64,000 bases of DNA from Macrostomum hystrix. Lineage: Eukaryota; Animalia; Platyhelminthes. Within the stretch, counting starts at the first letter, position 1; each line of letters begins with the position of its first letter. Location: the NCBI GenBank assembly GCA_950097015.1, contig CATNEN010000038.1, forward strand, positions 1,736,001-1,800,000. The letters are read 5' to 3'. Positions 1-64,000 of the stretch are shown here, in pieces. The translations under genes were made by a program, and so were the position numbers. Below the pieces are notes generated by a model. That model did not search any database. It saw only the letters and a program-made list of their open reading frames with translations, and was not told where the DNA came from.

Positions 1-210
1 CTAATTGTCATTATTCACAGGCTAATCGTCATTATTCACAGGCGAATCGTCATTTATAAAATTCTTAACGGAACTATTCCCGTGCTAAACGTCACATTTT
101 ATTCGCAGTTTTTACTATCACTATCAGACACAAAAAACTCGGATATGCTGTTTATTACCCTCGTATTAGTAATTAGTAATTAAGTGGGACGCCCAACCTC
201 CCTTTGCAGT

Positions 211-3200
211 GCTCAACTCAACTCTGGACAAGATTCTGCCTGCCGATGTGGTGAAGCAACTGCTGAGCAGCGGGTTGCCGCTCTCTGCCCTGCAGTCCAC
301 GCCAGTCACTCTCAGCGGGGTGAGTGACACTGCAAATGCAGCGAGTATCGAGTAGTGATAGTTTGAGTAAAACTTTTGGCAGACAGCGTAAAACTACGCA
401 ACGGTAGCAACGTTGCTATTAATTGAGCAACGGAAATGAGGGTTGAGAGGTGAGGCTCAACCTCCGAAGCTATATGTCTTATAGACAGAAAGCTAGGGGA
501 TACGCATAATGATAAATAACTATAATAATAATAATAACCGCTGGAGGGCTGCGAGCAATGGCACATCATCTGGAGACACTAGACGCGCAGCCAGAGAGGA
601 GGCAATCATGCCAATTCCGCTGACTCCTGAGCACACACGCACTGAGATACTGTACGCAGGCATACGCTCACACTGGTGTGTACATCTGCCCTGGCTTTCT
701 CATTGTCAGGCAGTGTACACATTCACTGTGCCTTGGTGGTTGGCCATCAAGGGCCTCAATTGCACGACAAGCGCCCCAAGCCTTCTCTCCGCGGCTGCGC
801 CCCAAATGAATGTGGCCTCGCCGCGGAATCGAGCTCAGGGACCTTGGTGCGAGAGGCAAACGCGTTTACCGCTCTGCTACGGACCCCCAGCGCACGCGCA
901 TACGAACTGTACACCTCACACCTGTGTGCGTATTTCGACGTTTGAGTGTTAAGCGGAACAGGCATGGCGAACAGCCTTCTCGCTGGCTGTGGCTTGAATG
1001 TCGTCAAAGCGACGCGCCAGCGCCCACAGCGCCCTGAAATTAATTCTACTATAAGCAATTAATATTACTATAGCAATCCAATAACGTGACAAACTCTTTG
1101 CCATCGATCTCGCAGCTTCTCCAGCTGCTGCAGGTGGACCAGGGCACTTCAACGGCCATTCTGGGCCAGCTGTGCGGTGGAGCCATGGAGCTGCGCAAGC
1201 TGTTCACGGCTCCAGCCTCGCATCCGAGCCTGCTGGACCAGGCCCAGGAGATCGTCTGCTCCAACTCTAGCGCGTTGGCGTCGCTCAACTTGACGCACTT
1301 TCTCAATGACGTAAGCGCAGTCGGGTTGGTCAGTTGTGTTTCTAAGAAATTCGATATGTGCAGCAAACCACTTTTTAGTATTAGTTTTTTACGAGTTGGA
1401 CTGATTTCATTGCGATTTTTTTACTAGAGAGCTTGAACCATGAGAGGTCGTAAGTTCGAATCTTAGGGGGGCGAGTGGGTCAGCGGCTAACGTCGCTGCC
1501 TCGCACTCCAAAGGACGCTACTTCGATTCACCCTTCAAGTCACGATTAATTTTGGGACTTGTTGGGGGGTTTGGACAGTAGCGACCGGCGAAGGTGCACC
1601 ATATTTCGTGCAATCAAAGCTTGAAATAACAGCTTCGCTCCTACCTTTCTGTGTGCCTGTTCTGCGTTGTGTGAGTTGTGTGCGTTGGCGCTGGGGCGTG
1701 AGACCTTGCGGGGGGTGGCTGGAGGGCGGGTGTAGACCGCCGCGCGCTTTCTGGACTTCCGTCAGCGCGATTGGATAAGTGTACACTCATCACCCGGCCC
1801 CCCTGAGGACTGATTTCTTATCAGCCTTCCGCCCCGGCTTGGTCTGCTATGTGCGTGTGGGGCTGGGGTGGGGGCCGGGCCTATTCTGGGTGCCTCCTGC
1901 CCTCCCCGGCTGGTCTGTGCTGCTGTGTGTGGTGCCTGCTCAGGGGAGGCGGCGCGATGGGTGCTAAGCGCCTAGTTCGCCGGTCTGGGGGCGTGCCGCT
2001 CCGTCGCTTGTGCGACAAGTGCCCCGGGCCCCCTGCAAATAGATAGATAGATAGAAGTTCGAATCTTACCCCAAAGGCAAACAAATAGAGATATTCAGCG
2101 ATTCTTTTCGAAGACCCTGGCGACAATGACCTAATATTTCTCTTTAGCAGAAGTCTGTAGCCTGTGCTCTGGATCTTCATGGCGATGGGTTGACTATTTC
2201 GGGAGATACAGAAAAAATGTGGGCATTGGGAATACCCCCGTTGTCCTTCTACTGTTAACCGTGCGGCTCGTGTGAGTAAGAATGATTTATATTTTATATG
2301 GATTGTAATTTGCAGTACTTTTTGACCGCGGCTTCCCTGAACATCAGCCAGCTGGTGCAGGACATTATGCGTTTGGCTGAGCTGTCCAATGGCAATGCGA
2401 CTAGCCCAATGCTAGCCCAGATCATGAGCATCTTTGCTGATCCGAGCTGGGGCACGTCAATTAGGGTGAACTCAACTCAGGCCCCAACGGCCAGGTGAGT
2501 CAAAAATTATGATGCAGACACCTGCAAATTGTTTGACTGCTGGAATCTTGAATGCTAAAACCCTGAAATCTCATTGTGCCACAGCCTGGCAATGCTGGCT
2601 GCTGCGATGGACAAACTGCCGCTGGGCCCGACCGAGCGTTCAGCCCTGCTCTTCGGCAGCCACTTCCTGCTGCTGCAGGCGGAGTCCCTGAAGCTGAAAG
2701 CCAGTGAGTCGTCGTCTATGGCCAGGCTGGTGTGGGCTTTAATGTGTGTTTCGGCTAAGAACTCTCTATAACTTCTTGCTTCCAGCCCTCAGTCAGGACT
2801 TCGTCAAGTTTCTGCTGACGGATGCTCGAGTCACGGCCTGGACCCACAGCGCCGCGGCTACCCTGCCTGGAGTTCTGGTGCAACAGTCGCTGCTCACAGT
2901 GCCAACACACGTCTACATGTTCGCTGTGAGTCCTTCCGGATTTTTTGTCATTTTAAAATGGGGATAGTGCTTCAAAGACGGTAAAGTCAATGAACAAAGT
3001 CCAACCAACCAACTCGCAGTACACTGAGGGCCTGGCTAGCCCGGCGGATGTCAAACGGCTTCTGTGCGACCAGACCTTACTGCAGGAGATGGTGGACCCG
3101 GACACGCGCAAAGTGCTGCTCGGCGGAGGCTCAGCTGCTATCAGCACCGTGAAACTGTTCTGCGACAACTCAGGCGTGTTTGTGGCTTTGTGCGACATTT

Positions 3201-6200
3201 TCAAAGCAAAGCAGGACACCATCAAAGTCCGAGCTGACCAACTTGTGAGTTCTGCATGATGTGGTTAAAAAAGATCTTCAGATTTTTCGTACAGCTTTCG
3301 CGATTCTCAAAGATTTCATTTTGGAAAAATAACTTTCGAAGCTTTTTTGGCTCCTAATTTTGTCGTGATGCAGTTGCTGGGTGATGGACACCTTTCAGCA
3401 TCCTCGAGCAAGACACGAATGGCAACAATCTTAACTATATAATTTCAGTCGCGGCTAACCAACTTCTCCGCTCTGCCCGCCATCGCCGATGCCTTCGCCC
3501 AGTGGAGTCAGTTGGAGGCCGAACAGAGGAGCGTACAGGTCACAAAGGGCACATGGCCCAAGCAAGCCATCGACCTGCTATCAATCCGAGTCAACGCGTC
3601 GTGCACCTCCTGCGAGACGGTGTTGGGCCAGTGCCAAACGGGCCTAGCGATGCAGGAGGTCGTCTTCAACATGGTGGCAGCGTACTACATGGTGGATGTG
3701 GCCAACCCGCCAGTGTTCTGGTGGTGGCGCCTGCCCATTGAAACCATGGTGCCCAGCATTTACGGCCAGACAGCTGGCCTGCTCTTGGCCAACCAGTGGG
3801 CTAGCACGACTCGCCGGGACGTCGTGATTCGTTCCTTCCAGACTCCCCAGGGTGCAACAGTGCTGGGCCTGTCGTTGCAGCTCGCCATGCAGATGCTGCA
3901 GACTCCACCGGCTGCTGCAATCGTTCCACAACAGCCCAAGCAGCCGCTCTGCAATGGCTCCTACCTGGCTGATTACATTCCAGCTGTGGCCTCATATCCG
4001 GCAGGTTTGAAGCTAAACATGAGCCTCTGCAATTTCTTGGCAATGCGACCGGAGCTCTCGGAACTAATGGAACTGTCGCTGAAGTCGTGGGCGTCAATGA
4101 CCGCCAACTACACGGGAGGAACCAACGAATCTTTCACACGCGCAATGCTCGCGCTGATGAACCAGCAGCAATTGTTCTCCTACGCTCTCTCCACTGCTCA
4201 GACTGAGTCCACGCTGAATTTCACGCTAGCTTCAACGCAGATGCAGCTGTGAGTACTTTTATAGCGAAGAAAATATTGCGGATAGGTCTATATGCATTTC
4301 TTTGAAAACATTGCAGGCTCTCACTGGCCTACGAGTTGTTCTACAGTGCAGCCACCGCGAACGCCACCGACCCCATCGTCTCGCAGGCCCTACTGGAGGC
4401 CAACTTTCAGTTTAATCTGCAATACCGAATCAACGAGTTTCTGTGGCAGTTCTTGACTGACCTGAACAGTAAGTACTTTAGTTTAGGCTCAGCTGCGGGT
4501 AATTAAAGGTGCTTTTCGGAAACTGCTAAGAATTACTGTTGTTTCGTGAGAAAGAGTGTTCTCAGAGCCTGCTGCAATTCTAAAGTGTCTCTCACACAGT
4601 TTTTCTCATCTAGCAGTAGTTCAAACTGATTATCCATTAGAATACTGCACATTGTGCATCAATGCTTAGCCTCGCTGCAATGCCCCACTACCCTCTGTTT
4701 TGTCATTTTCAGACACTCGAGATTTGCAGCACGCCGCCCTGAACTCTCCTGAGCTGACGGAGCTGATGTCCTCGCTGCCCCAAGCCGCCAAAGACTTGAT
4801 GCGCGCCGCGCTGGAAGGATCTTTGACGATTGTTCTGCCGTCGTCAGGAAGTGCTAATATGACGTCACTGTGTGCGGGCCTCGAGCCAGCCAGCCTGTTC
4901 GGAGCGGCTGGCAGTTTGGCCAGTGTGAAGCGGTTCAGTGGGGCCCTGTGCGCAGCGATTCGCGCAGTGCCGAGTGCCGCCATGGCCAAGTTCGGTCCCC
5001 TCATTCAACTCTTCGAACCAGCTGGAAAGGCCTCGCTGACAACTGCGCGTTTCAACGTCACGGCCGACTGGATCCTCACCGAGCAGGTCAGCCAGGCGGT
5101 GATGGAGCTGGCAAGGCTTCAAGTGACCGACATCTTGCCGGCTGCGATAAATGTCACAGATCTGACGGGCTTCCTCAATCAGTACGCTGCGGACTTCAAC
5201 GCACTGCTAACCAGCAAGTAAGTATTGGCGATTGGATCATTTGGCTTGAAGACTCCCAGAACTTTGGCTGAACTACTCACGCCTCACTGAACTCATTCTC
5301 CAATTCCAGTTTGACAGCTCTGCTTGAAAAATTCGGTCAGGTCTTGATGAAGCAGCTGCAGAGCAGTCCGATGATCGGATCACAGGTGCAGCAGTACATG
5401 AACAGTGCTGTGCAGCTGGCTACGCAACTCACGGCACTGTTGAAAGGTGAGACAAGTGGAGAATGCACTGAAAGAAGTATTAATAGAAAAAAACTACCTT
5501 CGTTTTAACGATAGCAAACAATGGTATTTCTATGAACTTGCAGACTTCAGGTGGTTCATATTTGTCCTTTCGTCTAGATTTACCATGGCCTTTTAATTAA
5601 AAAAGATTGGAAATTCCTATTAGCTAATGGTCTAACAAATGCTCAGAACCGCGCCCAGTTTGTTTAAATTTGCACAGCATGACGCCCCAACCCTTCTCCA
5701 AACACCGAGCCAGCCTCGAACTACAGTGCCACAGGACTGGTGTCTGGCACCGAGATGGGCCGCCTGGTGGCTCTGTTTAACCAGGCGCCCAGTCTCCTGC
5801 CCACCTTGCTCAAGACTGTCTACGATGCGCAGGCGAATCCAGCCGCTGCGGCGGCTGCGTGGGCGCCGGTGTTTGCCGATCCTGGACTGTTTTGCACCAA
5901 TCTGACCGTGTTCTCCCGACTGTTGAGCACACCTGAATCTGTGAGTCCCGCGGCGCTGCAGGCCGACCTATGTCAGGCGGTGGATTTCAACTCGACCGCC
6001 CTGCTGGCTCAGGTGTTTCAGCGACTGCCCGCAATTCAACTGCTGGTGAACCAGGTGAGTTAGGGTGGGGGCAAATGCTAGTTCAGTATACTATTATGAA
6101 CTATACCTTAATTGGCCTAAAAAGATTGAACCGATTTACCGAGAAAAGTAATAAAAAATTTGTGCCATAAACAGCCTCAGGTATCTCAACTGTTTTGCAA

Positions 6201-9200
6201 GCGAATGCTACCTCCTCGCTTGTCCTCCACAGAAAGCATTGTTTGAGTTTTACTACTAGATTGATCTACTTTTCATTGCTCCAGATTTAAGAGATTACTC
6301 AATGCTAGGTCTCTGGTCTCTCACTCTTTGGGGTCACAGAAAGCTTGTGCTCTCTAGCCAAAAAAAAATTTAGCAACGCGCCAAAGCAAAGCAAAAAATA
6401 GTTCTCAAGACCTGCTCTGGCAAGTGCGAGTTCGCTTTCGTCGGCGGACAGGTAAACTTGCCTAGCCTGCGCTTAAAGCATCACAATGGAAGCGGAAAGA
6501 ACGAAAAACTTCGGTTGCTCAAGATCTTGACTGAAATTAGCAGCCTGTACTAGGATAGTGGTAGGATAGCTTAGCTATGGCAGCAAAGCATGAGTTGCGT
6601 GGGTGACCCCGCTGTGACTAGAAAAAACAACAGACTATATTTGAATATTTTAAAGACCATAAGAATATATTCGCGAGTTTTTTGCACTATATATAATTGC
6701 ATGCATAATATTATTTAAAAAACCCATTGCTGATTAAGTTTAAAAGTTCTCAATAACTAGTTTTTCTATTTGCAGATACTTGCAATTTAAAAAGTTTAAT
6801 CGGAATATAACAGTTATAATGGTCGCAAGTGGTAGTTGGTACTGGCAACAATAAACCCGCCGTCAGTATATTAGCAATTCCCCCTGAGCACGCACATGCA
6901 CAGGGACACATACGCACACAAACTCACTGGTGGGTTCATTCGCCCTGACTTTCTCATCGTCAGACAGTGTGCACTCTCACTTTGCATAGGCCTTCAAGGG
7001 CGTAAATTATACGATAGATCTCAAAGACTTCTCTCCTTGGCTGCGCACCAAATTACCTCGTAGCCGTCGGGGTGAGTGGCAGAGCGGTTAACGCGTTTGC
7101 CTCTCGCACCACGGTCCCTGAGCTCGATTCCGCGGCGAGGCCACATTTATGTGGGGCGCAGCCACGGAGAGAAGGCTTGGGGGCTTGTCGTGCAATTTAC
7201 TCCCTTGAGAGCCAACTGCCAAGGCACAGTGAAAGTGAACACTGGCAGACGATGAGAAAGTCAGGGCCGATGTACACACCTGTGTGAGCGTGTGCCTCCG
7301 TACAGTATCTCAGTGCGTGTGTGCTCAGGAGTCAGCGAAATGGGCAGAATTTCCTCATCACTGCATGTGGTTTAATGTCACCGTATGATGTGCCATTGCC
7401 CGCAGCCCAACTGCAATTATTTTTTATGGCCTTTAATAGCCTTTCCGTAAAATCGAGCTTAGGACCTTGATGGGAGGGTCGGACCAATTACTTCACCAAC
7501 GCCATTCACCTCTATTGAATACGGAAAAAGAAGGGTTGCATAATTATTGCACTTTTCTCCTGCAGCTGAACTGCTTATCCACCGGCTGCACTGCCGATTC
7601 TGGTAACGCCACCTCCGCCGCCGAGTTGTTCGCGGGCATGCAGGCTACAGTTGCCGAGTTCCAGAATCTCGTGACGAAAATCAACCCCGGAGGCATTCGA
7701 TTGGAAATATTCAACTCCAGCTACCTGGCATTGCTTCTGAACCCGGAGTTGCAGCGATTCGTGGAGCTTGGAAACCGCACATTGGATGCCCAGTAAGTGT
7801 ACAGGAGCAATTAAATCACAGTTACTTGAGTGATTTAATAAATTAATTAAATTCAATAAATTACTGACTTTAAAAAACATAAAAACATCGTCTTCAGAAT
7901 ACAGACGAACATGAAAAATATTGGCACTCTGATCATTAACCTGATGGCGAGCATGAATATGAGCATGGCAACAAACCTGGATGTGGTGATGAAGCTGCTG
8001 GAGTGGCACCAGGCGCTGTTCGATGTTGTTCTCGGAGGCCCAGTGAAACTGGACTCTATGCTCAACCAAACCGTCGATGGTCAGCGTCTGTGGCGCCTGC
8101 TAACCTCCCTGCCTGCTCTGACCCAGGTGCTCACGCACACTGCAACCCAGTACCCGGCTCGAATTGCTCAACTGCAGATGGCCCTGACATCCAGCTTCAA
8201 TGCAACCACGGGCAGCTCGGTTCTGACTTCGCTTTGCAGCATGAATTTCTCAGAATTCCTTATGGTCCCGTCAGGAGTTGTGTTTGATCCGCGAGCTTTC
8301 CAAGATGACCTGTGCGGACTGAACCTAACCATGACTGCCACGCTGCCCCCGCCGCTCAATACTCTGTTTTCCATGACTGGAGGCGTGCCTCTGACGCCCG
8401 AGAGCTTGATGAAGGCGGTGACCACGGTGGCCAGTGGCAACTGGACCTCAGTGATGCAAGTCTGGATGCCGTTCTTTCAACAATGGTCGACTACGCTTTC
8501 GAGCATCACAGCGACGCCCTCTCTACAGCTGGCCTTCTACCAGCTCGATGCAGCCTTGGCCAACCTGCCGGCAAGTATTCTCGGTCCAGTGAATAGCGTC
8601 ATGTCGGTTGCCAATCATCTATTGGACCTTAGCTCGGCCAGCCTTAGCCATCTTCTAACGAGAAACTCAAGCTCAGTGGCCGACGCTCTCTACCAACTTC
8701 CGGAGACACAGAAGCTGCTTTATCTGATTAGCGAAAACTTCACTGAGATTATTGTTGGCGCAGCTTTTAACCAACGACCAGTGCAGTACCTGCTGACTCT
8801 CAACGAAACTCAAGCTTTTATGTACCTGTGTCTCAGTCAGAATGCCACCCTAATGGCGGCCATGGGAATGAGCAACTTCAGTTTTATGTCACCGCCTGGT
8901 ATCTGTGTCAATTGCATCATTGAGAAGCTCTGCTCAGTAAACCTCACGGCTTTACAACAGGAGACGATTGAATTTGGAAACTCACTCGTTGGAACATGGA
9001 GCTCAACAAACAAGATTACATTCGTCATTTTGGGCGAAAAATCGATGCAACTTCAGAATTTGGTCATGCAACTTGCTGCGAAGTCACGCGTGTCTCTGCC
9101 GGGCATGTTCGAGGCCGCTAACTGGAATGCCGCATTTGCACTGCTAGCCCCTAAGTTCACGAATTCCACAGCACTGCCAGACAGTGCACAGGAACTACTG

Positions 9201-12200
9201 CTCACGATCTACCTGTCCATGAAAGACCCCAAGGCTCAAGCAGCATTTGCGACCCTCTTGTCGAATGCTTTAGGCCAGTGGGCGCCTCGGCTTGAGGCCC
9301 TTGTAGCAACGAGAAACTTATACGCTCTAGTCAAGGGTATGCCGATTCTGGATGCACTCTACAACATGACTTTGCGAGATGGCGGCGATGCAATTCTCCG
9401 AGTGGTCCTGGACGCGGCTGTGCGCAGTCCCAGCAAGCTGGTGGAGCTGATTATTAACCCGACCGCTGCTGCGGACGCTTTTGGCAAGCTGTGCAACGGC
9501 AGTCTGGATCTCGCCTCTCTGCTGGCAATCAATGCCACCCAAGACACGCGCTCCGTGCAGCTGGCTCTGTGTCGCGTCATGTCCGACGTTGGAAACGTCA
9601 ATGCACTCAGCAGTCGACTACTTGAACAGCTGGGCCTGTCCTCGCTGCTTGCCCCTGACGGCGTTGGAAATTCATCGTCGATGAATTTGACGCAGCTTCA
9701 AGCTCAGGCGCAGGAGTTCTTTAAAACTCTTCAGGTAGGTTTTGCTCGAACGAATTATCGCCCGCTTTAACAGCGAACTGTACGAAAAACGTGGAAATTG
9801 TGGAGCTTGGAAACATATCTCAACTAATTTTTCACATTCGGATTAGCTTAAATGTACGTGAATTAATTGTTTATGGTACTTTAAATTGGCATTTATTACT
9901 TTTCAGGCACTCACGATGACATCAACAGGGGATCTGGCCCCGCAGCTGAACCTCACAGTCTACACCGAGCTTCTGAAACGCTACACACTTATTGGCACAT
10001 CGCCCAAGCCTGAAGACCTCCTGGGGTACTACAGCGCTCTGTACACCCTACTTAAGACTTTTCTGCCACCCGCGGACTTCCAGAGTATCCAGGGCGTCAT
10101 CGCTAGCTCTGTGAATTTCCTGCAGGCTCTTGCGGACTATGCTTTAGGCGCTGTAGACGGATCTGGCAGGCTGGAGTTAAGTCGTCTCGTATCGAACATC
10201 AGCTCAGCCGAAGCCATCCTGCAGCAGCTGCTGCGGCCGCACAATCTCACCGGGCTGCAGGTGCTCACAACAAAACTTCCCGAGCTCTACAGTCTGGTGA
10301 TGATGAATGCGTCAAGTTTGTGCAGCTTAGACATGAATGAGTACTTTGTTCTACCAGCAACGCTGAATACCAGGACGCTGCAGAGCAGCATCTGCGGCCT
10401 AGCTGCAGACTTTCAAAGCGAGATCATGGCCAACATGGACGCGGTGAAGCTGATGCAGGCGGTGAGTGAGGGTCACTGGTGAAAGCGCTAACGAAAGGAT
10501 ATTAATTGTGTAATGTTGCTTTCTTCATAAAATAAAACGTGATAGTAATAAAAAACTAATCAAGATGCTTCTTATTTACCAGATGGCCGGTCTATCCATG
10601 CCAAACAAGACCTTGGACTTCAACAGCATCTGGCAGTTGTACAGCACCCTGATGTCGAAGTCAGGCATGCTGACAACACTAAACAATGTCACCTACAAGG
10701 GTGTGGAAATTAGCTCTCTGCTGCAGATGAGTGCGCCAAACCTACAGACTCTGTTCCCTGACGTCATCACAGTGTCTGGCCAGATGAACCTGTGAGTCGT
10801 TTTTTACGCAAATGTGTTTTCTATAGCTGCAAGTTTTGATCTTAATTGATATTAATTTCATCACTTTATTTGATTTCAGAATCTTCGGCGTTGCGGACAC
10901 GATTGCAAGCAACCTCGACGCCTTGGTAGGAAAGGATCCGGTATCGGCCACGGTTCTGAAAGTCACCCAGGCCGCTCTGTCGGCAATTCAAGGCGTTCTA
11001 AAATCCTGGGGCCAGACTGGCGAGCTGAGCCTCTCGGTCATCTTTGGAAATGCGTCGCGCTGGATGGAGTTGCTCAGCAATACGACAGTCAGCGCCAACG
11101 ACATCAGCGCTCTGATCAACATGACACTTCGAGTTGATAAGGTCGGAAGAAAAACTTCTTTGCCTTTTTAGAAAGGAGCTTTTAGTATTTTACATTCCCC
11201 GAACATGATAAAATTTCAGCTTGCCGCCCTGCTCAGCAACCCAGCAGGCATTCCTTCCACCATCTGCAACTCGTCTAGCGGTTTCTCGAACTATTTCGCT
11301 GTCGGAGCTTCTGTGCCAGCCTTTGACAATGTGTTCTACATCATCTTCTGCGACGCTGCAGCCCAGGAGAAGCTGCGCAACGAGTTTCTCAAGCAGATGG
11401 GAATCGCAGCAATTTTGGAAGCCACTTCTAACGCCGGAAATGGAACGACAGTCGTCCTAAAAGACATTGTAGCTCAGGTTCGACAGCTCGTGGATCAGGT
11501 GGTGCTGGTAATCCAAAGACCCTTCGTATTCAATTCGAACGGCACAGTGATTAGCAGCCTGATGAAGCTGCTGGGCAGCAATGATGCCATCGCTCAGCTG
11601 GCCAAGCTGCTGCAGGATCAGTTCACTCAGTCGGCCACTGGCTTCAACTTGTGAGCAAAAGCCTCAAGAAAATTTCTTTTATAATCGTCAAACGTCGATT
11701 CCTGATGTTATATTTATTTACCTTTCCAAATTCTACAGCCTGCCTCCAATCCTGGAAGCCGCCTACAGCCTGTTCAAGTCCTCGATGCCGAAGGAAACAG
11801 CGCAGCTAGACTTGGGCATCGCAGTCGCCTACGAGATCATCGCACGAACCAACGCTGAAGTATCCAACCTTCAAGGCAAGGCGGTCACCATGGAAATGCT
11901 TCTCAGGCCGGACAATGTTTTGTCGCCTCTGCTCAAGTCGCTCAGTGCGACAGATGCCAACACGCTGACAATTCTGGTGCAGGCAGTTCTAAACAACACA
12001 GAGGTTAGCAGTTTTAGCTCACCTTCTTTAGCAAGCCTTGCAAAAACTGGTCGCGTGGGTATTTGTGGTACTTTTAATTGCGAGAGGAACACTTCAAAGA
12101 ATGATTCCATTTTTTCAAAGAATGAAAAAATAAACATTATATCTGATGCTGATTCTATTATAGTTCAACCGCTGGCTCAGCATGGGATTCACAAACGCGC

Positions 12201-15200
12201 TTTGCACGGAAGACCTGAACAGGTTATTTCTGCCCACCGTGCCGTTGAACTTGACTGGTCTGCAGGCCAGCCTCTGCACCTTATCAAATGCGTCATCTCT
12301 GATGAGCGCCCTGGGAGCAATGTTCAACTCAAAGAATTCTCTCGTCGAAATGGTACGCCGTTTATCTTAGTGAAGTTTCTTATGAATTTTGACAAGAATC
12401 ACATCACCCTTCTTATGACGATATCGATTTGCATCACTTCAGCTCACAACAATGACGGTCCGTCAGTCTGTATCAGTGACAAATCTGTACACGATAATCC
12501 TGCAACTGTCGAACAGTCTCCAAGGCGCGGGCTCACTGAACGCTTCGGCTCTGGACGCGAAAATTCTGTCAATGATTAGCGCCTTGCAGGCCGGCTCAAC
12601 TGGACTTTTGGCCAAGTAAGTTCGTAGAGTTTGATCAATTATTGCACATTTGCATAAGCATTGCATTGTTAAGAGATGCTAAATGCTAGATAAATTTTTT
12701 GCTACTAGAAGTAGCATATTGATATTTCAGTTTCTTTCGAATGCTTTTGCAATTGTGGGACAGAGGCTTCTTAGTTTTGAGTTTATATAAGCGTCAGCGG
12801 CAATGAGTTTTTTTGTCGCCAATAGCGAGCGATGAAGCTATATTTGTGAGCTTTTGCAAAGCAATGTATTTCCATAATGGAAGTTCTGGACATCAGAACC
12901 TAACTTTGCAGAATTTCTCGCTTGTCTCAAACACACAGTTACAAGAGTTACCTAAGCGGTTCCATGTCAGCACTGGCTCCACTTAACATGGGTCCTGGTG
13001 AGCTGGCCCTGCTAGGCGCTGTGGCTGGCAAGCTCGAGCAATCAGCTGGTCTGCTGTCATCAATCTACCGCATGGTGACTGGCCAAGGCTCTCCGGCAGC
13101 TTTTGTCGAGGCCCTTTCAACAATTGCGGCTGACCATCGTCTGGCGTCGACAATCGTCTTGGCGCGCGGCGCTCGACCAATGGTCGCCGAGATGTGCGGC
13201 AAGCTGAGCGCCGTCTTCCCGTCGCCAGCCGACGCTGCTGCTGTGAATGCCAGCATCTGCCAGACTCCGTCCGATGCCTGGTGGCAGGCGAAAATTAGTC
13301 TGGTCGCCACGGACCAGATGTTTGTCTTCCTGACTGGCGAGAACGCCACCGTTGTGGTGAGTTTGAATTTGAGTACATTTTAAGAACTTTAAATTATTTG
13401 ATTTCAAAGAGAACACGCCGAGAAGTCCATAACTGTATGGGCCTAGGAATTGCGTCAATTTCCTGATTTCTTTATTCTTAGGCGCTGCCCTGGAAAGCAC
13501 TAGAGCCAACCCTGACAAGTGTCCTGTCCCTCGGTGAGCTGCTGGCAACGGCACCAGCAGCAATTGGCAACTTCAGCATGCCTGCGCTCCTGGCTGCACT
13601 ACAGCAGCTCAGCGTGCAGCAGTCGCTTGGCCCAACCCTGGCCACGCTGATGACCCAGTCGATGTCGCCGGCTGACCAGGCCCTGATGCAAAAAGCCCTG
13701 GAGATATCAACCATGTTCGTGTCTGTACTGCTCACTGTTCATAACGACAACCTGACTAACGTGTTGGTTCAGCCTGGCGTGATCAAGCAGCTGATGGACG
13801 TAGCGAACTCCGGTTACTTCAGAGCCGAGATAGACGTCCTAATAAGCAGTCCCGAGTACGCGATGTTGTCTGGCACAGACTTGAAGAGCGTGCTGTGCAA
13901 TTTCAGCCACTTCGATTCTAGCATGCCTGGTGTGCGCACGAACTTGGCAGTGCAAAAGATGATGAGTCCTAACGACACACGCTTGGAATCAGAGCTGCAA
14001 AGCCTGCAGAGCTACATCTGCGAGGGAGCTCAACGCAACATGCTGATGCTGCAACAGCTTGAGAATGCTGCGAGCCTTTCAAAGCTCATTCGAGTAAGTG
14101 CCCAGCATGCCAGTAAGGAGAGCTGATGCTCAAGTGGTGTTGTTCAAATAAAAATAATGCCTTGCGAATGTTTTTAATCAGTGTAAGAATACGTCGATGG
14201 ATCTAATCAAAATATTGATAAATATGGGCTATAAAAAATCAACTTGCAGATTGCCAATAGCTTCAAAGGTATGAGCGTTGCCCAGTTAATGAAGGAGCTG
14301 TTGTCAGGCAATTTCAGCGTCGCTGGCATTTCGCAGCTGCTGTCAGATCCTAATGGTATCATGACCTTCATCAACCAGCTCGGTCAGAGCCTCATGCAGC
14401 CAATGAACTTCTCGTCTCCCGAGCTCATTCTGACGTACGTTGAAACCACTTTTTTGCTTGGAAACAATTTAAGCCGTGTAATAGCCACCTAAATTCTGGG
14501 TAACAACTGATTCATCAACCGTGTCGTTTCCACTCCTCCAGGCAAGCCTGCGGCCAACTGCAGGCTCAGACCTACGACCTGCAGCTGTGGAATGCCAATG
14601 GAACAGCAGTGAAGCTGCGCCATCTGCTGTGGATCTTGGCAAACAATACTGGTCTAATCGAGTCGGCCTTGTGCGATCTAGCCGCGGCCGATCTACCCGG
14701 CGCAGCGGCGAAGGTCACCCGACTTGTGCAGATGATGGCCAATCCAGCGGTGGCATCAGGAAGTGCCGACTGCGCCAGCTTGACCAAACTGCTTCTCAAC
14801 TCCCGTGTGGGAGCCTGCTATATGAATCAAACTGCGTTCTTCGAGAAAATTACAGCGTGAGTCAGGCTTGCATTAACGTGGCATCAAAGCGAATTTTTCA
14901 ATAAAAAAATGCCTCTTACGAGCGTATGAAATGGATTTCTATAAGCTTTGGCCAACAATATTGCAGTAAGCTACAGGACTACTCGATGTTTCTGCAACTG
15001 GCAAATCAGGCAGCTCAGCTGCAGACGGTGATTGGCTCAGACGCTGCTTCGTTCTTGGCCCAAGTGTTCAATTCCATTTCCAGCGGACTTAAAAGTGAGT
15101 CTTTTGATGCCCTACACTGTGTAGCATGCCTTTCGCAAAACAAATGCATGAGGCTATAATGATTGCCGCTCTCTTATTCAGACCAAGTAACAATCCAGAG

Positions 15201-18200
15201 CCTTCTAGCGAACTCGACGTCATCGCTAGACCAATTTGCCAGAATCCTTGATGTGTCGAAAGAGCTGTTCAATCAAGTGATCGGATCTACCATTATCTTC
15301 AACTCGGTAAGATTCTCGCCACATGCCATTGCGCTAATCAGTTATAAAAAGATCTAAATAGCCTTGACGCCATCCCAAACTCCCCTGCAGACGCTCATCG
15401 CATCCCTAACCGACGAAGCATTGTACAACGTCATCTGCTCTCCGACTAGCATTGGCCAGGTCATGAGCTTCCCGCCTGTGCTGGCGGTTAACATGACAGC
15501 GGTGTCCAAGGCACTCTGCCAGCAAATGCAGGCATCCGCAGCAGACAGGCAGAGGATCCTGCTGCTGATCCGTGCGGCGACCGCACCCGGTTTTGGCGGT
15601 CTGGACCTTAGCGGTTGGATACGAGCGCTGACTAACCTCAACAACCTTATGGCGCAGCTCAACCAGCTGCAGGCGATTCGCAGCCTGCTGAGCAGCTTCG
15701 ACATTCGCCGGATGGCCGAATATGAGGCGGCGATCTTGACCCTGATTCGCAGCTTCCCGGGCGAGCAAATCCAGCAGATGTGAGTTCTAAATAGACCCAT
15801 TGCTTCTCATGGCAATGAGATCAATCACTAGCCTAGCTGGATCACCTTTTCTTACAGTGGCTACTCTCTGGTGAAAGACCTTCAAGCGATTTCTGCTGCC
15901 CCGGCTTGGACTAGCCTGCTGGCCGATCTCAACACCTTCTTTAAGTCGCTTCGGCTGTTTGACTTTGCCAAGCCGTTGTTCCCGGTGAAATGTGAGTTTT
16001 TTATTGCAAAAAAATTTGTATGGCTCAATGTTTAGGTGGCAAATGCTAAAAAATGAAGCGAGTCTTAAGACTATGATTAAACTGAATTTCAGTGCAAGTC
16101 AAGGACTTTGTCGACAACCCAGCGGCTGTGACACAGTATCTGCTCACTCAGGGCATCCCAGCAGAAATATCCGGCCTGATTTTGAACTCCTATCTGTCCA
16201 CTGAACAGGTCAGTGGTACATCCTTTATTCACTTCAGTAAACAAAAAGGTAAGGTCAGAACATCAAACTTCTAGTCCAATTTATTTACATTTCAGCTATT
16301 CAACTTTTCGCTAAAACTGAGCCTTCCTGAGGCATTGTGCAACGCAGGCAAGCTGGAAAAGCTGATCGACTTTTCAAATGTGACCTACAATGTCTCCAGT
16401 CTAGTAGCTCAGTTGTGCGTGAACCTGACTCTGCGCGATATTGAGAACATCACCGAAACCATTCTCAGAATGGGCAACTTTGGAGCCTTCTTCACTAAAA
16501 ACCTGTCACAGCAGCTCATCAACAGTTTGCTTAAGAGCTCCGGTGTGACTGTAGCCGATCTGCAGGACGCGATTCAAGTAGTTCAGGACACCGGCACTGA
16601 GCTGCAGACCACTTTCGACATCATGAAGGAGCTAGCCAACGTGGTTTCAATTCACAATCCAGGCTCTGATAATATTGGATGTAAGTTCGCGCAAGTTTGA
16701 CAGTACTTTCGCTATCCTGAAATTGATGGGCAGTAAAATATTTTTTGCTCTAAGAAAAGTGAACTCTGCAAAACGCATTGTTTTTTGCACATTTAGCTCC
16801 CAAAGGTCTCGAGGGTGTCAGCGAGGCTGTCTGCGGCACTAGCGGAAAGTTCAACTTCACTTCAGTCTATGGCATCAGCCTCGGCAGCAGCAACAGCAAC
16901 AGCGGCGGTACATCTGGGCGCCGGCGCAAACGGCGCTCCACAGATGCGACCTCTTATGCCTACGAACTCGGCCCGCTGGCTAGCAACCAATTTTGCCGCA
17001 GCCTCTATGATCTCACCCAGCAGTCCACCGCCGGACGGGTCGGCTGGACCTACGTAAAGCCAATAATCCGTGGACGCGTAATTGTCACGCCGGACACCAA
17101 CGCGACCCGCTTCCTGATGAGCAGCGTTCAGGAGCAGTTCACAAAGCTTCTCAACCTCCAAGATCTGTCATCCAGCTTAGGTGGCTTGTTGCCTGCAGCC
17201 ACTGGAAGCTCAGGAGCCAGCGTGCTTTCAGGCCTTCTGTCAAATCCGCTTGCAAGCTCTGCCATCTCCAGCGTCCTTGGTTCGTCAGCTAACCTGACTT
17301 CGGTGCAAAATCTACTGAGCGTCTTTAGCGGCAACCAGAGCAGCAACTCCACGAGCACGAGCCAGATGCTGCAGCTACTTCAAAACTTCACCAGCTGCAT
17401 TGAAACTAGCCGTCTGGACTACTATGCCACTGGAAGCAGTCAGTATGACACTGCCGTTCAATCCGCCCTGTCAGAGAATCGGCTACTCGCTGTAGTGGCC
17501 TTCGAAAACCTGCCGGCTAGAAGTCGCCGCGATGTGAGCCCTGGAAGTTCAGGGTTGCCAGCGCACATAAAGTACACGATTCGGATGCCGCATGGAACCC
17601 TCTATCGAACCAACGCGCTCATCACTTTCCCGGAGGTATACGAGAAGCGAGACAGCTTCATGTTCGACTTAGCATATCAGCGCGGCTTCGTGCAAGTACA
17701 GGAAGCCATCGATCGAATGATCGTTCGCACACAGACAGGTCGCGACATGCCGCCCCAGCAGACCAAGCAGATGCCCAGTCCCTGTCTGGAGAATGACAAC
17801 ATGTTGCAGTCATTCGGAATGGCCATTCTGCCAATCTGTACCATCTTTATGTGGCTGGCCCCACTGGCCATTGCGATGCAGCAGATCATGTACGACAGGG
17901 AGCACCGGCTCGAAATTCCCCTCTTCCTGATGGGCCTGAGACCGAGCATCCACTTCCTCCAGTGGTTCCTGGTGCAGCTGCTCAACATGCTAATTCTCAG
18001 CGTGATCATCTCCGTGAGCTGCGTCTACGGCGGTCTACTGCTTAACACTGATCCAAGCATCTTGTTTGTCTTGTTTGCTCTGTTCTCGTTCAGCGTCCTC
18101 GGCTTCGGATACATGGTGTCGGCCTTCTTCACGACCTCCAGCGTGGCCTGTGTGATAGCCCTACTAATCTATCTGCTAATGTTTATTCCGTTTATCTTCT

Positions 18201-21200
18201 TGTCTTACACGCATGCTGACGTTGTCGCACTGCGTGCGGTCAACATCTTCTCGCCGACGGCATTCTCGCTGGCCGCTCGCTCCATTGTCACCATGCAGCT
18301 GGCCAACCACAAAGTCACGTGGGCGGACATCCTGACGGCAGCTTACGGAATGGAGGCTTACGGAAACTTCCTAGCACTGGCATTGGACGGTATCGCGTAC
18401 TTCCTCGTCGGATGGTACTTCCGCAATGTGCTGCCGGGCAAGCACGGAGTGCCGCAGCCGCTGCTGTTTTTCCTCACAGCTCGCTACTGGGGCTGCGACA
18501 GCTCCAGCAAGAAGTGGGACATCACAAACGGTGCTGGCGCGGTTGTCGAATTGCAGAATGTCAACAAGAAGTTCGGATCTAAGAAGGCGGTGGAGAATTT
18601 GAGTTTGAAACTGCGTGAAGGCGAAACAACCATCCTGCTGGGACCGAACGGTGCTGGCAAGTCCACTACAATGTAAGTCCAACTTATGAAATAAATAAAT
18701 GTTTTGAAAAAAAATCACAAGCCCATCGATTTGCTTCTCACAGAAACATGATGACAGGCCTCATCACGTGCGACTCCGGCAAAGTCATCGTCAACGGGTT
18801 GAACGTGGCCACCAGCTTTTACAAGCTTCGATCAACAATTGGCTTCTGTCCTCAGCACAATGTTTACTATGAAGAGTGAGTTTAGTTCAATGGGTAGAAT
18901 GTAATTAGCTAGTTTGAAGTATACTTTACAACTTAGGGGTAATGAGTGATTTAATGCGAGCGGTTACTGTAATGATCCAAAAAACTTTTTTCTCAGCATG
19001 TCGGTCAAGAGGAATCTCGCCTACTTCGGCTCTCTCAAAGGCTGCTCCAAGGTTGAGCTGCAGGTCATGCTGCACTCCCTGCGACTCTACAAAGTGCGCA
19101 ATGTGTCGGTCCGACACCTGAGCGGCGGTCAAAAGAGACGCCTCTCAATCGGCCTGGCGTTCCTGGGCAGGCCGGGGCTGGTGATTCTAGACGAGCCGAC
19201 AGCCGCCGTGGACCCCGAGGCTCGGCGCACCATCTGGGAGCTCATCAAGACGCACCGATGCACAACTTTGATCTGTACGCACGACATGCAGGAAGCCGAA
19301 GTCCTTGGTGATCACGTCGCCGTCATGATGGACGGCCGCATCATTGACAATAAAAGCTACACCGACCTGGCGGAAACCTGTCGCTACTCGGTCAGCATCG
19401 CCTCCGACTCACCGCACGCCCTGGCCGATGAACTGAGGGCGCAAAACCTTGCAACCTCAGAGCCAGCAATCAACGAGCGGCAGAAAAGGGTTCAAATGAC
19501 CTGCCAGAAAGAGGGCCGGCTTATGACTAGCCTGACATATGGTCTCGATCGCTTGAAAACTTCTAGACAGCTTCTCTCGTGGTTTTCCATCACCTGCTCA
19601 ACGGTGGCTGATTACTTCAATGGTCTGATTTTCGGCAAAGAGTTGGTTCAGGACTCGCCACAAAGCATCCACTATCAGAAGCGAGTTGGAAAGCCCAGCA
19701 GTTGCCTCGCAGTTGGTGCCCTATTCACTAAGAGATTTCACCACGCCAAGAGAAGCTGGATCAGCTACGTGGGCATGATGCTTCTGCCATGTATTTTCAT
19801 TGTTTTCGCCATGGGATCCACTCTGCTGCGACCGTCTTTCAGTCAGGAGAGCGCCAAACTGATACTAACGCCCACAATTTACGGCCCAGGAGCTGTCACC
19901 TTCCTGTACCAGGAGGCCGGCTTCCCTATGAAGGAGGCAGTGAGGTTGACACTTGCTCAACCGCCAGGACTCGGCACCGCATGTATGGCAGGTCCAGACA
20001 AAGGAAAGCTGTTATTCTACACCGCTGCCTGCAGGGATGCTACTGGCAGCTGGGTGAGACAGAATCTCGCAGCTGCAGAGTTGGCCAAGTACGACACGTA
20101 CCGCAACTGTACTTGCGGCAAATCATCGCATTACACGTGCGCGGACGAGTACTCCAAGGGCACCCCGCCGGATGTTCTGGTTACGCCAAGCGGCGACGTC
20201 ATTCATGAGCTGCGCGAGACGGCTAACCTGGAGGACTATCTGCTGCGTTCAACGACGCGCTTCAACCTCAGCGGGCCCCGATCTGTCAGCTTCGCTCCGG
20301 CAGGAAATCAGCGCTGGGGCGGCCTCCAGCTGCAGGCGAATTCCTCCATAATCTGGTTCGACAACCGAGGCTACCACACTCTGCCATCCTATATGAATTC
20401 CTACTCAAACACAATTCTCAGAGCATTTGTCGCTTCGTCCAACTATTCGAACTATTCCTCGGACTACGGTATCACTACCTACAACCATCCGCTGCCGATG
20501 CAAAGATCGCAGCTAAACACGGATACATTGTGAGCGATTCTTCTCCAGTGCCTTTAAATTCTCTTTAAACTTTGGTAAATAGAATCGCTCGTTTAGATTG
20601 CTGTCATAAAACCATAATCGCAACAAAATTTCCAGCGACCAGGCCATCAAGGACGCGGGCCTGGCCATGTGCATCGTATTCGCTCTCTGCTTTGTGCCGG
20701 CCAGCCTCTCGCTAACTGTGTCCAACGAGCGCGCTTCGGGCGAGCAGGTGCACCTTCGTCTGTACGGCGTCGGCGTTGCCACTTATTGGCTGACCTCCTT
20801 CGTATGGGACATGCTGATGTACCTGCTGCCTCTGGGAATCGTGATTGGCATCATGGCCGCCTTCCAGATCGATTTGTACACAGCAAACTTGAACCTGCCC
20901 GCAATTGCCATGCTGCTGGCTCTCTTTGGCTGCTCGGCTGTTCCGCTCAGCTACCTGATGTCCAGAGTTATGCGCTCTCCAGCCGGCGGCTTCCTTCTGT
21001 CCTTCTTCCTGTTGTTCTTCATCGGCATCGTGCTCTTCAGCCTGCTGCTGCTCCTGCAGTTCTACGTGAACTTCGCTAACAAAGACCTGACGTTGAAAGT
21101 ACTCACGTACGTCTTCATGGCTCTGCCGTCCTTCAGTCTCGGCAATGGAGTTTACCGCGTTGTGGAGAACCAGTGGAAGGCCTCCATCTTGAAGAGCTAC

Positions 21201-22802
21201 GGAGCAGACGAGTACATTAGCCCGTTCACCATGGCAATGGTGGGACCGCATGCTATTGCTATGGGCGCGGGATGTGTGGTCTTCCTCATCATCAACATGC
21301 TGCTCGACATTCGCTGCCGGATCCGCAACAGTCAGCTTCGCTTCTCATACTTGACTGACGGCGGCTCGGATGTCGGCGTCCAGGAGGAATTTGACAACGT
21401 CACCAGCGGGGCGAGAAGCCGCGATCCGATTCAGCTCGTCGGTCTCGGCATGAGCTACCGCACCGTTCGCGGCTTCCGCATTCAGGCGCTCGATAACCTC
21501 ACGATGTCTGTGCCAGAAGGCACCTGCTTGGGTCTGCTCGGTCCCAATGGCAGCGGCAAGTCCACGACCTTTAACATCCTCACTGGCCAGACAACTGGCT
21601 ACCACGGTCAGTGCAGCATCGAGGCGATGGGCTACTGCCCGCAATCGGATCCACTCGATAAGGAGATGACCGTCACCGAGACCCTGACATTCTACGCCAG
21701 GCTGCTCGGCTTGTCGAAGAGGGACCGAGAAGTGCAGCTCGAGCAGCTCATTGCGGCCCTGCGCCTACCTCCCAACAAGATCGCGAAGGCTCTCAGTGGT
21801 GGTCAACGCAGGAAACTTTCAGTGGCCATCGCCTTCCTCGGTGCGCCTCGTTGCATCCTCATGGACGAGCCGTCAGCCGGCCTGGACGCTGTGAGCCGAA
21901 CCGCGCTCAAACAGCTGATTCGCTGCGCCGTCTCGCAGGGCTCCTGCGTGCTGTTCACCTCGCACTGCATGGACGAAGTCGAAGGTGTCTGCGACCGAGT
22001 GGCCATTCTCATCGGAGGCCGGTTGCGCGCTATCGGCGGCATGGACCAGCTCAAGGAGCAACTGGGACGGAGCTTCACTCTAACGGTGCGAGGACCGAGA
22101 GATGAGAAGGATCGCCTGGCCAAGTTCCTGCAGAGCACATTCCCGAATGCCGAGTGCAAGGTGAGGATCAGGATCTCGGGACGGGATCAGGATCTCGGGA
22201 CGGGATCAGGATCTCGGGACGGGATCAGGATCTCGGGACGATTCTTTGGTGTCCGGAAGTTATTTGCAGACGTACATTGTATTTTTTCCTGCTAACAAGC
22301 TCCTTACCTTTTTCAAACAAATCTACCTAAGATGAGCGCCGCCGGAGTATCTGAGTTCGCTGTGCCCTTCACCACAAAGCTGCACGAGATCTTCAAAGCC
22401 ATGGAGACCATCCGTGGGCAGCTCTGCTCTGATTACACCGTGAAGCAGACAACTTTGGAACAGGTGAGATTTCTGAGAGCCGAAGCTGCTTTGAAAAAAC
22501 ATTTCTTGAAATTCTAGAGAATTCTGACACTCCAAATTTCGCAGGTGTTCCTGGAGCTCTGCAGCCACCAGCCCGACAGCTGGTGCGAGGACGTCCCCGG
22601 CGGGTCGGGCAGCACCCCGTCCGGCAGCGACTCGCCGCCATCGTCCAGCGCCGCCTCGGCCATCCTGACGAAGCATGGCAAGCCGATGGCCGGGCTCGAC
22701 TCGCCCGACGATTACCTGAGCTCCGAGCCGTCCATCACACTACGCTCCTTCGGACAGGACAGCGGCAGCGAGAAGGCCTACGTCTATAAGGTCTACCTGT
22801 AG
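211..22802 (+). CDS. ABCA: Giant ABCA-subfamily full transporter (ABCA12/13-like expanded first ectodomain), multi-exon, 5'-incomplete
   Basis: About 36 GT-AG exons chain the + strand ORFs. TMD1 lies in 17790-18430. NBD1 has Walker A GPNGAGKST (about 18640), LSGGQ and ILDEP (19120-19200). ECD2 has WFDNRGYHTLPSYMN and TYNHPL. TMD2 lies in 20640-21310. NBD2 has GPNGSGKST, LSGGQ and LMDEP. C-terminal TTLEQVFLEL, stop TAG at 22800-22802. No start codon or TM1 exon was found in the window. Confidence 0.9.
509..890 (-). mobile_element. tRNA-derived SINE family A copy (ABCA intron)
   Basis: On the minus strand: A-box-like TAGCAGAGCGG, B-box-like GCTCGATTCC and a (TAA)n tail. Homologous to copies at 7068, 27863, 45891 and 54095. 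Confidence 0.85.
895..1045 (+). mobile_element. Diverged 3' fragment of a SINE-A relative
   Basis: GCCTTCTCGCTGGCTGTGGC...GCCCACAGCGCCCTGAAATTA aligns with the SINE-A 3' end GCCTCCTCGCTGGCTGCAGG...GCCCGCAGCCCTCCTGCAATTA. Confidence 0.6.
1466..2054 (+). mobile_element. Long (about 590 bp) tRNA-headed SINE family B copy with 14-bp target-site duplication
   Basis: Head GGGGGCGAGTGGGTCAGCGG...TTCGATTC, (TAGA)n tail, TSD AAGTTCGAATCTTA at 1452-1465 and 2055-2068. A near-identical copy lies inverted at 27177-27774. Confidence 0.9.
6885..7055 (-). mobile_element. Partial SINE-A copy
   Basis: Matches the central part of SINE-A (CTGACTTTCTCATCGTCAG...CTTCTCTCCTTGGCTGCGC). Confidence 0.7.
7068..7425 (+). 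mobile_element. SINE-A copy
   Basis: Head GGGGTGAGTGGCAGAGCGGTTAACGCG...GCTCGATTCC and 3' end GTGCCATTGCCCGCAGCCC...TGCAATTA. Confidence 0.85.
22165..22221 (+). repeat. 19-bp tandem repeat x3 directly after an ABCA splice donor
   Basis: GGATCAGGATCTCGGGACG x3 following AAG|GTGA. Confidence 0.9.
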
Positions 22803-23039
22803 TGATACAGAGCTGAGTGATACAACTGACCAGTGCTGACGCCTGCAAACGATTGGATTATTTCATTTTTAATTTATTTTCCATTTGCTCATTCATCTGC
22901 GACACCGCCCTGATCTGTAAAATCATATTGGCCAATTGTTTAAATTTTTTACAGTGTCCAGGCGATCGGGGTGTGAAAAAATGTATTTTATGTACTCAAG
23001 AGAGCGCAAGAAACGGCTGCAGCCTTGACTGAAATCTCC

Positions 23040-23352
23040 TGAAACAGTGCTCGGGAAGCAACCGAGTTGAGAAACAGTGCTCTGGAATCAACAGAGTTCA
23101 GAAACAGTGCTCAGGAATCCACTGAGTTCAGAATTCACGGAGTCTGGAAACAGTGCTCAGAAATCAACTGAGTTCAGAAACAGTGCTCATGAATCAATTG
23201 AGTTCAGAAACAGTGCTCTGGAGTCAACTGAGTTCAGAAACAGTGCTCAGGAATCAACTGAGTTCAGAAACAGTGCTCAGGAATCCACTGAGTTCAGAAT
23301 TCACGCAGTCTGGAAACAGTGCTCAGGAATTCACGGAGTCCAGAAACAATGC
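23040..23352 (+). repeat. About 30-bp minisatellite downstream of ABCA
   Basis: Unit GAAACAGTGCTCAGGAATCAACTGAGTTCA. Confidence 0.9.
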
Positions 23353-23589
23353 TCATGCTGCAGTCAGTTTCTTCAGCTAGCAAAAAACCACCATATAAAA
23401 AAACTCGCTCACGCAAATTTCGTCGTCATGTCTAAGGAGACTCATTTATGCTTTATTTACCCGTGCCACAATGATAGTTTCATACGAGTGTTTTTATCAC
23501 CGATCAATATATAGCCAAGTTATATTCACAGCTAGATTGGCTTGAAAATTATATGGAGACTCTAATTGATTTTTTCGCAAATTCATCAA

Positions 23590-23845
23590 CAGCTTCGGAC
23601 TCCTGATTTAAAGGTCCGGGGTTCGATTCTGGACTTCACTGGAACAATTTGTGCCCTTGAGCGGGACACATAGCTCTGCGTTGTTTCAGTTCACCCAGCT
23701 GTTAAATTGGTATCAGCATCAGCTGGAGTAACTGAGGACGGGTGTAGCCTCCGCCCATGGACTGAACAGCCAGCCTTCATAACATGCGCCGCACGACAGC
23801 TGCGGCTGCACATCTGGCCTAATCTGGTTTGAAAAATCAATAATG
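23590..23845 (+). mobile_element. tRNA-derived SINE family C copy
   Basis: B-box GGTTCGATTC followed by GTGCCCTTGAGC...CAGTTCACCCAGCTGTTAAATTGGTATC. Related copies at 42950, 46700 and 58545. Confidence 0.75.
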
Positions 23846-24027
23846 AAATATGATTTGTGTAGCGACTGTTAAATGCGATTTCTCTTCAAGTTGGTTTTGA
23901 GTCATATTTTAAGTCCACTCGAAGGGCACCAATGGAAATAAATTGCAAGATGAAGCTACCGGAGTCTGGGAGGCGAGCGGGCCCTGCAAAATCCAAAAGG
24001 CAACAATGTGACTTCCTGATTTCCGTC

Positions 24028-24208
24028 TCCCTCTCTCCCTCCGCCCCTTCTCTCCCTCCGCCCCTTCTCTCCCTCCGCCACTTCTCTCCCTCCGCCCCTT
24101 TTCTCCCTCCGCCCCTTCTCTCCCTCCGCCCCTTCTCTCCCTCCGCCACTTCTCTCCCTCCGCCCCTTTTCTCCCTCCGCCCCTTCTCTCCCTCCGCCCC
24201 TTCTCTCC
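24028..24208 (+). repeat. 17-bp pyrimidine-rich minisatellite
   Basis: Unit CTCTCCCTCCGCCCCTT. Confidence 0.9.
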
Positions 24209-24858
24209 ATAATAGCCGACAGATATTCTCGGGTCTCAAGAATTTTTCCTGGCAGGTAGCCAGTCCTACTCACCAATTGGTTGGTAGGTAGTTCTGTCAC
24301 AAGCAGAAGTATTGAATCTAAAGGCAGCAGAAAGTTTTACACTAGGCCAGCTAGTGAGCCTAATACGGACGATTTAGGGCTACACCTCGCAGCCCATTGG
24401 GCAACAGCTATGGGACTGGCGTACAGTGTGCGCCCAGGTAACTGGGATTCCAGATACGCACATTTCGTTTGCTCAGACGATAAGAGCCGAGAATAAAGCA
24501 CACTCAATGTACCTGCTGCTATGGCAACGAAAAGACGCGTTTTTTAAATTCATAATTCAATGTCTTTTTTAGTAGTTTGACAGTGCTTTCTAAAAGGGCC
24601 CTTCTCAACAAATCCAGCATCTTCAAGGTCCAGCTTTGCGCATCTGGAAGTCGGATTTAGAAGCCCAGACAGCAGACGGTCGTCGCACGCTGGTCAGCTC
24701 ACTTCTTGCAAAACTATTTCAAAAAGAGACATCTATGTCGAAGGACTTAAGAAAGAGCTTTTTTGGTGTACCTTTTCAGCATTTTTATTTAGCAATTTTA
24801 TAATCCTGAGTGCCTTACTGGATAAACAAAATCGACAAAGAGGATTTTATCCACTGCA

Positions 24859-25866
24859 ATGGGAGCCTTCATAACAGATGATGCTCTGCAGTCGCTGATG
24901 GCAGAGGTGACGTCACCGCAGCTCGCGGAGATCTACTCACGGCTTCCCGACGGGACGAAAAGGTCGCGACAGCTGCGGATGGCGCTGACGGGACTCGCCA
25001 TCGTCTCGGTGGCCGCAGCTCGGAGCCCGGAGTTCGCGACCTTCAGCGCGAGGCTGCAGTCGCTGTCGGACTGCGGCTGCGCGGACGCGGCTCGGATGGC
25101 CGAGCCGGGCTTCTTCTGGTCAGCGGCTCGGCCGCAGCTGCTCTCCTGCTTCCACTGCGCCACGGACTGCCCTGCTGTCAGCGTGGCAGCTGCGGCATCG
25201 GCTGCTGGCGAGCACCGCGGCGACTGCGCAGTGGCGAGGCTCGCCCACCTGCTGCAGCAGCCTGGCAACGGCCAGCTGGCGAGCGAGGCCGGCAGAGCCG
25301 AAGCCGGCCTGCTGAGGCAGCTCAGGCAGCTGCTGGCGAGGCCGGCGCTGCCGATCGCGGAGTCGTTCGGCTTCCAGCGAAATGCGCTCGTCTGGGCGCT
25401 CGCTCGGAACCTGGTCGGTCCGGACGGAGCCGCGCCCGCCGATAGGGCCGGCCAGCTGATGCGGCTCGCCGACCAATTCGAGGCGCAGCTCCTCGGCTCC
25501 GCGCACCTGCTGCGCCACCCGCCGCTCGAGCCCCTACTGTCCGCCGCCGACGTCGACGACAACGAGTCCAGCCTCAACGCCGCACCCGCCCCCGCCCGAC
25601 CCCCAGCCTCTCAATCAGCTTTCAGCATCGACTTGGCGCCCCGCTTGCTGCCAGTCGCCGCCGCCTCCCAGCCCATCGCACTGACGACCTCCGATGTGCC
25701 CGAAGGAGACGACCAGTGCCTGCGGTGCCGACGGCGACAGCGCAGCCGGGTCCTGCTGCCGTGCGCGCACTTCGCACTCTGCGACCTCTGCCTGGACGGC
25801 GGCCGCCCGCGCTGCCCCGCGTGTGGAGCGACTGCGCTCGCCACCGTCCGGGCATTCATCTGCTGA
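24859..25866 (+). CDS. IAP-like protein, degenerate BIR plus C-terminal RING (copy 1), intronless
   Basis: BIR-like segment ARLQSL...MAEPGFFW...CFHC...EHRGDC. IAP-type RING CLRC...LLPCAHFALCDLC...CPAC...VRAFIC. AATAAA near 25933. Confidence 0.8.
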   Translation: MGAFITDDALQSLMAEVTSPQLAEIYSRLPDGTKRSRQLRMALTGLAIVSVAAARSPEFATFSARLQSLSDCGCADAARMAEPGFFWSAARPQLLSCFHCATDCPAVSVAAAASAAGEHRGDCAVARLAHLLQQPGNGQLASEAGRAEAGLLRQLRQLLARPALPIAESFGFQRNALVWALARNLVGPDGAAPADRAGQLMRLADQFEAQLLGSAHLLRHPPLEPLLSAADVDDNESSLNAAPAPARPPASQSAFSIDLAPRLLPVAAASQPIALTTSDVPEGDDQCLRCRRRQRSRVLLPCAHFALCDLCLDGGRPRCPACGATALATVRAFIC

Positions 25867-26592
25867 GGCCCGGGCTGTGGATTGTCTCTGGATTGTTTCT
25901 TTATTGTTCCGTTGTGCCTAAATTTTAAAGCAAATAAATTATTTTTTACGTGATTTGAGGAAAGAAAGGCCAAGCCTTAAATCTTACATTATTGTATCTA
26001 CACAGAATGCTTTGATTTGACAGCTTGCTTTTATCAAGTGTTAATCTGAATTTCCTTTGACTTTCATTCGGACTGTTTTATTTTTGTCTGCATTTTTAAC
26101 TATGCCTGTGTGATTATAGCAACAAAATTTCATTTTTGCTGTAATTTTTTTGCTTTCCTTCTATTGAAATTTATTTCTCAGCTCTACGCTCGTATTAAGC
26201 AAATCTCGCAATTGTGATTATGCTTTCGTCGTAGTAAAAGTCTTACATACTACACTAAAAGAAAAGGAGTGTTAAACCAATAAAACATTTTTCTTGGTTT
26301 CCATGTCAACCACCAAGCACTTGAATGAGTCCTCTGAACTCCTTAGCCCGCCCACCTCAGAGCTTGTCTCAGTTAGATCTATTTTTAAACCTGCACGCTT
26401 TATTTAGCTCAAAGTGACGAAAATATCACAGCATATTCCACTGGCTTGAGCTGAATAAAAGCTTTGGTCTGATTCCGAGTTTGAAAAGCTGCTTGAAAGG
26501 GTCCATAACTTAAAGCCAAAGGCTTTGCACCACGCGTTCATTAGTTTATGCGTCTACACCAAACATGGAGATAACTTGTTCGTATTTCACAG

Positions 26593-26695
26593 TGGGGTGA
26601 GTGGCAGAGTGGTCTAATGCGTTTGCCTCTCGCATCGAGGTCCCTGAGTTCGATTCCGGCGCGAGGGCACAGGAGTCAACGGAATGGGCAGACAG
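26593..26695 (+). mobile_element. Internally deleted SINE-A fragment
   Basis: SINE-A tRNA-like head with GTTCGATTCC joined directly to CAGGAGTCAACGGAATGGGCAG. Confidence 0.7.
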
Positions 26696-27176
26696 GTAAA
26701 TATTAGGCAACGGAGAAATGAGTCAGAGAGAGGAGAGACTTAATTATCGATGCTTGAGTCAAGGACTTCTAGACTATAAAACGAAGTGCTACTATAGCAT
26801 TATTAATCCTAATCCTTGGCTTGAATCGTCTGAAAAATATAGACATTTTTGCGGAGGTGGATGTGACATGAATGGGGCATGAAGGGGCGTACATTGCTGC
26901 TTGAGCGTTCTTTTAGCAGCAGCTGAAATACATATTAATCATATGCCGTGAAGATTAGGGACACGATTAGGGTCTAAATTTAGACATTCAGAGACTATAG
27001 TGCCGCGTTAGTGACTCGCTGGTCGCAGATCTAAACGGTGAGGCCACACTAACTTAGGGCGCTGCAGCGGAGATTAGGCTGGGGGGCTTGTCGTGTATTA
27101 ACGCCAATTAGTGCTTATCTTTACCAAAGAAAAATCCTGAGCGCACGGTATCTGTATGCAAGTGAGCTCAGGGGTC

Positions 27177-27774
27177 TCTCTCTCTCTATCTAATTGCAGG
27201 GGGGCCCGGGGCACTTGCCGCACAAGCGACGGAGCGGCACGCCCCCAGACCGGCGAACTAGGCGCTTTTGCGGCCATCGTGCCGCCTCCCCTGAGCAGGC
27301 ACCACACACAGCAGCACAGACCAGCCGGGGAGGGCAGGAGGCACCCAGAATAGGCCCGGCCCCCACCCCAGCCCCACACGCACATAGCAGACCAAGCCGG
27401 GGCGGAAGGCTGATAAGAAATCAGTCCTCAGGGGGGCCGGGTGATGAGTGTACACTTATCCAATCGCGCTGACGGAAGTCCAGAAAGCGCGCGGCGGTGT
27501 ACACCCGCCCTCCAGCCACCCCCCGCAAGGTCTCACGCCCCAGCGCCAACGCACACAACTCACACAACGCAGAACAGGCACACAGAAGGTAGGAGCGAAG
27601 CTATTATTTCAAGCTTTGATTGCACGAAATATGGTGCACCTCCGCCGGTCGCTACTGTCCAAACCCCCCAACAAGTCCCGAAATTAATCGTGACTTGAAG
27701 GGTGAATCGAACTAGCGTCCTTTGGAGTGCGAGGCAGAGACAGCGACGTTAGCCGCTGACCCACTCGCCCCCCG
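27177..27774 (-). mobile_element. SINE-B copy with 13-bp TSD (1 mismatch)
   Basis: Reverse complement of 1466-2054. Flanks are GAGCTCAGGGGTC and GAGCTCAGGAGTC. Confidence 0.9.
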
Positions 27775-27862
27775 AGCTCAGGAGTCGGCGAATAGGTCAA
27801 AATTTCACTAACTGTCACTAACTGAAATGAGTGCCAGCAAATATCCACATACGCAATAAAAA

Positions 27863-27864
27863 TG

Positions 27865-27926
<62 letters not shown>

Positions 27927-28278
27927 TGCAGGAGGGCTGCGGGCAATGGCACATAATTTGGTGACACTAGACCCACAGCCAGCGAGGAAGCAATTCTGCC
28001 CATTTTGCTGACTCTTGAGCACACACGCACACAGATACTGTACGCAGGCACACGCTCACACAGGTGTGTACATCTGCTTTGACTTTCTCATCGTCAAGAA
28101 GTGTGCACTTCACTTTGACTTGGAGGTTGGCCCTCAAGGTCGCAAATTGCACGACAAGCCCCCAAAGCCTTCTCTCCGCGGCTGCGCCCCAAATAAATGT
28201 GGCCTCGCCATTCGAATCGAACTTGGGGACCTTGGTGCGAGAGGCAAACGCGTTAACCGCTCTGCCACCGAGCCCCTC
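27863..28278 (-). mobile_element. Full-length SINE-A copy with long (AAT)n tail and TSD
   Basis: (AAT) about 20 copies at 27865-27925. CCACATACG is duplicated at 27845-27853 and 28279-28287. Confidence 0.9.
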
Positions 28279-28776
28279 CCACATACGTAAAATCTCTAAT
28301 TAACTGTTAGCTCGTAAAATCGACACAAATATTGTTACAAATATTTTTCCGTTGTCTCATTGTTGATAACTAGTGCGATTAAATATACAATGAACCCGTT
28401 GGCTCGAGAGCCTATTTTTTAGGGTCATAGAACAATAACAATTAGTCATCACATATGCTAAGCAGCTAATATCTAATTGGCTAATAAAAAGCAACAAATA
28501 ATTTCTGTAACTAAGCAAAAATGTCTTTCCGAATTTGCCATTTGTTTTTTAGACTATGACGTTAGCATAGATTATTTATTGTTGCGCTGCAGTGCAGGCG
28601 AAACAAATATGGTATGATTTAGGTTGTTCGTTCGTAAAAAAATACTCGTGCCACTTGGCATTGCAGACGGATGCAATGGTGAGACGTCTCAAATAAACAA
28701 AAGCAGAGAGACTACTACCAGCTAAAAATATAAGATTCGGGGCAACAAATGCACATGCAACACCACAGCCCGGGCC

Positions 28777-29784
28777 TCAGCAGATGAATGCCCGGACGGT
28801 GACGAGCGCAGTCGCTCCACACGCGGGGCAGCGCGGGCGGCCGCCGTCCAGGCAGAGGTCGCAGAGTGCGAAGTGCGCGCAGGGCAGCAGGACCCGGCTG
28901 CGCTGTCGCCGTCGGCACCGCAGGCACTGATCGTCTCCTTCGGGCACATCGGAGGTCGTCAGTGCGATGGGCTGGGAGGCGGCGGCGACTGGCAGCAAGT
29001 GGGGCGCCAAGTCGATGCTGAAAGCTGATTGAGAGGCTGGGGGTCGGGCGGGGGCGGGTGCGGCGTTGAGGGTGGACTCGTTGTCGTCGACGTCGGCGGC
29101 GGACAGTAGGGGCTCGAGCGGCGGGTGGCGCAGCAGGTGCGCGGAGCCGAGGAGCTGCGCCTCGAATTGGTCGGCGAGCCGCATCAGCTGGCCGGCCCTG
29201 TCGGCGGGCGCGGCTCCGTCCGGACCGACCAGGTTCCGAGCGAGCGCCCAGACGAGCGCATTTCGCTGGAAGCCGAACGACTCCGCGATCGGCAGCGCCG
29301 GCCTCGCCAGCAGCTGCCTGAGCTGCCTCAGCAGGCCGGCTTCGGCTCTGCCGGCCTCGCTCGCCAGCTGGCCGTTGCCAGGCTGCTGCAGCAGGTGGGC
29401 GAGCCTCGCCACTGCGCAGTCGCCGCGGTGCTCGTCAGCAGCCGATGCCGCAGCTGCCACGCTGACAGCAGGGCAGTCCGCGGCGCAGTGGAAGCAGGAG
29501 AGCAGCTGCGGCCGAGCCGCTGACCAGAAGAAGCCCGGCTCGGCCATCCGAGCCGCGTCCGCGCAGCCGCAGTCCGACAGCGACTGCAGCCTCGCGCTGA
29601 AGGTCGCGAACTCCGGGCTCCGAGCTGCGGCCACCGAGACGATGGCGAGTCCCGTCAGCGCCATCCGCAGCTGTCGCGACCTTTTCGTCTCGTCGGGAAG
29701 CCGTGAGTAGATCTCCGCGAGCTGCGGTGACGTCACCTCTGCCATCAGCGACTGCAGGCCGGTACATTCGCTAGCCACGGCCAT
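28777..29784 (-). CDS. IAP-like protein, degenerate BIR plus RING (copy 2), intronless
   Basis: About 99% identical to 24859-25866 from codon 10 onward, with the same motifs. Confidence 0.8.
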   Translation of the reverse strand: MAVASECTGLQSLMAEVTSPQLAEIYSRLPDETKRSRQLRMALTGLAIVSVAAARSPEFATFSARLQSLSDCGCADAARMAEPGFFWSAARPQLLSCFHCAADCPAVSVAAAASAADEHRGDCAVARLAHLLQQPGNGQLASEAGRAEAGLLRQLRQLLARPALPIAESFGFQRNALVWALARNLVGPDGAAPADRAGQLMRLADQFEAQLLGSAHLLRHPPLEPLLSAADVDDNESTLNAAPAPARPPASQSAFSIDLAPHLLPVAAASQPIALTTSDVPEGDDQCLRCRRRQRSRVLLPCAHFALCDLCLDGGRPRCPACGATALVTVRAFIC

Positions 29785-30652
29785 GGGTCATCGGCTGCTT
29801 GGTGAGCAGCTGTTGTTTATTGACCCTTGTCTGAACTAAAATATTCGCACTACACTGTTATTGTGTTTGCAGCTCGTTTAGTTTCTGTTTTAATTTAAAT
29901 TTAATCGGAACGAATGACACCATGACTGGAAATTGTGTAAGGTTGATATTAATCTATTTAGCTGAGTCTCTCGGAGTTGCCTTGTTCATGCTAAAATTAG
30001 ACAAAGCAGTTATTCTATTGGTCCAAAACTCATGTTGAAGAAAGAGCTCGTACGTAATTGTAGTCCCATGGGATTCCCTTTCATTAAATGCTGTTGTTTC
30101 CATTCTGTTTCAACTAAAATGCTAAAATTAGACAAAGCATTTGTACATAAAGCTAATGCTCCACTGTGCATTAGTTAAATGGAATTCATTAACTCTTCAT
30201 TACGACTCGCAATAAATTGCGCTGAGCTTGAGTCCATAGTCTCCATGATGCTCTTGAATACGGTCAGGTATCTTCAATATTAGAAAACAGATTGGCAATA
30301 ACAGACGAAAGTTTTAGTTATAAGCGATAGAATAGAAACTTAAAGTACATTTGCCTATCATTTATTATGCGTCATCTCTGCTGATTGAAAAGTAAACCTA
30401 AAATTGCACAGGCTACAATAAGATTGCGTTTTCAGTAGGTAAGCCATTTGTTTTGTGATTTGAGCACAAAATAAAATCTCGGGCAAAATCGGGCCACGTC
30501 AAGACAAAAATAATCATGCACGAAATGTTTACAAGAGATACATTACCGCAAAGACACGAGTGGACAAATTGTAATGGGTGAGGATGTGATTGCATGTGTA
30601 ATCTATAGCGATTTCCAGTCCTTGAATCTAGTTACGGATCTGAGCTCTGTTT

Positions 30653-32017
30653 TTAATCGTCCTTGTCTTTATCCAACTCTTCCACCTCTTCTTCCTCGCC
30701 TTCGACGCTGTCCACGCCAACCTCTTCGTAGTCCTTCTGCATGGCGCCGAGGATTTCGCGGGCTTCGGCGAACTCGCCTTCCTCCATGCCCTCGCCAACA
30801 TACCAGTGCACGAAGGCGCGCTTCGAGTAGAGCAGGTCGAATTTGTAGGCCAGCCGGTCCCAGGCCTCCGCGATGGCGGTGGTGTTGCTGAGCATGCAGA
30901 CAGCGCGCGGCACCCTGGCCAGGTCACCACCTGGCACTGTGGTTGGCGGCTGGTAATTGATGCCCACCTTGAAGCCGGTGGGGCACCAGTCAACAAACTG
31001 AATCTCCCGCTTGCTCTTGATCTTCTGAATGGCCTCATTGACGTCCTTGGAAGAGACGTCGCCGCGGTAGAGCAGGCAGCAGGCCATGTACTTGCCGTGC
31101 CTCGGGTCGCACTTCACCAATTGGTTGGAGGTCTCAAAGCAGGCGTTAGTGATCTCCTTGACCTTCAGCTGTTCGTGATGAGCTTTCTCGGTCGAGATGA
31201 TTGGCGCATAGGTCGCCAGAGGGAAATGAATTTTAGGATAGGGTACCAAGTTGGTTTGGAATTCAGTGATGTCAACATTGAGCGAGCCATCGAAGCGAAG
31301 CGACACAGTGATGGACGAGACAATCTGGCTGATGATGCGGTTTAGGTTGGTATAAGTCGGCCTTTCAATGTCCAGGTTGCGCCTACAGATATCGTAAATC
31401 GCCTCGTTATCGACCATGAAAGCGCAGTCTGAGTGTTTCAGGGTGCCGTGAGTGCACAAGATCGCGTTGAACGGCTCGACGACGGCTGTGGACACCTGGG
31501 GCGCCGGGTAGACAGCGAACTGCAGCTTGGCGCGCTTGCCGTACTCGGAGGAGAGCTTGTCCATGAGTAGCGCGGTAAAGCCGGCTCCCGTGCCGCCGCC
31601 AAACGAGTGAAACACAAGAAAGCCCTGCAGGCCGGCGCAGTTCTCCGCAACGCGGCTCACAACCTCCCGGACGCTCGTCACAATCTCCTTGCCGATGGTG
31701 TAGTGCCCTCTGGCGTAGTTGTTGGCCGCGTCCTCTTTGCCAGTGATGAGCTGCTCCGGGTGGAACAGCTGCCTGTAGGTTCCAGTGCGCACCTCGTCAA
31801 TGACGGTCGGTTCAAGATCTACGAAGACCGTTCGCGGAACATAGTGACCCGAGGCTGTCTCCGCGAAGAAGGCGTTGTGCGAGTCGTCACACTTGTCCCG
31901 CCCGCCGCCCATCAGTCCGTCCGGCTGGATGCCGTGCTCCAGGCAGAACAGCTCCCAGCAGGCGTTGCCGATCTGGACCCCAGCTTGGCCAACGTGGATG
32001 GAGATGCATTCGCGCAT
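30653..32017 (-). CDS. TUBA: Alpha-tubulin, divergent, intronless (454 aa from MREC)
   Basis: [13 protein letters not shown] start (ATG 32015-32017), [52 protein letters not shown]. Confidence 0.97.
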
Positions 32018-32370
32018 AGCTGAGCAACTCAAAGCGCAAATTTGATATGCTCAAAAGTTGGACTAATAGACTTTACGAATTCTATTCTCGTAAAAGACTT
32101 GCGGCAATCTAATCTTAAGCTAATAAACTAAACTAATTGTCTCTATGAACTGAATACGGCATTCACTGAGGACGGAACAGGCTCCTTTTATGCGAAGTCT
32201 ATGGTCAAAGCTTCTGTGGCTTGGCGTTTTTGAAAATTATATTTAATTACTCGTACGATTGCTAAATTAGTTAAATACACACTTTATAATTGGCTGACAT
32301 ATTTCGATTGGCAGTACAAACACACTTGGATAGCAATCCTAACCTCTTCCAATGATTCTTTATGTAACTC

Positions 32371-32690
32371 CTGCTTCGATTCTGTCTGCAATTCTTGCTG
32401 CGATTCTGTCAGCAGTTCTTGCTGCGATTCTGTCAGCAGTTCTTGCTGCGATTCTGTCAGCAGCTCTTGCGGCGATTCTGTCTGCAGTTCTTGCTGCGAT
32501 TCTGTCAGCAGCTCTTGCGGCGATTCTGTCTACAGTTCTTGCTGCGATTCTGTCAGCAGCTCTTGCTGCGATTCTGTCAGCAGATCTTGCTGCGATTCTG
32601 TCAGCAGTTCTTGCTGCGATTCTGTCAGCAGTTCTTGCTGCGATTCTGTCAGCAGTTCTTGCTGCGATTCTGTCTGCAGTTATTGCTGCA
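32371..32690 (+). repeat. 24-bp minisatellite
   Basis: Unit TTGCTGCGATTCTGTCAGCAGTTC. Confidence 0.95.
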
Positions 32691-33220
32691 ACAGAAGTCT
32701 AATATTTGCTATAAAAAGTGATATCAAAAGTACTTTTACCTTTTCGCAACAAAGGAATTTAAGTCTGAAGTGAATTAAAGGACAATTTTATGAATTGGTG
32801 AATATATTAACCACCGAGGCGTGAAGTTCGCCCTACTTTCGTGTGACCCAGACTGCAGAATTATTTAATAGTGGCTAGTGTTTAACAAGAAACACCTTTA
32901 GACATTATAAAGGTAGGTCAGATATTGTCTGTCAAATTCGATATTCAATCATCATTTATAAATTTATATTGCAATTGTTAAAAAAATTGTTATGTAAAAA
33001 TACAACCATCAGGATAATGGCAGAAGAAAAAAAATCTCAAAATTTGACAGATCTCAAAATACGAGCGTAGAAATGGCAGTTAAAGCGCCGGATATTGCTG
33101 GAGTGTCATTGCTAAATTAAGCAAAGATTTTTATTGAGTTTCAGATATCTGAACTTTTTTTTGGCGAATGACAACAAAAATACTGATGCATCGATTACGG
33201 AGATGTTAAACGGTACAAAA

Positions 33221-34200
33221 CTGTCTGCTGTTAGACAAGGGTGTCTGCTGTTAGACAAGGGTGTCTGCTGTTAGACAAGGGTGTCTGCAGTTAGACAAGG
33301 GTGTCTGCTGTTAGATAAGACTGTCTGCTATTAGACAAGGGTGTCTGCTGTTAGATAAGAGTGTCTGCTATTAGATAAGAGTGTCTGCTATTAGACAAGG
33401 GTGTCTGCTGTTAGATAAGAGTGTCTGCTATTAGATAAGAGTGTCTGCTATTAGACAAGGGTGTCTGCTGTTAGATAAGAGTGTCTGCTATTAGATAAGA
33501 GTGTCTGCTATTAGACAAGGGTGTCTGATATTAGACAAGGGTGTCTGCTATTAGACACGGGTGTCTGCTGTTAGACAAGGGTGTCTGCTGTTAGACAAGG
33601 GTGTCTGCTGTTAGACAAGGGTGTCTGCTATTAGACACGGGTGTCTGCTATTAGATAAGAGTGTCTGCTATTAGACAAGGGTGTCTGCCATTAGACAAGG
33701 GTGTCTGATATTAGACAAGGGTGTCTGCTATTAGACACGGGTGTCTGCTATTAGACAAGAGTGTCTGCTATTAGACAAGGGTGTCTGCCATTAGACAAGG
33801 GTGTCTGATATTAGACGAGGGTGTCTGCTATTAGACACGGGTGTCTGCTGTTAGACACGGGTGTCTGCTGTTAGACACGGGTGTCTGCCATTAGACAAGG
33901 GTGTCTGATATTAGACAAGGGTGTCTGCTGTTAGACACGGGTGTCTGCTATTAGACACGGGTGTCTGCTGTTAGACACGGGTGTCTGCCATTAGACAAGG
34001 GTGTCTGATATTAGACAAGGGTGTCTGCTATTAGACACGGGTGTCTGCTGTTAGACAAGGGTGTCTGCTGTTAGACAAGGGTGTCTGCTGTTAGACAAGG
34101 GTGTCTGCTGTTAGACAAGGGTGTCTGCTGTTAGACAAGGGTGTCTGCTGTTAGACACGGGTGTCTGCTGTTAGACAAAGGTGTCTGCTGTTAGATAAAA
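33221..34200 (+). repeat. 20-bp minisatellite (about 49 units)
   Basis: Unit GTGTCTGCTRTTAGAYAMGR. Confidence 0.97.
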
Positions 34201-34290
34201 GTGTTTGAAAGCTACAAAAACTAATCGATAAGCAATTTCGGATGGGACTGAAATGGCAAAAAAGTTTATAAATTGTCTCTTTAAAAGTGT

Positions 34291-37200
34291 TCAGATCGCA
34301 CTAATTGGGTTGTTGCCAATGCCTTTCACTAGAAGCATCAGAGAACACATCAAGTGGCACAGCTGAAATAAATTAAGATTAGCAAACAACTCAGAATTTA
34401 CAACTCCTACTACTTTAAATGCATGGCCGGTAGTATATATATATATTCATAAGGTAAAAATATAATTAACAACTCACCGACACCAACACAGCAACCACGG
34501 CTGCTAGTGGGATCAAAATCATGAACTTGTCTACAACAGCTTTGTTGCAACTCTGTAAGGAATGAATGGTTGCTGAATTTGCCAGTTTAGATCGAGTAAT
34601 AACAGCCACGTCTAACAGAATGTACCTGTTTAGAACAGATAACAGCCACGTCTAACAGAATTTACCTGTTTAGAACAGATAACACCCACGTCTAACAGAA
34701 TTTACCTGTTTAGAACAGATAACACCCACGTCTAACAGAATTTACCTGTTTAGAACAGATAACACCCACGTCTAACAGAATGTACCTGTTTAGAACAGGT
34801 AACACCCACGTCTAACAGAATTTACCTGTTTAGAACGGTAACAGCCATGTCTAACAGAATGTACCTGTTTAGAACGGTAACAAGCATATCTAACCGGATT
34901 GCCTATTCTAAAAACTGTAGTTTTGGGTTTCTAGCAAGTCTAATACTCAGAGTTTAATTAGCAATTTACCTGCTGGCTAGTGGAGTTGCAGGGCGTGATC
35001 CTGGCAGGACAGCAGGATGGCGGACACAGCGGGGTCACGTCTGAGCTGCCTGGAAATATAGAGCCGTGCCGCCAGGCAGTGTTGTCGAACCAGACGCAGC
35101 TGTTCTCTGCCTGTGAGTCGTCATTTTTCTCTGAGTTGATCTTCCAGCCGCAGCACTCGAACTGTGTGGTAAAAGTGTCGGTATGGGATTAGAAATGTCG
35201 GTATGGGATTAGAAGTGTCGGTGTGGGATTAAAAGTGTCGGTATGGGATTAGATGTGTCTGTATGGGATTTGGAGAGTCGGTATGGGATTAGATGTGTCG
35301 GTATGGGATTAGAAGTATCGGTGTGGGATTAGAAGTATCGGTATGGGATTAGATGTGTCTGTATGGGATTTAGAGAGTCGGTATGGGATTAGATGTGTCT
35401 GTATGGGATTAGAAGTGTCGGTATGGGATTAGAAGTGTCGGTATTGGATTAGAAGTGTCGGTATTGGATTAGAAGTATCGGTGTGGGATTAGAAGTATCG
35501 GTATGGGATTAGATGTGTCTGTATGGGATTAGAAGTGTCGGTATGGGATTAGAAGTGTCGGTATGGGATTAGATGTGTCGGTATGGGATTAGAAGTATCG
35601 GTGTGGGATTAGAAGTATCGGTATGGGATTAGATGTGTCTGTATGGGATTTAGAGAGTCGGTATGGGATTAGAAATGTCGGCATGGGATTAGATGTGTCT
35701 GTATGGGATTAGAAGTGTCGGTATGGGATTAGAAGTGTCGGTATTGGATTAGAAGTGTCGGTATGGGATTAGAAGTGTCGGTATGGGATTAGAAGTGTCG
35801 GTATGGGATTAGAAGTGTCGGTGGGTGATTAGAACAGTCGGTTTGTACGGCAGTCATTGTTAGTCAGTGTTTCCATAGTTCTAGTTTCCAGATTAATTAT
35901 AACGGTTACAACCTACCCAATGAAATACAGAACTTGTTAAGAATTCTTAGAAACTTCCGGCGAAGAAGCTAAGTTTTAGATGATTATCTAGATAGCATGC
36001 TAAGCCAGTCATGTTTGGCTAATAAGCTGGCGCTGTGTTAGCCACAATAACTATTTAGAAGCCTAGCGGTGAGAGCATTTACATTGAAGTGTTTCCAGAT
36101 TTGACACAGAGCCCTGGTATTTATAGCGCCACAAATAGTCCAGCTTCACTTCACCATCGCTGGGATTGTAACTGTCATGTGACACTCAGGAATAAAAACA
36201 ATGCTGCTGAACTAAATTAGCTAAACTAGACCATTTTGCAAACAGAGTACTTCAGTTCAGTTTAAAAAATTAACTCGATTTTTAGTTTCTCACTCCGACA
36301 TCTCATCCCTCATTTGCTCACTTTTAATCTCATCCCTCATTTCCTCAGTCTGAATCTCATCCCTCATTTCCTCAGTCTGAATCTCATCCCTCATTTCCTC
36401 AGTCTGAATCTCATCCCTCATTTCCTCACTCTGAATCTCATCCCTCATTTTCTCACTCTGAATCTCATCCCTCATTTCCTCAGTCTGAATCTCATCCCTC
36501 ATTTCCTCACTCTGAATCTCATCCCTCATTTCCTCACTCTGAATCTCATCCCTCATTTCCTCACTCTGAATCTCATCCCTCATTTCCTCAGTCTGATTCA
36601 CATCCCTGATTTTCTCAGTCTGAACCCTTAGGAGCCCAACTGAGGAACAACAACAAAAAAATGTACTTGTCAAAAAGTAAAAAAAAATTGAACCTCAGTC
36701 TGCATCGAGTTGACAGCCCACGTCACCAGACTCGAGTTGCCATAGGAAGGCTTGAATTCTCTGTCCAGCTTGATTTGCAACGATTGGCTCAGCGACGGAA
36801 CCACCGCGGTGACAACAGCTGCTGCTGAGCAAGCCAGAATGGCCAGGCAGGTGAGACAGGTGTACTGCGGTGGAGTGGAAGACAATGTACAGTGATTGTG
36901 TACAACAGTACTGTAATTTGTAATTTGTGCACAATGGTGTACAGTGATCACAATCACAATCATGATCACGATCACAAGTACAGTGATCATCATTGTACAG
37001 TGATAGTGTACAATGGTGTACAGTGATTGTGTACAATGGTGTACAGTGATTGTGTACAACAGTGTACAGTCATTCTGTACAACAGTGTACAGCGAAGCCT
37101 TGTGTACAACAGTTTACTGTGCTGTGTACCATGTAGTACAGTGCCTGTGTACAATACGGTACAATACGGGCGCGCATTTATTCGTCTCTGTTTTAGAAAA

Positions 37201-37669
37201 TTTGAGCACAGACTCACGAGAATGAGCGCGACTCTACTCTTGAGCACTACGCCTGCGCAGGCGCAGAAGGCGGTGGCCACCATCAAGGAGCCAGAGATGA
37301 TCAGCGCCAACCGGAAGGCCTTGAACTCATTCGACAGAACCTGGTGTAATGGGAGCGAGCTGTCTGCATTAATTGCAATAGGCTTCATCTGTCTAACATG
37401 TTCCAGTTGTCTAACAGATTTGATCTGTCTAACAGGTTTCATCTGTCTAACAGGCTTTATCTGTCTAACAGGTTTTATCTGTCTAACAGGTTTCATCTGT
37501 CTAACATGTTCCAGCTTACCTGGTTCAGCTCCTGTATGAGCTTCTGGTTATCGAAGAGGAAGAAGTAGATTCCTGCTCCAATGAGCACGTCCCCGAGGAT
37601 CAGGAAGATCGAGTTGCTAACCAGCAGGCTAATGCTCAAGCATCTCAGGCAGCTCTTGCCATAGCTCAT
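34291..37669 (-). CDS. Tetraspanin (260 aa, 6 exons)
   Basis: Exons 37520-37669, 37218-37340, 36694-36864, 34970-35161, 34478-34552 and 34291-34362, all GT-AG and in frame. Four hydrophobic segments. EC2 has MQTEFECCG, PPSCC and a terminal Cys. Confidence 0.9.
34598..34880 (+). repeat. 40-bp minisatellite in tetraspanin intron 4
   Basis: Unit GATAACACCCACGTCTAACAGAATTTACCTGTTTAGAACA. Confidence 0.93.
35170..35825 (+). repeat. 20-bp minisatellite abutting the acceptor of tetraspanin exon 4
   Basis: Unit GTATGGGATTAGAAGTGTCG. Confidence 0.95.
36290..36625 (+). repeat. 27-bp minisatellite in tetraspanin intron 3
   Basis: Unit TGAATCTCATCCCTCATTTCCTCAGTC. Confidence 0.95.
36885..37165 (+). repeat. 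Degenerate TGTACA-rich tandem repeat in tetraspanin intron 2
   Basis: Recurring GTGTACAGTGATTGTGTACAA. Confidence 0.8.
37380..37515 (+). repeat. 18-bp minisatellite in tetraspanin intron 1
   Basis: Unit ATCTGTCTAACAGGTTTC. Confidence 0.9.
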
Positions 37670-38076
37670 CTCTGAGGTGCTTCCGTTAGAAAATTCTGAG
37701 CTGATAAACGAATATTTGCACATGCGATGGTGCATTAGTTATTCATTTACAATTATAATTACCACTATCAAATTACAGTTCACCAAAATTGACTTACCAA
37801 ATTAGTTAGAAAAGCGAGTGAAGCCTCGACAGTCAAAGTTCGCTGACTTTCAGATTTTGGAATTCAGCAGTTTATGCTTAGTCACAGATTCCAATCTGGA
37901 GATGAACTGCGTGTAACGACTTTGCCAGTATTTCTTGGCAAAGCCGGAAAATTATATTGTGTTAAATATAATTGATAACTAGAACTAGAATTACAGAACC
38001 TGTACAGTTGTGTACAATGGTTACAATACCGGCAACTGTTCTGTAGACAAAAAAATTGTAGAATCGTTTTCCGAGA

Positions 38077-40430
38077 TTACAAAACCTGTGTTCTATGATT
38101 ACAGAAAATGTAGCATTGTGCTGCATGATTACAGAACCTGTAGCATTGTGTTCCGTGATTACAGAACCTGTAGCATTGTGTTCCATGATTACAGAACCTG
38201 TAGCATTGTGCTGCTTGATTACAGAACCTGTAGCATTGTGTTCCGTGATTACAGAACCTGTAGCATTGTGTTCCATGATTACAGAACCTGTAGCATTGTG
38301 TTTCATGATTACAGAACCTGTAGCATTGTGCTGCATGATTACAGAACCTGTAGCATTGTGTTCCGTGATTACAGAACCTGTAGCATTGTGCTGCATGATT
38401 ACAGAACCTGTAGCATTGTGTTCCGTGATTACAGAACCTGTGTTCTATGATTACAGAACATGTAGCATTGTGCTGCATGATTACAGAACCTGTAGCATTG
38501 TGTTCCGTGATTACAGAACCTGTAGCATTGTGCTGCATGATTACAGAACCTGTAGCATTGTGTTCCATGATTACAGAACCTGTAGCATTGTGTTACGTGA
38601 TTACAGAACCTGTAGCATTGTGCTGCATGATTACAGAACCTGTAGCATTGTGTTCCGTGATTACAGAACCTGTAGCATTGTGTTCCATGATTACAGAACC
38701 TGTAGCATTGTGCTGCTTGATTACAGAACCTGTAGCATTGTGTTCCGTGATTACAGAACCTGTAGCATTGTGTTCCATGATTACAGAACCTGTAGCATTG
38801 TGTTTCATGATTACAGAACCTGTAGCATTGTGCTGCATGATTACAGAACCTGTAGCATTGTGTTCCGTGATTACAGAACCTGTAGCATTGTGCTGCATGA
38901 TTACAGAACCTGTAGCATTGTGTTCCGTGATTACAGAACCTGTGTTCTATGATTACAGAACATGTAGCATTGTGCTGCATGATTACAGAACCTGTAGCAT
39001 TGTGCTGCATGATTACAGAACCTGTAGCATTGTGTTCCATGATTACAGAACCTGTAGCATTGTGTTACGTGATTACAGAACCTGTAGCATTGTGCTGCAT
39101 GATTACAGAACCTGTAGCATTGTGTTCCGTGATTACAGAACCTGTAGCATTGTGTTCCATGATTACAGAACCTGTAGCATTGTGCTGCATGATTACAGAA
39201 CCTGTAGCATTGTGTTCCGTGATTACAGAACCTGTAGCATTGTGTTCCATGATTACAGAACCTGTAGCATTGTGCTGCTTGATTACAGAACCTGTAGCAT
39301 TGTGTTCCGTGATTACAGAACCTGTAGCATTGTGTTCCATGATTACAGAACCTGTAGCATTGTGTTTCATGATTACAGAACCTGTAGCATTGTGCTGCAT
39401 GATTACAGAACCTGTAGCATTGTGTTCCGTGATTACAGAACCTGTAGCATTGTGCTGCATGATTACAGAACCTGTAGCATTGTGTTCCGTGATTACAGAA
39501 CCTGTGTTCTATGATTACAGAACATGTAGCATTGTGCTGCATGATTACAGAACCTGTAGCATTGTGTTCCGTGATTACAGAACCTGTAGCATTGTGCTGC
39601 ATGATTACAGAACCTGTAGCATTGTGTTCCATGATTACAGAACCTGTAGCATTGTGTTACGTGATTACAGAACCTGTAGCATTGTGCTGCATGATTACAG
39701 AACCTGTAGCATTGTGTTCCGTGATTACAGAACCTGTAGCATTGTGCTGCATGATTACAGAACCTGTAGCATTGTGTTCCGTGATTACAGAACCTGTAGC
39801 ATTGTGTTCCATGATTACAGAACCTGTAGCATTGTGCTGCATGATTACAGAACCTGTAGCATTGTGTTCCGTGATTACAGAACCTGTAGCATTGTGTTCC
39901 ATGATTACAGAACCTGTAGCATTGTGTTTCATGATTACAGAACCTGTAGCATTGTGCTGCATGATTACAGAACCTGTAGCATTGTGTTCCGTGATTACAG
40001 AACCTGTAGCATTGTGCTGCATGATTACAGAACCTGTAGCATTGTGTTCCGTGATTACAGAACCTGTGTTCTATGATTACAGAACATGTAGCATTGTGCT
40101 GCATGATTACAGAACCTGTAGCATTGTGTTCCGTGATTACAGAACCTGTAGCATTGTGCTGCATGATTACAGAACCTGTAGCATTGTGTTCCATGATTAC
40201 AGAACCTGTAGCATTGTGTTACGTGATTACAGAACCTGTAGCATTGTGCTGCATGATTACAGAACCTGTAGCATTGTGTTCCATGATTACAGAACCTGTA
40301 GCATTGTGTTCCATGATTACAGAACCTGTAGCATTGTGTTCCATGATTACAGAACCTGTAGCATTGTGTTCCATGATTACAGAACCTGTAGCATTGTGCT
40401 GCATGATTACAGAACCTGTAGTATTGTGTA
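38077..40430 (+). repeat. 30-bp satellite with higher-order structure
   Basis: Constant GATTACAGAACCTGTAGCATTGTG plus a variable hexamer. A 22-bp truncated unit recurs near 38427, 38929, 39491 and 40053. Confidence 0.97.
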
Positions 40431-41242
40431 AAAAAATTATAGAACTGTGTAGAAGTTCAATGTAAAAAGATGTAAAAAGTGTAAAAAGAATGAATTGCAT
40501 CGGAAAATCGCATGTTTTAGTCAGATAAGTCAGTTAATAGGACACATTTAATTACACGTATATTTAGATTTAGCTTAAATCCAGTTCGCTAAAAAAACAT
40601 GGAAACAATCGCACTAGGTCATACAAATACATGTAATTTTTTGGAGAATGCAAGGCCGATCTATGTACAAACTGCTGCAACAGACATGCATATGATACAG
40701 GAGCTGCCCCAGAAATTTTGAACAGCAACGGCGAACCTAATAGCGGATTTTATTACCAGTAATAATGTTTTATGTTAATAGCGAATGTTCGTAATGCTAA
40801 TTTGAATGGTAATGAAAAAAAGATAAAAACAGATCACTACTCGTGCATACTACTACATACTACTGCACAATCTAAAGTAGCATACTCGTATAAAACAATT
40901 AGCTAGCATAAAAAGAATTTAGAATAAAAGCATGCATAAAATATCAGATTAGGCACAAGGCAGGGAATGAGTGAAAAGCGTACTTTTAGGTAAAGAAATG
41001 AAATTAACAAAATAATAATAAGAGAAGTTACTGCGGAATATTTTTATCAACTGTCTTTTTATAAGTTAAGCAGCACCGAGACATCGAAAGATTTCTCTGT
41101 TCTTACAATGCTCAATGCTAAACTATATGTTGTGAAAAATGTAAAATGTGAATGTAAATGGACGGGGGTTTAATTTAAAAGCCATGAGATCAGAGAGTTT
41201 GCTGAAAGCTTAAGAGTTGAATGCCTCAGCAGTACACATCAT

Positions 41243-44200
41243 CTAGTCGTCATCCTCAACTTCATCGGGATCATCAGCATCATCTGCATCATCTGCGGCA
41301 TCAGCATCAGCAGCTGAAGCTTCCCGACCAGCCTGGTCCATGGAATCGTCATCGACATCGTCCCGGCTGTGATCCAGGCAAAGCAGGCAGTCGCTGCCAC
41401 CGCCAGACTCGGCTTCCACCTTGACGAACTTGCCATCAGCGTGCTGATCGCAGTAGGAGGCGGTGCAGGCAGAGCACAGCCTGTTGGAGGCGCTGCCGCA
41501 TTCGTCGCAGTGATGCCAGGGACAGATCCAGCGACCGAAGGGCGCCTTGCTGAGGCCCAGGCAGTCCGCGTGGTAGGCCTTTGGGCAGGAGTCCTTGCTG
41601 CACAGGATCAGGTGCCCGCCATCGCCGCATCTGCAATTGTTGACGACAGATTAGTCTGAATAATTTGTGCAGAATTATGGGCAGAAATTGGCGGAAATAT
41701 GGGCAGAAAGTGGGCGGAAATATGGCCAGAAAGGGGGCGGAAATATGGGCAGAAAGGGGGCGGAGCTATGAAATATGGGCAGGAAGGGTGCGGAAATATG
41801 GGCAGAAAGGGGGCGGAAATATGGGCAGGAAGGGGGCGGAAATATGGGCAGGAAGGGGGCGGAAATATGGGCAGGAAGGGGGCGGAAATATGGGCAGAAA
41901 GTGGGCGGAAATATGAGCAGAAAGGGGGCGGAAATATGGGCAGAAAGGGGGCGGAGCTATGAAATATGGGCAGGAAGGGTGCGGAAATATGGGCAGGAAG
42001 GGGGCGGAAATATGGGCAGGAAGGGGGCGGAAATATGGGCAGGAAGGGGGCGGAAATATGGGCAGGAATGGGGCGGAAATATGGGCAGGAAGGGGGCGGA
42101 AGTATGGGCAGAAGGGGGCTGAACTATGGACCAAAAATGGGGGGCGGAAATATGGGCAGAAAATCAGAAGAGAAAATATAGGTGGAAATATGGGAGGAAA
42201 AGGGGCTGAAATGTAGGCAGAAAGTAAAAAAAGTGGGTGGAAATAAATTATGAGTATTATGATTAACAGCTGAGCGACTTCGCCAACCTGAAGCACTCAT
42301 TGTCGTGCGCCAATCGCCTAGTCATGCCGCTGCCGATCCAGCCGTTTCTAAGGACTCCGGCGGCGCCGCCACCCCGGCTGCGGCCTCGAGGACGGCCTCG
42401 ACCGCGACCGCGACCGCGCCAAACGCCGAGGCCGGGTGCGCCGCCACGTCGACGCCATCCGCCGCTGCCGATTCGAGCACCATTTTCAGTGGCATCGGGT
42501 GCATCAGCAGCAGCAGCACCAGGCGAGCCGGCAGTCTCCATGGCTTCCGTAGCCGCAGACGTTGACGTAGTTGAAGTGCTGGCCGTTGACAGAGCCCGAT
42601 GCGCCGGATAGAGCCTCGGCCGGCCGCGCGGTCGCTTGACGCCGGCGGCCGCGGGCGGCAGCTGAGAGTCGACTGCCAGCGGCTGAGTTGCAACCGCGCC
42701 GCCCAGAAAGCCGACGCAGTTGGCGGCGCCGCAGCGGCAGGCGATTTTTCTCTCGCCGTTGCCATCGTCGCCGAACCACTGGAAGCGGTAGTTGAATGTG
42801 AGCTCCTCGCCTGGCACGATGTTGCGCAGTGCGAATAGGCCGATACGCAGGTCGCCGGCCACCGACCACTTGCGGGCCTGGAGAGCAGCGCAAATACTTG
42901 GCTAAACTTTTATGTTCATGTCGCCCACTTTACACATAACATCAATGAATCAGCAGGATCGATTCCCAACTCCAATGGAACAGTTTGAGACATTAAGCCT
43001 GACACGTAACTCTGCATTGCATCAGTTCACCCAGCTGTGAAATGGGTACCAGCACTCGAAAACATGATTAAAAGAATCAATAATGGTATCTCTCAAGTTC
43101 TACTTTAAAGAGTTAAGAGACACCAGTCACTCCTCCACAAGCCAGAACTGCCAGTCACTCCTCTAAAAGCCAGAACTGCCAGTTACTCCTCCACAAGCCA
43201 GGACCGCAAGTCACTCTTGCACAAGCCAGGACCGCCAGTCACTCTTGCACAAGCCAGAACCGCCAGTCACTCTTGCACAAGCCAGAACCGCCAGTCACTC
43301 TTGCACAAGCCAGAACTGCCAGTCACTCCCCTAAAAGCCAGGACCGCCAGTCACTCTTGCACAAGCCAGGACCGTCAGTCACTCTTGCACAAGCCAGAAC
43401 CGCCAGTCACTCTTGCACAAGCCAGAACTGCCAGTCACTCCCCTAAAAGCCAGAACTGCCAGTCACTCCCTAAAAGCCAGGACCGCCAGTCACTCTTGCA
43501 CAAGCCAGGACCGCCAGTCACTCTTGCACAAGTCAGAACTGCCAGTCACTCTTGCACAAGCCAGGACCGCCAGTCACTCTTGCACAAGCCAGAACCGCCA
43601 GTCACTCTTGCACAAGCCAGAACCGCTAGTCACTCCTCCACAAGCCAGGACCGTCAGTCACTCTTGCACAAGCCAGAACCGCCAGTCACTCTTGCACAAG
43701 CCAGAACTGCCAGTCACTCCCTAAAAGCCAGGACCGCCAGTCACTCTTGCACAAGCCAGGACCGCCAGTCACTCTTGCACAAGCCAGGACCGCCAGTCAC
43801 TCTTGCACAAGCCAGGACCGCCAGTCACTCTTGCACAAGCCAGGACCGCCAGTCACTCCTCCACAAGTCAGAACTGCCAGTCACTCTCACCTGCAGATTA
43901 GGCGTACAACTGTGGTTGAGGAAGCGGCTAATATTGCCCCTGGGTCCAGCGTCTATAACCCTCTGCTTGTCCAGCGTCAGCATGTAGAACTCGCGAACAC
44001 CGGCCGCTGAAGCCGCTTCAAGCCGACGCTGCGCCTCGTCCGGATCGATGAGGTCGCCGATGTACTCGTTGACAAAGTCGCCCTTGGCGATGGAGGCGCA
44101 GGCCCGCAGGCCCCAGCCGCGGCCATCGGCGGTGCGGAAGACCTCCTGGGGCGGGTAGGCGCGGGTGGCGAACCGGCGATTCTGGCAGCGCTCGCCAGCC

Positions 44201-47200
44201 GGACAGACAGACGGGTGGCATTCGTAGCTGAGCGCCCTGTTCAGGCAGCTGGCGTCCGAGCCGCAGGGATCTGGCGCATCGGCTGGACAGTCGCAGCGGG
44301 GCAGATCTGACAGATCCGGCTTGATGAGGCGTGTCTGCGGAACACAGCAGATTGAGGACGGATAGAAAAATAAATCACATGGCAGCCAGTGGCACAGCTG
44401 CAGCAACTGCGTGGCGCCTCTAAACAGTAGAATGACCAAAATCGCTTTGAAAATCTAGATCCGCTCTATCCGATGAAACAACTTCCAGTGTCACAAAACA
44501 TCGGCAACGTCGAGATATTCAACGATACTCGTCGGGATGTCTGATATAAAGTGTGTTCCGTATGGTCTTTCTACTGTAAAGACTATGTACAGCTGTTCAG
44601 TCTAAGGACTGGCTCCCACATCATCCTAAGTTTCTACATCAGATGGAACAAACAAAAAGCTTTCCTTGGTCCAAAAGATGGCCCTGAAATGATTATTATT
44701 GCACATGTCACTGAGTTACTCAAGCTACTGCTCACAGAGCCGATCGGATAGTTCACTTTGATCAGTTTAAACGGCGGCGGACGCTTTGGCCAGGCGGGCC
44801 GCGCCGTGTCGTCCTCGTTGTCGACGTCATCATCGTCGCTTCCCGATGAAGACGAAGATTCGGAGCTGCCGCTGCCACCGTCGATTCCGTTGCCGTTGGC
44901 AATCAGGCCGTCCCGTCGCCTTCGCCGATAAATTCGCGGCTGCTGGGCATCAACGGCGGCGGCGGTCCTGGCGGCGCGAAGGCAGTCGCGGGCCGATTTG
45001 GCCAGCCGGATGGCAGCAAGGCGCGGATTCTCAGCTCCGCCATCCGTGCCATTTTCTACTGCTGCATCGGCGGTGGCGTCTTTGTCAACGCTGTCGCCGT
45101 CGCAGTCGCCGCCGGCAAGACACGCCTCGGCTAGGTCAAAGTCAAGCACGCGAGCTCGCGTCAGCCAGGCGATGCCATCGGCTGCTCCGACGCCGGCCGT
45201 TGTCAAGGACAGGGCTTCCGAAAATTCGCCAAAGAATCTGACTGGGAAGGCAAACGCTGCTGTCGTTGCTGACTTCGAGGTGACTCCGGGCTGCGGATGC
45301 AGCACCTCGGCCGGCCACCACGGCCGCTGCAGATGTGGCCGAGCCCAGACAATGTCTCCGTAGCGCGGCGCCGGATGGTTCAACGGCCGGCACTCGGAGC
45401 AGAGGAAATCAACGGCCGGGTCGGACAGGGCGGCGGAGGTCGGCAGGCAGGCTCGGTGATAGGCAGCTGGGCAGCGGCGGCAGCGAAGCAGCGGCCCGGC
45501 CGACATCCGGCTGCGTTTGGCCGAACTTGTGGACTCCTCGGTTACGCCGGAGCGACGGCAGCATGCCAGGCAACGGTCCATCGAGGCTGGAGCATCGGCG
45601 GCATCCGCGTGGGCCGGACAGACCAGGTAGCCCTTGCCGGAGCCGAGCAAGCGGCTGCCAGCTGGCAGACAGCGCTGGCCGGCGTGGTAGGCCGCAGGGC
45701 AGCGGACGCAGCGGAGCAGGCGCAGCCGCCGGGTGCTACTGCCTGGCGCCAGGGCCTACGGGCAGAGAGTGATGGGGAGATAGGGAAGAGCTAACTAGGA
45801 GGCTGATGATGCAGGGGGATATTTCGGATCTGAGGGACTTGAAAGGATGTAAGTGAGATGGGGGGATTTGACGGCAGAAAAGTGAGAGATAATAATAATA
45901 ATTATTATTATTATTATTATAATAATTGCAGGAGGGCCTCCGACAATGGCACATCAATTGGTGACTATGGACCTGCAGCCAGCGAGGAGACAATTCTACC
46001 CATTCCTGACTCCTGAGCACACACGCACACAGATACTGTACACAGGCATACGCTCATACAGGTGTAATCGTCAGGCAGTGTGACGATTACAATCGTCAGG
46101 CGCCGTCGAATCGAACTTAGGGACCGTGGTGCGAGAGGCAAATGCGTTAGACCGCTATGCCACCGATCCCCTAAGTGAGAGATGGGGATCTGAAGGGATG
46201 GAAGCGAGAGATTGGGGGATCATAGGAAAAAGCTGTGTATATATTAGGGATCTGAGATGGCTTCGCGGATAATAGGGATCTGAAGGATCTGAGAGGAAGG
46301 AAAAACCTGCCTCATGATGTGAGGAGAAACGCCAGTTCACCTGTTTAGGCGGTGCCAGCCGGCAGGTGAGGCACTCGTGCTGCGGACAGACCAATCCGCC
46401 GCCATCTCCGCCACCGTCGCCAGCCGCGCCGCGGCCAGTCCGACGAAAAGCGGCCCCGGGACCGACGCCGCCGCCGACGCCGGCCACACAGTTGGCGTGA
46501 TAGACCCGGCCGCAGCCGCGCACTCGACAGCGCAAAATTTCGCCATTTTCGAGCGGGGAAACAGAATCAGTGCCGTTGCCGATGCTGTTGCTTGTATCAG
46601 CAGTGGCGGAGTTGCAGAGAAAACACCTGGAGTGGTCAGAGATTAAATAGGGGTTAACGGCGAGCAAGAATTATTCACTAATTATACGAGCGTAATAATC
46701 ATTTATTAAACCTGCCCAGATGTGCAGCCGACAGCACAGTCGCAGCTATTGCGCGGCGCATCCTAAGACTGCATACGGCTGTTCAGTCCATGGACTGGGA
46801 GGGACGTCACACCCAACCCTCAATTGCACCAGCTGATGCTGGTTACCCATTTGACAGCTGGGCGAACTGAAGCAATGCACAGTAAAGTGTCTTGCTAAAG
46901 GGCTCAAATTGTTCTATTGGAGTCGGGAATTGAACCCCCGACCTACAAATCGTGAGTCCGACGCTCTAATCACAAAGCTGCAACCTCTTGTACACTACAC
47001 TATTATTCATTATACCAACAGTAGACCACAGCAGCAGGTGAGAATGCAATTCTGCCCGTTGTATGGCCCCGCCGTGGATTCGAGCTCGGGACCTCGAAGA
47101 TTCGGACAGTTCACACCTTGCTCACCTGACCGGCAGACCTTTGGTGCAGCAGCCACAGGGGCAGCCGTCGCTAGCGCTGCCCAGGCAGTGCGAGTGACCG

Positions 47201-48579
47201 ACGCGTCCGCAGCGATTCGGGCAGGCGGCCACCGCGTCATCTTCGCCACCGTCAACGCCGAGTTCGTTTTCGCAGAGATCGCAGACGCCCGGAGCCGGCC
47301 GGATGACGCCGCGGGGCGCGGGCTTGAGCCGGTGAAACTCCAGCGAGGCAGTCTCGGCTGCGGAGTCGCCGACCGCTGGCCTGGCTAGGACGGATTCCAG
47401 CAGGGAGTCGATCAGGGTGTCCGACTCGTCCGATTCTTCGCCGCCGGCTGCAGTTGAAGAGGCGGCGGCCGCTACGGCGGCGGAGGCGGAGGCGGCGGTG
47501 ACGGCTTGATCGCGCGCCGCCTCCCAGGCTGCTCGAAGCCGAGCCGGAATGTGAAACTGCCACCGCCGCTGGTGCTGGGGTGACATTTTGGCAATTCAAA
47601 TCTTTTGATTAACTGTGGTCTATAGACACCAGCAACCTAAATCTATAGACACCAGCCATCTAAATCTATTGACACCAGCCATCTAAATCTACAGACACAA
47701 TCAATCTAAATCTACAGATACAAGCAATCTAAATCTACAGACACAAGTAATCTAAATCTACAGATACAAGCAATCTAAATCTACAGACACAAGTAATCTA
47801 AATATATGGACACCAGCCATCTAAATCTATGGACACCAGCCATCTAAATCTATGGACACCAGCCATCTAAATCTATGGACACCAGCCATCTAAATCTACA
47901 GACACAAGCAATATAAATCTACAGACACAAGCAATCTAAATCTATAGACACCAGCAATCTAAAATCTGTAGATATCAGCAATCGAGATCTATTGAAAGCC
48001 ACAAGTCAGATCTATAGACATGATCAATCTAGATCCTTAATATTAACAATCGAGATCCGTAGACACCAACAATCAATCTAAAGATCTTATACCAGCAATC
48101 AAAATCAATAGATACTGGCAAATAAGATCAAATAGAGCAGATAAGATTAAATTCAAAAGACACCTAAGCAATCGCTAGCTGTAGACATAAAAATTAAAAA
48201 CCTATAGACACAAGCAACCAGTATTTAAAAAACCATATGAACATATAAACATATAATTAATATAATAAATACTTTCGTACCTTTAACTTGAAGGGCAGCA
48301 CATTCGCATCATCAGGTACCCAAGCAGTCTCTGGCACGTCGCCAAAGAATCTCACGTGGTAATATGATGGCAGATTTGAGCTGTCAGACCGGTAGGCTGA
48401 GCCACCACTATGCGGCTTCTGCACAATGCATGGCCAGTATGGACAGTCCACAGTTCGAACCCAGAGAAGATCTCCAACTCGATGAGTTCGTTGCTTACTG
48501 CCTCCATTGCTGCTGCATTTGTGGCTGCGCTTAAGATCCAGTTTTGAAGGATGACCAAATGCAGCTGGAGGCAGTCCAG
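41243..48579 (-). CDS. NSD: NSD-family histone H3K36 methyltransferase (PWWP-PHDs-PWWP-AWS-SET-postSET-PHD/C5HCH), first coding exon not located
   Basis: PWWP1 [16 protein letters not shown] (48281-48579). PHDs near 47126-47300, 46341-46640 and 45390-45760. PWWP2 YGDIVWAR...PWWPAEV. AWS and SET GWGLRA...EYIGDLI...[10 protein letters not shown] (43891-44334). GEELTFNY and post-[16 protein letters not shown] (42288-42878). [10 protein letters not shown]...WICPWHHC (41243-41630). Confidence 0.92.
41685..42200 (+). repeat. 23-bp G-rich minisatellite in the last NSD intron
   Basis: Unit GGGCGGAAATATGGGCAGGAAGG. Confidence 0.93.
42950..43085 (+). mobile_element. SINE-C fragment
   Basis: GATCGATTCCC...CAGTTCACCCAGCTGTGAAATGGGTACC. 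Confidence 0.65.
43125..43887 (+). repeat. 28-bp minisatellite abutting an NSD SET-exon donor
   Basis: Unit AGCCAGGACCGCCAGTCACTCTTGCACA. Confidence 0.95.
45891..46172 (-). mobile_element. SINE-A copy (internally deleted) with 11-bp TSD
   Basis: AAGTGAGAGAT at 45880-45890 and 46173-46183, with an AAT/TTA tail. Confidence 0.85.
46700..46985 (-). mobile_element. SINE-C copy
   Basis: Minus strand: tRNA-like head with GGTTCAATTCC, then TTAGCAAGACACTTTAC...CAGTTCGCCCAGCTGTCAAATGGGTA...GGCTGCACATCTGG. Confidence 0.75.
47620..48110 (+). repeat. 23-bp minisatellite in an NSD intron
   Basis: Unit ATCTAAATCTATAGACACCAGCC, degenerating to the right. Confidence 0.9.
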
Positions 48580-49005
48580 CTGCAGATAATAAAGAGAAAA
48601 AATACTTTTTAAACCTAATAAAAATTACATAGTTTATAGTTTAGAAAAAGTGTTTGAAAAGCTTTAACTCGAAGCTAAAAAATGGATTGACATAAAAATA
48701 TATCAGAATAAAATCTTTATTATTTGTTTTCTTTTTACATTTTTACACATGGAGTCATGGCTTGATTACATTTGTGGCCTTTTTAATAAAATTGAAACTT
48801 CCATGAAGTAGTTTTTTAGGTCATGAGAAAAAGTCTGAAGAATAATTAACAGATTATAAGAAGAAATTTTTATGAAATCATAGAGCTGTGTTTATTTATT
48901 TATTTTATTTATTTATTTATTTATCATAGGGCCAATCCATAGACTGACTATAGTGTTACTTAACTCTGATGACAATATTATATTATCAATATCATCAATC
49001 ATATT

Positions 49006-49524
49006 TATATAACTTTGGCTGATCTGTTTTTACCAACATTAAACTGACATTAAAATGTACATACACTGGAGTGGGGTGGCTGCTAGCTGGATGAGATTTT
49101 TAATTGGGGTGTGTGACAGGGAATTCCCAAACCCACCCTGAGTGGACAATTAGTCATGCTGATGACTCATCTCTCAAAAAACCTCTACATTTAGGCCTCA
49201 TATGAAATACATTGATGACATAAACTTTTCCTGATGCTAACTAAAAATATACATACATGAATGCATATCAAAATGCATTGCCTACATAAGCTTTTTTCAA
49301 CACTAACTATTATATGCATGCATGCATCTAAATCAAAATGCACTGCCAATGTAAACTGTTCCTGATGCTAACTATTATATGCATCAATACATTTGTGAAT
49401 TCCCTGTCATACACCCCAATTAGAATCTTGTCCTGCTAGCAGCCACCCCACTCTAGTGTAGGCCTATGTACATTTTAATGTCTGTTTAACATCAGTAAAA
49501 ATTGATCAGCCAAAGTAATATATA
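49006..49524. mobile_element. MITE-like element with about 125-bp terminal inverted repeats
   Basis: Arm 49006-49131 is the reverse complement of 49392-49524 at about 85-90% identity. AT-rich non-coding interior and TA-rich ends. Confidence 0.75.
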
Positions 49525-51286
49525 TTCAATCATCAATATTATCAATCTAATCAAAAATTGTCTTCATGACATGTGATCTCATGGATACTACACACCCAAG
49601 CCCAAAATGGTCAAGATCAATGACAGTGTTGATAATAAGACAACAGAGTCTAAAAAGTAGATAATTGAAATAAGTAATTACCAAATAAGTAATTACCAAT
49701 GAAATAAGTAATTACTAATAAACTAAGCTACATGTATTTCTACCATGCTTACATAAAAATGATAATTATGGTTAAAGTGTAAAAACTGAAGGTTACAATT
49801 TAAAATAAGAACAATTACCATTTTGTTTCATTTTTTTCCTAAGGGCCTACCAATTTTTTTCACTAAATAATCAGTAATGATTGTTATTGCCATCACTGTT
49901 TTTTAATGTGCCCAACACATTCAGCAAATAAAAAAATTCTAAATGGTGCTAAAAAGGATTGCTAGGCCCTTAGTATTGAAATAAGTGCATAAATCAAGTA
50001 GGCCTACCACTAAGCTATAATAATACCACTAGAAATAAATACTTTTCTTTGTAAGTCCATCTAAACTAAGTCCATAAGTCCATAAACTCTGCTAAACACA
50101 ATTGTCAAAATAAGTGCACAGAATCAAGCTGATATCTAACTTGTCATCCAAATATCAAAATTTAGAATATGACAACTTCAGCCATAACAATAGCTGCTAC
50201 ATCATTAATTTGTCACAATATGTTGGCAAAGTACCTATATACCAGCCCAACAGCCAACACAAACACTTAGCCTAACACTAACAACAGTCAGTAACACATG
50301 TGAAAACACGGGTTAATCTATATTTTTTCAACTTTACAACCAATTTTCTACCTATCACTTCTTTTACAATATTAATAGGCCTAGGCCCCTACTCATTACA
50401 ATAGTAAATCAAAAGTATTAGACAAAGACTAATGCATAAATAATATAAACTAGGGCCTAATACACAATTCTAATTAAGGATAGTTGAATCGTTGATTAGT
50501 TGTAAGTAAAACCCAAAAGAATTTCTGGCACAAGAATAGAGTAGGCCTAGCCCAAAGTACAAAATATGCAAAATACAATCGAGTCACACCCAGTCAACCT
50601 GGTACGTATATTATCAATATGCAAGCTAGTCACTTTATATGCATAACATATAAGTAAAAACCAGTGTGCACGCTTACTGAATTACTAAAAAGTTGCGAAT
50701 TTCTTCATTTCATAATTTTTTAGTTAAAAAAAACAAAATCAACGACGTCTAATTAGCAAGCTGCGGTGAAATCTACTTTTGAAGTGATTACATGTTGTAT
50801 GAAGCAAATACTTTTATATGCTTATTTATGTTACTTCGAAGCTAATAAATAAGATATGAAAGTCTATATTTCAAGTGTGTCGTTTTCCTCGAAGTAATTT
50901 TATAAAAGATGGCAGTTGCAGCTAAGTCAAATGCTTTTTAGTCATATATATTTATTCCGATATAATTTAGCACAAGCGTTTTCTTATAGCTACTCAGTCA
51001 TTCTATGAATTTCACTGGCAGATTAATCACAAGTCTTAGCTTTTTAGTAAGATGCATTTAATTTTGTATTCTTAATTAATTAATGCTTTTGTTATATAGA
51101 AGCAATTCTTACTTTTTCTTTATAAATATTCTTCGTAAATATGATGACACAATAGTAATAATACAATGCTATTTATGCTTAAATAATATACACTTTAATT
51201 GATTTGATGGTTGTTAGAAATATTTCTTTTCGACAAATTTTGATATATGAAGGACATAATGTCTTCTTTTCAGAGCAAAAGATACC

Positions 51287-53627
51287 ATGGCTTTAAAGGG
51301 TATTCTCGCTGTCATCGGTGGCTTTATCATCCACTTCACCTTGGGTACTGTCTACACATTTGGCAACATGAATCCATACTTAACTTCTTATATGAAGTTC
51401 TATTCAAGCAGTCCCGATATAACCTATTCCCAGTCTACGTGGATTTTTTCACTCTCTCTTGCTGGCCAAGGCCTAGCCATTTCACTTGGTGGCCTGCTTG
51501 AAAGAAGATTTGGGGCAAGGTTCACTGCACTCTTCGGTGGATGGTTTATGAGGTGAGCAAAGTATTTTATTGATAACTTTGATGCAGCCAATTTTAGATA
51601 TTTCAATGATTTAGAATATCTGCATCCATAAAATATTATTTTATATAGAACTAAAAATAGTTTGGATGATGAAATTTGTTGGGGTGTCTTACCGAAGATT
51701 GTCAGTGGTCGATAGAAAGCTAAATAACTGCGGATGGATGTTTTGCATTTGAACGATTGTTTAGAATATTCCAATTGTGACTTTTTCAATGCAGTCTCGG
51801 AGTCCTTCTCACCAACGTAACAGTGAAGTCCTACTTTGCTCTGATTAGCATCACCTATGGCGTTATGTTCGGCGTTGGCACTGGCGTCGCTTATGGCGTA
51901 GCTATTGCGGCTGCGATGAAGGTGAGAGACTGCTCAGCAAGCTCCATTGTACACCAACATTATGATTTGTAAGGGCTGTATGGTTCTGCTTAAAGTGTGA
52001 TCTGCACTCATCAAACACAGAATAATTTCCCACCAACACCGACAACAACTGATTCACGCACGCAGTGGTTTCCGAATCGCAAAGGCCTGGTTGGCGGCAT
52101 TGTGGCTTCTGGTTTCGGCGGCGGCAGCCTAGTTTTCAACCAGCTGCAGACAATGTACGTCAATCCGGACAATGACAAGGCCAATTACACACTGGATGGA
52201 GATAAGTGAGCTACTCGGTGATGTCTGAGCTTCTTGGCCTGGTTGACGAAAATCAATCTGAAGCATCTCTCATCGCATCCCAAATTGCAGGTACTTTGAT
52301 CAGCCCGAGATTTTGCAGCGTGTCCCCAGCTGCTTCCTCATTCTAGGTTTTACGTACGCCGCGATGCAGCTGATTGGCTCTATGCTTCTCTTCCCAGTGA
52401 CTCACGGGCAGCAGCAGCACATGTCATCGGACGAGGAAACTAACGATGCTCATCTACCTCTGCTCAGTGAAGCTGAGGCTCAGCGTCAGCTGCAGCAGGT
52501 CCAGATCTGTCCGCGTGAACTGTTGACCACTCCGCAGTTCTGGATTCTCTGGCTCACATTCCTAGTCAACACTCAGTCGGTTGTGTACATCTCGACGCAA
52601 TACAAATCCTACGGCCTCTATAAACAGTTTGACGATCACTTTTTAGCAATCGCCGGCTCTGTGTCGTCAATATTCAATGCTGGCACGCGAGTTGTGTGGG
52701 GCTTGGGCCACGATCTGCTTGGCTACTGGCCGCCAATGATGCTGCTGTGTGCTGGTGCGGCCCTCTTATCCGGCACTTTCTATCTGAGCTCCTCGGCAGC
52801 ATTCTATTTCATCTACGTCTGCTTGATGTTCGCCTTCAATGCCGGCAATTTCGCATTGTTTCCAGCGGCCTGCGCCAAACTATTCGGCTCCAAGTATTTC
52901 AGCGTCAATTACGGCCTCATCTTCACCGGCAATGTGAGTTAGGCTTGATTTCTAGCTGATGACAGGAAAACGATCACATTGATCGAGGATCGAGTGATAG
53001 GAATTCATCAAAACGAATTCCCCGTAAACTTCCATATTTTCCCCGACCAATCAGTTAGCTCTATCAGTCTCACATAATTTTAAAAGTACAGCTTCAACTC
53101 GAAGTAAACATCACTGAAACGTAGATGACAGAATCCGTATTACCCTGTCATTCTGGCGACACAAGGGTCACCAAGAGAAAAAAACCTATGTTGTTTCTTA
53201 ATTTATAGTGCAAAAAGTCGACAAAAATAATTCTATAGTTTTTATGTTCGTTAAAATCAGGCCATGTCGGCTATCATCGGAGCAGTCCTGACTGCGGCCA
53301 TCAAGGAGAAATTCGGCTGGTTGGCGCTGTTCATCACCGGAGCCGTGTTCTCAGTCTCGGGTTCGTTTGCACGACTGCATGCTGACTGTGGAGAGTAGGG
53401 ATTTAGGACGTTGTAGAGTTCGAATCTTAGCCTGGAGTCCATCAGCAAGACTCTTAACTTACTTTCCATTGAAATGGATTTCATTGTGGCGACCCTATTG
53501 CCAATTCTTAAGAATGAACAGCTCTTGGTTTGTGTTCATAATTTCAGGCGGTATTCTAACAATAGTCTTTCTGGTTGTCAGCCGCACGAGGCGCTTTCAA
53601 TTGGACGCATACACGAGACTAGACTGA
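51287..53627 (+). CDS. MFS transporter, oxalate:formate antiporter / MCT-like (6 exons)
   Basis: Exons approx. 51287-51552, 51795-51921, 52066-52205, 52291-52935, 53261-53360 and 53548-53627. Motifs LGTVYTFGN, GGLLERRFGAR, WFPNRKGLVGGIVASGFGGG, FWILW, FGSKYFSVNYG. Confidence 0.9.
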
Positions 53628-54094
53628 CGAGGCCTTGACAATCGCACGCCTTTCATGTTCCTTGATTGATCGATGACACTTTGATATATTTTTGTCATGC
53701 CATGAAAGTTCCGATGTACGCTCGTACGGATTACTCTCTGCTTATGCTATATATAGATGCGATTATCACAATCCTTTATCACAATTTGAAAATATAGCCA
53801 AATAAATTCACCAATAAGTCTTCTTATAACCTGTGCCTTTTTAAATTACTCGTGCATCTTAAATTGCCTTACATGACTTTTGTGTCCAAATTTTTATGCG
53901 AAGTATGAGCGTAGTTTTTAAGAAGCACAAAAATAATTTTTTTAAATCAGATTTTTTTCTTTTGCTTGTTTCTACAATCGATAAGGTATTGTGTTAATTA
54001 CAATCTTGATTCATGCCCGCTATGATAAACATTCGGCTCATTTGTTTCTGAGTTAATGCCTCGTTCTCGTAATTAGTAGGTGTTTTAAAACGGC

Positions 54095-54365
54095 AATAAA
54101 ATAATAATAATAATTGCAGGAGGGCTGCGGGCAATGGCACATCATTTGGGGACACTAGACCTGCAGCCAGCGAGGAGGCAATCCTGCCCATGTCGCTGAG
54201 CGCACACGCACACAGATACCGTACGCAGGCACACTCACACGTGTTTACATCTGCAGTTTGACTCTCATCGTCAGGCATGAATTGCATAAAGGGCGTGAAA
54301 TGAATATGGCCCAGGGACCTTCGTGCGAGTGGCAAACACGAAAACCGCTCTGCTGCCACTCACCG
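54095..54365 (-). mobile_element. SINE-A copy between convergent MFS and DEG/ENaC genes
   Basis: Homologous to the other SINE-A copies, with an (AAT)n tail. Confidence 0.85.
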
Positions 54366-54538
54366 CCTTTCAAACAGTAAGCGGGGCTTCAAATAGGTGA
54401 AGTGCGGCGGATGATTGAACACTATGGGGTGGTGGAACATAAAGTAGGTGTAAGTCCAAAGCTTAAAAACCTGCATATTAATTATGACGACACAAGAATA
54501 GACAGTATTCGCTCTCGTAGTTCGATCATGAACTTGAC

Positions 54539-56290
54539 TCAATCAGCAGGTGAAGCCGAAGAACCACCTGAACTGACACTCCGGCAGGCTGAGGCCAGCA
54601 CCCTCTGCAGCATTTCCAGCAGCTCCAGCACAGTGAGCAGAGAGCAGCCCAGGTACAGGCCGAGAGAGCCGCCGAGATCTGCAACGAACTGCTTCAAACT
54701 GTAGTCCAGACTGAAAGTCACAACTGTGCTCAAAGAAGACTCAGCTTTAATGGTGACTGTGAGCAGGGCTCGTTTAAAATAGTCGCGCACGCTGCTCTCA
54801 AACTGTACAATATCGGTCGTGGGCAGCAGGTTCATGGCTTGCATGCCGGCAGCGATCGACCTGTAGTCGGAGAGGTTCTTGCCTTTCATGGCGAATGGCA
54901 GCAAGTTGGAAAGGGTGCGCACAAGGCTGGCGTCATTGGGCCAGATACCAGACGATGACGTCACTTTGTACTTTCTCTGCCGGCAGAGCAGCTTGCGGCT
55001 GCACAGCCGTCTCCAGCGGCTCTGAATGGGGGCGCGGCTCGCAGCCAGGTAAGCCAGCATATTCCGCTGCCAAGGCTCTGCGCTGCCGTTAATCGCTACG
55101 GCGCTCAGGTTCAGGCAGAGCGGCAAACTGCCGAGGCTCCACGGCAGCGGCTGGGGTGTCGGGATGCAGTTGTAGCGCTGCAGAGCGTCCCTGGCCATCT
55201 CGCTGTAGTAGCAGAATGCCTCACTGTAGTTAAAGGCTAGCGGCCCGCCTGAGTACGGGTCGTAGAAAAGCACAGCCTCGCTGAGCTCATCAATGCACTC
55301 GCCAGAAAAGTCAGCCGGCAGGAACTGCGAGTCGCTCATGCTAATTGACACATCGAAGGATTGGCCAGGACCGAGGCTAACCACATGGCTGGTCAGCTGA
55401 GACGGATACTGACCTCTCGGAAGCAGGTAGAGCAACATACCGCTGCCCCTGTCGAACTCCGTGGGATCCTTCAAATCCCAGTCGTATGGAAAAATCCTCT
55501 GCTGGCCAGATGACATTGTGGGCAATTTGTCTTTGGAGTAAAGCCGGAGAAAATCGATCAAGCTATAATAAGGATCCAGCCAGATGTCGAATCGGAGCCT
55601 GTTGTTGATGTTTCGCATTCGACTCCGCTCCGACTCGGTTAGCGCCACCCTGAAGCACTTTAAGTGCTCCGGGTGGTACAGTGTTTCAATGCTCACAGGC
55701 GACGCCAAGGAAAGCTGTGTGCCAGCACTGAAGATGCCATAATTCCTGTAGAATGTTTGACCCATCCTCTGGCCAATGAGATCTGCCAGCAGTCGATACG
55801 GCATGGACTGAAGCACAGCCAGCGGCTGGAGAGTCTTGAGCTCGCCGAAGTTGGCAGCCGTCGTCCAGTTGCCATCCGACAGCGCCTCAAGGAATAACTG
55901 CTGACCGGCGGCTACAGAAGCCCTCACTAGCTTGACCTCCGACCTATGCAACAGACTGGTGAACGAGCCGGCTGCTTCAAGGGTGTTGCAAAAGTACAAA
56001 TCGGGAAACTCGAATTCAACACCGTCGGCTTCGAGTTTGGACGCAACGCCTGGATTCCGCAGCCGATGAATGTAAGTCCCGGCGGTGCTGACCGTGAGCG
56101 CGAGGAAGCCGACGAAGCAGAGAAGCCACATCAGGCGAAGCTTCACATCACGGTGAGAAGAGGCCACGCGGCACACGGCATGGGCGGTGCTCTCAGACAC
56201 TGCGGCGCCGATTATCTGCGAAATGGCGGCTGAACTGTTCGAATCCGGCAATTCATTCATGACGGCACAGGAGGCTCGGCTTGACTTCAT
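54539..56290 (-). CDS. DEG/ENaC (amiloride-sensitive channel family) subunit, intronless
   Basis: TM1 RLMWLLCFVGFL, post-TM1 FPDLYFCN, Cys-rich thumb, TM2 FVADLGGSLGLYLGCSLLTVLELLE with GxS filter. Confidence 0.92.
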   Translation of the reverse strand: MKSSRASCAVMNELPDSNSSAAISQIIGAAVSESTAHAVCRVASSHRDVKLRLMWLLCFVGFLALTVSTAGTYIHRLRNPGVASKLEADGVEFEFPDLYFCNTLEAAGSFTSLLHRSEVKLVRASVAAGQQLFLEALSDGNWTTAANFGELKTLQPLAVLQSMPYRLLADLIGQRMGQTFYRNYGIFSAGTQLSLASPVSIETLYHPEHLKCFRVALTESERSRMRNINNRLRFDIWLDPYYSLIDFLRLYSKDKLPTMSSGQQRIFPYDWDLKDPTEFDRGSGMLLYLLPRGQYPSQLTSHVVSLGPGQSFDVSISMSDSQFLPADFSGECIDELSEAVLFYDPYSGGPLAFNYSEAFCYYSEMARDALQRYNCIPTPQPLPWSLGSLPLCLNLSAVAINGSAEPWQRNMLAYLAASRAPIQSRWRRLCSRKLLCRQRKYKVTSSSGIWPNDASLVRTLSNLLPFAMKGKNLSDYRSIAAGMQAMNLLPTTDIVQFESSVRDYFKRALLTVTIKAESSLSTVVTFSLDYSLKQFVADLGGSLGLYLGCSLLTVLELLEMLQRVLASACRSVSSGGSSASPAD

Positions 56291-56951
56291 CGTTTCTCAT
56301 TTCTCAAGGCGCGCCAAAAAGGTATATATATAGGCTTCACAAATCACTCGGAAATGCTTCGCCCTTGGCCTTGATTGGTTGATTGGCGGAGACAAGGCCA
56401 GAACACAGAGTGGCAGGTGGGCACATGGCCTCCAGCAATATAACTGAAGGCAGACGCCGCAACAAATGTCGACAGATAATTCTAAACACCACCAAATTAT
56501 TTAGTCCACACACGATCGAAGAGACTCCAAAATTAGCAAAAGCTGGCACAAAATGTGGGTTGGCAACGCTGCGTTCACTTTGATAGAGCAATTCAAAGAC
56601 GCTGCAGCCGCAAAGGCCTTTATTCTATCTGTGCTGCTCTGACGGCAAAGCAAAATTACCCACCGTCAGTTTTTATTGAGAATTGCTAATTAGGCAGACA
56701 TTGTTTGAAGTAGATAATAAGATACAAAAACTAATGCTGATGTCTTAGACATTTACTATTCAACCACTATGAACAATGCAGACAAAAATGCGCACTATTT
56801 AATGAGTCAATTATTAGACATCATACAAGACACAATTGTTAAAACGTTATTTCGTTAGTAGAAAACATTAAAGCTGAATATTTTGAGTGCACTTTCCTAA
56901 AAAATAATGCTAATTTGCGCACAAGCTACTGTCAAGCCGGGATTCAGTAGC

Positions 56952-59900
56952 TTACTGCAGTCCGACAGCTTCCTTTAAAATGGACAACAAAGTGGCAGCT
57001 GCCGAGGTTGACGAATTAGAGCTACTGGCAGCCACTCGAGCCTCCGACGATTCGGCATTAGCGTCGTCAGTGGCCGACTTGGCGGCGTCCTCGGCGCACA
57101 CCGGATGATAGATGCCGCCGGCCAGTTCAACGCAGTCCTGTAGCAGCCAGTCTTCGGTGTCGTCGTCCCATCTCGTGTCGAACTGCTCGTAGCAGACGCC
57201 GCAGACGTTTAACTCCGGCTTGGAACGAGCGGATACTCGACAAACTGCAGCGGCAGAGGCCGATGCTGCTGCTGCCGCCGCTGCGGCGTCGCCAGACATC
57301 ATGGCATCTGGTTCCACTGACGTTGACGCAATCCCAGACGAAGATCCCATCATGATCATCATCAGGGCGTCCATAGAGCTCGCAGTTCCGGCAACGCTGG
57401 CGGGGTTATTGAACATCGAGGCGCTAGGCGCTGAGGCTGAGTCCATCTCGTAGTCGAGAACAGCTCCAGAGAACTCATCGACGGGCTTCACCAGCTGGCT
57501 CCAGTGCGGATACCAGGCGCGGCACTTGGCGGGCGGATTGATCCGCTGCCAAACCCGACGTCGATAATGCTCGTCCATGTGGCGCCGGAACGAGGCAGAC
57601 TGGGGGCCGCGCGTGAAGCGCAGGGTGCACTGCGGGCACTGGAAGCCGCCCACCAGGCGGTACACAACCGACGGCAGCCGCTGCTCGAGCTTCTCCTCGA
57701 CTAAGTCGGTCAGGTCCAACGGCAGTTCAACATCCGAGTCGTAGTCGACTGCGCCAGACGCTGGAGCTGTCGCTGACTCCGCTTTGATGCGGTTCAGATC
57801 AGCGGATAAGGCTGCGCTGTCTGCCAAGCTGTTGTCCGAGTCACTGCGTGAGTTCGTTTGACAAACGGTTGGATTTGGAGTAGGCAACTTATGAGCACTC
57901 AGCTACTTAGTGAATAAGATACTGTACACTAAAGCCACCAAGTGAATGGGAGACTGCAGCTGAAAACAGTTGATAGAAGGCAATAAAATGCTTCCAACCT
58001 GTCCCCATCGCTGTCAGCTGTTAAACCGGCAGTTCGTCGACTCCGCTTAGCTGACGTGGCATCGCCGATGGCAGTTCGCCGCTTGTCGCCGGCAGCAGAT
58101 TCGACCAAAGCCGCGGCTGTCTGCCTGTTAGCACTGGAGACTATCCCAGCCCTGACCAGGCTGTTGAGCATTTTCAACACGTCAGGAGGCTGAGAGGATC
58201 GAGATTGCGGACCAGCCTGCTGCTGCTGATGCTGCTGCTGAAACGGCGGCAGCTGCGGCATGGGAGGCGGCGGCGGCAGTCTGCCTAGAAACGGAGCGTT
58301 GGAACTGTAATAGGACGACCGGCCTTGGCCTCCGCTGGGGTCGGCGGAGCGCAGCGGATTCAGGGGTGGCTTGTGCAGCTGGCTGACGCCGCCAAATGCG
58401 CTATTGTTGGCCCACTGCAGCCACTGGCCGGGAATGGGCGGCCCAACCTCCAGGGCCGGCGTCACTGGCAGGCCGCCCGGCAACAGCACCGCCTGCAGGC
58501 GCACCTGAGTTATTGAAGAGGACAGAATCACTGGATCAGAACAAAATTAATTTATTGCTTACACCTGCTTAAATCGGGCCAGATGTGCAGCCGACAGCAC
58601 AGAAGCCGCGCGTGAGAGGCCTCAATTCGGAGTTAAGTGTTTTGCTAAAAGACAAAATGTTCTAAGGGAATCAGGAATCGAACCGCCGACCTTCAGAATC
58701 GGACGCTCTAACCACTAGGCTAAAACCCCCTAGAAATAATCCCATTTCCCAATAAGCCTAGTTATCAATTCGAAAAGCTCCAAGATCAAGGAAAACTTAC
58801 TACAAACTTAAAAGACCACCAGGCTGATAATAAAACTTCCCACATACTTAGACTTACACTACAAAGCTTCCCAGGTCCTCAGACTCACTTGAAAAACTTA
58901 CCGGAAGCTCCCAGATCCCCAGAGGCAGGTTCGCAATCCCAGATCCCATATTAAATCTTCCCAGATGCCGAACTTACCTGGTAAACGGTGCGGAAGAAGC
59001 CGGCTCGGATTGGCACCAGCTTGGGCTCATTGAATGGCACATTGAAAGGCTTGCCGTGAATGACCAGCTCGTGTCCAGGTCCGCCCAGGCACACAACAAA
59101 CGGTCGCCGACCGAACTGCACTTTTGTGAATTCTCCCAGTCGCAGTCGAACGGGATCCGGGCCGCCCTCCCACTCGAGGAAGACGGCTGCGCCAGCTGGG
59201 AAGCGGAATCGAACAACGCGAGACTCGCCTTTCTCAACAATGAGCGGCTGAATTCGGTCAAGGGCGAGGCGCTTGATTTCTCCGTTCACCTGAAACAGAT
59301 TGGCCGAGTTCTTTGCGACAGTAATAAGCCTGGAAATGAGACCATAATCTGAGCATCTTTAAGGGATAATCTAAGGATATGTGACGGTTGTGCAAGGATC
59401 TGTGAGGGATGTCTGGGGATCTGTGTGGAATATGTGAGGGATGTCTGGAGATCTGTGAGGAATGTGTGAGGATCTCTGAGGGATGCGTGAGGATCTGTGA
59501 GAGATATGTGAGGGATGTGCGAGGATTTGTGAGGGATGTCTGGAGATCTGTGAGGGATTTGTGAGGGATGTCTGGAGATCTGAGGGATGTGTGTGGATCT
59601 GTGTGGAATGTGTGAGGATGTGTCGGATGCCTGGGGATCTGTGAGGAATGTGCGATGATCTGTGAGGGATGTGTGAGGATTTGTTAGGGATGTCTGGAGA
59701 TCTGTGAGGGATTTGTGAGGGATGTCTGGAGATCTGAGGGATGTGTGTGGATCTGTGTGGAATGTGTGAGGATGTGTCGGATGCCTGGGGATCTGTGAGG
59801 AATGTGCGATGATCTGTGAGGGATGTGTGAGAATCTGTGTGGGATGCCTGAGGATCTGTGAGGGATGTGTGAGGATCTGTGTGGGATGTCTGGGGATTTG

Positions 59901-62497
59901 TGAGGATCTGTGAGGGATGTCTGGGGATCTGTGAGGGATGTGTGAGGATCTGAAGGCTCACCAAAATGTCTCTAGACGCCTCGAATCGATCCTTGATCGG
60001 AGCCAGCAGTCGCGGATCGCAGCCGATCTGCAGGAAATTCGGCGCAGCCGATGCGACTGCGGCTGCATCTGAGCCGGTCGACGAAGCTAACGGCACCGAT
60101 GTCGGTACCGAAGTCGGCTGACTGCCGCTGGTCGCCGCAGGCGCAGATGCGGCCGCCGCTGTGAAGAGCGAATTCTGCCCCGGCTGCGGAGGCGGTTGCG
60201 GTGGCGGCGCCTGAGACGACAAACCGCTGAGCAGCTGGTCGAGCGCCGAGTCCACCTGCTCAGGAATCTGCTCGGCTGTTGCTGGTGAATGGCGAGCGGC
60301 AGTTGGTTAAGGAATTGGGATCATAGGACCACATCAGACTGCCAAATCCGACTTCTTCAATCACTTGCTTAAAGAGATTTTGCCCTCTCATCTCTTCCCG
60401 TGTATAATCTCTCCCAATGCCTTATCTCTTCCTATTTCTACCCTGTCTATACCCTATCTGTCCACTGTCTCATCTGTCCACTGTCTCATCTGTCCACTGT
60501 CTCATCTGTCCACTGTCTCATCTGTCCACTGTCTTAGCTGTCCACTGTTTTATCTGTCCACAGTTTTATCTGTCCACTGTTTTATCTGTCCACTGTCTCA
60601 TCTGTCCACTGTCTCATCTGTCCACTGTTTTATCTGTCCACTGTCTCATCTGTCCACTGTCTTATCTGTCCACTGTTTTATCTGTCCACTGGTTTATCTG
60701 TCCACTGTTTCATCTGTCCACTGTCATATCTGACCACTGTTTTTTCTGTCAACTGTCTCATCTGTCTACTGTCTCATCTGTCTACTGTCTCATCTGTCTC
60801 ATCTGTCTCATCTGTCTACTGTCTGATCTGTCTACTGTCTGATCTGTCTACTGTCTGATCTGTCTACTGTCTCATCTGTCCATTGTCTCATCTGTCTACT
60901 GTCTCATCTGTCCACTGTCTCATCTGTCTACTGTCTCATCTGTCTACTGTCTCATCTGTCTACTGTCTCATCTGTCTACTGTCTCATCTGTCTACTGTCT
61001 CATCTGTCCACTGTTTTATCTGTCCACTGTTTTATCTGTCCACTCTTTTATCTGTCCACTGTCTCATCTGTCTATTGTCTTATCTGTCCACTGTCTCATC
61101 TCTCCCCTGTCTTATTTCTTCCCTGTTTTATCTCTCCAGTCTAAACTCTGTCATGTCTCCCCTTGACAAAATATTTGTGACAAGAAAGTAGCGTGTCTTA
61201 TCCAATTAGACTAATTAGATAGCGAAGCATTTGCCTACGCAAACAAATGCATAGTTACTCATTCCTCTAGCCCAGACAAAAAATAGTTTTTTTCAAAATC
61301 GCACTACTCTGTTCTATTAAAAGTACAAAACCAGCTGTTCCTAACCTCCTGAACAGCCTAACGTGACGGCCAGACTATCAGCCAGCCGGCGACCCGAACT
61401 GCCAGGCGCCGACAGACGCTGTAAATCGCTCACGCAGCCCAGCAGCTGACGCCTGGCCTCGCTGCCCAGAGACTCCGGTTGGACGCGACGCAGCAGGGCT
61501 TCGATAGCCGCCTGCTGCTGGTCCAGGCTGCTGGCTGGGGGCGCCGGGCCAGCCTGCGAATGGAGATTCAGGGGACAACTGGCTGCATATAAGACTAAAA
61601 CGGGTAACGTCCAATAAAATGCATGAGATCTTGATTCTCTGGTATGGGATCTTGATTCTCTGGTATGGGATCTTGATTCTCTGGTATGTGATCTTGATTC
61701 TCTGGTATGGGATCTTGATTCTCTGGTATGGGATCTTGATTCTCTGGTATGGGATCTTGATTCTCTGGTATGGGATCTTGATTCTATGGTATGGGGTATG
61801 GGATCTTGTTTCTATGGTATGGGATCTTGATTCTCTGGTATGGGATCTTGATTCTCTGGTATGGTATCTTGATTCTCTGGTCTGGCATCTTAATTGTCTG
61901 TATGGGATCTTGATTCTTTGGTATGAAATCCTTATTCTCTAACACAGGATCTTAATCTCAACACACGCTGTCAAACTGTCGCAAGTCAACATAGCCGCCG
62001 CCACCGCCCGCTTTGCTCCACGACTGTCGAGTTCGCCTTCGGTACTGACTCCAGCTGCGACGCAGGTCCACATCGTCCGGCCTGCGACCCCTGCTGTTGT
62101 ACGTCCTCGACCGGGCCGACTGCCTGAAGCCGGAGGACCCGGTGGAGATTTCGGCCAGCACGGGCCAGCCTGGGTCGATCGCCTGCACCGCTAGGTCCAG
62201 CTCGCGCATCACGGAGTCAGGAAATATCCCAATCCAAGATCGGCGCACTTCAAACATTTTCTCCCTGGCCGAATCGGAGTCTGTGGCGGCCACAGCAGCT
62301 ACAAAAGCGGACACAATGCCAACACTGAATAGCTTTGCATATGGCGACTGTGGCAGCTGCTTTACTATGGAGTCAATTAGGCCCAGGTAAGCCAGTCGCT
62401 CTTGAGGTGTCCTGGCCTGTTTGAGTAGGTGAAAAACGGGGCCAATTTTTTTAGAAAGCCACTTTTGTTTTTTGTTATATATATCGAGACATTGCAA
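56952..62497 (-). CDS. PCF11: Pre-mRNA cleavage/termination factor Pcf11, multi-exon, N-terminus not located
   Basis: CID with LIDSIVK...RSWIGIF...IDPGWP (62100-62450). Middle LGGPGHELVIHG and EVGPP region (58978-59289, 57998-58505). Zinc fingers QCPQCTLRF...HMDEH...RAWY and CGVCYEQF...WDDDTEDW...YHPVC. Confidence 0.88.
58545..58730 (-). mobile_element. SINE-C fragment in a Pcf11 intron
   Basis: Minus strand: TAGCCTAGTGGTTAGAGCG...GGTTCGATTCC...TTAGCAAAACACTTAAC...GGCTGCACATCTGG. Confidence 0.7.
59395..59952 (+). repeat. Degenerate 21-bp minisatellite abutting a Pcf11 donor
   Basis: Unit approx. GATCTGTGAGGGATGTGTGAG. Confidence 0.9.
60455..61120 (+). repeat. 16-bp minisatellite in a Pcf11 intron
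   Basis: Unit ATCTGTCCACTGTCTC. Confidence 0.95.
61625..61940 (+). repeat. 21-bp minisatellite filling a Pcf11 intron
   Basis: Unit TGGGATCTTGATTCTCTGGTA. Confidence 0.95.
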
Positions 62498-64000
62498 GTA
62501 TACCTTTGTGTGTATATTGTTGTCAATAAAAATGTGACAAGCACCCCATGAAGTGCCACAAATATATTATCAACTTTGTATAGATTTGCTGAAGGTGAGT
62601 ATCTATGCTTAATGTGGGGGAATTGTCTTAATTGTGAACAGTTCATAATTATACTCCAGGCAAGAACACTATTCTTTTCCTAACTTATAATGTTGAAAAT
62701 GCTTCATGCATGCCTAAGTACCTTAAAAAGGCTAGAGAAAACCCAACTTAGTGGAACAGTTTAGGCCAGTTGTGTCCTAGGTATACACAAGTCAGACAGG
62801 ATATTAATATGTAGCATCTAAAATGAACTTTTATTTCAGACTTAGTTACGCATCTAACTTTTTTCTATTTCCATAGACAACCCCACTTGTTCCACCAAGA
62901 AATACTAGCCTTCCCTTTTTCCCATAGATTAACTGTACCCAGCTCAACCTAATAAAGCCGACCACAGGAGCCAAGGCTCCCCTTCTTAACCCTGCTAAAA
63001 GAAATACAAGTTCACTGCCTTAGCTTAATTTGTTGTGGCTAAGAGCCACAAATATATACTACTTGAAAAAAGTGCATATTTATTTTTTTAAAACTGAAAT
63101 TTAACTGTGTTTCATTAAAGAAAATAATAAGAAAAGTGACAAACAATATAAATTTATCTAGAGTTGCTCTATAGCTATTGAACAAATTATATATAATTTT
63201 GTCTAATTATATAATTATTTAGACATTTTTAGAATAGACCAAAAAGGATTAAGTAGGGCCTAACATTAATGAAAAACTAAATTATATTAGGTATAAATGA
63301 AACAAGTATAATAAATTTAGAAATTTTAATTTTATCATGGCTAGGCCTACTTAACACATTTGCTACTATTAACACCTTGAATTTTGAAGGTGTTTGAAGC
63401 TTATTTGCTCTCTATGCTATAAGACTTTAAGTATCATTAAAGTATACTGATGAAGTGTAGACTACGAGCTATAGACCTACTAGTAGTATTTAGATAGACC
63501 TATTTTATTATAAAATACAGAAATCATTGTGAATATTGAATATTGTCTTGACTATATAATCTTTTTGATTTTTTAATATGGTAGTTAATAATTAAGTAGT
63601 CTAGCTAGAGATCCATAAGCTATGCAACTAGCCTATACTAGGCCAGCTAGCTATTAGATTTCTTTTGATTTAAATTATCATTAGGCCTATCTAATTATCC
63701 AATTGGTCATATCTGGATGAAAAGTTAAATCTCTGCTTGATTCTGTGCACTACTTTTGACAATTTAGGTTAGCGGAGCTTATGGAATTGTTAGAAAACAA
63801 ATGTTTATTTCATTTAAATTAAAATATTTAACGAACCAGCAATCCAATTCAAGTTTGTTAGTTTTTTTCCACTGAAATACTAGCTGCAAAATGGTTTGTT
63901 ATAGTTCATTACCATCTAACACAAAAAGTTTTCTAAAATGGAGTTCATGTTTTTTCTTGTCTAAGCTAAGGTCCAGTAGATAATGTAGGCCTACCTTAAA

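Follow-up and report, generated by a model that had tools for sequence, protein, structure and literature searches.

Tandem copies of a homologue of the ABCA1/ABCA4 lid in a giant predicted ABCA transporter of the flatworm Macrostomum hystrix

The window analysed here, a 64,000-nucleotide stretch of Macrostomum hystrix DNA, contains an ABCA gene whose predicted product is a full transporter: its single chain has both TMDs and both NBDs, and its ATP motifs are intact. Its first extracellular domain (ECD1) carries a long array of Cys-pair units, and alignments and intron positions identify the unit as homologous to the lid of ABCA1 and ABCA4 plus its flanking helices. By its position in phylogenetic trees the gene belongs to an invertebrate sister branch of ABCA12/ABCA13. 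We propose, giving the idea about an even chance of being right, that in this ABCA12/13-sister transporter some sixteen lids close into a ring over the lipid tunnel and serve as a tethered lipid store.

Gene model and transporter core

The ABCA gene occupies window positions 210..22802 on the + strand (as do all features below), where it has 36 exons, GT-AG introns throughout and a single open frame of 5,103 amino acids without a stop; its 5' end lies beyond the window. The initial annotation had correctly expected a protein of more than about 5,100 aa that starts outside the window, with about 3,300 aa ahead of the ABCA core (3,285 aa are counted ahead of exon 31). It had placed the ectodomain at 211..16680; the end of that range is indeed the end of exon 30, and its start is corrected to 210, where exon 1 begins. 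A spliced 16,852-nt contig matches the gene without introns from exon 1 (210) to position 20000, and contigs from four runs extend the transcript by a further 1,316–1,403 nt ahead of position 210 (runs X3–X6, all from a single study and of unspecified kind; only intron-skipping contigs were used). Introns 1–12 and 14–28 are observed as splice joints, introns 13 and 29–32 are backed by contig pieces or offsets, and introns 33–35 are predicted; amino acids 3157–5103 of the model are 79% identical to relative P0017. Because the upstream exons share one contig and one reading frame with the core they are part of the ABCA gene, and a separate upstream gene, a possibility raised at the outset, is rejected on this transcript evidence.

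The solved structures closest to the protein are those of ABCA1, ABCA4 and ABCA7 (E 2e-58 to ABCA1). TMD1 (TM2–6) and NBD1 are encoded at 17798..19387 (Pfam PF12698 and PF00005; Walker A, signature, Walker B-Glu and H-loop are all present), and TM7, ECD2, TM8–12 and NBD2 follow at 19730..22073, again with motifs intact. Alignment places counterparts of ABCA1 C309 and C355 at 16832..16996, and a C504 counterpart is also found, so that the core cysteines, like the TMDs and NBDs, are conserved between ABCA1/ABCA4 and the Macrostomum protein. TM1 and C54/C75/C81 are present in full-length relatives; in the Macrostomum gene they would be encoded upstream of the window.

The repeat array

Exons 1–30 (210..16680) encode the ECD1 array, which is 3,285 aa long and shows no transmembrane-like peak. 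A stretch of 3,290 aa contains 79 N-glycosylation sequons, where 500 shuffles give 30 ± 5. The 14 Cys pairs quoted in the initial annotation all lie within one reading frame, and the list is sound as far as it goes; it overlooked the pair C1354/C1388 (8829–8933) and a four-Cys unit (14549–14818), and the window holds 16 Cys-pair units. The median period of their first cysteines is 217 aa, so the repeat is about 220 aa long, and the short module hC-x(20–40)-hC that had been taken for the repeat is rejected. Gaps of 21–32 aa between adjacent cysteines occur 15 times among 41 where 4.6 are expected, and none of 20,000 random placements reaches 15, so chance spacing is rejected as well.

Self-BLASTP of the window protein detects no internal repeat, and a profile is required. 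With a leave-one-out profile, 10 of the 16 units score above all 200 Cys-fixed shuffles. A cross-phylum profile built from 491 non-Macrostomum units (threshold at least 10 bits) gives 13.8–44.0 bits for 11 of the 16, while none of 61 controls exceeds 5.8, and is weak for the other five. Pfam has no match for exon 13 or for protein P0004 and only sub-threshold matches for protein P0001, and the ESM Atlas returns a single weak bacterial lead at 0.76 and otherwise no usable match. Helical amphipathicity is 0.280, against 0.236 ± 0.007 when shuffled, a value that fits lipid binding and an ordinary helical bundle alike.

Along the array (leave-one-out profile bits first, cross-phylum profile bits second), the Cys pair of unit 1 (model C56/C84; 1173..1259) scores 27.7 and 20.8 bits. 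Unit 2 (C263 with C295 or C305; 3065..3193) is diverged and weak (3.7 and 0.4 bits); all four unit-type introns are present in it, and the alignment favours C305 above C295 as its second Cys. Unit 3 (3950..4030), also diverged, scores 9.6 bits, a value reached by 6 of 200 shuffles, and 0.6. The pairs of units 4 (4871..4951; 15.9 and 13.8), 5 (5893..5973; 15.0 and 35.6) and 6 (8235..8315; 23.8 and 36.9) are followed by unit 7 (C1354/C1388; 8829..8933), which has an extra CxxC, fails the leave-one-out test at 4.1 bits and scores 18.4 with the cross-phylum profile. Unit 8 (9492..9572; 21.3 and 31.2), folded singly, gives an all-helical model of mean pLDDT 68.6. After units 9 (10321..10395; 30.6 and 29.5), 10 (11265..11351; 17.4 and 44.0) and 11 (12203..12277; 25.6 and 29.0) comes the diverged unit 12 (13195..13260; 3.3 and -1.0), whose period and one unit-type intron are consistent with the array. 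Unit 13 (13896..14021) has a longer loop and scores 19.6 bits, above all 200 shuffles, and 3.4, and unit 14 (14549..14818; 8.2 and 1.0) is an atypical four-Cys segment. We note that several mollusc and annelid relatives have an extra Cys cluster where unit 14 sits. The array closes with units 15 (15436..15519; 15.3 and 42.8) and 16 (16338..16418; 14.4 and 34.7), the latter corresponding in position to the one lid of ABCA1 and ABCA4.

Homology with the ABCA1/ABCA4 lid

The lid homology of the window units was established through their relatives. The alignment of the last unit of a hemichordate protein with ABCA1 starts at residue 129 and includes both Cys, TM1 plus the first unit of an annelid protein aligns with ABCA4 1–255, and a two-unit profile matches ABCA4 105–250 (E 9e-15); on two fish ABCA1 proteins the unit profile finds a single match each, of 42 and 34 bits. 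The homologous segments are about 129–240 in ABCA1 and 105–250 in ABCA4, and the shared Cys pair corresponds to ABCA1 C195/C215 (counted from the alignment). The initial annotation had assigned the module to the ABCA1 ECD1 tunnel region; homology to ECD1 is upheld, but the Cys pair belongs to the apical lid and not to the tunnel proper. The published ABCA4 lid spans about 138–271 and is mobile, both it and the tunnel are hollow, and ABCA4 maps leave the lid unassigned or resolve it poorly. Searches of the PDB added no match: a window-only profile run against its sequences found no ABCA1/4, its sole matches being designed armadillo proteins at E>1, relative P0013 (internal units only) found nothing, and a fold search with the one-unit model (pLDDT 68.6) gave a best E of 2.4 and a best Z of 3.7. 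A single-sequence fold of exon 13 (three units) has a pLDDT of 38 and is unusable.

The repeat unit has the exon-intron frame of ABCA4 exons 4–6. Twenty-four of the 30 ectodomain introns match ABCA4 introns 3–6 in phase and offset (within 6 codons), all four phases and offsets being common to both, and by chance such matches average 2.4–2.7 with a maximum of 10 across 20,000 draws. The repeated intron phases, with the profile similarity, show that the array arose when a block with four introns was duplicated, and so bear out the suggestion that a segment of ABCA1 ECD1 underwent ancient tandem amplification; ABCA1 and ABCA4 have one lid, against about 16 in the Macrostomum protein.

Relatives and phylogeny

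The window's profile search retrieved 14 proteins among 1.84 billion; all carry the unit and the named ones are invertebrate. Repeat-bearing relatives are found in five other phyla (molluscs, annelids, ribbon worms, echinoderms and acorn worms). Each has about 10 to 27 units, with a median unit length of 215–229 aa in 13 proteins, and unit sequence identity falls to about 20%, while Cys pairs and hydrophobic pattern are retained in nearly all copies across phyla. The giant ABCA proteins of Ptychodera, echinoderms, molluscs, annelids and nemerteans have the order TM1, repeats, core, as in Macrostomum, and share its approximately 220-aa period and furin-type site (e.g. XP_071835863.1 and XP_070556625.1); they are annotated only as uncharacterised or ABCA1/12-like. 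Unlike them, the Macrostomum copy is long-branched, has fewer charged residues (12% vs 18–21%) and carries both of the furin-type sites described below. No title or abstract among those returned by literature searches describes tandem lids.

In the main tree (32 rows, rooted on ABCA3-like sequences, in which ABCA13 is represented by a single row and ABCA2 and mammalian ABCA12/13 by none) the repeat-bearing clade has support of 98/95, and its grouping with ABCA12/13 against the ABCA1-like and ABCA3-like rows 100/99. In this tree vertebrate ABCA12/13 come out as sister to all the repeat-bearing invertebrates (98/95); strict orthology would place them among the deuterostome repeat-bearing genes. 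A 46-row quick tree gives the identical split.

Comparison with vertebrate ABCA12 and ABCA13

Human ABCA13 is 5,058 aa long, and ABCA12 is a glucosylceramide transporter. Like the Macrostomum protein, both are full transporters with an outsized ECD1, and they form the branch nearest to it in the tree. Their lid unit adjoins the core (gecko ABCA13, 24.9 bits and HH probability 90%; ABCA12, 72–78%), but further units are traces only (HH probability at most 9%), unlike the invertebrate arrays, and among 63 vertebrate ABCA12/13-type rows one has two unit matches and none has more. The idea that repeats in ABCA12/13 are as clear as those of invertebrates is rejected, only the last unit being clear in the enlarged ECD1s to which the initial annotation had pointed. 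The long N-terminal region of ABCA13 has been reported to be without known domain, and in mouse ABCA13 it is required for vesicle localisation (PMC7948424).

This localisation requirement and the long region without clear units that ABCA12/13 retain, together with the 79 sequons of the array and the spread of its relatives in unit number (about 10 to 27) and identity (down to about 20%), would suit an array that is a heavily glycosylated spacer, or a scaffold for sorting or protein interaction, in which only the unit over the tunnel meets lipid and the remaining units target the pump to a vesicle or coat a surface. We judge this rather unlikely, since Cys pairs, unit length and hydrophobic pattern are conserved beyond the needs of a spacer.

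Loop geometry and furin-type sites

ABCA1 C75 and C309 form a disulfide. In the relatives the first array Cys lies about 120–126 aa after C81, and the last lies 99–116 aa before the C309 counterpart (16 relatives; 100 in Macrostomum). First and last units therefore stand at an ABCA1-like distance from the base, which makes a closed loop likely for the array rather than a straight conduit. The "very long conduit" of the initial annotation is disfavoured by these distances of about 100–125 aa from the loop-closing base cysteines at both ends, and a simple end-to-end tube, being incompatible with two ends tied near the base, is rejected. The units might still run out and back as a two-stranded hairpin, making a long conduit or bridge along which lipid would travel tens of nanometres to another membrane or to the outer coat; each includes helices found beside the lid in ABCA1/4, and the tunnel and lid of ABCA4 are hollow, but no out-and-back asymmetry between early and late units is apparent, and we regard this arrangement as improbable.

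Two furin-type sites with predicted cleavage, A (RRRKRR; 16919..16939) and B (RSRR; 17519..17530), lie downstream of the C309 counterpart. A furin-type site (R-X-K/R-R) follows the array in all 41 repeat-bearing rows, where shuffling gives a chance of 0.056 for each row; the rows are not independent of one another, four of them being isoforms from a single gene. Within the arrays of repeat-bearing rows there is one such site in 124,771 aa. Such a site is also found in 18 of 69 other rows; two fish ABCA1 rows, unlike the repeat-bearing proteins, have none in the tested windows. Conservation after the array and near absence inside it might be expected of a released lipoprotein precursor, loaded with lipid, cut and secreted as an apolipoprotein-like particle. 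This we consider very improbable, since the sites follow the C309 counterpart, so that the N-terminal piece would keep TM1 and remain membrane-bound, and no conserved second furin-type site precedes the first unit.

A possible tethered lipid store

If the array is the tethered lipid store that we propose, ATP would drive movement of phospholipid or sphingolipid, as in ABCA1 and ABCA12, and every Cys pair would be a disulfide stapling one lid. The array would leave and re-enter at the top of the tunnel, so its units would stand side by side and could form a glycan-coated belt whose inner face is greasy. Lipid would gather in this belt, which would do for the pump what free apoA-I does for ABCA1, for instance in loading secretory granules; ABCA1, by contrast, passes its lipid on to an apolipoprotein that is free. 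Cleavage at a furin-type site behind the array would yield a two-chain mature protein, the array being held anchored by TM1. The role of built-in lipid acceptor, suggested in the initial annotation, is a plausible candidate function. Against the lipid-store reading, direct validation of a role for the ECD tunnel is missing even for ABCA1, and ABCA4, which has the same lid, is an importer.

Implications

No part of ABCA1 and ABCA4 is less well understood than the lid, and many disease variants of uncertain effect fall there. It is now seen as a module that can be duplicated on its own, and its roughly 500 natural copies suffice for modelling and for isolated lipid-binding tests. The repeat-bearing proteins are a widespread class of invertebrate transporter whose database entries are uncharacterised, split or misnamed, and one of these pumps is open to RNAi study in a flatworm laboratory model. 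We suggest, tentatively, that the ancestral bilaterian pump of the ABCA12/13 branch may have had a built-in apolipoprotein belt, of which the giant N-termini of the vertebrate proteins would be the eroded remains. If so, 10–27 lids would make up a furin-matured belt, filled with lipid like a tethered HDL disc, and the long N-terminal region of ABCA13 would have a testable origin.

Gene structure and transcript support

The ABCA gene lies at positions 210 to 22802 of the window on the forward strand, and its 36-exon model has GT-AG introns throughout and a single open frame. The initial annotation had proposed a giant protein of more than about 5,100 aa, and this is borne out by spliced contigs and by a frame that holds 5,103 aa in the window alone. 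Transcript support comes from short-read contigs, not single molecules, in four public runs; all four belong to one study, and their kind is unrecorded. The introns listed as skipped are those of joints 1–12 and 14–28, and one 16,852-nt contig has offsets that agree exactly with the model at 210, 3449, 7898, 16797 and 18997; introns 33–35 are predicted. Before position 210 the contigs run on for another 1,316–1,403 nt; provided that they include the 5' end, the protein does not exceed about 5,570 aa. The C-terminal 1,800 aa form the ABCA core, in which both NBD motif sets are intact. The nearest database proteins are Macrostomum lignano fragments (65–79% identity). Fragments P0001–P0004 and P0017 represent the M. 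lignano counterpart and align throughout with the ectodomain; three of them bear the names Ephrin_rec_like, F-box and ANK proteins.

Intron 2 contains a ~590-bp element (1466–2055) that recurs downstream as an inverted copy (27177–27773) of 96% identity; high contig depth suggests that the element is mobile. A dispersed ~380-bp repeat, with copies 78–87% identical, occupies intergenic sites as well as ABCA introns 1 and 11 (506–888, 7069–7427, 27895–28276, 45892–46065 and 54097–54273). Two single-ORF RING-finger (C3HC4) genes, 24826–25866 (+) and 28763–29787 (-), are inverted and 99% identical over 995 bp. The other neighbours are a tubulin gene (30653–32050, -), an NSD-like PHD/PWWP exon (44634–45755, -), an MFS transporter (52262–52942, +), a DEG/ENaC channel (54539–56296, -) and a Pcf11-like gene (56952–62566, -). 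Minisatellites with periods of 16–40 bp are numerous at 22165–24208, 32372–48035 and 59396–61956, the longest being 79 copies of 30 bp at 38087–40429.

A tandemly duplicated ~220-aa unit

The ectodomain contains a genuine repeat about 220 aa long. Gaps of 21–32 aa between cysteines number 15 of 41 (4.6 expected), and in leave-one-out profiles 10 of the 16 candidate units score above every one of 200 Cys-fixed shuffles, while units 2, 3, 5, 7, 12 and 14 are matched by 4–32 of the 200. A profile built from 491 units of other phyla, with Macrostomum sequence excluded, finds 11 of the 16 at 13.8–44.0 bits (61 shuffled or reversed controls, at most 5.8); units 2, 3, 12, 13 and 14 reach at most 3.4 bits. 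Unit 14 is an atypical segment with four cysteines. By our count the array in the window is 15 standard-type units plus this one; by comparison with relatives, one further unit probably lies upstream. The tandem Cys-pair modules of the initial annotation therefore recur, as profiles and Cys spacing both indicate, but they are not short.

Tandem duplication is independently proven by gene structure, which upholds the amplification proposed earlier. Three introns recur ahead of the first Cys, at ~100 aa in phase 2, at 55–60 aa in phase 1 and at ~15 aa in phase 0, and another recurs ~25 aa beyond the second Cys, in phase 0. The ABCA4 introns that follow c.302, c.442, c.570 and c.768 (PMC7544654) show the same phases, and their distances are 104, 58 and 15 codons ahead of C205 and 26 beyond C230. 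With ABCA4 offsets applied after the pattern had been seen and Cys pairs picked by the analyst, 24 of the 30 introns fall within 6 codons of the expected place (random mean 2.4–2.7, maximum 10 over 20,000 draws).

Homology to the ABCA1/ABCA4 lid

Profile alignments identify the repeat unit as the lid of ABCA1 and ABCA4 with its flanking helices. In ABCA4 this apical lid, residues ~138–271 (bioRxiv 10.64898/2026.06.25.734683), is hollow and mobile (PMC7932691; PMC8219669). In a hemichordate relative, the alignment of the last unit with ABCA1 begins at residue 129 and pairs cysteine with cysteine (C195 and C215, counted from the alignment); in an annelid relative, TM1 together with the first unit aligns to ABCA4 1–255. 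A profile built on the final two units matches ABCA4 105–250 (E 9e-15) and ABCA1 116–241 (8e-6), and fish ABCA1 and amphioxus proteins each give a single unit score (42, 34 and 30 bits; 139 reversed sequences, at most 8.8). Neither the window-only profile nor a relative made of internal units only finds ABCA1/4, so the similarity to ABCA ECD1, which the initial annotation had put forward as a check, is established through relatives. A predicted one-unit structure is helical (pLDDT 68.6, core 78–92); it has no match in the PDB, which is uninformative because the region is poorly resolved there.

Distribution and phylogeny

The window profile finds 14 proteins among 1.84 billion; nine of the ten looked up are named, from hemichordate, annelid, mollusc, echinoderm and nemertean species. 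A core search lists 120 of 507 long ABCA proteins. Complete repeat-bearing relatives have a normal ABCA N-terminus including C54/C75/C81, and median periods are 215–229 aa. In a tree of 32 hand-picked TMD1-NBD1 sequences, chosen without ABCA2, ABCA7 and mammalian ABCA1/4/12/13, repeat-bearing proteins form one clade (98/95) whose sister group is ABCA12/13 (100/99), and Macrostomum is long-branched; a second tree agrees. Repeat-bearing proteins have up to 27 units. None of 63 vertebrate ABCA12/13-type proteins has more than two unit matches, and profile-profile scans of this group give 72–90% for the last unit and traces of at most 9% elsewhere; these comparisons cover non-human ABCA12/13, with a single ABCA13.

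The N-terminal regions of bird, reptile and fish ABCA12 (P0093, P0097 and related proteins) contain several Cys pairs spaced 22–28 aa, one of which occupies the first-unit position; profile support for these pairs is weak. The starfish ABCA1-like proteins P0069 and P0081, outside the giant clade, have two lid units each, suggesting separate duplication of the lid. Starfish giants P0038, P0045 and P0047 also contain PF00059, the C-type lectin domain. Highly similar, apparently recent unit duplications are present in Ptychodera P0005 (residues 140–2070), where unit types alternate, and P0006.

Predicted post-array cleavage sites and loop geometry

Giant size is known from ABCA13, whose N-terminal region is described as having no known domain (PMC7948424). 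Titles and abstract openings in our literature search include none on tandem lids, a four-intron origin or a conserved furin-type site.

The furin-type motif R-X-K/R-R occurs in either of two post-array loops in 41 of 41 repeat-bearing proteins versus 18 of 69 others, counts from related sequences and from two regions selected after the window gene's motifs were seen; the shuffle chance is 0.056, and the arrays, 124,771 aa in all, hold one site. That the array is a shed lipoprotein is improbable, since cutting at these predicted sites would leave it attached to TM1.

The first unit starts ~120–126 aa past C81 and the last stops 99–116 aa before the C309 counterpart (16 relatives in each case; for the last unit of the window gene, 100), distances like those of the single lid of ABCA1, where C75 and C309 form a disulfide (bioRxiv 10.1101/2021.05.23.445323). 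Both array ends would accordingly sit on top of the tunnel, and the array is likely a closed loop of helical hairpins bearing lids. The hand-off role of the tunnel itself lacks validation (PMC13161189). An out-and-back conduit is unlikely, if slightly less so than shedding. A spacer or sorting scaffold is a somewhat better candidate, though still doubtful. The best reading of the sequence, to which we give roughly an even chance, is that the array would be a glycan-coated ring above the tunnel, storing lipid that the pump has moved.
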